A stretch of 61,824 nt of DNA, the filler included, from Desulfonatronovibrionaceae bacterium (GTDB lineage Bacteria; Desulfobacterota; Desulfovibrionia; Desulfovibrionales; Desulfonatronovibrionaceae): the NCBI GenBank assembly GCA_046539845.1. It is 4 parts of 4 records of this genome, joined end to end, with 100 filler letters (N's around TTAATTAATTAA, not from the genome) between each part and the next. Parts side by side here need not be neighbours in the genome. Positions count along the whole stretch, not along the records: positions 1 to 15,822 come from JBKHGE010000045.1; 3 more parts are not named here. One strand, given 5' to 3'. The position numbers and the translations under genes are program-made. The notes under the pieces are model-generated. The model worked only from the letters and a program-made list of their open reading frames with translations. It was not told where the DNA came from and made no database searches. Shown piece after piece: positions 1-61,824 of the stretch (the first letter of the stretch is position 1; every line of letters starts with the position of its first letter).

Positions 1-79
1 GGATTGGCTTCGACAAATATAAATTATTTAAGTTGCGTTGTAGGGTTAAGCGCCCAATGACCTTTCCCCGGGCCGGGTA

Positions 80-1120
<1,041 letters not shown>

Positions 1121-1239
1121 CTACATTCCCCGCTAGAATAATTAGGTTTCCACTTGCAGCTCTTACCCCGCACCGCCACTTGAGAGTATACTTTTCTTTG
1201 GTTATATTCAACAATTCATTTCGGTTCGGAACACTAAAT

Positions 1240-2178
1240 ATGCACAACCGCTACTACCCCCTGTCCGCATACTTCAGGTCCAGATTCGGACGCCGGGTGC
1301 AGAAGATACCCCTGGACGGAGCAGCCACTTGCCCCAATCGGGACGGGACCATCTCCACCCTGGGGTGTGCCTTCTGTAATCCCAAAGGTTCAGGGACCGG
1401 GCTGGGCAGTAGAAAAATGTCCTTAACAGAGCAGTACCTGCATTGGCAAACCAGACTGGGCCGCAAATACAAGGCCGGTCTGTTCATGATCTATCTGCAG
1501 TCCTACACCAACACCTACGGCCCCATATCCCGGCTAAAAGATACCCTGCGCGAGCTGGCCGCCCTGCCGGACGCGGCTGGCTTGTGCATCGGGACCCGAC
1601 CCGACTGTCTGGACAAAGACAAGGTCGCGCTTCTGTCCGAACAGCCCTGGGAGGAGATCTGGCTGGACATGGGCCTGCAGTCTTGCAACGACAGCACCCT
1701 CCAGGCGGTAAACCGGGGGCACACCGCCCGGGACTTCTCCCGGGCCTGCGGGCTGGCCGCCTCCCGCGACCTCAAGGTCTGTGCCCATGTAATCGCCGGG
1801 CTCCCGGGCGAGAATCGCGGCCATTTCCTGCAAACGATCGAATTTTTGAATCACCTTGGAATCCAGGGCATCAAAATCCATAACCTGTATATCTGCCGGG
1901 AGACAAAGATGGCCGAGGACTATCGCGCAGGCCGCTATCACCCGCTGACCCGCTGGGAATACGCACAATGGGTGGTCCACGGTCTGGAGCGCCTTGATCC
2001 GGGCATTGTCGTGCACAGGCTGAACGGGGACCCGGTTCCCGGGGAACTCATCGCCCCGCAATGGGCCGAAAACAAGGCCGGGGTCCTGGAGACCATCCGC
2101 TACTGTCTTCGGGAAAAAGACACTTGGCAGGGCCGGACATATTGCCCTCAGATCCCGGACTGGTTTCAAACCCCCTGA
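1240..2178 (+). CDS. TIGR01212/YhcC-family radical SAM protein
   Basis: CPNRDG...GCAFC (Cx11Cx2C), QSYTNTY, GTRPDC, NRGH, GIKIHNL; start moved to ATG 1240. Confidence 0.9.
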   Translation: MHNRYYPLSAYFRSRFGRRVQKIPLDGAATCPNRDGTISTLGCAFCNPKGSGTGLGSRKMSLTEQYLHWQTRLGRKYKAGLFMIYLQSYTNTYGPISRLKDTLRELAALPDAAGLCIGTRPDCLDKDKVALLSEQPWEEIWLDMGLQSCNDSTLQAVNRGHTARDFSRACGLAASRDLKVCAHVIAGLPGENRGHFLQTIEFLNHLGIQGIKIHNLYICRETKMAEDYRAGRYHPLTRWEYAQWVVHGLERLDPGIVVHRLNGDPVPGELIAPQWAENKAGVLETIRYCLREKDTWQGRTYCPQIPDWFQTP

Positions 2179-2192
2179 ACAAAAGGCAGGAC

Positions 2193-2720
2193 ATGGACAA
2201 AACAGAGATGGTTTCCGCCCCCGGGTTTTGTCTGGAGCTTAAATGGTCCGGACCGACCCTGGCCAAGACCAAGCTGTTTCCGCGCAGGGAATGGGCAGCT
2301 GCCCCGGATCCGCGCACCTGCCTAGACCCGGAGCTGGTCCGGGCGCTTATCAACTACGGCCCGGACACCTGGCCGCATATCAGCCGCATCCAACTTTCTC
2401 TCACCGGGCTGAGCGCCTTCCGGACCCGGGTACTGCTCACTTTGCGCAGCAAAGTCCCTTTCGGGACCACCATCACCTACGGGGAACTAGCCCGTCTGAG
2501 CGGCCATCCCGGAGCGGCCCGGGCGGTGGGCCGGTGCATGGCTTCAAACCCCTGGCCGGTTGTTGTCCCCTGCCACCGCGTATTGGGCGAAAACTCCCTG
2601 GGAGGCTTCGGATCCGGGTTAAAATTGAAGAAAACCCTCCTGCGCCTGGAGGGAATACACCCGCAGCAGCCAGGGACTAATATCAACACCCGGACCCGGC
2701 CCGGAGCAAAAAAATGCTGA
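2193..2720 (+). CDS. ogt: Methylated-DNA--protein-cysteine S-methyltransferase
   Basis: Active-site PCHRV, ARAVG, YGELA; start moved to ATG 2193. Confidence 0.9.
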   Translation: MDKTEMVSAPGFCLELKWSGPTLAKTKLFPRREWAAAPDPRTCLDPELVRALINYGPDTWPHISRIQLSLTGLSAFRTRVLLTLRSKVPFGTTITYGELARLSGHPGAARAVGRCMASNPWPVVVPCHRVLGENSLGGFGSGLKLKKTLLRLEGIHPQQPGTNINTRTRPGAKKC

Positions 2721-2834
2721 CCCCGCGGGGGCTTAAAAAACACAAGAAGCGGCGCAACAATCCCCCACCGAAACGCGGCTGTCCGCTGACAAAGACCCCT
2801 GCACCCTTGCCGCCGAAAGACTCCCAACAGCCAG

Positions 2835-5498
2835 CTAAGGGGTCGGATCTTTTCCCTTTCCCTCTTCATCCCCGGGGCGGAGGACCATAAAATAGGAAGA
2901 ATCCATCTGCAGATACTTGCGCGCCGCCCTGCGGACATCTTCAGGCTTGACCTCTCCCACCCGGTCTATCATCTCCCGGTTGAAATCCAAATTCAGTCCC
3001 ATGGTCAAGAGGGAGGCCGCCTCGCTGCTGCGCGAGGACAGGCTCTGGTGGCTGCGGTAATATTCGCCGGTGATCATGTTCACCGCCCTTTTGACCTGCT
3101 TCTCCTGCGGGGCCTTGCTGCGGAGGTCTTCTATCACCTGCCTGAATCCCTGAACTGCCTGCTCTTCCTTCTCCGGATAGGTACCGATGTAAAAGGCCAG
3201 AAAGCCATATTCCGGGGTCTGCCACAAAAGCGGGGTCACGGTGTAGCCCAGTCCTTTCCGGTCCCGCAGCTCCCGGAAAAGGACCCCCCCCTGTCCGGCC
3301 AGAACCGTCTTCAGGACCTTGAGCACCGGGGTGGAGTCATCGTTGAGTCCCGGGACCGGGAAGGCCAGAAGCACATGCGCTTGATGCCTGTCCTCCAGGC
3401 TCAGCTCAGTCTCCCGGAGCGGAGACCAGACATTCTTTGGGGGCTTTTCCCCGGATTTTACTTCCCGTTTGCGCAGGTCGCGGACCAGCGGTTCCAGAGC
3501 ATCCCGGTCAATCTGGCCGCAGAGGGTTATCACGCAGGGCCGGGAGAATTGCTTGTCCCAAAAGGACCGGAGCTCATCCGGATCCATCTCCTCCAGCCCG
3601 GAGGGATCTCCGAGATGGAACTCCGCGAACGGTCCTTCAGAGAAAAGAAACGGGAACAGACGACGGAACATGTACCCGGCGGGACGGTCGTCCCTGGATC
3701 GGATCTCGGCTATCTGCTCTTTGACCGCCTTACTCACCTCCTCCGGAGAAAATTCCGGGGAGAACAGGACCTCCCGGACCAGACCGTATATATCCCGGCT
3801 GTACCGGACCGGGAACTTGGCCTGCACGGAAAAGCTCTGCCGGCCGGACCCGGAATCCAGCTCGGCCGCTCTGTCGGACAAAAAGTCCTGGATCTCCGTG
3901 GCGGTCCGGTTCCCGGTCCCGCGGACCAGGCTGCGGGCGGTCAACTCGGCCAGGCCACTCTCCCCCCCTTCCAGCAGCTCATCTCCGCCCGGCCAGGATA
4001 TATTCAGCGCGGTATACGGAAGGCTGGGGTCCTCGATCAAAACCAGGCTCTGCCCCTGACCCAGCTCCAGGACTTCCCGGCCGGTTTTTTCCGCTCTCTT
4101 TTCTACGCCGGTTTTTTGTTCTTCTTTAGCTTCCCAGTTCCCGGCAAGGACCTCCTGAAAGGCGTCCCTGTCCACCGGCACCGAATCCGGCAGAAGCAGG
4201 CTCATATTGAGCCGGTCCGGGTGTAGATAACTGTCCATGACCTGCTGCAGGCTGTCTTGATCCACCTGCCCCAAATCGTAGATATATTTATCCTCAGCCC
4301 GGACCGAATGCTCGAAAAACTGGAAATATCCCAGCTTGGACGCGGTCCCTCCCAGGGTCTCCTTGCTGCTGAAAAGCTCGTCCTCGATGTTCGCCCGGGC
4401 GCGCTCGATCATCTCCGGGGTAAAGCTGTCCGCGCTCAGCCCGGCCAGATCCGAGGTTAGCTCATCCCAGAACACGTCCATGCTGTCCGGGGGCAAAACG
4501 GCCCGGATATACAGCATCCCGCCCCGTTCCATGCTCACAGCAGAGCAGGAGATGCTGTCCACGAGTTGTTTTTCGTATTTGTATTTGCGGTGCAGATAGG
4601 AGGTCATATCCCCGCCCAGGAGATAGGAAAGGACCTCTAGGTCCGAGGTCTCGGGCGCGCTCAGGGCGGGGATGGGAAAGGCTATGCCGGCATAGGCCTT
4701 CTTCCAGGGCCCGGTGGTGATGTCCATGCGCGGCCTGGTTTGGGTTTGGGCCGAATCCAGCGGCTGGGCGGGAAGCACCGGATGATCGTTTTCCAAGTCG
4801 CCGAAATACACTTTGGCCCGATCCACCACTTCTTCGGTGCTCACCTGGCCGCAGACCACCAGGAGCATGGATTGGGGCTGATACAGCCGGGCCACGTAGT
4901 CCTTTAGATCCTGACTGGTTATATCCTTGACTGTCTGCGGATAGCCGATCACCGGCCGGGAATAGGGCGTGCCCCCCCATACACTTTTCTGAATGGACTT
5001 AAAAAGCCGCTGCCCGGGATTGTCCTCACCCCTTTCCAGCTCGGCAATAACCACGTCTTTTTCGCTCTTGAGCTCCCGGGGATCGAAAACGGAGCCGAAG
5101 GCCATATCCCGCAAGACATCCAGCCCCAACTGCCACTTGTCCGCGGGCAGGTCCACCTTGTACATAGTGTAGTCCAAGCTGGTGGCCGCGTTTATATCCC
5201 CGCCTGCGCTTTCCACCTCCTCGGCTGTCTCACCCGGTCCCCTTTTTTCCGAACCTTTGAAGACCATATGCTCCAGCAGGTGGCTTATTCCCGCCTGATC
5301 CGGGGATTCGTACGCGGATCCGGCATGCACATACAAACGCATGGAGGTCAGCGGAAACCGCTCATCCTCCTCTACCAGTATCTGCAGTCCGTTCTCCAGG
5401 ATCACCAAGTCAGTGGCCTCGAGTTGCCCAGGGGCACTCAAAGCGGCGGTTATAAACATACAAAATATCCCCAGGGTTATGCTAAGGCGGCAAAACAT
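2835..5498 (-). CDS. M16 (pitrilysin-like) zinc metallopeptidase, exported
   Basis: HLLEH (HxxEH), NAATS, duplicated M16 halves, LRDRKGLGY, N-terminal signal-like segment; 887 aa. Confidence 0.92.
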   Translation of the reverse strand: MFCRLSITLGIFCMFITAALSAPGQLEATDLVILENGLQILVEEDERFPLTSMRLYVHAGSAYESPDQAGISHLLEHMVFKGSEKRGPGETAEEVESAGGDINAATSLDYTMYKVDLPADKWQLGLDVLRDMAFGSVFDPRELKSEKDVVIAELERGEDNPGQRLFKSIQKSVWGGTPYSRPVIGYPQTVKDITSQDLKDYVARLYQPQSMLLVVCGQVSTEEVVDRAKVYFGDLENDHPVLPAQPLDSAQTQTRPRMDITTGPWKKAYAGIAFPIPALSAPETSDLEVLSYLLGGDMTSYLHRKYKYEKQLVDSISCSAVSMERGGMLYIRAVLPPDSMDVFWDELTSDLAGLSADSFTPEMIERARANIEDELFSSKETLGGTASKLGYFQFFEHSVRAEDKYIYDLGQVDQDSLQQVMDSYLHPDRLNMSLLLPDSVPVDRDAFQEVLAGNWEAKEEQKTGVEKRAEKTGREVLELGQGQSLVLIEDPSLPYTALNISWPGGDELLEGGESGLAELTARSLVRGTGNRTATEIQDFLSDRAAELDSGSGRQSFSVQAKFPVRYSRDIYGLVREVLFSPEFSPEEVSKAVKEQIAEIRSRDDRPAGYMFRRLFPFLFSEGPFAEFHLGDPSGLEEMDPDELRSFWDKQFSRPCVITLCGQIDRDALEPLVRDLRKREVKSGEKPPKNVWSPLRETELSLEDRHQAHVLLAFPVPGLNDDSTPVLKVLKTVLAGQGGVLFRELRDRKGLGYTVTPLLWQTPEYGFLAFYIGTYPEKEEQAVQGFRQVIEDLRSKAPQEKQVKRAVNMITGEYYRSHQSLSSRSSEAASLLTMGLNLDFNREMIDRVGEVKPEDVRRAARKYLQMDSSYFMVLRPGDEEGKGKDPTP

Positions 5499-5882
5499 TC
5501 AGTCCTCCGTTTCCAGGCCGGATTCTTCACTGATTTCAAACGCCGGGGACAAGAGTTCCCGGTCCACCTCGTCCGCATCCTCGGCGTGCAGGCGGACGAG
5601 ATTGCGCAGATGGGCAAAACTCTTCCCGTCCATGCGTACAAAGGATAATCCAGTCCCTGTGGCCTCTCTGCGGCGCACGCTAACCTCAAAGCGCATTTTG
5701 AGCCCGGAATCAAGAATAATCTCCAAAAGGCACTTCTCTCCCGGTTCGACTCCAGGGGCCCGGTCCAGAAAAACCCCGCGCAGACTTATGTTCACGGTCC
5801 GGGCGCTGTGGCTGTGTCCGGGACAAAACAGGCGGGCGAAGGCGTCCATATCCACTCGGGTCCTTTTCCTCTGTTCCGGCAT
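5499..5882 (-). CDS. Single-domain PilZ protein (c-di-GMP receptor)
   Basis: RKRTR (RxxxR) and NISLRG ([D/N]xSxxG); its TGA directly abuts the peptidase ATG. Confidence 0.85.
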   Translation of the reverse strand: MPEQRKRTRVDMDAFARLFCPGHSHSARTVNISLRGVFLDRAPGVEPGEKCLLEIILDSGLKMRFEVSVRRREATGTGLSFVRMDGKSFAHLRNLVRLHAEDADEVDRELLSPAFEISEESGLETED

Positions 5883-6105
5883 TTCCGGTCTCCTTTCCTC
5901 TTTGGACTTGTAACTTGGGCCGCAAAAATTCTCAACTCATATATTTATCCGGACCGAAAACCCGGGTTTGCCCCTGCAGCTAATTTTGGCCGCAACTGAA
6001 CCAATATCTACCGCCCGGTTGACTTGCATTTTTTTTTCCCCCATATCTAAAGGCACGGTTCAAGCACTACCAGTTCCCGACAATCCTTAAAAAGGAGCGC
6101 GGACC

Positions 6106-7161
6106 ATGAGCGCACATGAATTAATACCCACAGCAGACGCCATCCCTGTGGCCTGGGGATGGCTCTATTTTTTGCTACTTTTGACCTTTGTTTTACACCT
6201 GCTTTTTATGAACGTCATGCTCGGCTCGGCCATAATGGCCCTGGTAAGGGACGCAGGCGGAAAGGACCCGGAGGTAAGCAAGGACATCTCCACCAAGCTC
6301 CCGTACACCATAGCCTTTACCATTAATCTGGGCGTGGCCCCCTTTCTATTTCTGCAGGTCTTGTACGGGCAGTTCATTTACACCAGCTCGGTGCTTATGG
6401 CCGGGTACTGGCTTACAGTCATCGGCCTGCTTATTCTTTTATACTACAGCGCATATATATATGACTTCCGCTTCGATAAAATGCCCGGGACCAGGGCGCT
6501 TTTGATCGGGATAACCGCGGTGTTGGGCCTGATCGTGGCCTTTTTGTTCACCAACAACATGACGCTTATGCTCCGGCCTGAGGCATGGAACGAATATTTT
6601 GCCAACCGCTCCGGGACGATACTCAATCTCGGGGACCCCACGCTCTGGCCCCGCTACCTGCATTTTGTCACCGCCTCCATAGCCCTGGCCGGGCTGTTCC
6701 AGGCGGTCATGGCCAAGGTACGCCGCAAACTCCCGGACCGAGAAAAAAGAATGGACCAGGGAATGAAATGGTTCTCCTACGCCACCGCGGTCCAGATAGT
6801 CATCGGTCTGTGGTTCTTGATAAGCCTCCCCCAAGAGATCATGCTCGCCTTCATGGGCGCCTCCGCACTAAACACAGCCGTGTTCCTGGCCGCGGTGACA
6901 TCCGCCATTCTGGCCCTGGTCTTGGGCTTCACCCGCCGGGTCTGGCCGGCAGCCGCGACCGTTGTGCTCACGATAGCGCTCATGGCTGTTACCCGCGACC
7001 TGGTGCGCATTGAATTCTTAAGCCCCTATTTTCATCCCTCTGATCTGGAATTGACCCCCCAATACTCTCCAATGATCGTTTTCTTTGTCGTTTTGGTTTT
7101 GGGGCTGGGACTCGTGGCCTATACGCTATCTCTGGCCGCCAAAAGCGCAAAGGAGGACTAA
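6106..7161 (+). CDS. Polytopic membrane protein, probable second CydA-like subunit of a cytochrome bd-superfamily complex
   Basis: About 9 hydrophobic segments; His in FVLHLLF and RYLHF; RBS AAGGAG; coupled to next gene (GGAGGACTAAATG). Confidence 0.65.
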   Translation: MSAHELIPTADAIPVAWGWLYFLLLLTFVLHLLFMNVMLGSAIMALVRDAGGKDPEVSKDISTKLPYTIAFTINLGVAPFLFLQVLYGQFIYTSSVLMAGYWLTVIGLLILLYYSAYIYDFRFDKMPGTRALLIGITAVLGLIVAFLFTNNMTLMLRPEAWNEYFANRSGTILNLGDPTLWPRYLHFVTASIALAGLFQAVMAKVRRKLPDREKRMDQGMKWFSYATAVQIVIGLWFLISLPQEIMLAFMGASALNTAVFLAAVTSAILALVLGFTRRVWPAAATVVLTIALMAVTRDLVRIEFLSPYFHPSDLELTPQYSPMIVFFVVLVLGLGLVAYTLSLAAKSAKED

Positions 7162-9828
7162 ATGAACTATCCGATATGGGAACTGACCACTCTGGGCGGG
7201 GGTTTCTGGATCGCGCTGGTGGCTGTGGTCCATGTGTACGTGGCCCATTTCGCGGTTGGCGGTGGCCTTTTTCTTATCCTCTGCGAGAAAAAGGCCTACC
7301 GGGAGAACTCCGGGGCCATCCTGGACTACACGCGCAGGCACACCAAATTCTTCCTCCTTTTGACCATGGTCTTCGGCGGGCTCACCGGAGTGGGCATATG
7401 GTTCACCATCTCCCTTTTGTCCCCCGCGGCCACATCGGTTCTGATCCATAATTTCGTCTTTGCCTGGGCCACGGAATGGGTGTTTTTCATGGGGGAAATC
7501 GTGGCCCTTTTCGTTTACTTCTATACCTTCGGCAAGATGCAGAGGCATCAGCACCTGACCGTGGGCTGGATATACTTCATCTGCGCCTGGCTGTCTTTGT
7601 TTATAATCACGGGGATAATCGACTTTATGCTCACTCCCGGGGCGTGGCTGGAAAACCGCAACTTCTGGAGCGGGTTCTTCAACCCCACTTTCTGGCCCTC
7701 CCTGTTCTTCCGCACCTTTATCTGCTTTGTATTCGCCTCCATATTCGCCCTGGTCACCGCCTCCTTTCTAAAGGAGGACAAAACCAGGCAGACCATGATG
7801 CGCTACGCGGTCAAATGGATGCCTCTGCCCTTTATTCTCATGCTTGCCTCCGGTTTCTGGTATCTGCAGGCCGTGCCCCCGGAGACCAGAGAGATAGTCC
7901 TTAAAGTATCCCCGGAAATGCGGACCTATATAGACTGGTTTCTGTACCTCTCTCCGGTTCTGTTCGCCACGGTTTTGGCCATGAGCATCCGCCTGCCCAA
8001 AGGACTGCAGCGCACGGCCACCCTGATCCTTCTGGTTTTGGGGCTTATGTACATGGGCTCGTTTGAGTTTATTCGTGAGGGTGCCCGCCGGCCGTATCTA
8101 GTCTACGACTATATGTACTCCAACTCCATACCAGTATCTCAGGCCCGGGAAATAAACAGGCAGGGTGTCCTTAAAACCGCCAAGTGGACCGAAGAGAAAA
8201 AGATAACTCCGGAGAATCGGATTGATGCCGGGGAGGAAATATTTCAATTGCAATGCTCTAGCTGCCACTCCATAGGCGGCCCTATGAACGACATCCTGCC
8301 CTTAACAAAAAAATTCGAAACTGTTTACGGTATGGACTCCATGCTCAACGGCATGGGCAAGATAAACAACTACATGCCCCCGTTTATGGGCACGAAAAAG
8401 GAGCGCAGGGCCCTGGCCGCGTATATCGTGCGCGGACTTAACGGCTATAAAAAACAAATTGCCGCATACGAACCTCAAAAATTCACCTTTGACATCCCGG
8501 CAGACGATGGAGGCAGCGAATATGTGCTCTTGGCCTGGAACAACCTGGGCATGCACTGCATCTCGGACAGTGATCCGTACTGGATTCTGCTCCCTCCGGC
8601 CAATGATCTGTTCGCCCAGCTCATCCGCAAGGACGACTTCCCGGAGATCGTGACCGAGGGGGTTAAGCTTAACTACAAAGTGGAAAAAGGATTTGAGAAC
8701 CCGGCCGGAGAGGTCCGGTTCTGGGAGTTCTCCAAATCGCTCATAGGCAAGGAGCTGCCCCTGAATGTCGGGGTCTCCGGGAATCCGGTCACGGACGGGG
8801 AGATGGAGCTAAACGAGGACCTCATGGCCTTCGAGGCCTCACTGGTCCCGGTCGTCCCCTATCCGGAAGACGGATCGTTCAACCCCTATCCCCTGTACAC
8901 GGTGGAGGCGGTGGACAAAAAAACCGGGGAAGTCCTGGCTAAAACCCGGTTCGTGGCCCCAACCTCCACGGAAATGGGCTGCAAGAACTGCCACGGCGGG
9001 AACTGGCGCGTGGCCGGAGTGGCCGGGTTTTCGGACCAGACCTCGGCGGACATTTTAGAGGTCCATGACCGCATAAACCAGACCGGTCTTTTGCCAAAGG
9101 CAGAGGCTGGGAACCCCATGCTCTGCCAGAGCTGCCACGCCGATCCGATCCTGGGCACAGAGGGCGAGCCGGGGGTCCCCAATTTCCCGGCGGCCATACA
9201 CGGATTTCACGCCAATTATCTAACGGAGAGGGGAACCGAGGCCTGCTTTAAATGTCATCCCTCCTCGACCGCAGGACCCACCGGGTGCCTGCGCGGGGTG
9301 CACGCCGGGCTGGGACTAGACTGCGTCTCCTGCCACGGCACCCTGGAGGATCATGCCCTTAGCCTGCTCAAACACGAAAAAGAGCAGGGCAAGGACGTGG
9401 ACAAGCTCATGCGTCATCTTGAGCCCCGGACCGTGGACTCGGTGGAGGAGATCGAGCCCAGACTCCCTTGGATAAACGAACCGGACTGCCTGAACTGCCA
9501 CCAGGATTTCCAGCCGCCGGAATCCAAGGACGTGAGTGCCTTCAACCAATGGACCAATGACGCCTCCGGGCTCTTCCGCATGCGCACTGACCAGATGGGC
9601 CTTATGTGCGAATCCTGCCACGGCTCCACCCACGCCAATTACCCGGCAGACAATATGTACGGCCAGGACCGGGACAATATCCCGCCCCTGCAGTACCAGG
9701 ACAATAACCTGCCTATAGGAGCGGACAAGAACTGCCGAGTCTGCCACAGCATGGACATGGACTTCAGCGCTCACCACCCGAACATGCTGCAGGAATTCCG
9801 CAACCGGCAGCTTATACGCAAAAGATAA
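7162..9828 (+). CDS. Cytochrome bd subunit I (CydA)-like membrane domain fused to an octaheme cytochrome c region
   Basis: CydA-like VHVYVAHFAVGGG, WATEWVFFMGE, FNPTF, REGARRPY; eight CxxCH motifs (CSSCH, CKNCH, CQSCH, CFKCH, CVSCH, CLNCH, CESCH, CRVCH). Confidence 0.85.
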   Translation: MNYPIWELTTLGGGFWIALVAVVHVYVAHFAVGGGLFLILCEKKAYRENSGAILDYTRRHTKFFLLLTMVFGGLTGVGIWFTISLLSPAATSVLIHNFVFAWATEWVFFMGEIVALFVYFYTFGKMQRHQHLTVGWIYFICAWLSLFIITGIIDFMLTPGAWLENRNFWSGFFNPTFWPSLFFRTFICFVFASIFALVTASFLKEDKTRQTMMRYAVKWMPLPFILMLASGFWYLQAVPPETREIVLKVSPEMRTYIDWFLYLSPVLFATVLAMSIRLPKGLQRTATLILLVLGLMYMGSFEFIREGARRPYLVYDYMYSNSIPVSQAREINRQGVLKTAKWTEEKKITPENRIDAGEEIFQLQCSSCHSIGGPMNDILPLTKKFETVYGMDSMLNGMGKINNYMPPFMGTKKERRALAAYIVRGLNGYKKQIAAYEPQKFTFDIPADDGGSEYVLLAWNNLGMHCISDSDPYWILLPPANDLFAQLIRKDDFPEIVTEGVKLNYKVEKGFENPAGEVRFWEFSKSLIGKELPLNVGVSGNPVTDGEMELNEDLMAFEASLVPVVPYPEDGSFNPYPLYTVEAVDKKTGEVLAKTRFVAPTSTEMGCKNCHGGNWRVAGVAGFSDQTSADILEVHDRINQTGLLPKAEAGNPMLCQSCHADPILGTEGEPGVPNFPAAIHGFHANYLTERGTEACFKCHPSSTAGPTGCLRGVHAGLGLDCVSCHGTLEDHALSLLKHEKEQGKDVDKLMRHLEPRTVDSVEEIEPRLPWINEPDCLNCHQDFQPPESKDVSAFNQWTNDASGLFRMRTDQMGLMCESCHGSTHANYPADNMYGQDRDNIPPLQYQDNNLPIGADKNCRVCHSMDMDFSAHHPNMLQEFRNRQLIRKR

Positions 9829-9846
9829 GCCCACTTTACGCCTCAC

Positions 9847-9890
9847 GCAAATCCCCGGAATTACTAAATACTCCGGGGATTTGCCCTTTA
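9847..9890 (+). terminator. Stem-loop after the cytochrome operon, probable terminator
   Basis: Perfect 13-bp stem GCAAATCCCCGGA/TCCGGGGATTTGC, 12-nt loop, weak T tail. Confidence 0.55.
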
Positions 9891-10067
9891 AGGCTGTACC
9901 CTTGGTTGAATCTGAAACAAAAATCCTTTCTCAAAGGTTTGACAAATCGGGAAAAAAACACAAGCCTTAATCCGGATATCAAACGATCAACAGCCCCGTA
10001 CCCCGGGGGTATTGTACCGGAAAACAAAAATGGCCTGCGGGCCTTAGGCCGTGCGCGCTGATCCACA

Positions 10068-11119
10068 TGTAAGGTCTTGAATTTTCTGTTTCTTTGCTTC
10101 CAGGGAAAGACTTGCAGCCGGCTGGGATAAAATATCAGACAATACAGAAAACAGGAGTAAAGACGTGGCCCTGATCCTGCGCAGCAAAACCAGAACCACC
10201 CCGGCCATCCGGCAGTACATCCAGGAATCGGACAAATCCGTGGGTGAACTGGCCGGGGAGCTGAACTTAAGCGAATCCACCATCCGTAAATGGCGTAAAC
10301 GCGCCGAAGGATACGACGCCAGCCGACGCAAGCGCGTGCACCGGACCATGTTCACCCCGATGCAGGAGCTGATAATCATTGAAATCCGGCGTCTGCTTCT
10401 TTTATCCTTGGACGATATGCTCACCGTGGTCCGCACATTTATTCATCCCTCCTGCTCCCGTTCTTCCCTGGACCGCCTGCTCCGGCGCTATGGGGTGTGC
10501 AGGCTCGGCGATCTGATCCCGGACCCGGAAGACTACAACCGAGTCATTAAGCAGTACAAACACTACCTGCCCGGATTCATGCGCATCCACGAGCGCACCT
10601 TGCCCCTGGTCCAGGAATCGGACTGCCGCAGGCACCTGTTTCTGGCCGTGGACCGGGCCACTTCCTGGCTGTACATGGAAACCAGAAAAGACGAATCCCC
10701 GGCCTCTGCAGCCGCTTTCTTAAAGAATTTGGAAGAAAAGACCCCATTCAGACTACGCCGCATCCTGACCTGCGACCGGAAGCTGTTCGGTGGGCGTGAT
10801 CCCCAGGAAAACGAGTTCTCCTCCGCCTGCCGGGAGTTGGGAGTCCAGCAGCACTTCTACCACAGCCGGGCCTCAAGCTCCCCCCAGCCTTTGCCCGACT
10901 TCCCCTCTAGCAGTATGAACGGAAGTCCGGAGACGTTCACCTCGGGCCGGGACATAGAAAAAAGGCTGCTTTCCCACTGCTACGTGTACAACAACCATAT
11001 CCCTTTGCGCAGCAAGGGCAGCCGCACCCCGCAGGAGGTCCTGCAGGCCTTTTACCAGTACTATCCGGAGCTGTTCTCCCAGAATCCGCAAGAAATGGTC
11101 GCCTATCCGGATCAGGACA
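10068..11119 (+). mobile_element. Putative eroded IS481-family element footprint (probably immobile)
   Basis: TGT start at 10068 (TGTAAGGTCTTGAATT) and GACA ending 11119 bracket about 1.05 kb containing the transposase-like domain; ends match each other poorly, no target duplication. Confidence 0.4.
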
Positions 11120-12498
11120 AATATCTGTTCTATCAGCCGCGCAAGGTGCAGCCCACCGTGGCCCGGGCCAAGGGGATATACATGTGGGACACCACCGGCA
11201 AGAGGTATCTGGACGGCTCCTCCGGAGCGGTGGTGAACAACATCGGCCACGGGAACAAGCAGATCATGGCCGCTATCGAGCGCCAGTCGCAGCGCACCTT
11301 TTTCGCCTACCGCACCCAGTTCGAAAACCAGCCCTCCAAGGACCTGGCCCGGGTGCTGGTGGAAAATACCGCCCCGCATCTAAACCGGGTGTTTTACGTC
11401 TCCGGCGGCTCGGAAGCGGTGGAGTCGGCCATGAAGGCCTGCCGGCAATATTTCTTTAATCTGGGCGAGGGCTCCAGGTATAAATTCATAAGCCGTGTCC
11501 CGTCCTATCACGGCTCCACCCTGGGCGCGCTCGCCCTGACCTCCTACTCTCCCCTGGAAGTGGCCTTTAAGCCCCTGGTGGCGGATTATCCCAAGATCCC
11601 GGCCCCGACCTGCTACCGCTGCGCCTATCACCAGGAGTATCCAAGCTGCGAGCTGGAATGCGCCTGGGCTTTGGAAAAAGTCATCCTGGAACAGGGTCCG
11701 GAGAACATCGCCGGTTTCGTGGCCGAGCCCGTGGGCGGGGCCAGTACCGGCGCCCTGGTTCCCCCGGATGAGTACTTCGGCATAATCCAGCATATCTGCC
11801 GCAAATACGGCATCCTTTTGATCCTGGACGAGGTCATGACCGGTTTCGGTCGCACCGGCCGCATGTTCGCCTATGAGCACTGGGGGGTGGAGGCGGATAT
11901 AATCGCCCTGTCCAAGGGCATCGCTTCCGGGTATTACCCCCTGGGCGCGATTGTGACCACCGAGGAGATAGTGGATGTGATCGTTAACCGGGGGGGGTTC
12001 GCACACGGCCATACCTATGCCGGCAACCCTATGGCTTGCACCGTGGGTCTGGAGGTTATCAACATCCTGCGCAAGGAGAAGCTGCCTCAAAACGCGGAGC
12101 AGGTAGGGCGGCAGCTTTTGCAGGGGCTAAGGGGCCTGCAGAAGAAATTCCCTATGATCGGAGATGTGCGCGGGCTGGGTTTGTTGACCGCCCTGGAGCT
12201 GGTCCGGGACCGCGGCACCCGAGAGCCCTTTCCCCCGGAATGGAACCTAGCCATGCTGCTCACCGAAACCGCCTTTGAAGAGGGGTTGATCATCTACCCC
12301 CGCCGCTCCATAAACGGGCTGTTCGGGGATCATGTCCTGGTCGCCCCGCCGCTTATTACCACCCCGGAGCAGATAAAAGAAATCCTGACTAAGCTGGAAC
12401 GGTCCCTGAAGCGCACCTCCGAACAATTGACCCGGATGGAGGGGGCCCTGGGCGAGCAAAAGGAAGCCTCCATCCCGGCCACTCCGTTTTACCGCTGA
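10165..12498 (+). CDS. Fusion of a catalytically degenerate IS481-family transposase (aa 1-~318) and a class III PLP aminotransferase (YodT-like)
   Basis: GTG start with AGGAG RBS; N-half RTTP, TIRKWRKR, LSLDD, SRSSLDRLLRRYGV, LFLAVDRAT, YN..IP..TP..PELF; C-half YLDGSSGAV, SGGSEA, YHG, DEVMTGFGRTG, ALSKG (PLP Lys), GHTY. Confidence 0.9.
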   Translation: MALILRSKTRTTPAIRQYIQESDKSVGELAGELNLSESTIRKWRKRAEGYDASRRKRVHRTMFTPMQELIIIEIRRLLLLSLDDMLTVVRTFIHPSCSRSSLDRLLRRYGVCRLGDLIPDPEDYNRVIKQYKHYLPGFMRIHERTLPLVQESDCRRHLFLAVDRATSWLYMETRKDESPASAAAFLKNLEEKTPFRLRRILTCDRKLFGGRDPQENEFSSACRELGVQQHFYHSRASSSPQPLPDFPSSSMNGSPETFTSGRDIEKRLLSHCYVYNNHIPLRSKGSRTPQEVLQAFYQYYPELFSQNPQEMVAYPDQDKYLFYQPRKVQPTVARAKGIYMWDTTGKRYLDGSSGAVVNNIGHGNKQIMAAIERQSQRTFFAYRTQFENQPSKDLARVLVENTAPHLNRVFYVSGGSEAVESAMKACRQYFFNLGEGSRYKFISRVPSYHGSTLGALALTSYSPLEVAFKPLVADYPKIPAPTCYRCAYHQEYPSCELECAWALEKVILEQGPENIAGFVAEPVGGASTGALVPPDEYFGIIQHICRKYGILLILDEVMTGFGRTGRMFAYEHWGVEADIIALSKGIASGYYPLGAIVTTEEIVDVIVNRGGFAHGHTYAGNPMACTVGLEVINILRKEKLPQNAEQVGRQLLQGLRGLQKKFPMIGDVRGLGLLTALELVRDRGTREPFPPEWNLAMLLTETAFEEGLIIYPRRSINGLFGDHVLVAPPLITTPEQIKEILTKLERSLKRTSEQLTRMEGALGEQKEASIPATPFYR

Positions 12499-12551
12499 GA
12501 AAAGGAATGTTTGGCTTCTTAAGACTGGACCCAGGAGACTTATCCATACAA

Positions 12552-12586
12552 CCCGGTCAAAAAACAAGAAAGTTTGAACCGCCAAG
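12552..12586 (+). repeat. Intergenic repeat copy 1
   Basis: CCCGGTCAAAAAACAAGAAAGTTTGAACCGCCAAG, near-identical to 15491-15526. Confidence 0.75.
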
Positions 12587-12643
12587 ACCCCAAAGACACG
12601 CAGTTTAAGACAGCAAAAAATTCTGCAAATAACAGGAAAATCC

Positions 12644-13339
12644 ATGACCGACAAAACAACCGCGCCCGAAAAGGCCCTGGCCCGAATAAAGGATAACTCC
12701 TCGGTCATGATCGGGGGCTTCGGCGCCCCGGGCACCCCATTCACCTTGATCCGGGAGCTTCTGAAGCAGAACCCCGCCCGACTGAGATTGATCAAAAACG
12801 ACGCCAACGAAGAAGGCATGGGTATCTCCCTCCTCTTCGAGGCCGGATGCGCGGACAAATTCGTGGTCTCGCACATGGGTTTGAACAACCGGGTCATTAA
12901 GATGATGAACCAGGGCAAAATTTATGTGCAGATGTTCCCCCAGGGGATAATGGCCGAGAAGATCCGGGCCGGAGGAGCCGGGATCCCGGCTTTTCTGACC
13001 GACATAGGCCTGGATACAGTCTTGAGAAAAGAGCGGCAGACAGTGACCCACCAGGGAAGAGAATACATACTCGAGCCTGCGCTGCGTGCGGACTTCGCCC
13101 TGATTCACGCCGAAGAAGCGGACGCCTTCGGCAACTTGCGCTTCACCAAGACCGCCCGCAACTTCAGCCCGCTCATGGCCATGGCCGCGGACACGGTTAT
13201 TGTCGAGGCCTTTGACATCCATCCCGCCGGGGCCCTGGATCCGGATTGCATCCATCTCCCGGGCGCATTCGTGGACCATGTGGTCTGTGTTGATCGCCGG
13301 GGAGCAGACTATCAGGTATTGAGTCATCATGCACTATAA
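12644..13339 (+). CDS. Family I CoA-transferase subunit A (YodS/AtoD-like)
   Basis: MIGGFG, PQG.MAEKIRAGGAGIPAF, ADAFGNL, ARNF.P.MAMAA. Confidence 0.93.
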   Translation: MTDKTTAPEKALARIKDNSSVMIGGFGAPGTPFTLIRELLKQNPARLRLIKNDANEEGMGISLLFEAGCADKFVVSHMGLNNRVIKMMNQGKIYVQMFPQGIMAEKIRAGGAGIPAFLTDIGLDTVLRKERQTVTHQGREYILEPALRADFALIHAEEADAFGNLRFTKTARNFSPLMAMAADTVIVEAFDIHPAGALDPDCIHLPGAFVDHVVCVDRRGADYQVLSHHAL

Positions 13340-13979
13340 GGAAAAAATCGCCGCCAGAGCGGCCAAGGAGCTGAAAAACGGGCAAATCGTCAATTTGGGC
13401 ATCGGTCTGCCCACCTTGATTTTGGAACACCTCCCGGCTGGGGTGGAGGTCTTTGTCCACTCGGAAAACGGGATCCTGGGCATGGGCAAACGCTGCCGGG
13501 AAGAAGAAGCCGACCCCATGCTCATAGACTCCGGCGGGAGCTATATATTCAGCCGAACCGGGGCCTCGTTTTTCGATTCCGCGCTTTCCTTTTCCCTGGT
13601 CAGGGGCGGGCGGCTGGACGTAGCCGTCCTGGGCACCCTGGAGGTGGCCGAAAACGGGGACCTGGCCAACTGGATCATCCCTGGCAAATTCGCTCCGGGC
13701 ATCGGTGGGGGGATGGAGCTGGCCCAGAAGGCGCGCAGGCTGATCGTGACCACCGCGCACACCACGCGCAAAGGCGATCCGAAGATACTCCCGGAGTGCA
13801 CCCTGCCCGTGACCGCCAAAGGATGTGTGGACCTTATCATCACCGAGCTGGCTGTATTCGCGGTAGAGGACAAAAGGCTTTTTCTGCGCGAACTGGCCCG
13901 GGAGGCAGACCTGGATGATGTCCTGGAAAAGACCGGAGCGGAGGTGGTCGTACCCCAAGGAGATATTCCGGTATTTTGA
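13329..13979 (+). CDS. Family I CoA-transferase subunit B (YodR/AtoA-like)
   Basis: VNLGIGLPT, catalytic HSENG, GDLANW, GIGGGMEL; overlaps end of subunit A. Confidence 0.93.
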   Translation: MHYKEKIAARAAKELKNGQIVNLGIGLPTLILEHLPAGVEVFVHSENGILGMGKRCREEEADPMLIDSGGSYIFSRTGASFFDSALSFSLVRGGRLDVAVLGTLEVAENGDLANWIIPGKFAPGIGGGMELAQKARRLIVTTAHTTRKGDPKILPECTLPVTAKGCVDLIITELAVFAVEDKRLFLRELAREADLDDVLEKTGAEVVVPQGDIPVF

Positions 13980-14176
13980 ACCATGGCAGTCCAGTTCATC
14001 GGGAGATCAGTCTTAAAATAATCTGCCTGCTGGCCATACATTTTCAGCAGGCCGGACTCAAGACGCTATAGGCACGCCAAGGGGGAATACTTACGATTTG
14101 CCCAAAACTCTGCTCGCTAAAGACACACAAAATCAATGCCCGAATACGACACAGAAACCACCTACTCGGGGGAAAT

Positions 14177-15442
14177 ATGGATAGTCGGGAGCAAAAAATA
14201 ACAGCCGCGGTGGATGAACTTGCACCGCAGATAATCGATTTCACCGCCCGCTTGGCTGCGGAGCCGAGCACGCTGGGAAACGAACTCGGGGCCCTGGGGC
14301 TCATGGAGTCCGAGCTGGATAAATTGTCTCTGCCGGTACGCCGTATCCACATTGATTATAGTACACTTTCCGGACATCCCGGCTACGCCCCGGCGCCCTG
14401 GGCCGAGCCCGGCAGATACTGCCTGGTGAGCGAACTCCCCGGGACCTCCGACAAAGGGCGTAGCCTGATCTTTAACGGACATTTGGATGTTGTGGCCGCG
14501 GACCCCAAACAATGGGACACCGCCCCTTTTATCCCCCAAAGGCGGCAAAACCGCATGTTCGGCCGGGGGACCGGAGACATGAAGGCCGGGGTAGCGGCCA
14601 TGCTCTATGCCGCTTATGCCGTACGCCGGGCCGGATTCCACCTGAGGGGCCCCCTGACCCTGGAAGCGGTCATCGAGGAGGAATGCTCCGGAAACGGGGC
14701 CCTGGCCTGCCGGGCAGCCGGAATTGACGCGGATGCGGTTTTGATCCCGGAACCGTTTGGGCCCAGATTGTATACCGCCCAAGTCGGGGTATGCTGGTTC
14801 AAAGTAAGCGTAAGCGGCCGGCCAGTGCATGTCCAGGAGGCCGGGGCCGGGGCCAACGCCCTGGAAAAATGCTTCCCCCTAATCCAGGCTTTGCGGAAGA
14901 TGGAAAAAGAGATGAATGCCGCTCCCCTGCCCGGGCCGTACTCGGATCTCAAACATCCCCTGAATCTGAATATCGGCATGCTCTTTGGGGGGGACTGGCC
15001 GTCCACCGTAGCAGCCGAGGCCGAATTCCACGGCCGCATGTCCTATCCACCGCAAATGACCTTTGCCCGGATGAAAGATAGGCTACAAGACACAATCAAA
15101 ACGGCCGCGGACCAAGACCCCTGGCTGAAAGCGAACCCGCCCCGGGTGGAGTTCTACGGTTTCCGCTCCGACGGGCACATCCAGAGCCGGGACGTGGAAC
15201 AGCTACAAATACTGGATGAATGCCACCAAGAGTTCTTCCCCGCGCCGGCCGAAGAATACGCCTCCACCTGCACCACCGATCTGCGCGCCTTTTATTCCTT
15301 TGGCCGGGCCCGGGGGTGCTGCTACGGGCCGGTGGCGGAAAACATCCACGGGGTAAACGAATGCGTGAAACTGGATTCTATACTCCACACCGCCAGGGTC
15401 TATGCCCTTTTCGCCGCCCGCTGGTGCGGACTTGAGGAATAA
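14177..15442 (+). CDS. ArgE/DapE-family M20 deacylase (YodQ-like)
   Basis: FNGHLDVV, GRGTGDMKAG, IEEECSGNG, PEP, NIHGVNE. Confidence 0.9.
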   Translation: MDSREQKITAAVDELAPQIIDFTARLAAEPSTLGNELGALGLMESELDKLSLPVRRIHIDYSTLSGHPGYAPAPWAEPGRYCLVSELPGTSDKGRSLIFNGHLDVVAADPKQWDTAPFIPQRRQNRMFGRGTGDMKAGVAAMLYAAYAVRRAGFHLRGPLTLEAVIEEECSGNGALACRAAGIDADAVLIPEPFGPRLYTAQVGVCWFKVSVSGRPVHVQEAGAGANALEKCFPLIQALRKMEKEMNAAPLPGPYSDLKHPLNLNIGMLFGGDWPSTVAAEAEFHGRMSYPPQMTFARMKDRLQDTIKTAADQDPWLKANPPRVEFYGFRSDGHIQSRDVEQLQILDECHQEFFPAPAEEYASTCTTDLRAFYSFGRARGCCYGPVAENIHGVNECVKLDSILHTARVYALFAARWCGLEE

Positions 15443-15490
15443 AAAAACTCCAAAAAATTGGGCCAAAAACTTAATAACTTACTCATGAAG

Positions 15491-15695
15491 CCCGGTCATA
15501 AAAAGCAAAAAGTTTGAACCGCCAAGTCACGAAGTACGCGAAGCTTAAGTCGCGAGGAAGAGATATCGTCCAAAACCGGGTAACGGTTTTGGACCAGGTT
15601 GCCTTTTCATTTGCCGCTACCCGGCAAATGAAAAAAACTTCCTGTCTTCCTTGGCGTCCTTGGCGTCTTGAGAGAGTCTTCGAACGGGCGGTTAA
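15491..15695. repeat. Palindromic REP/MITE-like intergenic element
   Basis: Left arm AACCGCCAAGTCACGAAGTACGCGAAG; right arm CTTGGCGTCCTTGGCGTCTTG...GGCGGTT; central perfect 13-bp hairpin TTTTCATTTGCCG/CGGCAAATGAAAA (15604-15634). Confidence 0.65.
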
Positions 15696-15780
15696 TAATT
15701 TTTCTTGAATCGCGGACAGAGTTTTCTCCGGATCATTATAAAACTTAAAAAGCACTCAGAGATAAAACGGGAGGGAAACA

Positions 15781-15822
15781 ATGCGAGAGGTTGTAATAGC
15801 CGGATATCTGCGTACCCCACAG
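15781..15822 (+). CDS. 5' fragment of a thiolase, cut by contig end
   Basis: GGAGG RBS then MREVVIAGYLRTPQ, a typical thiolase N-terminus; only 14 codons visible. Confidence 0.7.
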
Positions 15823-15922
15823 NNNNNNNNNNNNNNNNNNNNNNNNNNNNNNNNNNNNNNNNNNNNTTAATTAATTAANNNNNNNNNNNNNNNNNNNNNN
15901 NNNNNNNNNNNNNNNNNNNNNN
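15823..15922. other. Artificial contig spacer
   Basis: 44 N + TTAATTAATTAA (six-frame stop) + 44 N. Confidence 0.99.
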
Positions 15923-15926
15923 TGCT

Positions 15927-16313
15927 TTAATGTTTGGGCATCCTTGGCCTGTTAACCTGCTTCGGCTCAGCCGGCCTGAGAACCTGGGCCGGACGCGCCG
16001 GTCGGTTGAGCTGTTTTGGGTCCGCCGGACGCACTACTTGTGCCGGACGAGCCGGCCGGGACAACTGCTTCGGGTCTGAGGGCCTCATATTGTCCTGCGG
16101 CTTTCTGGGCCGGACAGAACCGATCCGGTTTGATCCGGACTTTTTTTTCCCTGCCAGCAAAAGTCTTTGTTTTTTTGTCCCCCATGCAGCCACGTTGTCT
16201 TGTTTTTCCACCTGCGGGTGGGTTGCGGTCCCCGCATTACCATCACCCGGGCTGGGGGCTAGAATAACTGCCGCTAAAAACGCCAAACAGGTTAAAGATA
16301 GTCTTAGGGCCAT
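15927..16313 (-). CDS. Small exported basic Pro/Arg-rich protein with 18-aa tandem repeats
   Basis: AAAGGAGG RBS; hydrophobic signal-like N-terminus; about 2.6 copies of RP[SA][DE]PKQ[LV][SN]RPARPAQV[VL]. Confidence 0.65.
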   Translation of the reverse strand: MALRLSLTCLAFLAAVILAPSPGDGNAGTATHPQVEKQDNVAAWGTKKQRLLLAGKKKSGSNRIGSVRPRKPQDNMRPSDPKQLSRPARPAQVVRPADPKQLNRPARPAQVLRPAEPKQVNRPRMPKH

Positions 16314-16778
16314 AACATCCTCCTTTGATCCTGAGCGGATCGGATAATTGGTTGCCGGCCGGACACCGTTGCGGAGGAGTTAAGGCTGGCTGTTAGGACG
16401 GTGGTGTATAGGGCAACTGATTTATCCGGCTGACTGGGAAATTAGACTTCATTAAACTAATATCTTTTTTCTCTGGAGAAAGGCAAGCCTATTTTAGATA
16501 GTCCTGTAAAATTTTTTGCCTGTCTACCCTGAACGGATACAAGGGACAGACCCTTGAATCGCATCTCCGGTTGACCCCGGAGACCTGCAGACAAGCCTAA
16601 AAAGGCCTCGGCAGGAGACAAAATAAAGATTATGGTCCTTGATTATACCAGTCCGTAACCCTCGGCTGGCCCCCGGGCGAGCAAAGGAGATTATTTTGAA
16701 GTTAAAAGCCACCCCAGGCCTGTTCTCCTTTTGCCCTGCCAGGCATTTTGTCCCCGGGGTAGCAGATATAAAAGCCGC

Positions 16779-18104
16779 CTAAAGTCCGGTTTGGGCCCGC
16801 CATTCTTGCATGGCCTTATCCGCCCTTTCCGCATGCAGCTCCTTGCGCTTGGCCTTTTTGGCCCGGACGTTTAGGGGAGGAAACAGCCCGAAATGGACAT
16901 TGGATGGCTGGAACCTCCTCGCCGGGGTCCGCAGATGACCCATAAGCGCGCCCAAGGCGGTTTCGGCCGGGATATCCGGAAAAAAAGTCCTTTTCAGTTC
17001 CCGGCCCAGACTAAGACCGAGCCAGAGACCGCAGGCGGCAGACTCTACATACCCCTCCACCCCGGTGATCTGACCGGCCAGATAGACGCCGGGCTTGGTT
17101 TTCAGCTGCAGACGGCGGTCCAAAACCCGGGGGGCGTTTACATAGGTGTTCCTGTGGATGCTGCCCAGACGCAAAAACTCCGCCCCCTCCAGCCCGGGGA
17201 TCATCCGAAACACCCTTTTTTGTTCCGGATAAGTGAGCTTGGTCTGGCAGCCGACCAGGTTGAGCGCGGATTTTTCTGCATTTTCTGGCCTGAGCTGCAA
17301 AACAGCAAACGGCTCCTTTCTGGTACGGGGATCAGCGAGTCCCACCGGCTTAAACGGACCAAAGGCCAAGGTCATGTCCCCCCTGGAGGCCATAGTCTCA
17401 ATGGGCAGACAGCCCTCGAAATGGATTTCCTTTTCAAATTCCCGGGGCGCGACCTGCCCGGCCTTTAGGAGCTCCCGTAAAAACCGGAAATACTCCTGTT
17501 CGGTAAAGGGGCAGTTCAGGTAGTCTTTTTCCTCCGGGGCATAGCGGGAGGCCCAAAACGCCTTGTCTTTATCCACCGAATCCGTACTCACTATGGGAGC
17601 GATGGCATCGTAAAAATAAAGGGACTCTTCTCCCACGGCCTGCATCAGGCTTCTGCTCATATCCGCAGAAGCAAGCGGCCCGGCAGAAACTATAATCCAG
17701 TCGAATCCGGTCAGCCCGGGGTCGTCCAGTCCGGATATCTCCTTTCGGACCACGCGGATTGTCTCCTCTTTATCAATGGACTCGGAGATAAAAGAGCTGA
17801 AATGCTTACGGTCTACGGCCAGGGCCTTTCCGGCCGGGACCCGATTTTTTTCCGCAGCATACATGAACAAGCTGCCAAGCTGGCGCATTTCCCGTTTCAA
17901 AACCCCGACGCCGGTCGCGGGTTCGTTGGAACGAAAGGAATTGGAGCATACTAGCTCGGCCAGGTATTCGGATTCATGCGCCGGGGAGAACTTTACCGGT
18001 TTCATTTCAAAAACGGTTACGGGTACGTCCTGGCGGGCAAGCTGCCAGGCGACCTCACACCCGGCCAGCCCTCCGCCGATAATGGCCACTTTATTTTTCT
18101 CCAC
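16779..18104 (-). CDS. trmFO: tRNA-(uracil-54)-methyltransferase TrmFO
   Basis: GGGLAGCE, ELVCSNS, VPAGKALAVDR, FYDAIAPIV, FEGCLPIE, AGQITGVEGYVES. Confidence 0.97.
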   Translation of the reverse strand: MEKNKVAIIGGGLAGCEVAWQLARQDVPVTVFEMKPVKFSPAHESEYLAELVCSNSFRSNEPATGVGVLKREMRQLGSLFMYAAEKNRVPAGKALAVDRKHFSSFISESIDKEETIRVVRKEISGLDDPGLTGFDWIIVSAGPLASADMSRSLMQAVGEESLYFYDAIAPIVSTDSVDKDKAFWASRYAPEEKDYLNCPFTEQEYFRFLRELLKAGQVAPREFEKEIHFEGCLPIETMASRGDMTLAFGPFKPVGLADPRTRKEPFAVLQLRPENAEKSALNLVGCQTKLTYPEQKRVFRMIPGLEGAEFLRLGSIHRNTYVNAPRVLDRRLQLKTKPGVYLAGQITGVEGYVESAACGLWLGLSLGRELKRTFFPDIPAETALGALMGHLRTPARRFQPSNVHFGLFPPLNVRAKKAKRKELHAERADKAMQEWRAQTGL

Positions 18105-18312
18105 TATTTTTTACCCTGCTTATCTTCGAAATTAACTGAAATAAAATAATAAATGTAACAATTACTGCTTGCAACCCTGGTTTCTATCTGGTTCATTTAA
18201 AAGTCATACATAAAGTCCCTATATTGTCCACAACCGAAACCGGTTTTGGACAAGTTGACGCCCTGTTTCATCACCTGTATCCAGGTGTCAACCCGGAACA
18301 ACTCGAGCACTG

Positions 18313-19290
18313 ATGCAAACTCTCCTGAGCATAAAAGACTTGGACATAGCCTTTGATCTGGACCAGGGACGGGTCAACGCCCTGGAGGGCGTGAACTTGG
18401 ATATACACCCGGGCGAAACGGTTGGCCTTGTCGGCGAATCCGGGTGCGGCAAAAGCATGCTGGCCTTGTCCATCCTGGGGCTTTTGCCCACTCCCCCCGC
18501 TTCTGTCAGCAAAGGGGAGATCCAATTCAAGGGAGCGGACCTGACCCGGCTCGGAGAAAAAAATCTGCGCCGGATCCGGGGCAATGACATCTCCATGATC
18601 TTCCAGGAGCCCATGACCGCCCTCAACCCGGTATTCAAAGCCGGCGAGCAGGTATCCGAGGTCCTGCGCTGGCACCAGGGGATGTCCAGGGCAGAGGCTC
18701 GGGAGACAGTCCTCGGTCTCTTCCGCGAGGTGGGCATAGCCGAGCCTGAAAAGCGGTATAACTCCTTTCCGCACCAACTAAGCGGGGGCATGCGCCAGAG
18801 AGTGGGCATCGCCATGGCCTTGGCCTGCGAACCCGAGCTCATCCTGGCTGACGAGCCGACCACCGCACTGGATGTGACCATCCAGGCCCATATCCTGGAA
18901 CTTATGCACAAACTGCAGGATAAAACCGGCACCGCAGTGCTGTTCATCACCCATGACCTGGGTCTGGTGGCCCACAATTGCTCCCGGGCGGCGGTCATGT
19001 ACTCCGGCTGGATGGTGGAGGAGGCCAAGATAGGAGAGATCTTCTCTAATCCTCTGCATCCTTATACCCGGGGACTTCTGGGCTCGCTCCCTCATCCGGC
19101 TGCGGACAGGGATCAGGACCTCTCCCCGGTACCCGGGAGCGTGCCTGAACTGGGGAATCTACCCCGAGGCTGCCTGTTCCATCCCCGATGCCCGGAAAAA
19201 AGACCGCAATGTGAAACGCGTATCCCGCGATCCAGTTTCACTGATTCCGGACACATGGTCAAATGTCTACTCTACGGGAAAGAGGCATGA
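18313..19290 (+). CDS. Oligopeptide/dipeptide ABC transporter ATPase (OppD/DppD-like)
   Basis: GESGCGKS, LSGGMRQR, ADEPTTALD, HPYT, C-terminal GC.FHPRC. Confidence 0.93.
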   Translation: MQTLLSIKDLDIAFDLDQGRVNALEGVNLDIHPGETVGLVGESGCGKSMLALSILGLLPTPPASVSKGEIQFKGADLTRLGEKNLRRIRGNDISMIFQEPMTALNPVFKAGEQVSEVLRWHQGMSRAEARETVLGLFREVGIAEPEKRYNSFPHQLSGGMRQRVGIAMALACEPELILADEPTTALDVTIQAHILELMHKLQDKTGTAVLFITHDLGLVAHNCSRAAVMYSGWMVEEAKIGEIFSNPLHPYTRGLLGSLPHPAADRDQDLSPVPGSVPELGNLPRGCLFHPRCPEKRPQCETRIPRSSFTDSGHMVKCLLYGKEA

Positions 19291-20261
19291 ATTCTCCCCT
19301 TATGTGTGCCGAAGATATAAACCGCTTTTATGCGGTATCCCTGGGCATGGGTCGGAAAAGCAGACGTCTGCAGGCGGTCCGGGATGTCTCGCTTTATTTG
19401 CAATCGGGAGAGACCCTGGGGCTGGTCGGTGAATCCGGGTGTGGCAAATCCACATTGGGCCGGGTGCTGGTCGGATTGGAGCCGGCCTCGTCCGGACGGG
19501 TCTTTTACCGGGAAAAGCAGATCTGGGCCGGGTTCAGCACTGAATTCAATCTGCGTCAGAGGATCCAGATGATCTTCCAGGACCCGTTTTCCTCTCTGAA
19601 TCCCAGACAAAAGATAAAGAATATAATCGCTGAAGGGTTAACGGTCCGGGCCGGGGGGAAGGGATCCAGATCCGAAATCCGGGAGACTGTGGCTCGGGTG
19701 ATGCACAAAACCGGACTCCCGCCCGAATTCGGGGAGAGATATCCGCACGAATTCAGCGGCGGACAGCGTCAGAGGGTGGCCATCGCCCGGGTCCTGGCCA
19801 TGGACCCGGAGGTGATCGTGTGCGACGAACCGGTCTCAGCTTTAGATGTCTCCATCCAGGCCCAGATAATAAACCTGCTCCGGGGTATGCAAAAAGAGAT
19901 GGGCCTGTCTCTGCTGTTTATTTCCCACGACCTCTCGGTAATAAACAGTATCAGCCATGTCGTGGCGGTAATGTACCTCGGCCAGATCGTGGAGTCTGGC
20001 CCCCGCCAGGCAGTGTACTCCTCCCCGGCCCATCCGTACACCCGGGCTTTGTTGAGCGCCGTCCCGATCCCGGACCCAAAGGACAAAAGACCCCGGATTC
20101 TGCTAAAGGGCGACCCACCAAGCCCTATGGACCCGCCGCCGGGCTGCCTGTTCCATACCCGCTGCCCGGAGTGCATGGATAAATGCACAAAAGACCGCCC
20201 CGCCTGGAGCGAAATCGGTTCCGGCCATTTTGTCCGCTGTTTTTTGCACTCCGGATCCTGA
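19287..20261 (+). CDS. Oligopeptide/dipeptide ABC transporter ATPase (OppF/DppF-like)
   Basis: GESGCGKS, FSGGQRQR, DEPVSALD; ATGA overlap with upstream stop. Confidence 0.93.
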   Translation: MNSPLMCAEDINRFYAVSLGMGRKSRRLQAVRDVSLYLQSGETLGLVGESGCGKSTLGRVLVGLEPASSGRVFYREKQIWAGFSTEFNLRQRIQMIFQDPFSSLNPRQKIKNIIAEGLTVRAGGKGSRSEIRETVARVMHKTGLPPEFGERYPHEFSGGQRQRVAIARVLAMDPEVIVCDEPVSALDVSIQAQIINLLRGMQKEMGLSLLFISHDLSVINSISHVVAVMYLGQIVESGPRQAVYSSPAHPYTRALLSAVPIPDPKDKRPRILLKGDPPSPMDPPPGCLFHTRCPECMDKCTKDRPAWSEIGSGHFVRCFLHSGS

Positions 20262-20424
20262 GCTGAAAATTATAACCAAGAACAAGAATACTATCATAGG
20301 AATAAGAGTCTTGAACCGAAAAGGCCAAAAGTAAGCTGTTCGCTGGCCTCCTGCACTAACATCTATTCAACGGGGCTGTTCGCTTTACGGTTATAAGCAA
20401 TGGTTACTACGAGAAAAAATATTT

Positions 20425-22395
20425 ATGTCTACTGCCTCAGACAACCAAAACGACATTCTCCCTGAGATCCTGGCCCCGGCCGGAGACGAGGCCGCCTTCC
20501 TGGCTGCGATTTCAGCCGGAGCAGACTCCGTATACTGCGGATTGAAACATTTCTCTGCCCGCATGGAAGCCAGAAACTTCTCCACTGCCGAGCTGGTCTC
20601 TTTGTGCGAACTGGCCAGGAAAAAGGGCAAAAAGACCTATGTCGCTCTGAACACTCTGCTCAAACCGGGAGAAGAGTCCAGAGCCGCCAGTCTGCTGGCC
20701 CGACTGGCAAAGGAAGCAAAGCCGGAAGGGATAATCGCCTCCGACCTGTCCCTGCCCGGTATCGCCCGGGATGTGGGCTTCAAAGGGGAAGTTCACCTGT
20801 CCACCCTGGGTGGGTTCACTACCGCCTCCGGACTGGAGGCGGTGCAAAAAGCCGGCTTCTCCCGGGCGGTCCTGCCCCGGGAAATGACCGTGGATGAGAT
20901 CAAGAATACAGCCGCGCACTCTCGGATAGGCCTGGAAGTATTCATCCACGGGGCACTATGCTATGCTATTTCCGGACGCTGCTATTGGAGCAGCCTGCTT
21001 GGCGGTAAGAGCGGCTTAAGAGGCAGGTGTGTCCAGCCCTGTAGGCGGATGTATGAATACAGAAGGCACAAGGACCGTTTCTTCTCCTGTCTGGATCTGG
21101 GACTGGATGTCTTGGTCAAGCCCCTGCTCCAGACTCCGGCGATCCGGGCCCTGAAAATCGAGGGACGGAAAAAAGGGGCGCATTATGTGTATTACACCAC
21201 CTCGGCCTACCGCCTCCTGCTTGACCGGCCGAACGACCCGGCAGCCAAAAAGGATGCCCAGGCCTTGCTCAAATCCGCCCTGGGTCGCCCGAGCACGCAT
21301 TTCTTTTTTCTGCCCCAGCGGCCCTTCAACCCAACCGAATCAGGCGAAGAGCGAGCCTCGGGGCTGTTTGTTGCCACCACTCGCAAAAAGGGAAAATCGG
21401 TTTCTATCTCCCCGCGCACTCAGTTGTTGAAAAACGATCTCCTGCGCATCGGGTCCGAAGAGGACAAAACACACCAGACAATAGGCATAAAGAAAACGGT
21501 CCCGGCCAAGGGACAGTTCAATCTACCCCCCTCTGTTCCCGGAAGATTACCGGTTTTTCTTATAGACAGGAAAGAGCCGGAACTGCTGCGCATCCTGGAC
21601 AGGCTGCGCCGGGAACTCCCGCCTCCGGGAAACTCGGAGCGTCCCCCCGAAGTGGAGTTGACCCCGATCGCTTCCGCCGGCGGCGGGAAAAAGGCATTGA
21701 CCATACATGTGCAGCGCCTCAAACCGGGCAAACCTTCCGGCCGCAAGCCGGCCTGTTTCTGGGCCGACACCCCCCAGATCCTGGCCGCAAACCTAGACCG
21801 CAGATTCGGGAAGCAATGGATATGGCTACCGCCGGCCGTATGGCCAAACGAAGAAAAGGACTGGCAAAAGGCCCTGCAGACGCTCAAAGATCTGCCCCGG
21901 ACAAGCGTGGTCCTTGGTGCCCCGTGGCAGGCCGCCCTGCTACCGGAGGGCAGCGGACCCCGGATATGGGCCGGACCGTTCTGCAACCTGGCCAATGCCC
22001 GGGCCTTGGAGGCTGTACGCGAGTTGGGGTGCTGCGGCGCGTTTCTCTCCCCGGAACTCGGGGAAGAAGACCTTCTGATCCTGGCCGAAAAAACCCCGCT
22101 GGCAACAGGCTTGGTGACCAAGGGCATCTGGCCGGCCTGCGTATCCAGGATCCCGGCCACAGGGATAAAACCAGCCCGGGCGGTTAAAAGCCCGAAAGAG
22201 GAAACCTTCTGGACCATGCGCTACGGCGGGAACTACTGGGTATTTCCCAACTGGGAAATCAATCTGACCGGGAGAGAAACCGAGCTGCACCGGGCCGGAT
22301 TTTCCCTATTCGCCCACCTGGAAGACCGGCCGCCGGGGAAAATTGAGCTCAAAAAAAGACCCGGCCTCTGGAACTTTGAGCATGGGCTCTTGTAG
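20425..22395 (+). CDS. U32 family protein, long form (probable Fe-S-dependent hydroxylase, RlhA-like)
   Basis: PEILAPAG, GADSVY, HGALC...SGRC...RGRCVQPCR, KIEGR. Confidence 0.85.
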   Translation: MSTASDNQNDILPEILAPAGDEAAFLAAISAGADSVYCGLKHFSARMEARNFSTAELVSLCELARKKGKKTYVALNTLLKPGEESRAASLLARLAKEAKPEGIIASDLSLPGIARDVGFKGEVHLSTLGGFTTASGLEAVQKAGFSRAVLPREMTVDEIKNTAAHSRIGLEVFIHGALCYAISGRCYWSSLLGGKSGLRGRCVQPCRRMYEYRRHKDRFFSCLDLGLDVLVKPLLQTPAIRALKIEGRKKGAHYVYYTTSAYRLLLDRPNDPAAKKDAQALLKSALGRPSTHFFFLPQRPFNPTESGEERASGLFVATTRKKGKSVSISPRTQLLKNDLLRIGSEEDKTHQTIGIKKTVPAKGQFNLPPSVPGRLPVFLIDRKEPELLRILDRLRRELPPPGNSERPPEVELTPIASAGGGKKALTIHVQRLKPGKPSGRKPACFWADTPQILAANLDRRFGKQWIWLPPAVWPNEEKDWQKALQTLKDLPRTSVVLGAPWQAALLPEGSGPRIWAGPFCNLANARALEAVRELGCCGAFLSPELGEEDLLILAEKTPLATGLVTKGIWPACVSRIPATGIKPARAVKSPKEETFWTMRYGGNYWVFPNWEINLTGRETELHRAGFSLFAHLEDRPPGKIELKKRPGLWNFEHGLL

Positions 22396-22445
22396 GACCG
22401 GGGAGTTGGCATCAATTTTGAATATCCTTCGAGTAAGGAGTCTGT

Positions 22446-23114
22446 ATGTTCAAAAAATTGATTGCCGTGGCAGCATTGGGTCTGGCCGTGACCGGCTGCT
22501 CCCATATGGAATCCAATGTGGAGCAAAGGGTAGAGCCGCACCTGAACCATATAGATATCTATCAGCCGCCCCCGGTAGAGCTGTCCCGTCCCCAGGTGCA
22601 TGTCCGACCGCAGTTCCCGTCTCCTCCCAGGGTAAAGGCGGTCATGTTCCCCTTTTGGCTGCGGGGCGAGGCTGCCAACAAGCGTGATCTGGGCCGGGGC
22701 ATGGGCAGGATAGTCTGGGAGACTTGGCGGGAGATGGAAATCCTGGATACGCTCTCCTACAAGAGCAGAACCGGCTGGCCCGGCCGTAGGGAAGCGCGGG
22801 AGATCGCCTTGCGGGAAGGGGCCCAGATGTATGTCCTGGGCCAAATAACCAATTACCTGCCTGGAGGATCGCAGGGGAGCACCAGTGTGGCCCTGCGCCT
22901 GGACATATATTCGGCCAGGGAAGACAGCCTGTTGTGGTCTATGCAGCAGTCCGGAAGGATCGATCCCCGCCCGGACATGGATTTCGTGCTCTTTAAGCGC
23001 AAAAATTGGATGCCGGACTCACCGGTCTATGTCATAGTCAAATCTTTGGCCTCCAGATTGGGCGCTGAGGTCTATGGCTGGACCCACCCGGAAGCCTTGC
23101 AAAGAGAAAAGTAG
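22446..23114 (+). CDS. Lipoprotein of unknown function
   Basis: AAGGAG RBS; signal peptide with lipobox VTGC. Confidence 0.75.
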   Translation: MFKKLIAVAALGLAVTGCSHMESNVEQRVEPHLNHIDIYQPPPVELSRPQVHVRPQFPSPPRVKAVMFPFWLRGEAANKRDLGRGMGRIVWETWREMEILDTLSYKSRTGWPGRREAREIALREGAQMYVLGQITNYLPGGSQGSTSVALRLDIYSAREDSLLWSMQQSGRIDPRPDMDFVLFKRKNWMPDSPVYVIVKSLASRLGAEVYGWTHPEALQREK

Positions 23115-23229
23115 CCTACCAGACCGAGCATGACCCCTATGACAAGCTACCGGACACGCCAAACAGGCATCTTGCCATTTTAAAAAACGCCTCTGGCGGC
23201 TGACGGGGATTTTTAGATCTGTCGGCGGA

Positions 23230-23940
23230 TCAATGCCGGCCACCGGAAGGAAACTCCTGGGATAGTATCCTGGGAAGGCTTACCTCGTAAAACTCTTCCT
23301 CCCAGTAAAATGACACCCGGCGTTCGTCCCTGGCCAGCCTTTCCCAGACCGCCGCCTCCGGACCAAGACCCAAAAAACTTGCCGCGAGCAACGCCCCGAT
23401 AAGGATATACACGTCCTCTTCAAGCTCCAGGGCGGCATTGATCTTCTCTCCGGCCTTGGCAGCCAGATCCGGGCGAACCCAGGCCAGACGGGCCGCTCCC
23501 CAGAAAGCACCCCGGCGAAGCGGGGCATACTCCAGATAATTGTCCTTGCCTCCGGCGTCCTGCAGGAAGGAAAGCAAAATGGAGTAAAACTCACGGGCAA
23601 GGGTTTCTTGACTGGCCATAACCTCGGCCATGCTCTCCGGCACTCCCCAGCCGATCCCGCCGGATTCGTCGTTGAGCATCCACATGAAGCGGCGCATGAC
23701 CACCCGTCCCCTTTCCAGCCCCTTTTCCCGGCAGATAAGCGGCACCGCGCGGCCGAAACAGCTCACGGCATGCCATTTAACCCGGGGCGAAGGACTTAAA
23801 AGCGCGGTAAAAAGAGGGTTTATCACCTGCAGGGGGTCATATCCCCGCAGTTCTTGCCAGGCCTTATCCGGGGGATTATCCTCCAAAACGGACAGGACCA
23901 GTTTTTTCAACTTGCGTCCGGATATGCGACCATCAACCAT
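23230..23940 (-). CDS. DVU0298-family helical (HEAT-like) protein
   Basis: Signature RRFMWMLNDESGGIGWGVPE; AAGGAG RBS. Confidence 0.75.
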   Translation of the reverse strand: MVDGRISGRKLKKLVLSVLEDNPPDKAWQELRGYDPLQVINPLFTALLSPSPRVKWHAVSCFGRAVPLICREKGLERGRVVMRRFMWMLNDESGGIGWGVPESMAEVMASQETLAREFYSILLSFLQDAGGKDNYLEYAPLRRGAFWGAARLAWVRPDLAAKAGEKINAALELEEDVYILIGALLAASFLGLGPEAAVWERLARDERRVSFYWEEEFYEVSLPRILSQEFPSGGRH

Positions 23941-24031
23941 TTTGCTCCTTCCCCAATAATTTTGTCCCTCCCGACTCTTAACGCGGATTTAACCCGCCTT
24001 GCAGAAAAATCCGGGTTTGCCGGCGGGGGAC

Positions 24032-25225
24032 CTATTTCTCGGTCGCGGCGGCCGCAAGCTTTTTACCCAGTTCCTTGCAGGCGGCAAGATCCTCGTGCGT
24101 GGGGACATGTTTTACCCGTACCGGGTCGGCCGGGGTCTGGAACCTGGCTTCCTGTAGAACAGCCTGGATATCTTTGGCCGCCTCCCCGCTCCAACCGTAG
24201 GATCCGAAGGCCGCACCAAACCGGTTCACGGGCCGCAGGCCCTGCATATAGGTCAAAAAATCCGCGACCAGCGGGAGCATCCCGTTGTTGTGCGTGGGCG
24301 AGCCGCAGACCACAATGGAGGCGTCCACCAGCTCTCCGATGACATCGCTATGGTGATGGCTCTTTAAGGACATAAGCACATATTCCACTCCGGACTCCAA
24401 GAGGCCTTCGGCCACGGCCTTGGCCATCTTTTCCGTACTCTCCCACATGGTGTCATAGACAATGACCGCCTTGTCCCGGGTCACCTGGCGGCTGTATTGG
24501 TCATAGGCCTTGAGTATCTCCGGGACATAGGAACGCCAGATAAATCCGTGGTCCGGGGCGATCATGTCTATTTCCAGCCCGGATTCGTTTACCTTGGACA
24601 AGACCTTCTGCACCAGCTGGGAATAGGGAAGGATGATATTGGCGTAATAGTGTTTGGCTTCTGCGAACAGAAGCTCCTTGTCGGCCTCATCGTCAAAGCG
24701 TTTGGTGCTGGCTATATTCTGCCCGAAGGCGTCGTTGGAGATAAGCAGTTTGTCCTCCGGGATATAGGAGAACATGCTGTCCGGCCAGTGCAGCATGCGG
24801 GTCTCCATAAATTGGATCCTTTTTTGACCCAGACTGATTTCATCCCCGGTGTTAACAGCCTCCAAAGGGAAGTCGGTGCGGTGAAAATGCTCGGCAATCG
24901 CCTTCTTCCCCATCCGGGAACAAAAGACTTTTTCCGGCTTTATCCGGTCATGCATGAACGGGAAGGCCCCAGAATGATCCAGCTCCACATGGTTGACCAC
25001 TATATAGTCTATGTCCTCCAGCTTAACCAGACTGCGCACCTGATGATACAGGTCCCATTTGAACTTCTCCGGGACCGTGTCAAAAAGGGCGACCTTGTCC
25101 TCCAGTATCAGATAGGCATTATAGGTCGTTCCCCGCCTGGCCAGGGAGTAGCCGTGAAAGCTGCGGATATTCCAGTCCACTGCACCAACCCAATAAACAT
25201 TTTCTTTTATCTCTTGGACCGCCAT
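24032..25225 (-). CDS. roo: Flavodiiron protein (rubredoxin:oxygen oxidoreductase, FprA type)
   Basis: GTTYNAYL, NHVELDHSG, HWPDSM, SNDAFGQ, APDHG, flavodoxin GSPT...FGSYGWSGE. Confidence 0.93.
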   Translation of the reverse strand: MAVQEIKENVYWVGAVDWNIRSFHGYSLARRGTTYNAYLILEDKVALFDTVPEKFKWDLYHQVRSLVKLEDIDYIVVNHVELDHSGAFPFMHDRIKPEKVFCSRMGKKAIAEHFHRTDFPLEAVNTGDEISLGQKRIQFMETRMLHWPDSMFSYIPEDKLLISNDAFGQNIASTKRFDDEADKELLFAEAKHYYANIILPYSQLVQKVLSKVNESGLEIDMIAPDHGFIWRSYVPEILKAYDQYSRQVTRDKAVIVYDTMWESTEKMAKAVAEGLLESGVEYVLMSLKSHHHSDVIGELVDASIVVCGSPTHNNGMLPLVADFLTYMQGLRPVNRFGAAFGSYGWSGEAAKDIQAVLQEARFQTPADPVRVKHVPTHEDLAACKELGKKLAAAATEK

Positions 25226-25271
25226 ATATTATATCCTTTCTGCATCTTGACCGGCCGCCGAACTGCGGCCG

Positions 25272-25312
25272 GGAACAAAAACAAAGGCCCCTCCGGCACG
25301 GCCGAAGGGGCC
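25272..25312 (-). terminator. Rho-independent terminator between rubredoxin and roo
   Basis: Minus strand GGCCCCUUCGGC-CGU-GCCGGAGGGGCC followed by UUUGUUUUUGUU. Confidence 0.75.
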
Positions 25313-25323
25313 CGGTCAATCGC

Positions 25324-25485
25324 CTAAAGCTCCTTGCTGAAGCTCTCTTTTCCCGCTCCGCACACCGGGCAAACCCAGTCCTCCGGCAGGTCTTCGAACT
25401 TGGTCCCGGCGGGGATATCGCTCTCCGGATCACCTTCAGCCGGATCGTAGACATAACCGCAGATAGAACAAATCCATTTCTCCAT
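25324..25485 (-). CDS. rub: Rubredoxin (53 aa, absent from ORF track)
   Basis: [20 protein letters not shown]...[29 protein letters not shown]. Confidence 0.95.
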
Positions 25486-25490
25486 TTTTG

Positions 25491-25664
25491 CTACTCCTTT
25501 CTCTGCACAGGTTTGAACCGGCTCTTATCCGCGCCGCATTGCGGACAACGCCAGTCTTCGGGCAGGTCCCGGAAAGGGGTGTTCTTGGGCACGTCCTCCC
25601 TGGTCCTGTCACCCAGGACCGGGCTGTATACGTATCCACATATGGTGCAGACATATTTGTCCAT
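25491..25664 (-). CDS. Second rubredoxin, basic variant (57 aa, absent from ORF track)
   Basis: [57 protein letters not shown]. Confidence 0.92.
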
Positions 25665-25674
25665 CCGGGCCTCT

Positions 25675-25872
25675 CTATTTCACGGCCTCCGGGCCGCCGA
25701 GCGGCCTGAAGGCCTTCTTGGTCGCCCCGCAGACCGGGCAGCACCAGCTGTCCGGGATATCCTCGAAGCGGGTGCCTTTGGGGATCTTGCCCTTGCGGTC
25801 CCCACGGTCCGGGTCATAGATATAACCGCAGTTCACGGTCTGACACTGCCACATTTCTTCCGGATCGGCCAT
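25675..25872 (-). CDS. Rubredoxin-like protein, Cx4C type (Rdl-like)
   Basis: WQCQTVNCGYIYDP...WCCPVCGA; start at ATG 25872 after GGAGG. Confidence 0.9.
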   Translation of the reverse strand: MADPEEMWQCQTVNCGYIYDPDRGDRKGKIPKGTRFEDIPDSWCCPVCGATKKAFRPLGGPEAVK

Positions 25873-25880
25873 CCGTCCTC

Positions 25881-26261
25881 CTAGTTTTCCGCCTTCCACA
25901 GGCCGTGGATATTACAATACTCCCTGGCCGTGACCTTGTCCGCCTGGACACAGAACTCGGCCTCGGGCTGTTGCCCAGGAGACAAAAACTGGCGGTAGGC
26001 CTTGCCGTCCGCCACCAGCTCGACCCATTCGATATAATGCTTCTCCTCCATGGGGTGGGCAACGTCTCCGACGACCACCTTGTACCCCTTGGAGGTCTTT
26101 TCAATGACCGGGACGTGCTTCTCCTTGGAGGCATCCACGGTCCCGGCCTGCATCAGGTTCATGGGCTGACCGCAGCACACCAATTCGCCCGCCCCGACAT
26201 GCAGAACCTCGACGATATTCCCGCACACCTCGCATTTGTAGATTTCCAGCTGTTTAGTCAT
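25881..26261 (-). CDS. dfx: Desulfoferrodoxin (superoxide reductase)
   Basis: YKCEVCGN...[26 protein letters not shown]; start ATG 26261 after AGGAGG. Confidence 0.96.
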
Positions 26262-26280
26262 CTCAGATAACCTCCTTGTT

Positions 26281-26856
26281 TTACCAGTTTTCACCCAAAA
26301 GCTCGAAATAGCCCTTGGGATGTGCACAAGCCGGGCATTCCTCCACCGGTTCGCAACCGGTGTGCAGGTAGCCGCAGTTCAGGCAGCGCCAGACCTGCTC
26401 CTCGTCTCTCTTGAACACCCGGTTTTTTTCTATATTGGCGGCAAAATCCAGGTAACGCTTCTCGTGTTGTTTCTCGGCCACAGCTATGGACCGCAGTGCG
26501 GCCGCGATCTGAGGGAAGCCCTCATCGTCGGCCACCTTGGCGAATTCCGGATACATATCTATGTGCTCGTGGTTTTCTCCCTCAGCCGAAGCCTTGAGGT
26601 TCTCCAGGGTGGTGCCGATGCGGCCGGCCGGAAATGAGGCCCGGATCTCCACCTCTCCTCCTTCCAGGAACTTGAAGATGCGCTTGGCGTGTTCCTTCTC
26701 CTGGGCCGCGGTTTCCTCAAAGGCCCTGGATATCTGTTCATAGCCCTCTTTTTTGGCCTGCTTGGCAAAATAATCGTACCTGTTTCTGGCCTGTGACTCT
26801 CCGGCAAAAGCGGTTAAAAGGTTTTTTTCGGTTTTGGTGCCTTTAATAGATTTCAT
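26281..26856 (-). CDS. rbr: Rubrerythrin
   Basis: [24 protein letters not shown]-terminal CLNC...CPACAHP. Confidence 0.96.
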
Positions 26857-26953
26857 CTTATATCCTCCCTTATTCTTTCTTCCATGTCAAAGAGTTTATA
26901 ATTTCTTAGAGCCCTTCTCTTTTAAAAACGAATTTGTCTTCCGCGACAAGAAA

Positions 26954-27358
26954 CTATTGCTCCGGATCATGCCCCGACTGCAGGCAATTTGGACAGACTC
27001 CTTTGAGTTGCACATCACATCCGCACAAACGATAATCAGTGCTTTTCTGCAGACCTTGCCAGTCCGGTTCCAGCTGACCGGGGATATCGTCGACCCGGTC
27101 GCAGTATATGCATCGGACATGCAGATGCGGGTCCGGATTGCCGTCAAACCGCTTCTGCATCCCGGGCATATTCAGGGTCTGGATCTCTCCGCACTCGGAC
27201 AAGACCTCCAGATTGCGGTACACCGTGCCCAGACTGACCCGAGGCAGCTTTTCTTTGACCCGCATGTACATCTCGTCCGCTGTGGGATGGTCCTTGACTT
27301 TGCGTAACTCTTGCAAAATAATTGTCCGTTGCTTGGACGTCCTGAATTGTTTGGGCAT
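26954..27358 (-). CDS. perR: Fur-family peroxide-sensing repressor
   Basis: HPTADE, SLGTVYRNL, HLHVRCIYC, CPNC; first gene of the rbr cluster. Confidence 0.85.
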   Translation of the reverse strand: MPKQFRTSKQRTIILQELRKVKDHPTADEMYMRVKEKLPRVSLGTVYRNLEVLSECGEIQTLNMPGMQKRFDGNPDPHLHVRCIYCDRVDDIPGQLEPDWQGLQKSTDYRLCGCDVQLKGVCPNCLQSGHDPEQ

Positions 27359-27372
27359 AGCTATTCATCCTT

Positions 27373-27391
27373 ATTGATAATTATTACTATT
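27373..27391. promoter_or_regulatory. Putative PerR/Fur box overlapping the perR promoter
   Basis: ATTGATAAT-T-ATTACTATT imperfect 9-1-9 palindrome; minus-strand TTGACA 17 bp upstream of an AT-rich -10. Confidence 0.7.
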
Positions 27392-27423
27392 AAGCTTTAC
27401 TGAAAAGCCTGTCAAGGAAAAAC

Positions 27424-28968
27424 ATGAGCGCACAGCAAAATTCCCAACACAAGCTTCGCCTGCGGACCCTCAAAACAGATGACTTCCCGGACCTACAGAG
27501 AATCATGGACAAGGTATACCGGGTGATGGGCATGCACTGGACCAAGGAGGAGTTTGCGGACCACCTCAATCGCTTCCCAGAGGGCCAGATCTGCATTGAG
27601 GACAAGGGGATCGTGGTCGCGGCCGCGTTCAGCCTAATAGTGGATTATAAAAAATTCGGCGACCTACATACCTATGAGCAGATCACCACCGGAAACCTGG
27701 CCAACCACGATCCCCAGGGGGATTATCTCTACGGGATCGAGGTCTTTGTCCACCCCGAATACCAAGGCATGCGCCTAGGACGCCGCCTGTATGACGCACG
27801 CAAAGAAATCTGCGAGAACTTAAACTTAAAGGGCATCCTGGTCGGGGGCAGGATACCCGGATATCGCAAGTACGCCAAGGAAATGACTCCTCAGAAATAT
27901 GTACGCAAGGTGGTCAACCGGGAGATACGCGATCCGGTTTTGACCTTCCAGCTTTCCAATGACTTCCATATCCGGAGGCTCATACCCGGATATCTGCCGG
28001 AAGACAAAGACTCGCACGGCTATGCCGTGCTCCTGGCCTGGAACAATATCTATTACGAGGAAAAAGTCCGGCTCATGGGTGGGCAAAAGAGCTATGTCCG
28101 CCTGGGAGCAGTACAGTGGCAAATGCGTCTGTTCCCCTCTTTTGAATCCTTTGTCCAGCAGGCGGAGTTCTTCGTAGACACCCTGGCCCGGTACAACTCG
28201 GACCTCGTCCTCTTTCCGGAGCTGTTCAACGCTCCACTGATCGCCAAATTCGACGAAAAGGACGCGGCCTCGGCCATGCGCTCCCTGGCCGAGTATACCG
28301 AACCCTTGCGCCGGGAGATGCTGAACATGGCCCTGTCCTACAATATAAATATCGTTGCCGGCAGCGTCCCTGAATACAAGGACAACCAGCTGCACAACGT
28401 CTCTTTTCTCTGCCGCAGGGACGGGACCTGGGAAAAGCAGTACAAGCTGCACATAACCCCGGAGGAGGACAGCAGCTGGGGGCTCAAAGGCGGCGGGGAG
28501 CTCAGGACTTTTGATACCGACGTGGGCAAAATAGGCATACTCATTTGTTATGATGTTGAATTCCCAGAACTTCCTCGACTTTTGGCCGACCAGGGCATGG
28601 AGATCCTTCTGGTCCCGTTCTGGACGGACACCAAGAACTCCTACCTGCGCGTGCGGCGCTGCGCCCAGGCCAGGGCTATCGAAAATGAATGTTACGTGGC
28701 CATCTCCGGGAGCGTGGGCAACATCCCCAAAGTGGAAAACATGGATATCCAATACTCCCAGGCGGCAATATTCACGCCCTCGGATTTCGCCTTCCCCCAC
28801 GACTCAGTAGCGGCCGAGGCCACCCCGAACACGGAAATGACCCTGGTGGCCGACCTGGACATGGAGATGTTAAAGAACCTCAGACGACAGGGAAGCGTAC
28901 AGAACCTGCGCAACCGCCGCACAGACCTATATCAGCTCCGGATGCATCCCGGCCAGAAGACTCCCTAG
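27424..28968 (+). CDS. GNAT acetyltransferase / carbon-nitrogen hydrolase fusion
   Basis: GNAT motif VHPEYQGMRLGRRL; nitrilase triad FPE, QYKLH, ICYD. Confidence 0.92.
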   Translation: MSAQQNSQHKLRLRTLKTDDFPDLQRIMDKVYRVMGMHWTKEEFADHLNRFPEGQICIEDKGIVVAAAFSLIVDYKKFGDLHTYEQITTGNLANHDPQGDYLYGIEVFVHPEYQGMRLGRRLYDARKEICENLNLKGILVGGRIPGYRKYAKEMTPQKYVRKVVNREIRDPVLTFQLSNDFHIRRLIPGYLPEDKDSHGYAVLLAWNNIYYEEKVRLMGGQKSYVRLGAVQWQMRLFPSFESFVQQAEFFVDTLARYNSDLVLFPELFNAPLIAKFDEKDAASAMRSLAEYTEPLRREMLNMALSYNINIVAGSVPEYKDNQLHNVSFLCRRDGTWEKQYKLHITPEEDSSWGLKGGGELRTFDTDVGKIGILICYDVEFPELPRLLADQGMEILLVPFWTDTKNSYLRVRRCAQARAIENECYVAISGSVGNIPKVENMDIQYSQAAIFTPSDFAFPHDSVAAEATPNTEMTLVADLDMEMLKNLRRQGSVQNLRNRRTDLYQLRMHPGQKTP

Positions 28969-29748
28969 CCGCTCCGGGCAGTTGGTAAATATCCCGTCCA
29001 CTCCCGCCTCCAGGCAGCGGCGCATATCCCCGGTCTTGTCCGCGGTATACGCGTATACCGATGGCCCCAGGCGGTGAAGAAAGCGGACCAATTCTGGACC
29101 GACCAGCTCCAGGGGGATATGGCAGGATGCGGGATATATACCGCTCCAGACCCGGGGATCTATCTCGTCCCCGGTGTCGAACAAGACCCCGATTCTGAGC
29201 CCCGGGTCCATCCTGCGCAGTATCCGGAGTACAGAGAATTCAAAGGAAGAAACCAACACCCGGTCATACATCCCGGTGCTGCGGATCGCCCCCAGCAGGG
29301 CGGAAACGATCTTTGGAGCGGATTCAGGCCCGCAATCCTTGATCTCCGCGTTGGCCAAAAGGCCGGTCTTCCGGCTGAGATCCAGGGCTTCCTTTGCGGT
29401 CAGGATTCGCTCCGGGCTTCTCTCCGCCCGGCAATCTTTTTTCCCGGCTACGGATGAGCGCGCAAAGGCGCCAAAATCCAAAAGTTGAAGCTGGTCCAAA
29501 GTCATTCGGTCCACCTCCGGGGACATATCCACAGGAAAGACGCTTCGAAAATCACTTGTCCGCAGGGTGCTCGAGTCGTGGATTACTACCAGTTCACCGT
29601 CCGAACTTAGCCGCAGGTCGAACTCCCACATGTGCGCCCCGGCTTCGGCCGCGGCCCGGCATGCGACTGCGGTATTTTCCGGGCAAAAGCGGCTCGCCCC
29701 GCGGTGAGCGATATTCAAACACCTTTGTTGCTCAAATTTGGGTTTCAT
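28927..29748 (-). CDS. Glycerophosphodiester phosphodiesterase
   Basis: IAHRG, PENT, EFD, VIHD, NAEIK, VDGIFTN. Confidence 0.9.
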   Translation of the reverse strand: MKPKFEQQRCLNIAHRGASRFCPENTAVACRAAAEAGAHMWEFDLRLSSDGELVVIHDSSTLRTSDFRSVFPVDMSPEVDRMTLDQLQLLDFGAFARSSVAGKKDCRAERSPERILTAKEALDLSRKTGLLANAEIKDCGPESAPKIVSALLGAIRSTGMYDRVLVSSFEFSVLRILRRMDPGLRIGVLFDTGDEIDPRVWSGIYPASCHIPLELVGPELVRFLHRLGPSVYAYTADKTGDMRRCLEAGVDGIFTNCPERLGSLLAGMHPELI

Positions 29749-29870
29749 TTTAAGTTAAAGGCACCTGTTGAAAGATGTATACATCCAGGCGGGACGCGCC
29801 GCTCCCGCCTGCAGAACTCTCCGGCGGCACCGCAAGTCTATTGCTTGCGAAAAGACATCAAGGAGGCCTC

Positions 29871-30599
29871 ATGAAGGAGTTGCACAAAAGTCTTGGATGG
29901 CAGTACTGGCAGAAGACCAATTTTTCCGCGGCCGGACTCGGCAGTCTTCCGGAGGTGCGGATCGAACCGGCCGAACGATTCAAAACCGACCCGGACGCAG
30001 AACAGATCCCCCTTCCGGACCTGAAAGCCAAGGGCGCAGACCTGTGGGAAACCCTGGGTAAAAGGCGTTCCGAGCGGCGCTTTACCGAAAAGGAGGCCCC
30101 TGACCTGCAGTCAGTGGCCAATCTGCTGTGGGCAGCCCAGGGAACCACCTCCTTTCGGGGGAGCATCCCGTTGCGGGCCGCGCCTTCGGCCGGGGCCCTG
30201 TATCCGGTAGAGACCTATGTTATAGCCTCCGCGGTAACTGATCTTAGCCCCGGCATATACCACCTGAACGCAAAGGAATTCTGCCTGCAGAGACAGTCCG
30301 GCCTGGACAAAGCCACTGATCTGGCCGGAATAGCCATGGGCCAGCGCTTTGTGGCCCAGGCCCCCATGCTCTTTGCCTTTACCGCGATATTCCGCAGGAA
30401 TATGCACAAATACGGCCACCGCGGACTGCGCTACATCCTTTTGGACGCAGGGCATATATGCCAGAATCTACTTCTGGCGGCAACCGGGCTGGGGTTCAAG
30501 GCCTGCCCGGTGGCCGCCTTCTTTGACGAGCCGTTAAACGAACTGCTCCGCATAGACGGAGAGGAGGAAGCAGCCCTGTATCTCACCGCAGTAGGCTGA
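29871..30599 (+). CDS. SagB/ThcOx-type nitroreductase-family FMN oxidoreductase
   Basis: RRSERRF, RAAPSAGALYPVE, KYGHRGLRY..LDAGH..QN; AGGAGG RBS before ATG 29871. Confidence 0.9.
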   Translation: MKELHKSLGWQYWQKTNFSAAGLGSLPEVRIEPAERFKTDPDAEQIPLPDLKAKGADLWETLGKRRSERRFTEKEAPDLQSVANLLWAAQGTTSFRGSIPLRAAPSAGALYPVETYVIASAVTDLSPGIYHLNAKEFCLQRQSGLDKATDLAGIAMGQRFVAQAPMLFAFTAIFRRNMHKYGHRGLRYILLDAGHICQNLLLAATGLGFKACPVAAFFDEPLNELLRIDGEEEAALYLTAVG

Positions 30600-30611
30600 A
30601 AAAACTCCGAA

Positions 30612-30974
30612 TCAGACCCCGGTCCGGTTTTCCGCGCCCATCTCCCTTTCCAGCCAGGTCCGGATCTCCGGCGTAATGGGAAACACCCCCTTGCTGCCCC
30701 CCACTTGGCGCATAAACCGGTCGGACAAATCGCCGGGCAGGCCGATCTCTAAGAGTTCCCGTGCCTCCTCGGAATTTCTGCGGATTAGATATAGCCGGGG
30801 TCTGCCTTCCCAGGTATTGACCACAAAATAGACTGAATAATCGTCTTTGGAGCGAACCGGCGGTCTTTCCCCCTTGCGCCAATTGTTCCCCCACTCCAGA
30901 TACAGAGTGACCGCCTCTTCCGGGGTCATCTCCCAGTCTATGGATAAATCGCGGTAATCTTTCAGACTGGCCAT
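30612..30974 (-). CDS. DVU0772-family protein
   Basis: IDWEMTPEEAVTLYLEWGNN, YFVVNTW, IRRNSE; AAGGAG RBS before ATG 30974. Confidence 0.8.
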   Translation of the reverse strand: MASLKDYRDLSIDWEMTPEEAVTLYLEWGNNWRKGERPPVRSKDDYSVYFVVNTWEGRPRLYLIRRNSEEARELLEIGLPGDLSDRFMRQVGGSKGVFPITPEIRTWLEREMGAENRTGV

Positions 30975-31049
30975 TTTTCTCTCCTTTATTTTGCAAACCA
31001 AAATGTCTTTTACTTCCGGCCGGCCCTTTGGTAGCGGCCTAGTTATATA

Positions 31050-31068
31050 AATAATAATTATTACTAAT
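31050..31068. promoter_or_regulatory. Putative PerR box in the DVU0772-like promoter
   Basis: AATAATAAT-T-ATTACTAAT, just 3' of minus-strand TTGACA (31071-31076); similar to the box at 27373. Confidence 0.7.
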
Positions 31069-31201
31069 ATTGTCAACAAAAATTATTACCACTCATTTGG
31101 TACAGACTGCAGCCTCCCGGCAGCATCCACCGGCCAAAAAAGCAGTTCCTGACGGTCAGGGCCGCCTTGCCAGACAGACTGCGAGTATGTATGAACAGGT
31201 C

Positions 31202-31588
31202 ATGAACCAAGACCAAGGCAAGCCGGATGTTAACTCCATTGCCAGGTGGCTATTTACCGCCCTTTTGATCTGGGCCGGGGTGCAGGTTCTGGGATATCTG
31301 AGCGATGTCTTGATCCCCTTTGTAATCGCTTTTCTCCTGGCCTACCTCATAAACCCCATTGTCTCTTGGGCCCAGAAGAGGCTTAAAAACAGGACACTGG
31401 CCGTACTCTCCACCCTGATTGTCCTGGGCGGGACGGGGACTTTTGTTTTGTATTTGATTGTCCCGACCATAATCCAGGAACTCAATCATATAACCGCGCT
31501 GTTGGCCAAACTTGTCCAGGACACAGATTTCCAGGCCAGGGCCCGGCAGCAAATCCCGGACGAACTCTGGCTCGACTTTAAGGTTTAA
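31202..31588 (+). pseudogene. Truncated AI-2E (PerM) family transporter, N-terminal third
   Basis: LIPFVIAFLLAYLINPIV...P.IIQE pattern; stops after 128 aa, 36 bp before contig end. Confidence 0.65.
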
Positions 31589-31624
31589 GGAGCCATAATT
31601 AGCACATTAACAATAATTTCGGAA

Positions 31625-31724
31625 NNNNNNNNNNNNNNNNNNNNNNNNNNNNNNNNNNNNNNNNNNNNTTAATTAATTAANNNNNNNNNNNNNNNNNNNN
31701 NNNNNNNNNNNNNNNNNNNNNNNN
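31625..31724. other. Artificial contig spacer
   Basis: 44 N + TTAATTAATTAA + 44 N. Confidence 0.99.
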
Positions 31725-31786
31725 GCGACATGCCATACTCCTAATTTGGTGTCCAAACTAATTGTAACCCGGGCCAGGCGGTATTA
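31725..31786 (-). mobile_element. Possible IS (IS3-like) left end at contig edge
   Basis: Minus strand CCGCCTGGCCCGGGTTACAATTAGTTTGGACACCAAATTAGGAGTATGGCATG: GGACAC box, then RBS and ATG at the break. Confidence 0.4.
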
Positions 31787-32682
31787 ATTATCGTGCTTCC
31801 ACTACCGGCAAAGTGCTTGTTACTTACAAAACCATTTTCATCTGCATAGCTTCCCCATCTTTTTAGCGTGCTTTCGCTGGCGGGAAAATCTGATTTGTCT
31901 GGGTGAATTTGATGCCCTTCACCTTTGGTATAAAAATAGATCGAATCGTGGTCTCTTCCGAAAGAATTAAGCGATGCACGCAGGGATGTTTTGTAGCACC
32001 AAATAATTTCATTTCGGAGATTTCCAACTCCAAATACTTCATCTAGAACGCCTCGGATAAATTGTGTCACCCGCCAATCACAATGCACATAAATGCTCCC
32101 ATCCTCGGCCAGCAGATCCCGCATAAGAATCAATCGTTCGTAGATCATGCTAATGAACGAATCCGTGCCCTTGCCCCAGGTATCGCGGTAGGCGATTTCT
32201 TCCAGGATATTGGGCTTTTTGGTAAAGGTGTCGCCGCCGACCTCGATATCCATGGAGAAATCCGCGCCCACATCAAAAGGCGGATCAATGTAGATCAGCT
32301 TCAGTCCGCCCTGGGCCTCAATCTCTTCCCGCAGCGGCCCGTTCTTGAGCGATGACAGAATCAGCTTGTTGTCACCCCAGATGAGCTTGTTCGCCCAGCC
32401 CTGGAGTTGGCGGCCTCGTGTGTCCACCTTAAAATAATCCAGAAAACTCAGCTGCTTGTGCTTTGTTTTGCTTTCCGGCTTTTCCATCCTCGGTTCATCA
32501 ACCTGCTCAATGGTCTGAAACGGCAGCACGATATTGCAGACTTCATTGGTCTTGCCGTTCCAAACCAGTTCGACCTCCCGCTTGTCCTCGAAAAGCAAAA
32601 AACGGTACTTTTCCGGCAATTCCTTATCCGCTTCCAGATAGCGGATGATCTCCTGTTTTTCCTGGTCGGTCAGTCTCAGCAT
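31741..32682 (-). pseudogene. Site-specific DNA methyltransferase (type III Mod-like, beta class), C-terminally truncated
   Basis: NKLIWGDN, LIYIDPPF, AYRDTWG, GSIYVHCD, NEIIW; no canonical downstream DxFxGSGTT SAM motif before the stop. Confidence 0.8.
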
Positions 32683-32949
32683 ATAATTTCCTTACCTTTA
32701 TTCGTGACGCCATTCCCTAAAGAATTTGAAACAATGGGAAGCTACGCTAAAACGAAATTAAGTCGCTAAGCGACGTCTAACAATTAGTTATTGTTTCCAG
32801 ATAGATGTTCAAAAAATACTTGATCTGGACAAATCCAGGCTTATACTTGAAACGAAATTTGAGCTGATATTCTTTTTTGAAAAAAATCTAAGAATCAAAC
32901 AGAAAGTCTCTACCCGATTCATGCAAAAATTTAAAGGGACAAGATCCTG

Positions 32950-33869
32950 ATGCTCAAAACTCTTCTCCTGCTCTTGCTGATCACCCTTTCCGAAGCCACC
33001 ATCGGAGTTTTTGTAAAGCTTACCAACGGGCTTATCCCCATTCACACGCTCAACTTCTACGACCTGACCCTGGCCGCTATTTTTTTGATGCTGGCCATGC
33101 CTCTGGCCAACAGGCAAAGCCTTGGATTCCCCCGGGACAACATAAAGGATACCGTGATAATCGGCCTGCTCATCCCGCGCAGATAAGCGTCTTCAATCTG
33201 GCCATGACCCTGGCCCCGATTGCAAACGTGGTCATATTCTGGAGCGTGGCCCCCTTTTTCACCTTCATATTCTCGGCCATTTTCCTCGGGGAAAAGGCCC
33301 GCAAAAAATATATCCTCATCTTCGCCCTGGCCCTGACCGGTATCGTTGTGGCCAAACCGCTCAGTGGGGGCTATATGCTCGGGAACATCATCGCTCTCGG
33401 CGACGCGGCTGTATATGCCGTCATGGTCACCTATATGCGTTATGAAGGCAAAACCGAAGCCGGGAACGACATCGCCTGGTCCATGCTCACGGCCGCCATT
33501 CTCCTCTCCCCCGCCATTTTGATTTTCGGCCCGGGCAAGATTACGGCAATGCTTTCCTATCCCGCCCTGGGAACCAGGCTACCGGTCATGCTTTGGGCGG
33601 CCGGATTAGGCTTGGTATCCACGGGATTTTCCTATTTCGGCATCTCCATAGTCCTGAAAAAACTCCGGGCCAATCTCTACGCGCTCGTGGACATAATCGT
33701 CTCCCCTGTCGTGGCCGCGTTTCTGGGCTACCTAATATTCGGGGAAATACCATCTGAAAACATACTCTACGGTGGTGGGCTGCTCCTAGGAGCAGGATTC
33801 TGGCTTAGCCGGGAGATGTCCCGGCATCCGAAGCCCGGCAAAGTCCATACCAGAGCAGAAAGGAAATAA
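32950..33869 (+). pseudogene. DMT/EamA transporter with a 1-bp frameshift near 33174
   Basis: Two hydrophobic ORFs join as GLLI-AAQISVFNLAMTLAP if one base is restored after ATC 33172-33174; EamA motifs FLGEK, IFGE. Confidence 0.8.
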
Positions 33870-33884
33870 AACGCGCCCTTCCGC

Positions 33885-35285
33885 TCAGTCCGGCTGCAAG
33901 ATAGCCAGAAAATCCTCCACCTGGTTCAGGGAGCGGTGGATATACCCGGGATCAAAATCATGGTTCTGCCAGTAAAGCTGCAGATATCCACGCAAGGGGC
34001 GGAAAATCGGCGGGCAGGTCTTCCAGAAGTCCATATCCGGGATATTTCTCTTGGCAATCAGGGAATTCATCTGGGAGAGGAGCCTTTTAACCTCCCGTTC
34101 CAGAACCGCGTGCACCCGGGGGAAGGTGTTTCTCAAGCCTGCCTGGGCCTGTAACACCCCCTTTTTTCCACTGACCCCGAACCAGTACATCCAGTATGCC
34201 TGCCAGAAAGCGGACAGGGTTTCTCCCGCCCGCTGCCGGCTGTTTTCCCGCCCCGCCGGAAGAAGCGCATACAATCCCTGACTGCGTCCGGTGCGTAATA
34301 ACTGCACTCCGGCTGAGTCCGGGGGTATTTTATCCCCCTTTATCCAGGCCCGGGCCAGTCCGGCCACACGAACCGGGTCCGGGTCATCGCGGCAGAACGG
34401 ATACTTGAACCGGCACTCCCAGCAGCGCCGACAGCTGCGGCTGCTCCCCAGGACCAGATGCCCGGGCTGATACGGGCCGGTCTCCCAGGGGTGCACCGGA
34501 CCAAAGGAAAGATTCAGGACCCGCAGGCCGGACCAGGCGGCGAGATGCATGGGGCCGGTATCCGGGGTGATCAAAAGCTGCAAAGCCTGGCCCATATACA
34601 CTAATTGGGAAAGATCGGTACGGCCAGTAAAATCGGCCAGAGAAAGGCCCAGCCCGGACTTTATCCTCCCGGCAAGTTCCTTTTCCCCGGGTCCGCCGAA
34701 TATAACCGGCTTAAGCCCCCGCCGGATAAGGCTTTTCAAGAGCGAAACCCAGAACTCGACCCCGGGCCGCTTATCCCTCTGGCTGGCCCCGATAAACACC
34801 CCTACGGAATTATTATCCGCGGTGAGCCGTCTGGGAGGAGACCACCGCGTCTCGGCCAGCTTGGCCGGGGGTACCGCGTCCAGGGCGTTCATATCCGCCC
34901 AATGGAAACGGTTGAAACGGTTGTTGTGCACCAGCGAGGCCCGGTACAGCTGCCAGTCCCCGTTTATCCGCAATGCCCCGTGCCCATCCCGGAAAGACCC
35001 GACGACTTCCTCGCAGTCCAGCTGTCCGGCCAGCCAGGCTGCTTCCTCGCGGTGGCTAAGGTTTATGACCAGGCTGAACCTCTTGTCCATGACATGCCGA
35101 TAGCCGGTCCAGGGGATGTAAGTCACCTGCGGGGAGATGCCCATAAGCTGAGAATAAAAATCCTTCTCCGCCACGGTCCAGATGGGGGTCTTTGGATAAA
35201 GACGCTTAAGCCACAAAAAAAGGGGGAAGGAAAGGATGAGATCGCCCATCCTCTGCATCTGGAGAACAAGGATGGGCTTAGGCAT
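33885..35285 (-). CDS. Glycosyltransferase family 9 (heptosyltransferase-like)
   Basis: RMGDL, GAS..K, TPDTGPMHLAA, ETGPY. Confidence 0.88.
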   Translation of the reverse strand: MPKPILVLQMQRMGDLILSFPLFLWLKRLYPKTPIWTVAEKDFYSQLMGISPQVTYIPWTGYRHVMDKRFSLVINLSHREEAAWLAGQLDCEEVVGSFRDGHGALRINGDWQLYRASLVHNNRFNRFHWADMNALDAVPPAKLAETRWSPPRRLTADNNSVGVFIGASQRDKRPGVEFWVSLLKSLIRRGLKPVIFGGPGEKELAGRIKSGLGLSLADFTGRTDLSQLVYMGQALQLLITPDTGPMHLAAWSGLRVLNLSFGPVHPWETGPYQPGHLVLGSSRSCRRCWECRFKYPFCRDDPDPVRVAGLARAWIKGDKIPPDSAGVQLLRTGRSQGLYALLPAGRENSRQRAGETLSAFWQAYWMYWFGVSGKKGVLQAQAGLRNTFPRVHAVLEREVKRLLSQMNSLIAKRNIPDMDFWKTCPPIFRPLRGYLQLYWQNHDFDPGYIHRSLNQVEDFLAILQPD

Positions 35286-36969
35286 AAAGCTGTTGCATGG
35301 TCTGCATCAGTTTCTGCAGGCGGATTTCATAGGTATGTTCGGAAAGGATGCGCCTCCGGGCGGCCCGGACGATTTTTTCTCTTTTCTCCGGGTGATTCAA
35401 ATAATAGCGGACCAAGTCTGGGATCTCCTCCGGATCGACAAAACAGACCGCTTCCCGGTCCAGATCAAAGAGCTCCTCCATCTGGCGACGGTAGTCGGTT
35501 AAGAGAAAGGATCCGGACACAGGCACGTCAAACACTCTCTGGTTCACCGCGCCCTTCATCTGTGCGCTGGTGCAATTGAAATTGATCCGGTTTTGCGGGT
35601 AGAAAAAGGGCAGTTCAGTATAATAATTGAGTTCGCTTTGCCATGTCCAGCAATCCGTGTCCGGCAATATCTCCAACCAGCCGTTGTCTCCGGCTATAAC
35701 CGGATGGAAATCCAGAAGGTAGCGAACGCATCCGGCCCGGTAAACCCGGGTGGCCTCCCAGGTGACCATGGTCTCATAGCGCAGGCGGTCCTCGACATCG
35801 GCTATGGCTTTAAAATCCGCCCACAATTCCGGAAAATTATCCTTCAGGCATTTTCCCACGGACAATTCATCGGAACTGTTGAACTTCCCGGCCACGCGGG
35901 AATAGGTTTCCTTAAGAGACGGGGTTAATACACTGTCCCTGAATTTGCTCCTGACCTTGTGCACCATGGAGTTCCCCACAAAAGCCAGGTCGTTTTCAGG
36001 ATTAATGCGGCCGTTCATGGAGGCGAACCGCTGTGAGTCCGTGGCCAGGGGCAAAAAGGTCAGGTTCTCAAACCCCCGGTCGCGGAGCGTGGGCAGGTTG
36101 TCCCGGTCCCAGGTGAAAATCGAGGTCCAGGGGCTGTTTAAGTTTTCATAAAGGTACAGAATAAGGTGCGGGTTATCCACGAACCAGGAAGCAAGGGGCA
36201 GGCGCATTTTTTCCAAAAGATCCAAAAGCACCCCTTCCTTGTCCACCCCCAGATGGTTTATGGTCAAGACAAAATCCGGTTTGAATTCCAAAACCGCCTG
36301 CAAAAGACCCTGCACGTACTCCTGTCTGCCCAACTCCTGGTCCGGGAGGTGCAAAAAATGGTGCGGCACCCCCATACGGGTACACGCGGCCTGCATCTCA
36401 CCCATTAAAAAATACTGGCTGGTGACCAAAAGAATCCGCGGCAGATCCTCCTTGAAACGGGGGTATCTGGTTTTGGCCCAGAAATCGAATCTGTGTCCGG
36501 CCCGAAGCGCGTTATACACAAACCGGTAGTACTCCGGGTCCAGGCGCATATATGCCGGCAGGTGCACCGCCCGCAGCTGCCGGGCTTGGTTCTCCATCTG
36601 CCAGCGGGTCAAAAGATTTACAGCCGCCCGGGCATCTTTTTCCCCTATCCAGAAAAATTCTCCGCATTCCAGCTCTGACCCGGCCCCGGAAACCCCGGCC
36701 AGGTAAACCTCCTTGTCCACCACTGCAACCAGCCCGTTCCAAGTATGGCGCACCCGGCGCAGATACTCTCCGGTCCCGGCCCCGACCAACACCAACAGAC
36801 AATCAGGAGATTCACGCCTTATCCCTTCTAGCTCTTTCTCCAGCCGTTTGCTGCCGTACGGCCCGACAAGGTCAAAACTCTGCTCGCCAGTGCGTATGCG
36901 GACATCGATTACCTCCCCGTTCTCTGCCCGCTTCTCCCGGAGTTCGTATTTCCTGCTCTCGCCTAGCAC
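35278..36969 (-). CDS. CgeB-family glycosyltransferase-like protein
   Basis: SWFVDNP, FLPLATD, FVGNS, VNQRVFD, LLTD, HTYE.R. Confidence 0.82.
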   Translation of the reverse strand: MLGESRKYELREKRAENGEVIDVRIRTGEQSFDLVGPYGSKRLEKELEGIRRESPDCLLVLVGAGTGEYLRRVRHTWNGLVAVVDKEVYLAGVSGAGSELECGEFFWIGEKDARAAVNLLTRWQMENQARQLRAVHLPAYMRLDPEYYRFVYNALRAGHRFDFWAKTRYPRFKEDLPRILLVTSQYFLMGEMQAACTRMGVPHHFLHLPDQELGRQEYVQGLLQAVLEFKPDFVLTINHLGVDKEGVLLDLLEKMRLPLASWFVDNPHLILYLYENLNSPWTSIFTWDRDNLPTLRDRGFENLTFLPLATDSQRFASMNGRINPENDLAFVGNSMVHKVRSKFRDSVLTPSLKETYSRVAGKFNSSDELSVGKCLKDNFPELWADFKAIADVEDRLRYETMVTWEATRVYRAGCVRYLLDFHPVIAGDNGWLEILPDTDCWTWQSELNYYTELPFFYPQNRINFNCTSAQMKGAVNQRVFDVPVSGSFLLTDYRRQMEELFDLDREAVCFVDPEEIPDLVRYYLNHPEKREKIVRAARRRILSEHTYEIRLQKLMQTMQQLYA

Positions 36970-37021
36970 TCACTCTCCTCCGCATGTATCTGTTCGACCC
37001 TGGTGGTTTAATTTCAGCCGC

Positions 37022-37366
37022 TCAAAAACCATTGACAGCTCCCGGCAGCTCCTCTTCGCTGCGCAACATACTGAAAAAATTAAACAGATTAACGAGCTTC
37101 AAAGTCTTTACCACTGGCGTGGACGGATTATACAGATAAAAACCCCGGTCGGCTTGTTTGGTCCGGTTGCTGGCAGCCACCAGCAAGCCGATCCCGGAGC
37201 TGTCCATAAACTCTACCCCGGAGAGCTCAACAATCAAAACCTCCCAATCTTCCAGCATCAAAGCGGACAGCTCGTCTTTTAACCTCGCGGTGAGTCCCAG
37301 AGTGAGCTCACCGGCCAGGGAGACAAAAACCGCCTAGCCCTGCTGTCTTATGTGCAGATCATCCAT
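37022..37366 (-). pseudogene. STAS anti-sigma-factor antagonist with in-frame TAG at codon 11
   Basis: GAGGAGG RBS, MDDLHIRQQG*AVFVSLAGEL...VEFMDSSGIGLL; TAG at 37334-37336. Confidence 0.82.
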
Positions 37367-38119
37367 GCGCCCTCCTCAATATATTTGCGGATCACCACCG
37401 TATTCTTGCCCTGGCCGCGGTAATATTCAAGCTCGTCTGCTATGCTGCGCATTATGCCTATCCCCCGGCCGGAATCCGCATACGGGGAAACATCCTTTTC
37501 CGGGATCTCAAACCCCGGCCCCGTGTCCGGAGACATCAGCCACCACGAAACGAAGCACGTTTTCCTTTATCCGGAAAAGATCAAAGTAGTCCCCGCTGGC
37601 CCGCCCGGAAGGTATGTACAGGGTCTGAATATCCAGGCCGGGCAGCTGGGGGGTGTCATCCGGCAAAAGGCGGGCCTGCAGGGAAGATATGAGATCCAAC
37701 TCAGCGTTGAGTCTGGAGTAGGTATCCCGGAAGCGGTGCAAAAGGGCAAGCTGCCTTTCGCCCACCCTTAGCCTAGCCAAAAGCTCCTCCCGGACCAGTG
37801 GTTTTTCCACGTAATCATTGGCGCCCAGATTCAAGGACTCGACCATGGTCTTCCTGGAGCCGGCAGCGGTGGCAACCAGGATATACACATCACTGTCATT
37901 GGCGTTTTTCCGCAGATAGGAAATCACTTCCAGGCCATGCATCCTGGGCATGACCAGATCCAAAAGGATAATATCCGGGGGGTGGGCTCTGTATTTCTCT
38001 ATGGCCTCCTCACCATTGGCCGCGAAATCCAAATCCATCTTCCCCTGGAGCATCTTCTGCACACAGATGCGGTTTATCTCCTCGTCATCAACAACAAGCA
38101 CCTTAGTCCTGTCGGACAT
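37348..38119 (-). pseudogene. REC-SpoIIE/PP2C-HATPase fusion gene with internal deletion and frameshift
   Basis: REC (VVDDE, LLDLVMP, KP), PP2C start (ASGDYFD, ADVSGHG), then in another frame an RsbW-type kinase end (DTGPGF, SGRGIGIM, N...RK). Confidence 0.82.
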
Positions 38120-38132
38120 AGTCCCGCCCGGG

Positions 38133-38591
38133 TTAAAATTCGGCCGAGTCCAGGATAATGGTCACCGGACCCCAGTTCACCAGCCTGACATCCATTTCCG
38201 CTCCAAAGACCCCGGTCTGCGGTGTGCAGCCCATAGCCGCCACCTCGGAGACGAACGCCTCAAACAGCCCCTTTGCGGCCTCCGGAGGCAGGGCCCGGGA
38301 AAAACCCGGCCGTTTGCCCTTGCGGCAATCCGCGTACAGCGTGAATTGCGGGACCAGAATAAGCCTTCCGCCGAAATCAAGGAGGCTTAAGTTCAGTTTT
38401 CCGCTTTGATCCGGGAAGATGCGCAACATAATGACCTTGGCGGCCAGCTTTTTCCAAACATCACCTGCGGGGAGTTCCGTATCCCCGACCGCAAATCCAA
38501 CCAGACCGAGCAGCCCCCGGCCGATGCCGGCCCTCTCCTGACCGCCAATATCCACGGCCGCTTCCTTTACCCTCTGCAACAAAATCCGCAT
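38133..38591 (-). CDS. dtd: D-aminoacyl-tRNA deacylase
   Basis: LQRV, LRIFPD, QFTL, KGKRPGF, FGAEM, N.GPVT. Confidence 0.95.
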   Translation of the reverse strand: MRILLQRVKEAAVDIGGQERAGIGRGLLGLVGFAVGDTELPAGDVWKKLAAKVIMLRIFPDQSGKLNLSLLDFGGRLILVPQFTLYADCRKGKRPGFSRALPPEAAKGLFEAFVSEVAAMGCTPQTGVFGAEMDVRLVNWGPVTIILDSAEF

Positions 38592-38978
38592 TCACTCCTC
38601 CGTATAATAGGCCCGGGAGCCATCTTTTTCCGCGACCATGACCCAGTCCAGACGGACGCCTTCCCCGTCCAGGCCGGACCTGAGGCCGCGATAGATGTAA
38701 GCGGCGATGTTCTCGGAAGAGGGGTTGACCGTTTCAAAGCAGGAAAGCTGGTTTAAAAACCTGTGATCCAGGCCGGAAAGGACACTTCGGAGCTGTGCCT
38801 TGAGCTCCTTGAAGTCGATCAAGATCCCGGTCCGGGCCTGCAGCCTGCCCCCACTTACCTGGATGTTCACCCGGAAATTGTGCCCGTGCAGGCGTTCGCA
38901 TCTGCCGCCGTAGTTACGCAGCTGATGCGCCGCGCCGAACTCATCCTCCACCTGCAAAAACCATTTGCCTTCGCTCAC
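38592..38978 (-). CDS. queD: 6-carboxy-5,6,7,8-tetrahydropterin synthase
   Basis: F.AAH, CERLHGHNF, IDF, LDH..LN, NPSSENIA. Confidence 0.93.
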   Translation of the reverse strand: MSEGKWFLQVEDEFGAAHQLRNYGGRCERLHGHNFRVNIQVSGGRLQARTGILIDFKELKAQLRSVLSGLDHRFLNQLSCFETVNPSSENIAAYIYRGLRSGLDGEGVRLDWVMVAEKDGSRAYYTEE

Positions 38979-39147
38979 CTCAACATCCCCGCTGAATTAA
39001 AATTCCTCACTTCCCTTGGCCCTTGGACCAGCCTTAAGGACTTTTATATCTCATCCGCCTGAGGCATGCACTCATACAAAGAAAAGATCTCACCCCGTTC
39101 GCATTTATTGCCAAGGAAAATGATGCCTTATACCATAAAATCGCTTT

Positions 39148-42100
39148 TTAATCCGGCCGGGCAGCCAGATATTTCTCCTTCCACCCTTCCAGTGCCTTCC
39201 AGAATCCCTCCTCTATAGCCACCCGGAAATCGTCTCCCAGTTCCACGCTGCAGGCGCAGTCCGGAAGGCACATATGCAGACGCAGGGTGGTGCGGCCAGG
39301 ATGCTCCGTGATTATCCGCTGCAATTCCTCCCAGCACTCATCAGTCTCCGGGACCTCGGGGACATTTACGCAGAGGGGCTTCTCATCCGCCTGCACCGCT
39401 TCGGACAGAGTCCTTACCTCCCGACCCAGAAATTTGAGCTGTTTGCCCTGTTCTTCCCCGTTCATCTGACCTGAACCCTCGAAACTGCTTATCCGGCCCT
39501 TTATCCACAAGGGCTCATCTCCAGCCAGAAGCTCTTTGGCCGGACCATAGACATCGGAGAATAGGGTGATCTCAGCCTGGCCGGTCAGATCCTCGATCTG
39601 GCAGAAGGCCATCTTCTCCCCTTTCTTGTTGATATGCTCCTTTACCGCGGTGACAAGCACCCCGAGCTCCACTTCCCCTCCTCCACTCATTTCCCGGCAT
39701 TCCTGAATTTGATTCAGACTCATACGTTTTATGTCCCGATGGAAAGGAAGCAAGGGGTGACCGCTTAAGAAAATACCCAGGGTCTCCTTTTCCATGCGCA
39801 GCCTGTCAGCGTCCGCAAACTCTTCCATGTCCGCGTGCTCAGATTTTATCCCCAGTCCGGGATGTTTGACCGCAATTTCGTTCATCAAACTGAACAGGGA
39901 GACCTGGCCCTGGCACTTGCTCTTGGCCATGGACTGCGCCCGGGAAACCACCATGTCCATACCCGCGAGCAAAGCACGCCTGGAGCAGTCAAAGCAATCC
40001 ATGGCCCCGGATTTGATAAGCATCTCCACCACCCTTTTGGTCACCTTGCGCATATCCACCCGCTCGCAAAAATCCAAAAGGCTGGTGTAGGGACCGTTTT
40101 TCTTCCTCTCCCGGACTATGGTCTCCACCGCTCCTCTGCCCACGTTCTTGATCCCGGACAGGCCGAAGCGCAGGCAGCCGCCTTCCACGCTGAAATCGTG
40201 CTCGCTGTGGTTCACACAAGGCGCAAGCACGGTTATGTCCATCTCCCGGCAGGCGTTTATATGTGCGATGACCTTATCTGTATTGTTCACCTCCGAGGTT
40301 ATGAGCGCAGCCATGAACTCCACCGGAAAGTGGGCCTTGAGATAGGCGGTCTGATAGGAAACCAAAGCATAGGCGGCACTGTGCGATTTGTTGAATCCGT
40401 ATCCGGCGAATTTCTCCACCAGATCGAATATGTATTCCGCTGTCTCCTCGTCCACACCTCTTTCCTGTGCGCCCTGCAGGAATTTGGAACGCTGCTTGGC
40501 CATAGCCGCCGGGTCCTTCTTGCCCATGGCCCGTCGCAGGATATCCCCATCTCCCAAGGAGTACCCGGCCAGGACCGAGGCAATCTTCATCACCTGCTCC
40601 TGGTACAAAATAACCCCATAGGTCTCCTTTAAAACCTCCTCCAGGTCCGGGTGCGGGTATTTGACCGGGATCTCGCCGTGCTTGCGGCGAATAAAGTCAG
40701 TTACCATCCCGCTCTCCAGCGGACCCGGACGATACAGGGCCAAAAGGGCAATAATGTCCTCGAAGCAGTTCGGCTTCAGATCGGTAAGGACATTCCGCAT
40801 CCCGGAGCTTTCCAGCTGGAAAACTCCGTCTGTCTGGCCCCGAGCCAGAAGGGCGAACGTATCCGGATCTTCCAGGGGCAGGGTGTCTATATCCGGGACC
40901 GTCTTACCTCCCCTGCGGGCCAACTCCAGGGTATCACTTATGACCGTGAGCGTCTTCAGGCCCAGAAAATCGAATTTGATCAGCCCAACCTTTTCCACCC
41001 GCTTCATATCGTACTGGGTGACCACTTCCCCCTTTTTCCCTCGATACAAAGGGAGGTACTCCTGCATGGCCTTATCCGAAATCACAATCCCTGCGGCATG
41101 GGTGGAGGCGTGTCTGGCCAAACCCTCCAGACGGCGGGATATGTTTATGAGCCGGGATATGCTCTCTTCCTCGGCCAGCTTGCGCAGCTCGTTTTCCTTT
41201 TCCAGGGCCTTGTCTATGGTTATTTTGGGGTCGTCCGGGATGAGCTTGGCGATTTTGTCCACCAAAGTGAGCTTCAACCCCAGGGCCCGGCCCACGTCCC
41301 GGACAGCCGCCTTGGACTTCATGGTCCCGAAGGTGGTGATCTGGGCCACGCTCTTTTTGCCATACTTCTCCGTGACGTAACGGATGACTTCCTCGCGCCG
41401 GTTATAACAAAAATCCACATCAATATCCGGCATGCTCTCCCGCTCTGCATTCAAAAATCGCTCAAATAGCAGGGAATAGCGGATGGGATCCAGATTAGTG
41501 ATGCGCAGCGAATAGGCCACCAGGCATCCGGCTGCCGAACCCCGGCCAGGTCCGACCGGGATACCCCGGTCCTTGGCCCAATTGATAAAATCCTGGACTA
41601 TCAAAAAATAGGCAGGGAAACCCTTGTCGCAAATGACCTCCAGTTCCTTGTCCAGCCGCTGCCAGTAGACATCCTCGTCAACCTCGTACGGGAGCTCAGA
41701 GATCCTTTCCGCCAGTCCCTGTTTGGAGAGACGGATGAACTCCTCCTCCAGGGTCCGGCCCTTTGGGACTTCGTATACCGGGAAGTGGTGCCGGCCAAGC
41801 TCCAGCTCCAGACTGCAGTCGTTTACTATTGCGGCCACATTCTCCAGGGCCTCAGGGCAGTCGCTGAACTCTTTTTCCATTTCCTCCGGAGATTTGAAAT
41901 ACAATTCGTCAGTATTGAAACGCATCCGGTTCGAATCATCTACACGGGAATTGGTCTGGATACACAAAAGCACATCATGGGCCTCGACATCCTCTCGGCG
42001 CAGATAATGGCAGTCATTGGTGGCCACCAAGGGGAAATTTTTTTGTAAGGCCATCCTGCGCAGCTGATGATTAACCTCTTCCTGCTCCGGGATGCCGTTG

Positions 42101-42615
42101 GCCTGCATCTCCAGGTAAAAACGACCGGGAAAGATTTGGGCATATTGGCCGGCCGCCTCCAGCCCAGCGCTGTAGTCCCCGCGGTTCAAAAAATACTGCA
42201 CCTCACCCTGCAGACAGGCGGACAGGGCGATTATTCCTTCGCTGTGCCGCTTGAGCACCTCTTTGTCCACGCGGGGCTTATAATAGAATCCCTGCAGCCA
42301 GCCATGGCTGACTATCTTGATCAGATTTTTGTATCCGACAAGGTTTCTGGCCAGCAGTACCAGGTGATAGCGGACCGGGCTCTTTTCCGTGCAACTACCC
42401 GGAGACACATACACCTCACAGCCGACCAGGGGCTTGAGTCCATATTCTTTGGCCGCGGTATAGAAAATGAGCCCGCCAAACAGATTACCATGATCGGTTA
42501 TGGCTGCGGCCGGCATACCGTAATCCACGGATGCCGCGCACAGATCGTTTATCCTTATCGCCCCGTCCAAGAGGCTGAATTCAGTATGGCAGTGCAGATG
42601 GACAAAACCGGACAT
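39148..42615 (-). CDS. dnaE: DNA polymerase III alpha subunit
   Basis: PHP HLHCHTEFSLLDG, GPGRGSAAG, PDIDVD, HAAG, KFDFLGL, FNKSHS, OB fold; start ATG 42615. Confidence 0.98.
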   Translation of the reverse strand: MSGFVHLHCHTEFSLLDGAIRINDLCAASVDYGMPAAAITDHGNLFGGLIFYTAAKEYGLKPLVGCEVYVSPGSCTEKSPVRYHLVLLARNLVGYKNLIKIVSHGWLQGFYYKPRVDKEVLKRHSEGIIALSACLQGEVQYFLNRGDYSAGLEAAGQYAQIFPGRFYLEMQANGIPEQEEVNHQLRRMALQKNFPLVATNDCHYLRREDVEAHDVLLCIQTNSRVDDSNRMRFNTDELYFKSPEEMEKEFSDCPEALENVAAIVNDCSLELELGRHHFPVYEVPKGRTLEEEFIRLSKQGLAERISELPYEVDEDVYWQRLDKELEVICDKGFPAYFLIVQDFINWAKDRGIPVGPGRGSAAGCLVAYSLRITNLDPIRYSLLFERFLNAERESMPDIDVDFCYNRREEVIRYVTEKYGKKSVAQITTFGTMKSKAAVRDVGRALGLKLTLVDKIAKLIPDDPKITIDKALEKENELRKLAEEESISRLINISRRLEGLARHASTHAAGIVISDKAMQEYLPLYRGKKGEVVTQYDMKRVEKVGLIKFDFLGLKTLTVISDTLELARRGGKTVPDIDTLPLEDPDTFALLARGQTDGVFQLESSGMRNVLTDLKPNCFEDIIALLALYRPGPLESGMVTDFIRRKHGEIPVKYPHPDLEEVLKETYGVILYQEQVMKIASVLAGYSLGDGDILRRAMGKKDPAAMAKQRSKFLQGAQERGVDEETAEYIFDLVEKFAGYGFNKSHSAAYALVSYQTAYLKAHFPVEFMAALITSEVNNTDKVIAHINACREMDITVLAPCVNHSEHDFSVEGGCLRFGLSGIKNVGRGAVETIVRERKKNGPYTSLLDFCERVDMRKVTKRVVEMLIKSGAMDCFDCSRRALLAGMDMVVSRAQSMAKSKCQGQVSLFSLMNEIAVKHPGLGIKSEHADMEEFADADRLRMEKETLGIFLSGHPLLPFHRDIKRMSLNQIQECREMSGGGEVELGVLVTAVKEHINKKGEKMAFCQIEDLTGQAEITLFSDVYGPAKELLAGDEPLWIKGRISSFEGSGQMNGEEQGKQLKFLGREVRTLSEAVQADEKPLCVNVPEVPETDECWEELQRIITEHPGRTTLRLHMCLPDCACSVELGDDFRVAIEEGFWKALEGWKEKYLAARPD

Positions 42616-42687
42616 AAACAAAATACCTTTCACATACTTTTAAATCCGGCGGGGATGCCGGATCAGCGGACTTTATTGACTGGCAGG

Positions 42688-44391
42688 TTACGCGCAAATC
42701 CCGTTGCTGTCCACGTACAGGTAACGCTTTATCTTCTGGGTAGGGGTCTTTTCGAACGGCTCGGTCTGTTCGATTATCCGGGCCAGACGCGCGAATCCGG
42801 GGACCCGCTGATTCACGTTCGCTCGCAGCTCCTCCAATAGCTCCCTTATTCTATCCCGGTATTCGGTTTCACTTAGCTCGCCCAGACCCATTTCCCGGTC
42901 TACATACTCGGAATTCAGATAGACCCGGGCGGTAAGCTGGCCGTTTTGCTTGTAAACCAAACTTTCATACACATAATCATACTCGTTTATGGTGGACTCT
43001 ATCTCCTCCGGGTATATATTCTCCCCGCTCGACCCCAAAATCACGTTTTTGGACCGGCCCTTGATGAACAGATAACCCTCCTGATCTAGCCTGCCCAGGT
43101 CTCCGGTCAGGAACCAGCCCTGATCAAAACTGTCCTCGGTAATTTGGGGGGCCTTAAAATAGCCGCGCATCACGTTCGGACCTTTGACCAGGACCTCGCC
43201 TACGCCCATCTTGGGATCCGGATCCTTTATCTTTATCTGCACTCCGGGCAGGGCGGGTCCAGTGGACCTGAACTTCATTTTCTCCGGAGAAGCCCCGGCC
43301 ACCAGGGGAGCGGTCTCAGTCAACCCATAACCCACGGAATAAGGGAATCCGGCCTCATAGAGAAACAACTCGGTATCCCGGGCGATCCCGGCTCCACCGA
43401 TACAAAACACCCGCAGGCATCCGCCGAAGGAATGTAAAAGCTTTTTCCCGGCCATGCGATGCGCCTTTTTACGCAGAAAAGGAACCCGGTATGCGGCCCG
43501 GGCCATTTTATTCTTGTTCAATTGGGGGAGTATTTTACCCTTGAAAATCTTCTCAATGACCAAGGGTACGCTCAAAATCACGGTCGGTTTGACCTCGGCC
43601 ATGGCCGGAAGAAGGATCCGGGGCGTGGGGCGGCCCTGGAGATAATAGACCGCGGCCCCGAGCATTATCGGTGTCAAAAGTCCCAGGGAACATTCATAGG
43701 CATGGGCAAGCGGAAGGATAGACAAAAATCTCTCTTCGTGCGTCGCCCCGACAATACCGGCTGCGGCCCGGGCCTCAAACACAAAATTTTTATGCGTCAG
43801 CATCACACCCTTGGAATGGCCAGTGGTGCCCGAGGTATAGATCACTGCCGCAAGATCATCACCGTCCGGGTTGTTCTGGCCCCGGCCGGTCCACCTCCTG
43901 GCCGTCTCGCGGACCCGGCCCAGTTCCTTTCGGCCCAGATTCAAAGCCCCGGTAAATTTACCGCGCACTGTCCGGGCCGGGAGAACCGAAAAATCATCAA
44001 TAAAGATGACCTGCAGTCCCTCCAGCTCCGCCTCTTCCAGCTTGGGGTAGAGCTGCTTGCTGACGAAAATGGCTTTGGCCCCGCAATGACGCAGGATATG
44101 GGCAATGGCCCCGGTGTGAAAATCCGGGAGTATGGGCACAGCCACTGCGCCTATGCATACGATTCCCAAAAAGGCCACGCCCCAATTGGGCATGTTCTCG
44201 CCCAGAAGAGCCACCCGGTCGCCGGAGGATATCCCGTTTTCAGATAGAAAGGCTCCCAGCCGCTCCACGTCATCAGCGAGCCGGGCGTAGCTGAGCGGCT
44301 CCTGACCGACAAAAGAAAGGGCGGGCTTGTCCGCATATCTGCTACAGCTTGCGTTCAAAACTTCCAGCAGGGTTTCGCTCTGTTCACTCAT
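42688..44391 (-). CDS. Long-chain acyl-CoA synthetase (AMP-binding)
   Basis: YTSGTTGHSKG, GYGLTET, TGDLG, GRSK, KTPTQKIKR; start ATG 44391. Confidence 0.9.
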   Translation of the reverse strand: MSEQSETLLEVLNASCSRYADKPALSFVGQEPLSYARLADDVERLGAFLSENGISSGDRVALLGENMPNWGVAFLGIVCIGAVAVPILPDFHTGAIAHILRHCGAKAIFVSKQLYPKLEEAELEGLQVIFIDDFSVLPARTVRGKFTGALNLGRKELGRVRETARRWTGRGQNNPDGDDLAAVIYTSGTTGHSKGVMLTHKNFVFEARAAAGIVGATHEERFLSILPLAHAYECSLGLLTPIMLGAAVYYLQGRPTPRILLPAMAEVKPTVILSVPLVIEKIFKGKILPQLNKNKMARAAYRVPFLRKKAHRMAGKKLLHSFGGCLRVFCIGGAGIARDTELFLYEAGFPYSVGYGLTETAPLVAGASPEKMKFRSTGPALPGVQIKIKDPDPKMGVGEVLVKGPNVMRGYFKAPQITEDSFDQGWFLTGDLGRLDQEGYLFIKGRSKNVILGSSGENIYPEEIESTINEYDYVYESLVYKQNGQLTARVYLNSEYVDREMGLGELSETEYRDRIRELLEELRANVNQRVPGFARLARIIEQTEPFEKTPTQKIKRYLYVDSNGICA

Positions 44392-44475
44392 CCACGCTCT
44401 CCAGACGCAAAACGCGTATGTGCTGTTTGCCCAATATAGATCGGCCCACAAAAAGGCCTGCTTTCGCCCGGGTCC

Positions 44476-45129
44476 TTACAACCCCATGTCCTTGTTTATC
44501 AAAACCACCTTGATCCTGCCCTTGGGAAAGGACTTCTCGGAAATCGTCCATACGTTGCAGATCCGGTCCGGACTCTGGCAATCCTCACACTCTCCGGTCT
44601 TGGCGCACGGAGTCTTTTTCTCCAAGCGCATGGCGTTGGCCGGAGCGGCAAAATTCTTGATCCGGCTGGCCGCGGCCTCTATATCCGGAACCACCTTGTT
44701 CCGGCCGGCAAGGACAACCACATGTTTGGGACCAAAGGTCAACGCCCCGGTGCGGTTCCCGATCATATCCAGATTGACCAGGGCCCCGTTTTCAGTGACC
44801 GCGTTAGTCCCGAGGATGAACAAATCGCTCAAAAGGGCCTTTCTTCTGGTCTCTATGACCTGCTCCCGGGACTCTTCCTTCTTATAGGTATCAATGACCG
44901 TGATCTGCGTTTGCTCGCTCAGGGCCCTGTACAATCCGCAGTCCTTAAAAGTCGCGGACCCGGCCCAGGAGATCACCCCGGGATTGGTCTGGGGGATTAT
45001 AGTCTCCAGCACCAGCTGCCTGGCCTCGTCCCCGTCCCGGACCACCTGGGCCTCAAAATTATTGTCCACCAGATTCTTTTTTACTGTTTTGAGCTTCATC
45101 AGCCAGTAATTCTCCAGATAATCAGCCAT
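44476..45129 (-). CDS. LUD-domain (lactate utilization LutC/YkgG-like) protein
   Basis: TNAVTENG.LVNLD..GNR, GP..V...G.NK, TPC..TG.C.DC.SP.RIC; GGAGG RBS. Confidence 0.85.
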   Translation of the reverse strand: MADYLENYWLMKLKTVKKNLVDNNFEAQVVRDGDEARQLVLETIIPQTNPGVISWAGSATFKDCGLYRALSEQTQITVIDTYKKEESREQVIETRRKALLSDLFILGTNAVTENGALVNLDMIGNRTGALTFGPKHVVVLAGRNKVVPDIEAAASRIKNFAAPANAMRLEKKTPCAKTGECEDCQSPDRICNVWTISEKSFPKGRIKVVLINKDMGL

Positions 45130-45446
45130 AATACCCTCCGTAAACCCGGTTTGGGGTTTTAGTCCGGGATAGCCCCCGGCCAATTTCACCTGCAAGCAAG
45201 ACCCAATTTACCTAAAAGACCTTGGAAAGGCCAGAGTGGTCCGGGGGTAAATACCGAGCCGGGTTAACTCTTACCGGGGCGAGATAGCCCTGCTTTTCAA
45301 ATGCTTATTGACAATTTTTTATATATAATCCTATCTTTACTAACTAGGACGTAACTGCAAAAAGTCGAAAGGCGAAGTTCAACATAACAATTTGATTTTG
45401 CAACCTTTTAATTTTACTTAAAACTTTCAGCTTAAAACTTAACACT

Positions 45447-45473
45447 GCCTGCAAAAATATATTTTTTGCAGGC
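45447..45473. promoter_or_regulatory. Perfect 11-bp inverted repeat in a divergent intergenic region
   Basis: GCCTGCAAAAA-TATAT-TTTTTGCAGGC. Confidence 0.5.
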
Positions 45474-45661
45474 GCATTAACTAGGAGAACAACCCTTTGG
45501 ATACGACCCAAATATTAAAGGATCTTGCTACACCCAATACAAGAAAGTCTGTCCTGTTTCCACGGGGGCATCTATGATCCACGAAATATGCTCCAGGGTA
45601 TCTGACTCCGTCTACATCCATCCGGTGCCAGTCCCTGCCGCCAATTCATAATGGTAAAAAC

Positions 45662-46972
45662 ATGAATATATCTCCGGAAGAAAAAGACAGGTACCTGGGA
45701 CTGGCCACAGCAGATATGTCCATTGACGATCTGCTCAGCTTCGTCAATGATTTTCCCGCCCTGCTATGGCGAGTCGAAATCCCGAAATCCCGCATAGAAT
45801 TTTTAAACAATAACTACATAGTAGCCCGCGGCTTGGACGGCAAACTGCTCATGAAAAGCATTCAATACCAGAAAAAGATGCTCCTTGAGGAAGACGCTTA
45901 CCTGCTAAATGCCTTCATGGGCGCGGTAAAGGAGGCTCGGACAACCGCCACCGTGTTCCGTACTCGCACGGAATACAACGAAGTCGTCTGGCTCAAGCTG
46001 ACCGGGGCGGCAAACTCCTGGGACCCGCGTTATTATTACGGTTTTCTCTTGAACGTCACAGACACGGTGGAAGTCATCAAAAACATTGTCAGCAAGGACA
46101 TAAATCTGCAACTCCTAGTGGATGACACGGACAATCCCGCCCTGATAGTCGACTATGAGTCCCAGGGGGTAATCTGCTTTAATCCTGAGGCCAGACAGCT
46201 TTTCGGCAAATGGCAAAAGGATCTCGGCGAGCTCAGACTGGATGATCTGTACCGCGAATCCATGAACCTGACCATGAAGGAAATCATGGAAAAAGTCCTC
46301 CTCAACCGGAAGTGGAAAGGGAAACTGGATTTTTATCAAAATGATAAACGCGGCGTGTTCAGCGCGGAAGCGACAATCCGTTATCTTTTGCACAACAGCC
46401 GCAAGCTGCTAAGGATATCTTTTTCCTACCCTCAAGTGAAACAAAAACCAGTCCAGGGACTCAAGCCCAAGCCGGATGTTCTCACCCGGAAATACTTAGA
46501 TGAAAAAATCCAAAAGACTCCTTCGGATATTTCAAAGATCATGCAGGCGGCCTTGTCTTGTCCGCTTATAGACAAGAACTGCCACGGCATTTTATTTTCA
46601 GACATCCATATCCGTAAAAACAAAGTCTTTGTCTATTGGGCCGGGCAACCGTTTGCCGATTTAAAACAGGGAGAACCTTTTTCTTTCAAGGGAAGCATAG
46701 CCGAAGAGATCAACCGCTTTGAGCTTTCCCATCTAGCCCTCCGAGACACCCAGGAAAGCATAAAACCTATCGACTGGGTGTTGTTCGTCCCCCACGGTAT
46801 ACGTTCCTACTTTGCCCGGCCGTTTTATAGCCGTAAGGTACTGCGCACGGTTTTTATACTGTGCTCAAAGACAGCCAGCGCATTTACCGGATATACAGCC
46901 CACGACTTTGATGAACTCTTTACTCCGCTGCATGATGCGATCCGGACCTGGAGAAAGGGAGCGCAAAAATAA
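45662..46972 (+). CDS. PAS/GAF-like sensory-domain protein with no recognisable output domain
   Basis: PAS-like N..ARQLFG...WKG segment; GAF-like C-terminus (GIRSYFARPF); no GGDEF, EAL, kinase or HTH motif seen. Confidence 0.6.
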   Translation: MNISPEEKDRYLGLATADMSIDDLLSFVNDFPALLWRVEIPKSRIEFLNNNYIVARGLDGKLLMKSIQYQKKMLLEEDAYLLNAFMGAVKEARTTATVFRTRTEYNEVVWLKLTGAANSWDPRYYYGFLLNVTDTVEVIKNIVSKDINLQLLVDDTDNPALIVDYESQGVICFNPEARQLFGKWQKDLGELRLDDLYRESMNLTMKEIMEKVLLNRKWKGKLDFYQNDKRGVFSAEATIRYLLHNSRKLLRISFSYPQVKQKPVQGLKPKPDVLTRKYLDEKIQKTPSDISKIMQAALSCPLIDKNCHGILFSDIHIRKNKVFVYWAGQPFADLKQGEPFSFKGSIAEEINRFELSHLALRDTQESIKPIDWVLFVPHGIRSYFARPFYSRKVLRTVFILCSKTASAFTGYTAHDFDELFTPLHDAIRTWRKGAQK

Positions 46973-47267
46973 AAATCCCCGCGCTACAAGCATATTGGCC
47001 CCGCTCCCCATTATTATACCTTTTCGGTCCTTTGAGCCATTGACGCCCAAACAGGGGTTTTTACAACCATAGAAACGGGTTCCTGGAGCATATACTCTCC
47101 TCGCCGGTATAAAGGAACCGGACTCCCACTTTACCATCCCCCCTAATCTTTAAATTGGTTTATCCAAAAATAAAATTGGTCCATATATAATTTAAAATTG
47201 GTATTATTTTAGCAGCACTTTCACCTTTTGCTACAGATTTTCCGGATATAAGCAGTAATAACAACGA

Positions 47268-47367
47268 NNNNNNNNNNNNNNNNNNNNNNNNNNNNNNNNN
47301 NNNNNNNNNNNTTAATTAATTAANNNNNNNNNNNNNNNNNNNNNNNNNNNNNNNNNNNNNNNNNNNN
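47268..47367. other. Artificial contig spacer
   Basis: 44 N + TTAATTAATTAA + 44 N. Confidence 0.99.
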
Positions 47368-47552
47368 TCATTGACTACCCGGTATTTTCCCCGCCTGGCA
47401 CAGCATTTGTTATAACCTTAAATTCCGGGCGGATTATACCCCGCGGACAAATCCAGCCTGCCCGGTAGGCTTTGACTTTTACTGCCGGGTCTTTTACACA
47501 GCCGACGTAAAGATTTAGTTTTTCTTGTCCCGCACAATGGAGGATGCACAAC

Positions 47553-48653
47553 ATGAGGTTTTTTTTGCCTACTCTGCTGGTCTGTCTGATACTGTTCCCT
47601 GCGCCCGGATTCGCACAGTCAAAGGACAAGAATCCTCCCCCTCTGGTCCAGGCAGAAACTGTCACCCTGGAGAACGCGAACCGGCCGAAAAAATACATCG
47701 GCCACGTGGAAGCCATAGAGTCCATAGATCTGCGCGCCAGGGTGCAAGGATATCTGGAGGAGGTCAATTTCAAGGAAGGAGCCAGTGTAAAAAAAGGCGA
47801 TCTCCTTTATGTAATTGAACAACCCCCGTATGAAGCGAGGCTTGAATCGGCCGAAGCCAAGGTCACACAAGCCGAGGCCAATCTGTTCAAGGCCGAAACC
47901 CGCCTGACCCGGCTGCGGTCAGCTCCAGAAGAAAGCGTACGCCAGACCGATATTGACGATGCCATAGCCGCCAGGGATCTGGCTGAAGGCAACCTTAAGG
48001 AAGTCAAAGCCAATCTTAAAATCGCAAAGCTGGACCTGGACTACACCACCATTGAGGCCCCGGTGGACGGCCGGCTGGGCAAGAGTTTTTTCCAGGCTGG
48101 AGCCCTGGTCGGGCCGGAAGCGGGTCCTTTAGGGCGGATAGTGCGCACCGATCCAGTGCGGGTTCGGTTCTCAGTGGGCGAAAAAAGGCTGGACAGCATC
48201 CAGAGCTCCCTTGTTCACGGCAAGCCTCTAAGCGTGAATATTGAAATGCCCGGGAACAAACAATACCCCGGCAAGGGCAGTGTGGAGTTCATGGACAACA
48301 AAGTGGACTCCAAAACCGGAACCATTTCGGTCTGGGCCAGATTTGACAACCCCGAGGGAAGGCTTGTCCCGGGTGAATACGTTAAAGTCTTTCTGCAGTC
48401 CGCGGAGAAAGACATGCAGCCGGCTGTACCCCAGCGGGCCGTGCAGGCCGACAAGGAAGGGGATTTCGTGTTCACTTTGAACAAGGAAGATGAGGTGGAA
48501 AAACGCAGGATTCAGACCGGCGAAAGCGTGGGGAATAAATTCTTGGTCAAATCCGGCCTGAGCAAAGGAGACAGAGTGATCGTCCAGGGGATCCAGAAAG
48601 CGGCCCCCGGCATGAGCGTCAAGGTCGATCCCGTAGAAAAAAAGGACAACTAA
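47553..48653 (+). CDS. RND efflux periplasmic adaptor (MFP)
   Basis: RARVQG, EGASVKKGDLL, YTTIEAPVDG, GLSKGDRVIVQG; GGAGG RBS favours ATG 47553. Confidence 0.93.
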   Translation: MRFFLPTLLVCLILFPAPGFAQSKDKNPPPLVQAETVTLENANRPKKYIGHVEAIESIDLRARVQGYLEEVNFKEGASVKKGDLLYVIEQPPYEARLESAEAKVTQAEANLFKAETRLTRLRSAPEESVRQTDIDDAIAARDLAEGNLKEVKANLKIAKLDLDYTTIEAPVDGRLGKSFFQAGALVGPEAGPLGRIVRTDPVRVRFSVGEKRLDSIQSSLVHGKPLSVNIEMPGNKQYPGKGSVEFMDNKVDSKTGTISVWARFDNPEGRLVPGEYVKVFLQSAEKDMQPAVPQRAVQADKEGDFVFTLNKEDEVEKRRIQTGESVGNKFLVKSGLSKGDRVIVQGIQKAAPGMSVKVDPVEKKDN

Positions 48654-48656
48654 AAC

Positions 48657-51600
48657 ATGTTTTCCAGAATATTCATCGAGAGGCCGCGGCTGGCGGTGGT
48701 CATTTCCGTGCTCATCACTCTGGCCGGACTCATCTCTGTATTCGCCCTGCCCGTGGCCGAGCATCCGGACATTACTCCGCCGGTAATCAGGGTTAGCGCC
48801 ACATATCCCGGAGCCAGCGCCCAGGTGGTCAAGGACACCGTGGCTGCGCCGATCGAGCAGGAGATGAACGGCGTGGAGGACATGTTGTACATGGAGTCGG
48901 ACTGCACCAATGACGGCAGCTACTCCCTGGAAATAACCTTTGACGTGGGTTCTGATCCGGATATTGACCAGGTCAACGTGCAAAACAGGCTGCAACTTGC
49001 CGAATCCCAGCTCCCTCAGAGCGTGCTGGATCAGGGAATCGACGTACGCAGACGCTCCTCGGACATGCTCGGCGTGGTGTCCTTTATCTCCCCGGACGGA
49101 TCCAAAGACAGACTGTTTATAAGCAATTACGTCAGCCGGACTGTAAAAGACTCTCTGCAGCGTCTGGACGGCGTAAGTGATGCGTTCATCTTTGGGGAGA
49201 ATAAATACAGCATGCGCATCTGGATGGACCCGGACAAGCTGGCCTCCCTGGACATGAACGCCGACGAGGTCATAAAGGCCATAAGACAGCAGAACGTCCA
49301 GGCCACTCTGGGCTCCATTGGGACCGCACCGTCACTTCCGGGCCAGGAAGTGCAGTACAACCTGGACGCCAGGGGCCGCTTGCAGGACCCCCAGGAATTC
49401 GAAGACATAATCGTGCGCAGCAACGAAAGCGGGGGGTTGGTCCGGGTCAAGGACGTCGCCCGTGTCGAGCTGGGCAGCACCTTTTACAATGCCGAGGGCA
49501 ATTACAACAATCAGGCTGCGGTGAATATGGCCCTTTATCGGTCATCAGACGCCAATGCCTTAGAGACCATGCAGGCGGTCAAGGAGGAGATGGAGCGCCA
49601 GTCCGAGTTCATGCCCGAGGGTATGAGCTACGCCATCCCCTACGACACCACAGACTATGTAGAGGAGGTGATCAACGAGATCATCTTTACCCTGGGGCTT
49701 ACCTTTACCCTGGTGGTCCTGGTCATTTTCCTCTTTCTGCAGAATATCCGGGCCACACTGATCCCGGCGGCCGCAGTTCCGGTCTCAATCATCGGCACAT
49801 TTGCCGCCCTTCTGGCCCTGGGCTTCAACCTGAACACCATTTCTCTGTTCGCCCTGGTCCTGTCCATTGGTCTGGTCGTGGACGACGCCATAATTGTCGT
49901 GGAAAACGTGCACCGGATCATGGAAGAAGAGGGTCTAGGACCCAAGGAGGCGGCCATAAAGGCCATGGACCAAGTCTCCGGGCCGATCGTGGCCATCACT
50001 CTCGTCCTTTTGGCCATATTTATTCCGGTCGCCTTCATGCCCGGCATAACCGGGTTGTTATACAAGCAGTTCGGTATCACTTTGTGCGTCTCCGTGGTTA
50101 TCTCCGCAATCTGCGCGCTTACTTTAAGTCCCGCCCTGTGTGGAGTATTTTTGAGCCGGCCCCAGCCTCATTTACGGGGGCCGTTCGGCTGGTTCAACTC
50201 CCTGTTGGGTGGCTCGCGCAGGGCATACACTTCTATTGTGTCCTGGTTCATCCGCCATCTGAGCATTGCCGTACTCTTCTTCCTCATCCTGGTCGGGGCG
50301 GGGTGGTTTTTTTCCGGGCATATCCCCAGCAGCTTCCTCCCCCAGGAAGACAAGGGCGGTTTTTTGATTGATGTGGCGCTCCCGGAAGGGGCCACCCTGC
50401 AGCGTACGGAAAAGGTCACAGAGAAGGCAACAAACACGATCATGTCCATGGACGGAGTGGATAACGTCCTGGCTATAAACGGCTTCAGCCTGCTTACCGG
50501 CAGAGCCGAGAGTGCCGGCTTTATCATCGTGGATCTCGACCCCTGGGAAAAACGCCGGAGACCTGACCTGCAGCTGGAGGCCATGGTGGGCAAGACCGCC
50601 CAAAACCTCAATTCTTTGACCACCGCCAATCTCCGCCCTTTTGTCCCCCCGCCCATCCAGGGTTTGGGGAGCACGGGCGGATTTGACTTCCGCCTTCAGG
50701 CCACAGAGGACCAGTCCCCGCAGGAATTGGCCTCGGCTGCCATGGCCCTGGCCGGAGCGGCCAATCAGGACCCGGCCTTGACCAGGGTGTACACGACATT
50801 CTCCGCCGATACCCCGCAGGTGTCGCTTGATCTGGACCGTACCCGAATGGAGGAACTGGGGATCCCTGTGAGCCGGCTGTTCTCAACCCTGAATCAGCAG
50901 CTGGGGTCGCAGTATGTAAACGACTTCAACCTCTACGGCCGGACCTATCAGGTAAAGGCCAGGAGTCAGGCCAAATACCGGGCGGATCGGGAGGACATAA
51001 AGGACCTGTACGTAACCGGCGACAACGGACAGCAAATTCCGGTGGAAAACCTGGTCAGCCTGTCCACTGAGCTGAGTTCCAGAGTGCTCAATCGCTACAA
51101 CCAGTTCTCCAGTGCCGCGATCAAGGGAGAGCCCGCCCCGGGATACTCCTCCGGGCAGGCGATGCAGGCCATGCAGCGCCTGGCTAAAGAAAAGCTCCCG
51201 GACGGGTATTCCTTTGAATGGTCGTCAATGTCCTTTCAGGAACAGAAGGCCAGCGGCACGGTCGGCTATCTATTCGCTTTGGCCATCATATTCTCCTATC
51301 TGTTTTTGGTCGCTTTGTACGAGTCCTGGAATCTGCCCCTGCCAATTGCCCTGTCCGTGCTAGTAGCCGCACTGGGAGGGTTTCTCGGGCTATGGATAAC
51401 CGGGAATTCCTTGTCTATCTATGCCCAGATCGGCATGGTCCTCTTGGTTGCCCTGGCAGCCAAAAACGCCATTTTGATCGTGGAATTCGCCCGGGACCGC
51501 AAGGCGGAAGGGGCCTCGACATACAAGGCTGCGCTTGACGGAGCCTCGATCCGTTTCCGTCCGGTGCTTATGACCGCGCTCACCTTTATCCTTGGAGTGG

Positions 51601-51785
51601 CTCCTCTGGTCTGGGCCGTGGGAGCCGGCGCGGCCAGCCGCAGGCATATCGGGACGGTGGTCTTCTCCGGAATGATTGCGGCTACTACCCTGGGGATCAT
51701 CATCATCCCCTCTCTTTACTACCTGTTCCAGCGCATACGGGAAAAAGGACAGAATTGGAGAGAAAAGAGAGGAGAAAAATCCTGA
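48657..51785 (+). CDS. RND efflux permease (HAE1/AcrB family)
   Basis: FIERP, IGLVVDDAIIVVENV, AKNAILIVEFA, RFRPVLMT; 1042 aa. Confidence 0.96.
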   Translation: MFSRIFIERPRLAVVISVLITLAGLISVFALPVAEHPDITPPVIRVSATYPGASAQVVKDTVAAPIEQEMNGVEDMLYMESDCTNDGSYSLEITFDVGSDPDIDQVNVQNRLQLAESQLPQSVLDQGIDVRRRSSDMLGVVSFISPDGSKDRLFISNYVSRTVKDSLQRLDGVSDAFIFGENKYSMRIWMDPDKLASLDMNADEVIKAIRQQNVQATLGSIGTAPSLPGQEVQYNLDARGRLQDPQEFEDIIVRSNESGGLVRVKDVARVELGSTFYNAEGNYNNQAAVNMALYRSSDANALETMQAVKEEMERQSEFMPEGMSYAIPYDTTDYVEEVINEIIFTLGLTFTLVVLVIFLFLQNIRATLIPAAAVPVSIIGTFAALLALGFNLNTISLFALVLSIGLVVDDAIIVVENVHRIMEEEGLGPKEAAIKAMDQVSGPIVAITLVLLAIFIPVAFMPGITGLLYKQFGITLCVSVVISAICALTLSPALCGVFLSRPQPHLRGPFGWFNSLLGGSRRAYTSIVSWFIRHLSIAVLFFLILVGAGWFFSGHIPSSFLPQEDKGGFLIDVALPEGATLQRTEKVTEKATNTIMSMDGVDNVLAINGFSLLTGRAESAGFIIVDLDPWEKRRRPDLQLEAMVGKTAQNLNSLTTANLRPFVPPPIQGLGSTGGFDFRLQATEDQSPQELASAAMALAGAANQDPALTRVYTTFSADTPQVSLDLDRTRMEELGIPVSRLFSTLNQQLGSQYVNDFNLYGRTYQVKARSQAKYRADREDIKDLYVTGDNGQQIPVENLVSLSTELSSRVLNRYNQFSSAAIKGEPAPGYSSGQAMQAMQRLAKEKLPDGYSFEWSSMSFQEQKASGTVGYLFALAIIFSYLFLVALYESWNLPLPIALSVLVAALGGFLGLWITGNSLSIYAQIGMVLLVALAAKNAILIVEFARDRKAEGASTYKAALDGASIRFRPVLMTALTFILGVAPLVWAVGAGAASRRHIGTVVFSGMIAATTLGIIIIPSLYYLFQRIREKGQNWREKRGEKS

Positions 51786-51889
51786 CCCTAAAGGATGCTT
51801 TGCATTGACTCGTACACAAATCCCGGATCAGGGCATCCCGTTCCGGGATTATTTCTGGGATGCGGCAGTACGTTCAGAAGGAGTAATAC

Positions 51890-52315
51890 ATGCCGTCAAA
51901 TAAACTTGGAGACTTCCGGGAGCTTATAGAGACAGGCATCCCTTTCAATAGGCACCTGGGAATCCGCCTGCTTGAACTGGAGGAGCGAAAATGCATCCTG
52001 CTTTTGCCGTTTAGGGAAGAATTCATCGGCGACTCCAGACGCCGCGCCCTGCACGGCGGCATAATATCCACGCTCATCGATACCTGCGGAGGGTTCGCGG
52101 TGTGGAGTGCCGGCAGTCCTGCGGACCGCATAGCCACTATAGATTTACGGGTGGACTATTTAAGCCCGGCGGTGGAAACGGATATCCTCGCCGAATCCCG
52201 AGTCAGGCTTTTGGGTAACCGGGTGGGGAATGTGAACACCAGGGTATGGGGAAATGCAGAACCGGACCGGATCCTGGCCGAAGCCCGGGCTGTATACAAT
52301 ATACGCCGCGACTAG
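51890..52315 (+). CDS. PaaI-family hotdog thioesterase
   Basis: PFN.HLG, LHGGIISTLID, TIDLRVDYL.P; AAGGAG RBS. Confidence 0.9.
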   Translation: MPSNKLGDFRELIETGIPFNRHLGIRLLELEERKCILLLPFREEFIGDSRRRALHGGIISTLIDTCGGFAVWSAGSPADRIATIDLRVDYLSPAVETDILAESRVRLLGNRVGNVNTRVWGNAEPDRILAEARAVYNIRRD

Positions 52316-52389
52316 CTTGCCCTCAAATGTAAACGCATTATTTAAATGCCCACCCGAAGGTAAAAACTGCGGGATGGATTTGCTTATGT

Positions 52390-53232
52390 TCAACTGCCGC
52401 ATTTATTTTTAAGATCAACTTCTTCCACTCCCACCGGAATGGTGCACTCAAAAAGAGCCAGCGCGTTATTCTGCATTTGCCGGATTAGTCCGGAATCAAA
52501 AGCCGGATTATTTCTCAGCCGCTCCCATTCCCTGCCCGGGTCGAAAAGCGGATAGTCGGAGCCAAACAGGAGCCGCTCCCGGCTGTGCCTGTTTACTATC
52601 TTTGCAAGTAAATCCGTAGGGATAAACGGAAGAGAGCTGGAAGTGTCCAAATACACTTTCCGGCCGGCCAGAAACTCCAAAGCCAAATCCCATTGCCGGT
52701 AGCCTCCCAAATGAGCGGCTATGACAGTCAGATTAGGGAAACTGTCCAGTATTTCAGCCAGTTTGCGCGGGCAGGAGGGGTTTTTCTCCGGGGGCAAATC
52801 GTCCCCGACATGGACCATGACCATGAACCGGCCCTGCACCGCCTCCAGCACCGAATACAGATTGGGATCATCCAGCCATATGCCCTGGAAATCCGGGTGC
52901 AGCTTGATTCCCAATATTCCTCTTGCCTCCAGGCGATCCAGCTCCTGTTCCCATTTTTCATACCCGGGATGAACAGTCCCGAAGGGAATGAGCCGCTCAA
53001 AATTTTCCTTTATTTCCAGGGCCCAGTTGTTGGCCGGAATAACTTGCGCCGGTGCGGTAGCCGCGGTGTGGACAACAGCCCGATGAATTCCGCCTGCTTC
53101 CATTCGGGTCAAAAGATCCCCGGCCATTCCCGTGCCCTTCGGCCCTATCCCGTAGTGATCTTCCAGCTGGGCGATCGCCTTTTCTGCAATCTTGGGGTGC
53201 ATTATATGCGTGTGCACATCAATCAAATCCAT
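52390..53232 (-). CDS. Amidohydrolase_2 family metallohydrolase
   Basis: IDVHTH, GIKLHP, VHVG, AAHLGG, LFGSDYP. Confidence 0.9.
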   Translation of the reverse strand: MDLIDVHTHIMHPKIAEKAIAQLEDHYGIGPKGTGMAGDLLTRMEAGGIHRAVVHTAATAPAQVIPANNWALEIKENFERLIPFGTVHPGYEKWEQELDRLEARGILGIKLHPDFQGIWLDDPNLYSVLEAVQGRFMVMVHVGDDLPPEKNPSCPRKLAEILDSFPNLTVIAAHLGGYRQWDLALEFLAGRKVYLDTSSSLPFIPTDLLAKIVNRHSRERLLFGSDYPLFDPGREWERLRNNPAFDSGLIRQMQNNALALFECTIPVGVEEVDLKNKCGS

Positions 53233-53311
53233 ATACCCTCGGCTCCGTTATTTCTTAATCTTCCGGGAGATCTCTAATGCGAGGGCAAAAATCCACAAAC
53301 CAAACCAAATG

Positions 53312-54109
53312 TCAATAACTTCCGGCCATATCAATTATTCTGGACAAAAAATCCCTTAGATCGGAATAACCATCCCCGGGTTCTGCAGGAGCCGGCCTTT
53401 TTATGGCCACGATTCCCGCCCCGTACATCCGGGCGGCCGCAAGCTTCTCCCGGGTCCCGCCGACCAGGCCGCTGTCTTTGGTCACCATCCACCGGGCCTT
53501 GCTGTACATCAAATGCAGCAGATTATGTGCTGTTTTTACCCGCTGCGGACGGTGACAGATAATATTCTTCGGTGTGATCCCGGATCTGGCCGCAGTAATA
53601 AAGGAATCGCCCCTGGGCATGACCCGGGCGTAAATCCGGGAACTATCCCCTAATCGCGCATATTCTTTTAAATGCAGCACCCCCAGACAAAGGAGGACAT
53701 TCCCGGTTTCCCTTTTCAAAAAATCAGCCGCATGGATATGATTTTCCACCCATTTAACGCCCGGAACTGATTCAAGGACGGCCGGGCGCTCGTAGCGCAA
53801 GTATCTGCATCCACTCCTTTCCGCAGCCAGCCTGGCCGCAAGACTGACAGCCCCAGCGTAAGGATGGGAAAGATCAGCTATGATCCGGACTTTCTCTTGC
53901 CGGGCCAGTTCGGACATAGCCCGGTCATCCAAATTTCCCCGGCGCACATACAGGTTGCTGCAGGCAGGGTAGCTTTGAGGCAATCCGGTTGCGTTGCTCA
54001 CAACAACCGACACCCCGGCCCGGCACAGCCATCCTGCGGCCTGGACCGCCTCGGAGGTGCCCCCGATAAGGAGTACCGGACATGGATTTTTTAATCTGCG
54101 CATGGACAA
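53312..54109 (-). CDS. cbiJ: Precorrin-6A / cobalt-precorrin-6A reductase (CobK/CbiJ)
   Basis: LIGGTSE, D.SHPYA, YERP, VTKDSG..GG..EK, IKRP. Confidence 0.88.
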   Translation of the reverse strand: MSMRRLKNPCPVLLIGGTSEAVQAAGWLCRAGVSVVVSNATGLPQSYPACSNLYVRRGNLDDRAMSELARQEKVRIIADLSHPYAGAVSLAARLAAERSGCRYLRYERPAVLESVPGVKWVENHIHAADFLKRETGNVLLCLGVLHLKEYARLGDSSRIYARVMPRGDSFITAARSGITPKNIICHRPQRVKTAHNLLHLMYSKARWMVTKDSGLVGGTREKLAAARMYGAGIVAIKRPAPAEPGDGYSDLRDFLSRIIDMAGSY

Positions 54110-54208
54110 GGATTTGTTTTTTAAATGTCAACAGCCGGTAACAAGGAAAGGCCAAAATAAAGAAGCAGTCAAAACTAAAACTAGCAATGCACAACAAAAG
54201 GACCGGAA

Positions 54209-56431
54209 ATGACAACCAAGACCGCCAGACATCCCCTGGCTATGATCCGCCCGGAAAAAGAGGGGGCTCACAGGGGAGTACTTTACTTCGAGCTGGACCA
54301 CTTCAACCTATTCCAGAACTTTTTCGACGGCAACCTGGCCCTGCAGGTCATGGAGGTTGCGGAAGAAACTATTACCGATTGTGCCGCTGCTTTCAAACTC
54401 TTTGATTTTACCCTGAAAAAAATGAGCCCTGGGGCCTTTCTCCTGAAATACAGTCAGGACATCGCAGACACCCAAATGACTGAACTAGCGGTTCGGATGC
54501 GGCCGGTTCTCAATTCCAGTTTTAATAAAAAACTTGTCCCCCTGACCGGTCAGAAGATGAAGTTCGTAATTGGCCATGCCCGGTTGGATCTCAGTCATGG
54601 GGCCTCCTCCAAGGATACTGAATATATCGCCGCCGCAGAGGCCCAAAAGCATGCTCGCACCCGGAACAGTCTGAGACAACTGGCCGTTTTGAAAGAATTC
54701 CGGGAAATTTTGGCCAACAAAGATCTGCGCATAGTCTATCAGCCGATAATGGACCTTAAAAAAGGGCGGATATACGGATGGGAGGCATTGACCCGGGGCC
54801 CGGAGAACAGCCAATTTTCCTCTCCTCTGGCCCTTTTCGATTTTGCCGAGGAAGAGGGAAAACTGTTTGAACTGGAGACCATCACCCGGGAGCTGGCTAT
54901 TAAAAATTGCGGCCAACTCAGAGAAGGGAGCAAACTTTTCTTGAATATCCATCCCAACACCCTGGCTGATCCGAGTTTTCAATCCGGCAGGACCCTTCAG
55001 CTTCTCAAGGAACAGGGGATGCACCCCAGTGATATAGTCTTTGAAGTGACCGAAAAACACAGCCTCAAAGACCTAAGCGTCTTTCACCGCACTCTTAATC
55101 ATTATCGCAACCAGGGATATCAAATAGCCGTAGATGATGTGGGGGCTGGATATTCAGGACTGTACCGCATTGCGGAAATCCGGCCGGATATCCTCAAAAT
55201 AGACCGTGATCTTATACGGGATATAAATACCCATCCGGCAAAACGGGCACTCATGGAGGCCTTTATAAGTTTCGCCAATCACATCGAGGCCACGGTAATA
55301 GCCGAAGGCATTGAAACGGATATGCAGCTGCGGGCACTTATGGAAATGGGGTTTCACTGCGGCCAAGGATACTACCTGGGACACCCCGTCGCCCCCAAGG
55401 AACATCCCCAACTGCGCCCCACCAGAGGCGACACTTCCCAAATCTCCTTTGCCCAGTACGGGGTGTCCCTGACAATAGAAAACCTGGCGGAAAAGACCAT
55501 GGTAATCAGCGAGGAGACAAAAATAAATGAAGTCAAAAAAGCCTTTGAAAGCAACCAGCCTCTGGGCGGAATCGTTGTCTGCCGCGGAGACGCACCTGTG
55601 GGCCTGGTTATGAGCCACCATCTGGACCGGGAGCTTTCTACGTATTTCGGTCCGGCCCTTTATTACGACAAGGACATTGTCCACCTCATGGACAAGAGCC
55701 CCTTGGTTGTGGACAGGACCACCCCGGTGGAAGAAGTTGCCCGACAGGCCATGCAGAGGGTCAAGCACAAAATATATGACCATGTTATAGTCACCAAGGG
55801 CGGTAAACTTGTGGGCATCGCCGCGGTCCAGGATATCCTGGATGCCATGGCCCGGGTTCAGGTGGAGCTGGCCAAGGGCTCAAATCCCCTTTCCGGCCTG
55901 CCGGGCAACCTAAACATCGAAATGAAAGTGGAAAAAAGAGTGCAGAAATACCAGCGCCCGACAAGCGTCATCTACTTGGACCTGGACAATTTCAAGGCGT
56001 ACAACGATGTATACGGATTCCAGAACGGGGATCAAATAATCCTGCTTACCAGCCGCATACTAACCTGGGCGATGCAAAGGCACGGGGATCAAAATTCCTT
56101 TGTCGGGCATATAGGCGGGGACGATTTTATCCTTATCACACACCCGGACCGGGCGGAAAGGGTGTGCCTGGGCATCTCCCGCTGCTTCGGCAGGCTGATC
56201 AAAAAATTCTACCACGAGGAAGACCTCTGCAAAGGGTTCATAGTCACCAAAGGGCGGGAAAAAACCGAACGCAAATATCCATTAGTTTCTGTATCCATGG
56301 CTATCGTAGACTGCCTTGATCCTTTATCCCTTTCGGAAATCAGCGAACTGGCCACCGGAACCAAAAAACGGGCCAAATCCATTCCCGGCAATTCTTATGT
56401 GCGCAATCGGCGCAGCCCCGTCAGCAAATAA
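54209..56431 (+). CDS. EAL-CBS-GGDEF c-di-GMP turnover protein
   Basis: YQPI, WEALTR, EVTE, DDVGAGYS, KID, AEGIE, QGY; CBS pair; NPLSGLPGN, DLDNFKAYND, GGDDF. Confidence 0.92.
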   Translation: MTTKTARHPLAMIRPEKEGAHRGVLYFELDHFNLFQNFFDGNLALQVMEVAEETITDCAAAFKLFDFTLKKMSPGAFLLKYSQDIADTQMTELAVRMRPVLNSSFNKKLVPLTGQKMKFVIGHARLDLSHGASSKDTEYIAAAEAQKHARTRNSLRQLAVLKEFREILANKDLRIVYQPIMDLKKGRIYGWEALTRGPENSQFSSPLALFDFAEEEGKLFELETITRELAIKNCGQLREGSKLFLNIHPNTLADPSFQSGRTLQLLKEQGMHPSDIVFEVTEKHSLKDLSVFHRTLNHYRNQGYQIAVDDVGAGYSGLYRIAEIRPDILKIDRDLIRDINTHPAKRALMEAFISFANHIEATVIAEGIETDMQLRALMEMGFHCGQGYYLGHPVAPKEHPQLRPTRGDTSQISFAQYGVSLTIENLAEKTMVISEETKINEVKKAFESNQPLGGIVVCRGDAPVGLVMSHHLDRELSTYFGPALYYDKDIVHLMDKSPLVVDRTTPVEEVARQAMQRVKHKIYDHVIVTKGGKLVGIAAVQDILDAMARVQVELAKGSNPLSGLPGNLNIEMKVEKRVQKYQRPTSVIYLDLDNFKAYNDVYGFQNGDQIILLTSRILTWAMQRHGDQNSFVGHIGGDDFILITHPDRAERVCLGISRCFGRLIKKFYHEEDLCKGFIVTKGREKTERKYPLVSVSMAIVDCLDPLSLSEISELATGTKKRAKSIPGNSYVRNRRSPVSK

Positions 56432-56769
56432 ATCCGGCCGAACAGGCACTCCCTTCTTTTCCTAATCCCCGCAGCCAAACCAAGTTAGGCCGACTAAACT
56501 TTCTTATTGACAGATTGACCACTGGGTCATACAAAAAACTGTTCAACGTGTTCGCCAAACAGCGTTTAAGCACTTACTAATTAGGGAGCCCTAATAAAAA
56601 TAACCCGCAATGATCACATAGGAAAAATGCCCTGTTTTCCCCCTGTGTGCGGACATGGTTTATCAATCAAATATTGTTTTGCCCTCTTGAAATGCATCAT
56701 TCATGTGGGACATCAACCCTTTCCAGATGTCTTGAAAAAAATAAACCGGCAACCCGCAGGAGGTAAGTT

Positions 56770-56922
56770 ATGTTCATGTGCTCCAGCAGCATATCCAGTG
56801 AAAAAGATGTCAAGAAATTCATCAACAAGGCCTTTCCCGGACTGCATTTTTCCGGGAAAAATGAACAAGGGATCGCCAACGCAAATTCCGGGAAAAAGGA
56901 CATAAAACCGGCATCCGAATAA
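56770..56922 (+). CDS. Putative 50-aa small protein (absent from ORF track)
   Basis: AGGAGGT Shine-Dalgarno 5 nt before ATG; open for 50 codons in an otherwise empty intergenic region. Confidence 0.45.
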   Translation: MFMCSSSISSEKDVKKFINKAFPGLHFSGKNEQGIANANSGKKDIKPASE

Positions 56923-57025
56923 AAATTTCTAAAAATTCGGCCCTGTTAATTTTTCTTGATCAGCAGGGTCAAAAGTGTTTAGCGTACTTTTAAAGACAAT
57001 AAGCAAACTTAAAGGAGTAAGAACA

Positions 57026-57592
57026 ATGAAAATCGCCATCAGCGCATCCGGGCCGGGACTGGAAAGCCCGTTTGAACCCAGATTCGGACGTGCCCCGGGG
57101 TTTGTGATCTTTGATACCAATACTCAGGGCATTGAGTTTTTGGACAATTCTAAAAACCAGAATCTCCCCCAGGGAGCCGGCATACAAACGGCCCAAATGA
57201 TCACAAACGCCGGCGCCGAAGTATTGGTAACCGGCAATATCGGACCCAAGGCCAGCCAGGCCCTGGAAAATTCAACCCTGAAGATATTCAGCTGCCAAGC
57301 TGAAACCGTCGGTCAAGCCGTCCAGGCCTTTCAAAACGGGAATGTCTCCGCTCCGGGCGGAAGTGCTGCCGGACAGTCCGGAACGAGCGGTCGCGGTACA
57401 GGCGCGGGAACCGGCCGGGGAATCGCCGGTGGAGGACGCGGTATGGGCGGCGGTGGCCGTGGACGCGGACCAGCTCAAGGCGGCCGCGGCATGGGCGGCG
57501 GTGGCGGAGGAGGACGCGGACGCGGCGTAAAAGGCGGCGGCCGGGGAATGGGCGGTCCAGCCGGGTCCGGCACTGGCGGCGGACGGATATAG
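57026..57592 (+). CDS. NifB/NifX-family (MTH1175-like) domain protein with Gly/Arg-rich tail
   Basis: MKIAI, RFGRAPGF, GAGIQTAQ, TGNIGPKA; GRGMGGG repeats; AAGGAG RBS. Confidence 0.88.
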   Translation: MKIAISASGPGLESPFEPRFGRAPGFVIFDTNTQGIEFLDNSKNQNLPQGAGIQTAQMITNAGAEVLVTGNIGPKASQALENSTLKIFSCQAETVGQAVQAFQNGNVSAPGGSAAGQSGTSGRGTGAGTGRGIAGGGRGMGGGGRGRGPAQGGRGMGGGGGGGRGRGVKGGGRGMGGPAGSGTGGGRI

Positions 57593-57621
57593 CCCCGCAA
57601 TAAGGGGCGGATCTCTTCTGT

Positions 57622-59214
57622 TTATCTCCCGGTGGAGTACCTTTTTGGCCGACGCTGTTTTTTATAGGCCACGCCCAGCTTGTCCATTCTCTGGCGCAAG
57701 GTATTCGAATTGATCTTGAGTAGATCGGCCGCGCCTCCGGCACCGCTTATCTTACCTTTGGAGCGCTTCAATGCCCGCCGGATATGCTCGGCATTAACCT
57801 CCTCCAGGGTGGGGAAAGCGCCCGTATCATCAGGCTGTGCCTGACCGGCCTTGTCCGCACCATTCTTCAGCACACCCAAAAGCGGCTCTATTTCCAGAAC
57901 TTCGCCGGAACTCTGGATAAGGGCACGTTCGATCAAGTTTTCCATCTCCCGCACATTGCCCGGCCAATGGTAACCCTTCATCAGCTCCAGTGCCCGGGAA
58001 GTCAGGGCTGGGGCATAGGGCAACTTGAGCTCTATGGATTTGCGCTCTACAAAATGCTGGACCAGGGCGGCGATATCCTCTTTTCTCCGACGCAAAGGCG
58101 GGATGTAAACCGGAAACACATTCAGCCGGAACCAAAGATCCTCGCGAAATTTTCCCTCTTCCACCATCTCCTGAAGGTTTCTGTTGGTGGCGGCAATTAT
58201 CCGGATATCCAGCCGCACCGGCTTGGTCCCTCCCACCCGTTCTATTTCCTTGTACTGTAGCACATTCAAGAGCCGGACCTGGGCCTCGGCCGGAAGTTCC
58301 CCGACCTCATCCAGAAAAATGGTCCCTTGGTCGGCCCGCTCAAAACGCCCCCGCTTACGGTCCATGGCCCCGGTAAAAGCCCCTTTTTCATGCCCGAAAA
58401 GCTCACTGTCCAGAAGGGTATGGGGTATGGCCCCGCAGTTGACAGTCACTAGCGGGCCGCTAAATTTCTGGGATAGGCGGTGAATGGCATTGGCTATCAG
58501 CCCCTTGCCCGAGCCGGTTTCTCCGAGCAAAAGAACAGGACTCTCCGTGGGCGCTACCTTTTCCACTTGGTTCATAACGTCCCTGAGCCCGCAATTGGCC
58601 CCAATAATCTGCTTCCCCCGCCTTTCACGCAGCTCTTTTTGGAAATAGCGGTTGTCATCGGCCAAAATCTTGTTTAGCCGGACCACTTCCTCGTGCTTAA
58701 GGGCATTGGCCAGGGCCAGGGCGAACGGCTCCCGCAGGGACTTAAAAAGCCGGGCATGCACTGCAGTAAATCTTTCCGTCCCATCGCAGCTGACACCAAC
58801 GTCCCCCACGTATTCCCCCTCCAATTCAAGGCGCATGACCATGAGGGAAAAATCCAGATCCTTTTTGATTCTCCGGGCCACTTCCCGCAGATGCTCATTT
58901 TCCACCGGCCGATTTATTACCCGGACATATCTTATATACGGCCACTTGCTATTTCCGTCTCTCCAAGAGTGGCCGGGCAAAAGTTCGTTGCCTACAAACA
59001 CGCTCCCCGAATCCTCACCATATACGGAAACAGCCACTCGGGACATCTTCATATCCGGGAGATAAAGCGCCAGGACCAAACGCTCCGCCGGCATATGCTC
59101 CTTTAAAAAATACAAACAGCGTTCCATAGAGGTCCGGATATCCAGACTGCCGCAGATGCGGACAACCGCCTGGCGGAAAAAACTGTCTTCATGCACTGCC
59201 GACCTGTCTTGCAT
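57622..59214 (-). CDS. Sigma-54-dependent activator (GAF-AAA+-Fis HTH)
   Basis: GETGSGK, ELFGHEKGAFTGA, FLDEVGE, WPGNVRE, C-terminal HTH. Confidence 0.95.
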   Translation of the reverse strand: MQDRSAVHEDSFFRQAVVRICGSLDIRTSMERCLYFLKEHMPAERLVLALYLPDMKMSRVAVSVYGEDSGSVFVGNELLPGHSWRDGNSKWPYIRYVRVINRPVENEHLREVARRIKKDLDFSLMVMRLELEGEYVGDVGVSCDGTERFTAVHARLFKSLREPFALALANALKHEEVVRLNKILADDNRYFQKELRERRGKQIIGANCGLRDVMNQVEKVAPTESPVLLLGETGSGKGLIANAIHRLSQKFSGPLVTVNCGAIPHTLLDSELFGHEKGAFTGAMDRKRGRFERADQGTIFLDEVGELPAEAQVRLLNVLQYKEIERVGGTKPVRLDIRIIAATNRNLQEMVEEGKFREDLWFRLNVFPVYIPPLRRRKEDIAALVQHFVERKSIELKLPYAPALTSRALELMKGYHWPGNVREMENLIERALIQSSGEVLEIEPLLGVLKNGADKAGQAQPDDTGAFPTLEEVNAEHIRRALKRSKGKISGAGGAADLLKINSNTLRQRMDKLGVAYKKQRRPKRYSTGR

Positions 59215-59346
59215 ACAATTGACCTAATTTTACAGCATACGAGAAAAACTTCCGACTCACGAAATATCGCAAACAGGCATACAACATATCATAAAAAACA
59301 AGGCAACCTGTTTATAAGCATCTATTTTTTTTGTATTTATTAAAGC

Positions 59347-59362
59347 TGGCCCGAATAAAGCA
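59347..59362 (+). promoter_or_regulatory. Possible sigma-54 (-24/-12) promoter
   Basis: TGGCCCGAATAAAGCA has GG-N10-GC spacing, AT-rich upstream, divergent from the activator; -12 element imperfect. Confidence 0.45.
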
Positions 59363-59614
59363 ACAAGTCTAAGTCCAAAACAGGCAAAGGCTTGCCGGTT
59401 GCGATTTGACCTCCCTTATAATAAGTTTGCTCCATGAAAAGCAGCTTTGGTGGACTGGTTCAGGCAGAGAACCACCCAGGCTCGGCGGCGGATTCGGCCG
59501 CGGCCGGCAGTCTCCACGAAAACACGGACCGGGATTGGCCAGTGGATCGCATTGTTCAGCCTCTTGGCCGGGCAGACCGCGGCTTTAATTTTGGAAGGGA
59601 GAAAAAGAAAAGAC

Positions 59615-61111
59615 ATGAACTCAGGCAAATTAAATGCCATAAGCTTATTTTCCGGTGTTGTTTTGGCCGCTTTTTTACTTCTGGGTACAGCCGGATGCAT
59701 AACCGTAGGCCCGGAGTATAACCCCCCGGCGGTTAACGCAAGCGGGGAATGGAACACAGAGCCGGAAAACGGCCTGCGTAAGGGGCCCGTGGATACGGAA
59801 GAGCTGGCAAAATGGTGGAAAAAACTCAATGATCCCGCTTTAACCCGGCTTATCCGCAAGGCGGTAAACGATAACCTGGATCTGGCCATGGCCAGGGCCA
59901 CCCTACAGGAAGCACGGGCCAGAAGGGGTGCGGCCCGAGCCGGACAGTTCCCCACCCTTGATGCCGCCGGCTCGATCACCAAGGCCAAATCCTCCGAGGA
60001 CACAGGTAGCCCTGAGACGTCAAAGGCGCACGAACTATATAAAGCCGGATTCGATGCCTCGTGGGAACTGGATGTCTTCGGCGGGGTCAGGCGGGCGGTG
60101 GAGGCTGCTCAGGCGGATCTAGAGGCGCAGCAGGAAAATCTGCGCGACGTTTTGGTCAGCATAAGCGCGGAAGTGGCCCTGAACTATATTGAAGTCAGGA
60201 CATATCAGAACCGTCTGGATATAGCCCGAAAAAACATCCGCATCCAGGAGAAGACAAAAGAACTCACTTCTTCTCTGCGCGAAGCCGGGCTGGGTACCGA
60301 ATTGGCAGTCCAGCAGGCCGGCTACAATCTCTCCTCCACCCGGTCCCGGATACCCACTCTCAAAGCCGGCCTGGAAGCAGCCAAAAACAGGTTGGCCGTA
60401 CTCACCGGGCAAAACCCCGGGGCTGTACACGACCTGCTCGCGGAGAGTTCCCGGATCCCGACAGTGAGTTCAGAAGTAGCCGTAGGGGTACCGGCCGAGG
60501 CCCTGCGCCGCCGGCCGGATGTGCGCAGGGCGGAGCGGGAGCTGGCCGCCCAGACCGCCCGCATTGGCGAGGCCAGATCCGATTTGTTCCCCAAATTCCG
60601 TCTTTTGGGCTCAGTGGGACTGGAAACCATCGAGCACGAGCCGGAATTCTTCCACACCGACTACAGCTTTTGGTCTATAGGGCCATCTATCACTTGGAAT
60701 ATATTCGATGCCGGCGCAGTACGACGGAATATAGACGTACAGACCGCTAAGCAGCAGCAACGGCTCATAAACTACGAAAAGACCATACTCACCGCACTGG
60801 AAGACACGGAAAACGCCCTGACTGATTTTGCCCGGGGACAGGAAAAGAAAAATGAACTTGCAGACGCCGTCCGGTCCGCACGCAAAGCGGAAAGCATGGC
60901 CCGGGGGAATTACCAAGCGGGCTTGGTGGACTTTATTGACGTTTTGAGCGCGCAGAAGGCGGTACTAAGCTACGAGGACGAACTCGCGCAGAGTAAAAGC
61001 GCGGTCACCTCCAGCCTGATTAGCCTGTACAAGGCCCTGGGCGGTGGCTGGCAGAATTACTGGGTTGAAGAGGATGTATCCCTGTCCGGGGCTGCGGACC
61101 CGGAATCCTAA
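59615..61111 (+). CDS. Efflux outer-membrane factor lipoprotein (NodT/OprM family)
   Basis: Lipobox TAGC then VGPEY, WW...DP.L, SWELDVFG, RRPDVRRAER, LYKALGGGW; start ATG 59615. Confidence 0.94.
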   Translation: MNSGKLNAISLFSGVVLAAFLLLGTAGCITVGPEYNPPAVNASGEWNTEPENGLRKGPVDTEELAKWWKKLNDPALTRLIRKAVNDNLDLAMARATLQEARARRGAARAGQFPTLDAAGSITKAKSSEDTGSPETSKAHELYKAGFDASWELDVFGGVRRAVEAAQADLEAQQENLRDVLVSISAEVALNYIEVRTYQNRLDIARKNIRIQEKTKELTSSLREAGLGTELAVQQAGYNLSSTRSRIPTLKAGLEAAKNRLAVLTGQNPGAVHDLLAESSRIPTVSSEVAVGVPAEALRRRPDVRRAERELAAQTARIGEARSDLFPKFRLLGSVGLETIEHEPEFFHTDYSFWSIGPSITWNIFDAGAVRRNIDVQTAKQQQRLINYEKTILTALEDTENALTDFARGQEKKNELADAVRSARKAESMARGNYQAGLVDFIDVLSAQKAVLSYEDELAQSKSAVTSSLISLYKALGGGWQNYWVEEDVSLSGAADPES

Positions 61112-61824
61112 CCCCGAACAGGGACGACGATCTTGCGGCCGTAGCGCTTAAGGGCCGGTGTGCCCTTACCGTGCCGCACCACCCGGAATGTAGACTCAAA
61201 ATCAAAGGGCACTGTTCCGGCCAGAAACGATACCCTGGTGCCTGCAAAGGCCTCGGGACAAAGCGGCGCGCTCGGTCCCAGCAATGCAACCGGCACCCCG
61301 GCCGGGACATGCCTGAGGATGTCTTCCACTGTGCCGTTAATAATCGAAGTGGCACTCAGGATAAGGGCCTTTGAGCCTTCCCCCAGTCCGGACAAGACCT
61401 CGGCAGTATCCCCGATCCCCCGACCCAGGTCGGCCACGTCCACCCCGACCCGCATGCGATTCAGCCTCTCCACCAGCGGCTTGAAATACCCGATCATGGC
61501 CACGCGGCTGCCACTCTCCAGACCCAGCTCCCGAAAAAGGATATCGTTCTCCCTGTCATCGCCTGGAGACCCGGCCGCTTCCTCGTAGTTCAAGGCATTT
61601 ATCAGGGCCAAGGCCATGGACCGATATACCGGGCTACCGGACAGGATGTGCGGCAAAAGTGCACTCGCCGGCCGGCCTTCAAACTCTTGGTCCGGATCCA
61701 TGGCGCAGCATCCCGGGGCTATGTTCCCGGCAAAAGTATTGGCCAGCCCCACCCCACCCGGTTCGGTACGCACTGCCGTATAAGCCAGCCCGATGTTTAA
61801 CCGGGCTATCCGGGTCTCTTGGGC
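61108..61824 (-). CDS. DUF364 Rossmann-like protein, 5' end outside the window
   Basis: IG..YTAV...VGLA, ALINAL, VAMIGYF.P, SATSIINGT, LLGPS.P; frame open to the window end. Confidence 0.8.
   Translation of the reverse strand, partial: AQETRIARLNIGLAYTAVRTEPGGVGLANTFAGNIAPGCCAMDPDQEFEGRPASALLPHILSGSPVYRSMALALINALNYEEAAGSPGDDRENDILFRELGLESGSRVAMIGYFKPLVERLNRMRVGVDVADLGRGIGDTAEVLSGLGEGSKALILSATSIINGTVEDILRHVPAGVPVALLGPSAPLCPEAFAGTRVSFLAGTVPFDFESTFRVVRHGKGTPALKRYGRKIVVPVRG

Follow-up and report, generated by a model that had tools for sequence, protein, structure and literature searches.

A degenerate IS481-type transposase fused to a class III aminotransferase in Desulfovibrionales: a candidate DNA-binding head of a catabolic enzyme

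We describe a gene in which a degenerate transposase of the IS481 type is joined in frame to a class III aminotransferase. It lies in a stretch of 61,824 nucleotides from a Desulfonatronovibrionaceae bacterium (GenBank assembly GCA_046539845.1), which is called the window below and along which all positions are counted. Judged by sequence comparison, the N-terminal half of the product is a domesticated transposase carried by a probably active enzyme. The best explanation overall, to which we give an even chance, is that this fused head is the DNA-binding regulator of the operon and the whole protein a trigger enzyme. Because relatives kept the fusion under selection, the remnant probably now constitutes a built-in DNA-binding switch of a catabolic operon. 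The features discussed are compiled in Table 1.

Table 1. Features of the fusion gene and its surroundings; residue numbers refer to the fusion protein
Feature	Position	Strand	Evidence or remark
Perfect 13-nt hairpin, arms 100% complementary, 12 nt apart	9847..9884	+	just after cytochrome gene
38-nt block with TTGACA (9939-9944)	9938..9975	+	conserved with L018 of the same genus
Shine-Dalgarno AGGAG (10154-10158) and GTG start of the fusion ORF	10154..10167	+	
777-aa fusion ORF, IS481-type transposase and class III aminotransferase	10165..12498	+	ORF, profile and cluster evidence
First HTH, residues 13-45, recognition helix STIRKWRKR	10201..10299	+	Pfam HTH_Tnp_1, HTH_23, HTH_28
Second HTH, residues 65-108, LSLDD...SRSSLDRLLRR	10357..10488	+	Pfam HTH_32 (weak)
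RNase-H-like core, residues 136-232	10570..10860	+	alignments, AF2 model, Foldseek
Variable Ser/Pro-rich segment, residues 233-257	10861..10935	+	alignment; pLDDT <50 at 236-252
C-terminal helices of the transposase core, residues 261-304, YNNHIP...TP...PELF	10945..11076	+	alignments, AF2 model
Junction, residues 305-321	11077..11127	+	pLDDT <50 at 313-321, full-length model
Class III (omega-type) aminotransferase domain, residues 322-755, PLP lysine K584 at 11914-11916	11128..12429	+	Pfam PF00202
3-oxoacid CoA-transferase subunit A	12644..13339	+	Pfam CoA_trans; TIGR02429 200 bits, above cut-off
3-oxoacid CoA-transferase subunit B	13329..13979	+	profile matches
ArgE/DapE-family M20 deacylase	14177..15442	+	NF005306 422 bits, above cut-off

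The fusion gene is a single open frame with a GTG start. Residues 1 to about 310 correspond to an IS481-type transposase with two helix-turn-helix (HTH) modules and an RNase-H-like core, and residues of about 322-755 form an intact class III domain. The original prediction had placed a good ribosome binding site before the GTG and no convincing one inside the frame. Both statements hold: besides the AGGAG of the window, GGAG is found 6-8 nt 5' of the N-domain start in all six fused genes compared, and codon 311 (ATG, 11095-11097) is without a preceding Shine-Dalgarno motif. Across the six genes this codon is ATG in three, TTG in one and CTG or CTC, no start codon, in two. Unfused orthologues start 8-12 residues before the motif (L/I)(L/Y)(F/Y)YQ, and codon 311 is probably the ancestral aminotransferase start. 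The junction is predicted to be a flexible linker. As deduced from the gene sequences, the product is a two-module protein of ~88 kDa with this short linker, translated from the start of the N-module.

The family of the N-half had been proposed from its motifs, and all motifs quoted for either half of the protein are in place. In the N-half these are TRTTP (residues 9-13), TIRKWRKR (39-46), LSLDD (80-84), SRSSLDRLLRRYGV (98-111), LFLAVDRAT (158-166), YNNHIP (275-280), and PELF (301-304). Profile and structure searches led to the same family. The N-half alone matched the NCBIfam IS481 transposase profile NF033577 with 106.2 bits (E 2.1e-30, profile positions 7-219 of 284), which is below the curated cut-off of 224 bits; Pfam rve gave an E-value of 0.2 only, and HTH_Tnp_1, HTH_23, and HTH_28 scored above or near their cut-offs. 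An AF2 model of the N-half (pLDDT 81.8, pTM 0.73; the underlying alignment consists mostly of true transposases) places the helices of the first HTH at 13-21, 26-33, and 37-45 and those of the second at 65-78, 82-92, and 99-108, and gives the core the strand (E) and helix (H) order E138-145, E157-163, E169-174, H179-192, E199-203, H217-224, E228-232. Residues T39, R41, K42, W43, and R46 of the first HTH are invariant in the six full-length fused proteins; the run R99-R108 is likewise invariant among fused proteins, and the second HTH is the best-conserved stretch of the N-half. With the N-half model, Foldseek found as top matches the IstA transposase 8b4h (E 8.8e-9) and retroviral integrases, with E-values of 1e-6 to 1e-9 for IstA and integrases taken together. 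The ESM Atlas yielded ordinary IS481/rve clusters only, at 0.97. The combination of HTH modules and integrase-type fold that marks IS481 transposases is present in the modeled N-half.

All three catalytic positions are altered, as had been claimed. The first aspartate is replaced by H142 (10588-10590, in GFMRIH) and the second by C203 (10771-10773, in LTCDR); P244 occupies the third catalytic column, and a Ser/Pro-rich segment stands where PQTNGxVERFN, the bearer of the catalytic glutamate, is expected. In an alignment of 54 rows, D, D, and E occupy the catalytic columns in none of the 7 fused rows, versus 24 of the 47 other rows, and a pairwise alignment with the intact P0007 displayed the same changes (D to H142, D to C203, E motif replaced). 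The adjacent residues E143 and D204, which the original prediction had raised as a caveat, are not conserved among the fused copies: G188 has alanine at both positions and G008 has methionine at 143. Because 9 of the 47 other IS481-like representatives are also without all three catalytic residues, the existence of DDE-less IS481-derived proteins may be a broad phenomenon. The closest sequences are of the P0007/P0009/P0010 type, collinear with the N-half and alignable over residues 2-311; the nearest intact transposases have kept DDE. As no inverted repeat (IR) with a score of at least 10 was found at the ends of the closest genomic IS (L009), no IR consensus was usable as a probe. The fusion shares with IS481-family transposases the first and second HTH, the RNase-H-like core, the C-terminal helices, and the predicted fold class; it differs from them by the missing D, D, and E, the profile score below cut-off, the lack of inverted repeats, its single copy, its syntenic fixation across genera, and the covalent link to a metabolic enzyme.

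The same fusion, with its synteny, was to be looked for in other Desulfobacterota and was found in other Desulfovibrionales. Of 401 genomes in this order, 8 have it; they represent 4 families and include cultured Paucidesulfovibrio. Paucidesulfovibrio gracilis DSM 16080 is one cultured carrier. A protein search among 4778 candidates gave 6 matches, namely 5 full-length clusters (776-779 aa), whose N-halves are 51-85% identical, and one fragment; the five clusters comprise 14, 10, 3, 6, and 4 member sequences. An N-terminal deletion in G112 (L024) is only apparent, as a gap of 100 N lies there. Unfused orthologues are 57-65% identical and have ORFs of 450-479 aa. In 12 loci the same CoA-transferase genes come next, and in other genera these orthologues head the same gene cluster or sit within it. 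The 7 fused copies form one clade with moderate support (UFBoot 87 / SH-aLRT 93). These comparisons indicate that the fusion is a derived state, which goes back to an ancestor of several Desulfovibrionales lineages.

A recent or active IS481 insertion, or an assembly chimera, that is in frame by chance would be another origin of such a gene. It has some precedent in L011, where an intact IS481 transposase ORF reads in frame into adhesin-like sequence, and in the closest intact relatives, whose ORFs of 414-445 aa end in unrelated tails. Against it stand the absence of the triad from 7 of 7 copies, the identity of only 36-38% between the nearest transposases and the N-half, and the orthologous, syntenic fusions in 8 genomes of 4 families. 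Moreover, the fusion occurs in a single copy in the 2.34-Mb genome, and terminal inverted repeats flanking the N-half were looked for and not found. Finally, the junction, for which read coverage had been called for, is spanned by contigs from three runs (15393 nt each in X1 and X2, which may be the source runs; 479 nt, covering 10886-11364, in X3, which is from another sample). We regard a chance origin of this kind as extremely improbable; for practical purposes it is refuted.

The frame of the N-half has been kept open and is under purifying selection. Synonymous divergence approaches saturation in all pairs compared (pS 0.46-0.72), so that the dN/dS values given here are rough. For the N-half they are 0.070 (window vs L018) and 0.18 (L019 vs L020), for the C-half of the same pairs 0.059 and 0.105. 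Within the N-half, the HTH segments are the best-conserved parts, residues 136-230 of the RNase-H-like core have values of 0.12-0.23 in the closest pairs, and residues 233-257 reach 0.34-1.3 in diverged pairs. The latter, nearly neutral segment would suit the proposal that the whole N-half is a functionless remnant, retained for its promoter, ribosome binding site, and start codon, for which an open frame suffices; the only good ribosome binding site and start of the fusion gene are indeed those of the N-module. Such a remnant should, however, evolve with dN/dS of about 1 throughout, and the values of 0.07-0.18 in the closest pairs are far from this. Nor would it be expected to have kept 50-59% amino-acid identity across families at nearly saturated synonymous sites, about 80 residues that are invariant among the six fused proteins, and a confidently predicted fold (AF2). 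We therefore consider a functionless N-half very unlikely. Transposase ancestry, immobility, a fixed locus in several taxa, and purifying selection, by which a domesticated transposase is recognized, are all found here. The original prediction had also named results that would speak against it, among them a junction not spanned by reads, near-identical active IS copies elsewhere, and an N-half dN/dS near 1; of those accessible to computation, none was obtained.

The aminotransferase half retains the class III PLP motifs, as originally noted: SGGSEA (413-418), YHG (448-450), DEVMTGFGRTG (555-565), and ALSKG (581-585). Pfam Aminotran_3 (PF00202) matched residues 330-747 with 330.5 bits (E 1.5e-98, profile positions 11-402 of 403; gathering cut-off 30.5 bits), and the best NCBIfam equivalogs stayed below their cut-offs (PRK06917, 471 bits vs 535). 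K584, D555, and S413-A418, which from established knowledge of the family we take to be the catalytic residues, are invariant in the six fused proteins and were aligned to the closest solved chain, 3i4j (E 4.6e-87), in which K584 corresponds to the lysine of GKG. On these grounds this half is probably an active enzyme. A different view is that the protein is a pure regulator, whose aminotransferase half merely senses a ligand while another enzyme catalyzes the reaction. MocR, GabR, and EnuR use the aminotransferase fold in this manner according to PMC8739950, fused loci contain a second class III aminotransferase, and G004 possesses an unfused paralogue of the fused aminotransferase, 59% identical. 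Yet the second enzyme is of a different type, a GABA transaminase (600 bits), the genome of the window (G000) has no other copy of the orthologue at E <= 1e-120, and in unfused clusters the orthologue is plainly a pathway enzyme. Since, in addition, all PLP and catalytic motifs are invariant and the C-half has a dN/dS of 0.06-0.1, we judge a sensor-only role improbable.

The fusion gene is the first gene of its operon in all loci, and genes for CoA-transferase A and B follow directly in 7 of 7. The contig that holds the fusion gene ends at 15822; the operon goes on in contig C41 with a thiolase and the GABA-type transaminase. Its gene content makes it likely that the operon serves the catabolism of N-epsilon-acetyl-beta-lysine or beta-lysine, likely an osmolyte that the organism can itself make, and the presumed substrate of the aminotransferase is deduced from this content only. 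The operon thus offers candidate genes for an anaerobic catabolic pathway of N-epsilon-acetyl-beta-lysine/beta-lysine, including the transaminase. An ABC-ProRac-amidohydrolase module lies co-directionally upstream in unfused loci and is divergent from the fusion in 4 fused loci; in loci of the Paucidesulfovibrio type, a region of ~490 bp separates the fusion gene from the divergent ABC-transporter operon. In the genus of the window the upstream neighbour is instead a cytochrome gene (stop at 9828), and a search of this genome for Pro_racemase found none. In G378 and G303 the unfused cluster starts with a gene for a PAS-sigma54 activator; the two activators share 59% identity, and their best matches in 4 fused genomes are partial and 35-42% identical. 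Fused loci are not alone in having no separate regulator, as none adjoins the unfused clusters of G001 and G021 either.

Upstream of the fusion gene, the hairpin, which has a counterpart at the corresponding place in L018, is likely a terminator, so that the gene would have its own promoter region. The 38-nt block contains a core, AAAAAAACACAAGC, that is identical in 14 of 14 positions between the window and L018; it is a candidate promoter ~190 nt upstream of the start codon. Conserved TTGACA blocks were also considered as operators and rejected, as they resemble -35 boxes. A sigma-70/terminator consensus scan of 9700-12800 gave counts at or below those of shuffles (one promoter-like site vs 1.5 expected), and a search for sigma-54 promoters in the control regions of fused and unfused loci yielded no more than two weak matches, both on the reverse strand. 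A seed-based search of six upstream regions yielded no shared operator motif beyond chance (best score 54 of 70, compared with 51-53 in 8 shuffles), and no consistent repeats emerged when these regions were scanned for them. As a side observation, TGAATTTTCTGTT matches in 13 of 14 positions between the window (10078-10091) and L019, which is a lead only.

Four observations lead us to infer that the N-half binds DNA and regulates the operon: the HTHs are conserved, the gene stands at the head of the operon, it is divergent from a transporter operon in 4 loci, and fused loci are without the sigma-54 activator of the two unfused clusters. The comparisons show that a complete IS481-family transposase gene was joined to a class III aminotransferase gene at its 5' end; the transposase part lost the DDE triad, the inverted repeats, and mobility, and kept the two HTHs and a folded core. 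Class III aminotransferases form dimers, and in the proposed mechanism dimerization would present two transposase-derived heads, which may bind to the control DNA preceding the gene (the shared region, in loci of the Paucidesulfovibrio type). Substrate in the PLP site would tune transcription, and the protein would be a trigger enzyme that resembles GabR/EnuR or PutA in its working, though built from a domesticated transposase.

The N-module could also be functional in a way other than as a transcription factor. It might serve oligomerization or scaffolding, tether the protein to the nucleoid, or regulate the aminotransferase allosterically. Here the constraint on the entire RNase-H-like core, beyond the HTHs alone, and the operator search without a match above shuffles carry weight, as does the fact that transposase cores mediate multimerization in the assemblies of IstA and of integrases, which were the top structural matches. 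That the dead core as a whole is under selection, which a simple HTH-only regulator would not need, hints at a further or different role. On the other hand, conservation within the N-half is highest in the two HTHs and takes in the basic recognition helix, the full-length AF2 model (pTM 0.58, linker pLDDT <50) docks the modules with no confidence in their relative placement, and a place at the head of the operon beside divergent promoters is typical of regulators. All in all we hold these alternatives to be rather unlikely, if worth serious attention, and prefer the DNA-binding regulator.

A more far-reaching version of the regulator reading joins several steps, and we put it forward tentatively, as possible and short of probable. 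A transaminase gene of the N6-acetyl-beta-lysine type would have acquired a whole IS481 transposase at its start codon. The transposase would have lost catalysis and become the substrate-responsive DNA-binding head of a trigger enzyme by which halophilic sulfate reducers govern the catabolism of an osmolyte. That insertion might also have seeded an inversion through which one ancestral cluster became two divergent operons with one control region, and the head might have replaced the sigma-54 activator. The fusion would then be one case of a wider, undescribed class of DDE-less IS481-derived proteins.

Among known systems, MocR/GabR/EnuR provide the working analogy that we propose, as they combine an N-terminal DNA-binding module with a fold-type-I PLP domain. 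The head of the fusion, in contrast, is a transposase relic of 310 residues instead of a GntR winged HTH of ~70 residues, and the PLP domain is that of a class III enzyme, whose catalytic residues are intact and whose orthologues belong to the pathway. Pfam and NCBIfam scans of the fusion detected no GntR-family winged HTH or MocR relationship; its HTH matches are to transposase, homeodomain-like, or weaker generic HTH families. PutA, BirA, and NadR are trigger enzymes with DNA-binding domains of their own. These domains and that of RbkR are of the ribbon-helix-helix or winged-HTH type of ordinary regulator families, and to our knowledge none is transposase-derived. As in these systems, one polypeptide would both catalyze a step and control genes of the same pathway, the regulatory role of the fusion being the conjectural part. 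PMC5397151 describes archaeal RbkR as a trigger enzyme with its own DNA-binding domain, and PMC8739950 assigns to EnuR the control of compatible-solute catabolism.

Transposase domestication is well documented in eukaryotes and rare in prokaryotes, with the TldRs as a recent addition. SETMAR is one eukaryotic fusion of a transposase to a host gene. In CSB-PGBD3 a whole transposase is likewise in frame with a host protein and long conserved, and it serves as a DNA-binding tether (PMC3459987); fusions of this type, however, are eukaryotic, arose by splicing into an intronic transposon, and carry the transposase C-terminally. TnpA-REP (RAYT) and TldR resemble the fusion in being transposon-encoded proteins which the host kept for a new role after mobility was lost. 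They stem from HUH (IS200/IS605) or RuvC-type TnpB proteins and stand alone, whereas the fusion is of DDE (IS481) origin and joined to an enzyme. According to PMC8266576 and PMC13622181, TldRs are nuclease-dead and act as transcription factors, and the former calls TnpA-REP 'the first prokaryotic domesticated transposase'. No published description of this fusion or of IS481 domestication was found among abstracts on domesticated transposases, on transposases in connection with aminotransferases and MocR, and on transcription factors derived from transposases. In the present case a complete but catalytically dead DDE transposase has been maintained by selection at the N-terminus of a metabolic enzyme, a clean and datable example of how an IS insertion can give rise to a new multidomain protein and possibly rewire operon control. 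If the regulatory role is true, the protein would be the first bacterial transcription factor that stems from a DDE transposase and is fused to an enzyme. As two cultured Paucidesulfovibrio strains carry the fusion, it is directly testable.

The fusion gene encodes an IS481-type transposase-derived N-half and a class III aminotransferase C-half in one frame; this observation was confirmed, and the motifs quoted for both halves in the original prediction were found at the positions claimed. Only window positions 1-15822, i.e. contig C45 of the 65-contig, 2.34-Mb genome, are contiguous with the gene. It is completely spanned by Logan contigs from two runs, which are possible sources, and in a third sample of that study a 479-nt contig covers 10886-11364 with 0 differences; contigs from three runs thus cross the junction region 11050-11200, whose coverage had been named as a check. 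In all six fused genes compared, the start of the N-module is preceded by GGAG at 6-8 nt. Codon 311 (ATG at 11095) is probably a fossil aminotransferase start, as unfused orthologues start 8-12 residues before the conserved motif (L/I)(L/Y)(F/Y)YQ. Three of the six fused genes have ATG at this codon, one has TTG and two have CTG/CTC, and no Shine-Dalgarno motif lies ahead of it; for both reasons a separate aminotransferase cannot generally arise from codon 311, in line with the lack of a convincing internal RBS noted in the original prediction. The transposase homology stops at about residue 308. The full-length model has a pLDDT below 50 at residues 313-321 and its pTM drops to 0.58, which points to two modules joined by a flexible tether.

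Features of the window and their coordinates
Feature	Position	Strand	Description
Upstream gene pair	6106-9828	+	351-aa membrane protein with 0 Pfam matches, then 888-aa protein
Promoter candidate	9938-9975		38-nt block with TTGACA, conserved within genus
Fusion ORF	10165-12498	+	single unbroken 777-codon frame, GTG start 7 nt past AGGAG
N runs joining separate contigs	15823-15922, 31625-31724, 47268-47367		

The search for further fused proteins was limited to proteins of 427-1360 aa matching the N-half. Among these 4778 candidates, six matches were obtained: five clusters of 776-779 aa (51-85% identity, 98-100% coverage) and one 642-aa fragment. Their named sources include Paucidesulfovibrio gracilis DSM 16080, a second Paucidesulfovibrio, and Desulfovibrio, Desulfohalobiaceae and Desulfovibrionales MAGs, and they are annotated as 'aminotransferase class III-fold...' or '.../transposase-like protein'. 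In our sample of 401 Desulfovibrionales genomes, the N-half was matched in 15 at E <= 1e-5; eight of these, distributed over four families and including the window's genome, contain the fused form, which the original prediction had proposed to seek in other Desulfobacterota. The remaining seven contain transposases or relics of 29-37% identity, one of which (locus L009) has an intact DDE triad and one TAG stop. The fused copy of genome G012 (L023, G012:C83) is frameshifted near residue 397 (~5069-5072), which reflects either a pseudogene or a fault of the assembly. In genome G112, what looked like a missing N-terminus was rejected as a deletion, because a 100-N gap lies there.

For the two closest pairs, dN/dS values according to Nei-Gojobori were 0.070 and 0.18 for the N-half and 0.059 and 0.105 for the C-half; these ratios are rough, because synonymous sites are near saturation in every pair (pS 0.46-0.72). 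An N-half value near 1, which would have spoken against selection, was not seen in these two pairs; by the same method, the segment 233-257 reached 0.34-1.3 in diverged pairs. Neutral drift is excluded by the amino-acid identity of 50-59% and by a frame that is open at such divergence. The HTH recognition helices and LSLDD...SRSSLDRLLRR are near-invariant in the N-half. Judged from these comparisons, the fusion exists, is old and is maintained by selection; that the N-half is a functionless remnant or the fusion an artefact we regard as highly improbable.

When the first 320 residues were scanned alone, the IS481 transposase model NF033577 matched with E 2.1e-30 and 106 bits (cut-off 224) and transposase-type HTH families matched as well; the integrase-core model rve gave an E-value of only 0.2. 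With phmmer, 2315 relatives at E <= 0.001 were detected across the library. Among the matches listed, identity is at most 36-38% over residues 2-318, with no near-identical active IS copy, and the closest are ordinary IS481-type transposases with HxDxK, LTDNG and PQTNGMVERFN all intact. We aligned 54 rows, consisting of seven fused N-halves and 47 representatives, which were hand-picked from 150 listed with a preference for near-full-length matches. The catalytic columns of the fused rows contain H/Y, C/A/S and P/D/S/F; the triad D, D, E occurs in none of the seven fused rows and is complete in 24 of the 47 others, which bears out the predicted loss of all three catalytic residues. The caveat that E143 and D204 lie next to the expected positions is answered by the variability of the acidic neighbours E143, D204 and D245: genome G188 has A143 and A204, G008 has M143, and G004 and G012 have G245. 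The variable Ser/Pro-rich stretch of residues 233-257 stands in for the E-bearing segment.

The AlphaFold2 model of the N-half (mean pLDDT 81.8, pTM 0.73), whose underlying alignment consists mostly of true transposases, comprises two three-helix HTH units (13-45 and 65-108) and a beta-beta-beta-alpha-beta-alpha-beta core in RNase-H-like order, with disorder at 236-252 only. Foldseek places the IS21 transposase IstA (8b4h, E 8.8e-9) and retroviral integrases at the top of its PDB matches; a sequence search with a profile derived from the alignment also gives integrase cores and IstA, with E-values of about 1e-7. According to alignment and model, the N-half is a whole, catalytically dead transposase. 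Nine of the 47 aligned representatives (P0024, P0035, P0047, P0058, P0059, P0075, P0101, P0134, P0135) likewise are IS481-like and have none of the three catalytic residues, and dead IS481 derivatives may form a wider class. P0134 and a further DDE-less protein, P0057, are annotated merely as 'helix-turn-helix domain-containing protein'. The P0076 cluster, outside the 54-row alignment, is a 933-aa protein of several Aeromonas species with a degenerate IS481-like N-module and ~600 residues of unknown function.

As to structure and evolution, the original prediction is supported; a regulatory function is a well-motivated inference. The HTHs are the best-kept part of the N-half, the fusion gene is first in its operon at every locus, and four loci have the divergent layout that is classic for regulators. 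Two unfused clusters (genomes G378 and G303) open with PAS-sigma54 activators, which are 59% identical to each other; the best matches in four fused genomes are partial (35-42%) and indicate generic paralogues. Against a regulator, no adjacent regulator was seen in the unfused clusters of G001 and G021, and no operator-like motif common to the six upstream regions scored above shuffled controls. Consistent repeats or sigma-54 promoters were not found in the control regions. Upstream of two distant fused genes, at window positions 10078-10091 and in the intergenic region of locus L019, lies a candidate site, TGAATTTTCTGTT(T/A), with 13 of 14 positions matching; compared with shuffles, this similarity is not significant. 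The block containing TTGACA is probably the promoter. As the dead core is under selection over its whole length, the N-module seems to do more than carry HTHs, as would be expected if it were functional in a non-transcriptional role; the HTHs, the head-of-operon place and the divergent layout favour a regulator instead, and we consider such a non-transcriptional role possible but rather doubtful. To a trigger enzyme, i.e. a polypeptide that would catalyse a step and control the genes of its own pathway, these sequence data give an even chance.

The C-half contains a complete class III aminotransferase domain (Pfam, residues 330-747, E 1.5e-98), and its best NCBIfam models are 'aspartate aminotransferase family' equivalogs slightly under their cut-offs (PRK06917, 471 versus 535 bits). 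These matches mark it by sequence as a genuine class III aminotransferase; a fusion acting purely as a sensor-regulator is improbable. Unfused orthologues in other genera of the order are 57-65% identical with frames of 450-479 aa, and in 12 loci they are followed by CoA-transferase A/B genes, as the fusion is. A maximum-likelihood tree computed from 27 C-halves, without the G012 and G012b fragments and without L049, unites the seven fused copies in one clade with moderate support (UFBoot 87, SH-aLRT 93), and one fusion event is therefore the simplest reading. Members of this clade are scattered across four host families, and sister genera have unfused forms, which suggests later horizontal spread or old paralogy. 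The ORFs of the nearest intact relatives listed (414-445 aa) do not stop at the conserved ...G.D(T/S) end but continue into unrelated tails. A possible route to the fusion could be read-through of a transposase into flanking sequence or a host gene; a present-day case is L011 (G209:C17, 2-2158, minus strand), where an intact IS481 transposase (HIDIT, LTDNG, PWTNGQVERMN) is followed by ~390 in-frame, adhesin/autotransporter-like residues.

The fusion retains the architecture and fold of IS481 transposases but falls outside that family by its score, its lost DDE triad and its lost mobility. Nor does it belong to the MocR/GabR proteins, since it has no GntR wHTH and its aminotransferase is of another class; it may nonetheless act like one of them, a close functional parallel being EnuR, the MocR-type repressor that controls ectoine catabolism (PMC8739950). 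The known prokaryotic domesticated transposon proteins TnpA-REP and TnpB-derived TldRs derive from transposases of other classes and are stand-alone proteins (PMC8266576, PMC13622181), whereas the fusion is IS481-derived and joined to an enzyme; CSB-PGBD3 and similar host-gene/transposase fusions occur in eukaryotes (PMC3459987). Among the titles and abstract openings of our literature search, none describes a transposase-aminotransferase fusion or IS481 domestication. The fusion is readily testable in cultured Paucidesulfovibrio.

Downstream of the fusion, 3-oxoacid CoA-transferase A and B genes occur in seven of seven loci, followed by an ArgE/DapE M20 deacylase in all four loci extending to it and then by a thiolase and a GABA-type transaminase, again in all four loci extending to these; an aldehyde:ferredoxin oxidoreductase comes next where the locus is long enough (L019, L020, L021). 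In the window's genome, the operon resumes on contig C41 (L068). Unfused clusters are one co-directional array of ABC transporter, proline-racemase-family protein, Amidohydro_3, further transaminases and oxidoreductase, aminotransferase, and the rest. In four fused loci of two genera, the transporter-racemase-amidohydrolase block is divergent from the fusion, with an intergenic region of ~490 bp; in the window's genus, the upstream place is taken by a cytochrome gene pair, and Pro_racemase was not found in the window's genome. This pair is kept within the genus at 77-86% identity; in its 888-aa protein, a membrane part resembling cytochrome bd subunit I is joined to cbb3-type, c7/c3 and MtrC-like multihaem cytochrome c domains. 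Between L019/L020 and L021 (G004 versus G214/G188, different families), both ABC permeases beside the fusion are 88-92% identical and their neighbours (racemase-family protein, amidohydrolase, fusion protein) 61-69%, which is either oddly uneven conservation or partial gene transfer.

Three unfused clusters contain an AblB-like GNAT; the copy scanned with NCBIfam, that of G001, passes 'putative beta-lysine N-acetyltransferase AblB' (257 versus 205 bits). In the beta-lysine pathway of Pseudomonas, acetyl-beta-lysine transaminase is followed by cleavage to a C4 acetamido-acyl-CoA, deacetylation to GABA, GABA transaminase, and oxidation to succinate. By gene content and this pathway, the operon (window 12644-15442, L068, L019, L021, L055-L061) fits anaerobic N-epsilon-acetyl-beta-lysine / beta-lysine catabolism, of which the C-half would be the first transaminase. 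On contig C25 (L069), the host genome also carries ablA (769 bits, cut-off 525) adjoining an AblB-like gene, i.e. the pair for making the osmolyte N-epsilon-acetyl-beta-lysine. Besides its fusion, G004 has an unfused aminotransferase paralogue of 59% identity (G004:C12:31558-38151), with an AblB-like GNAT gene ~4.4 kb away.
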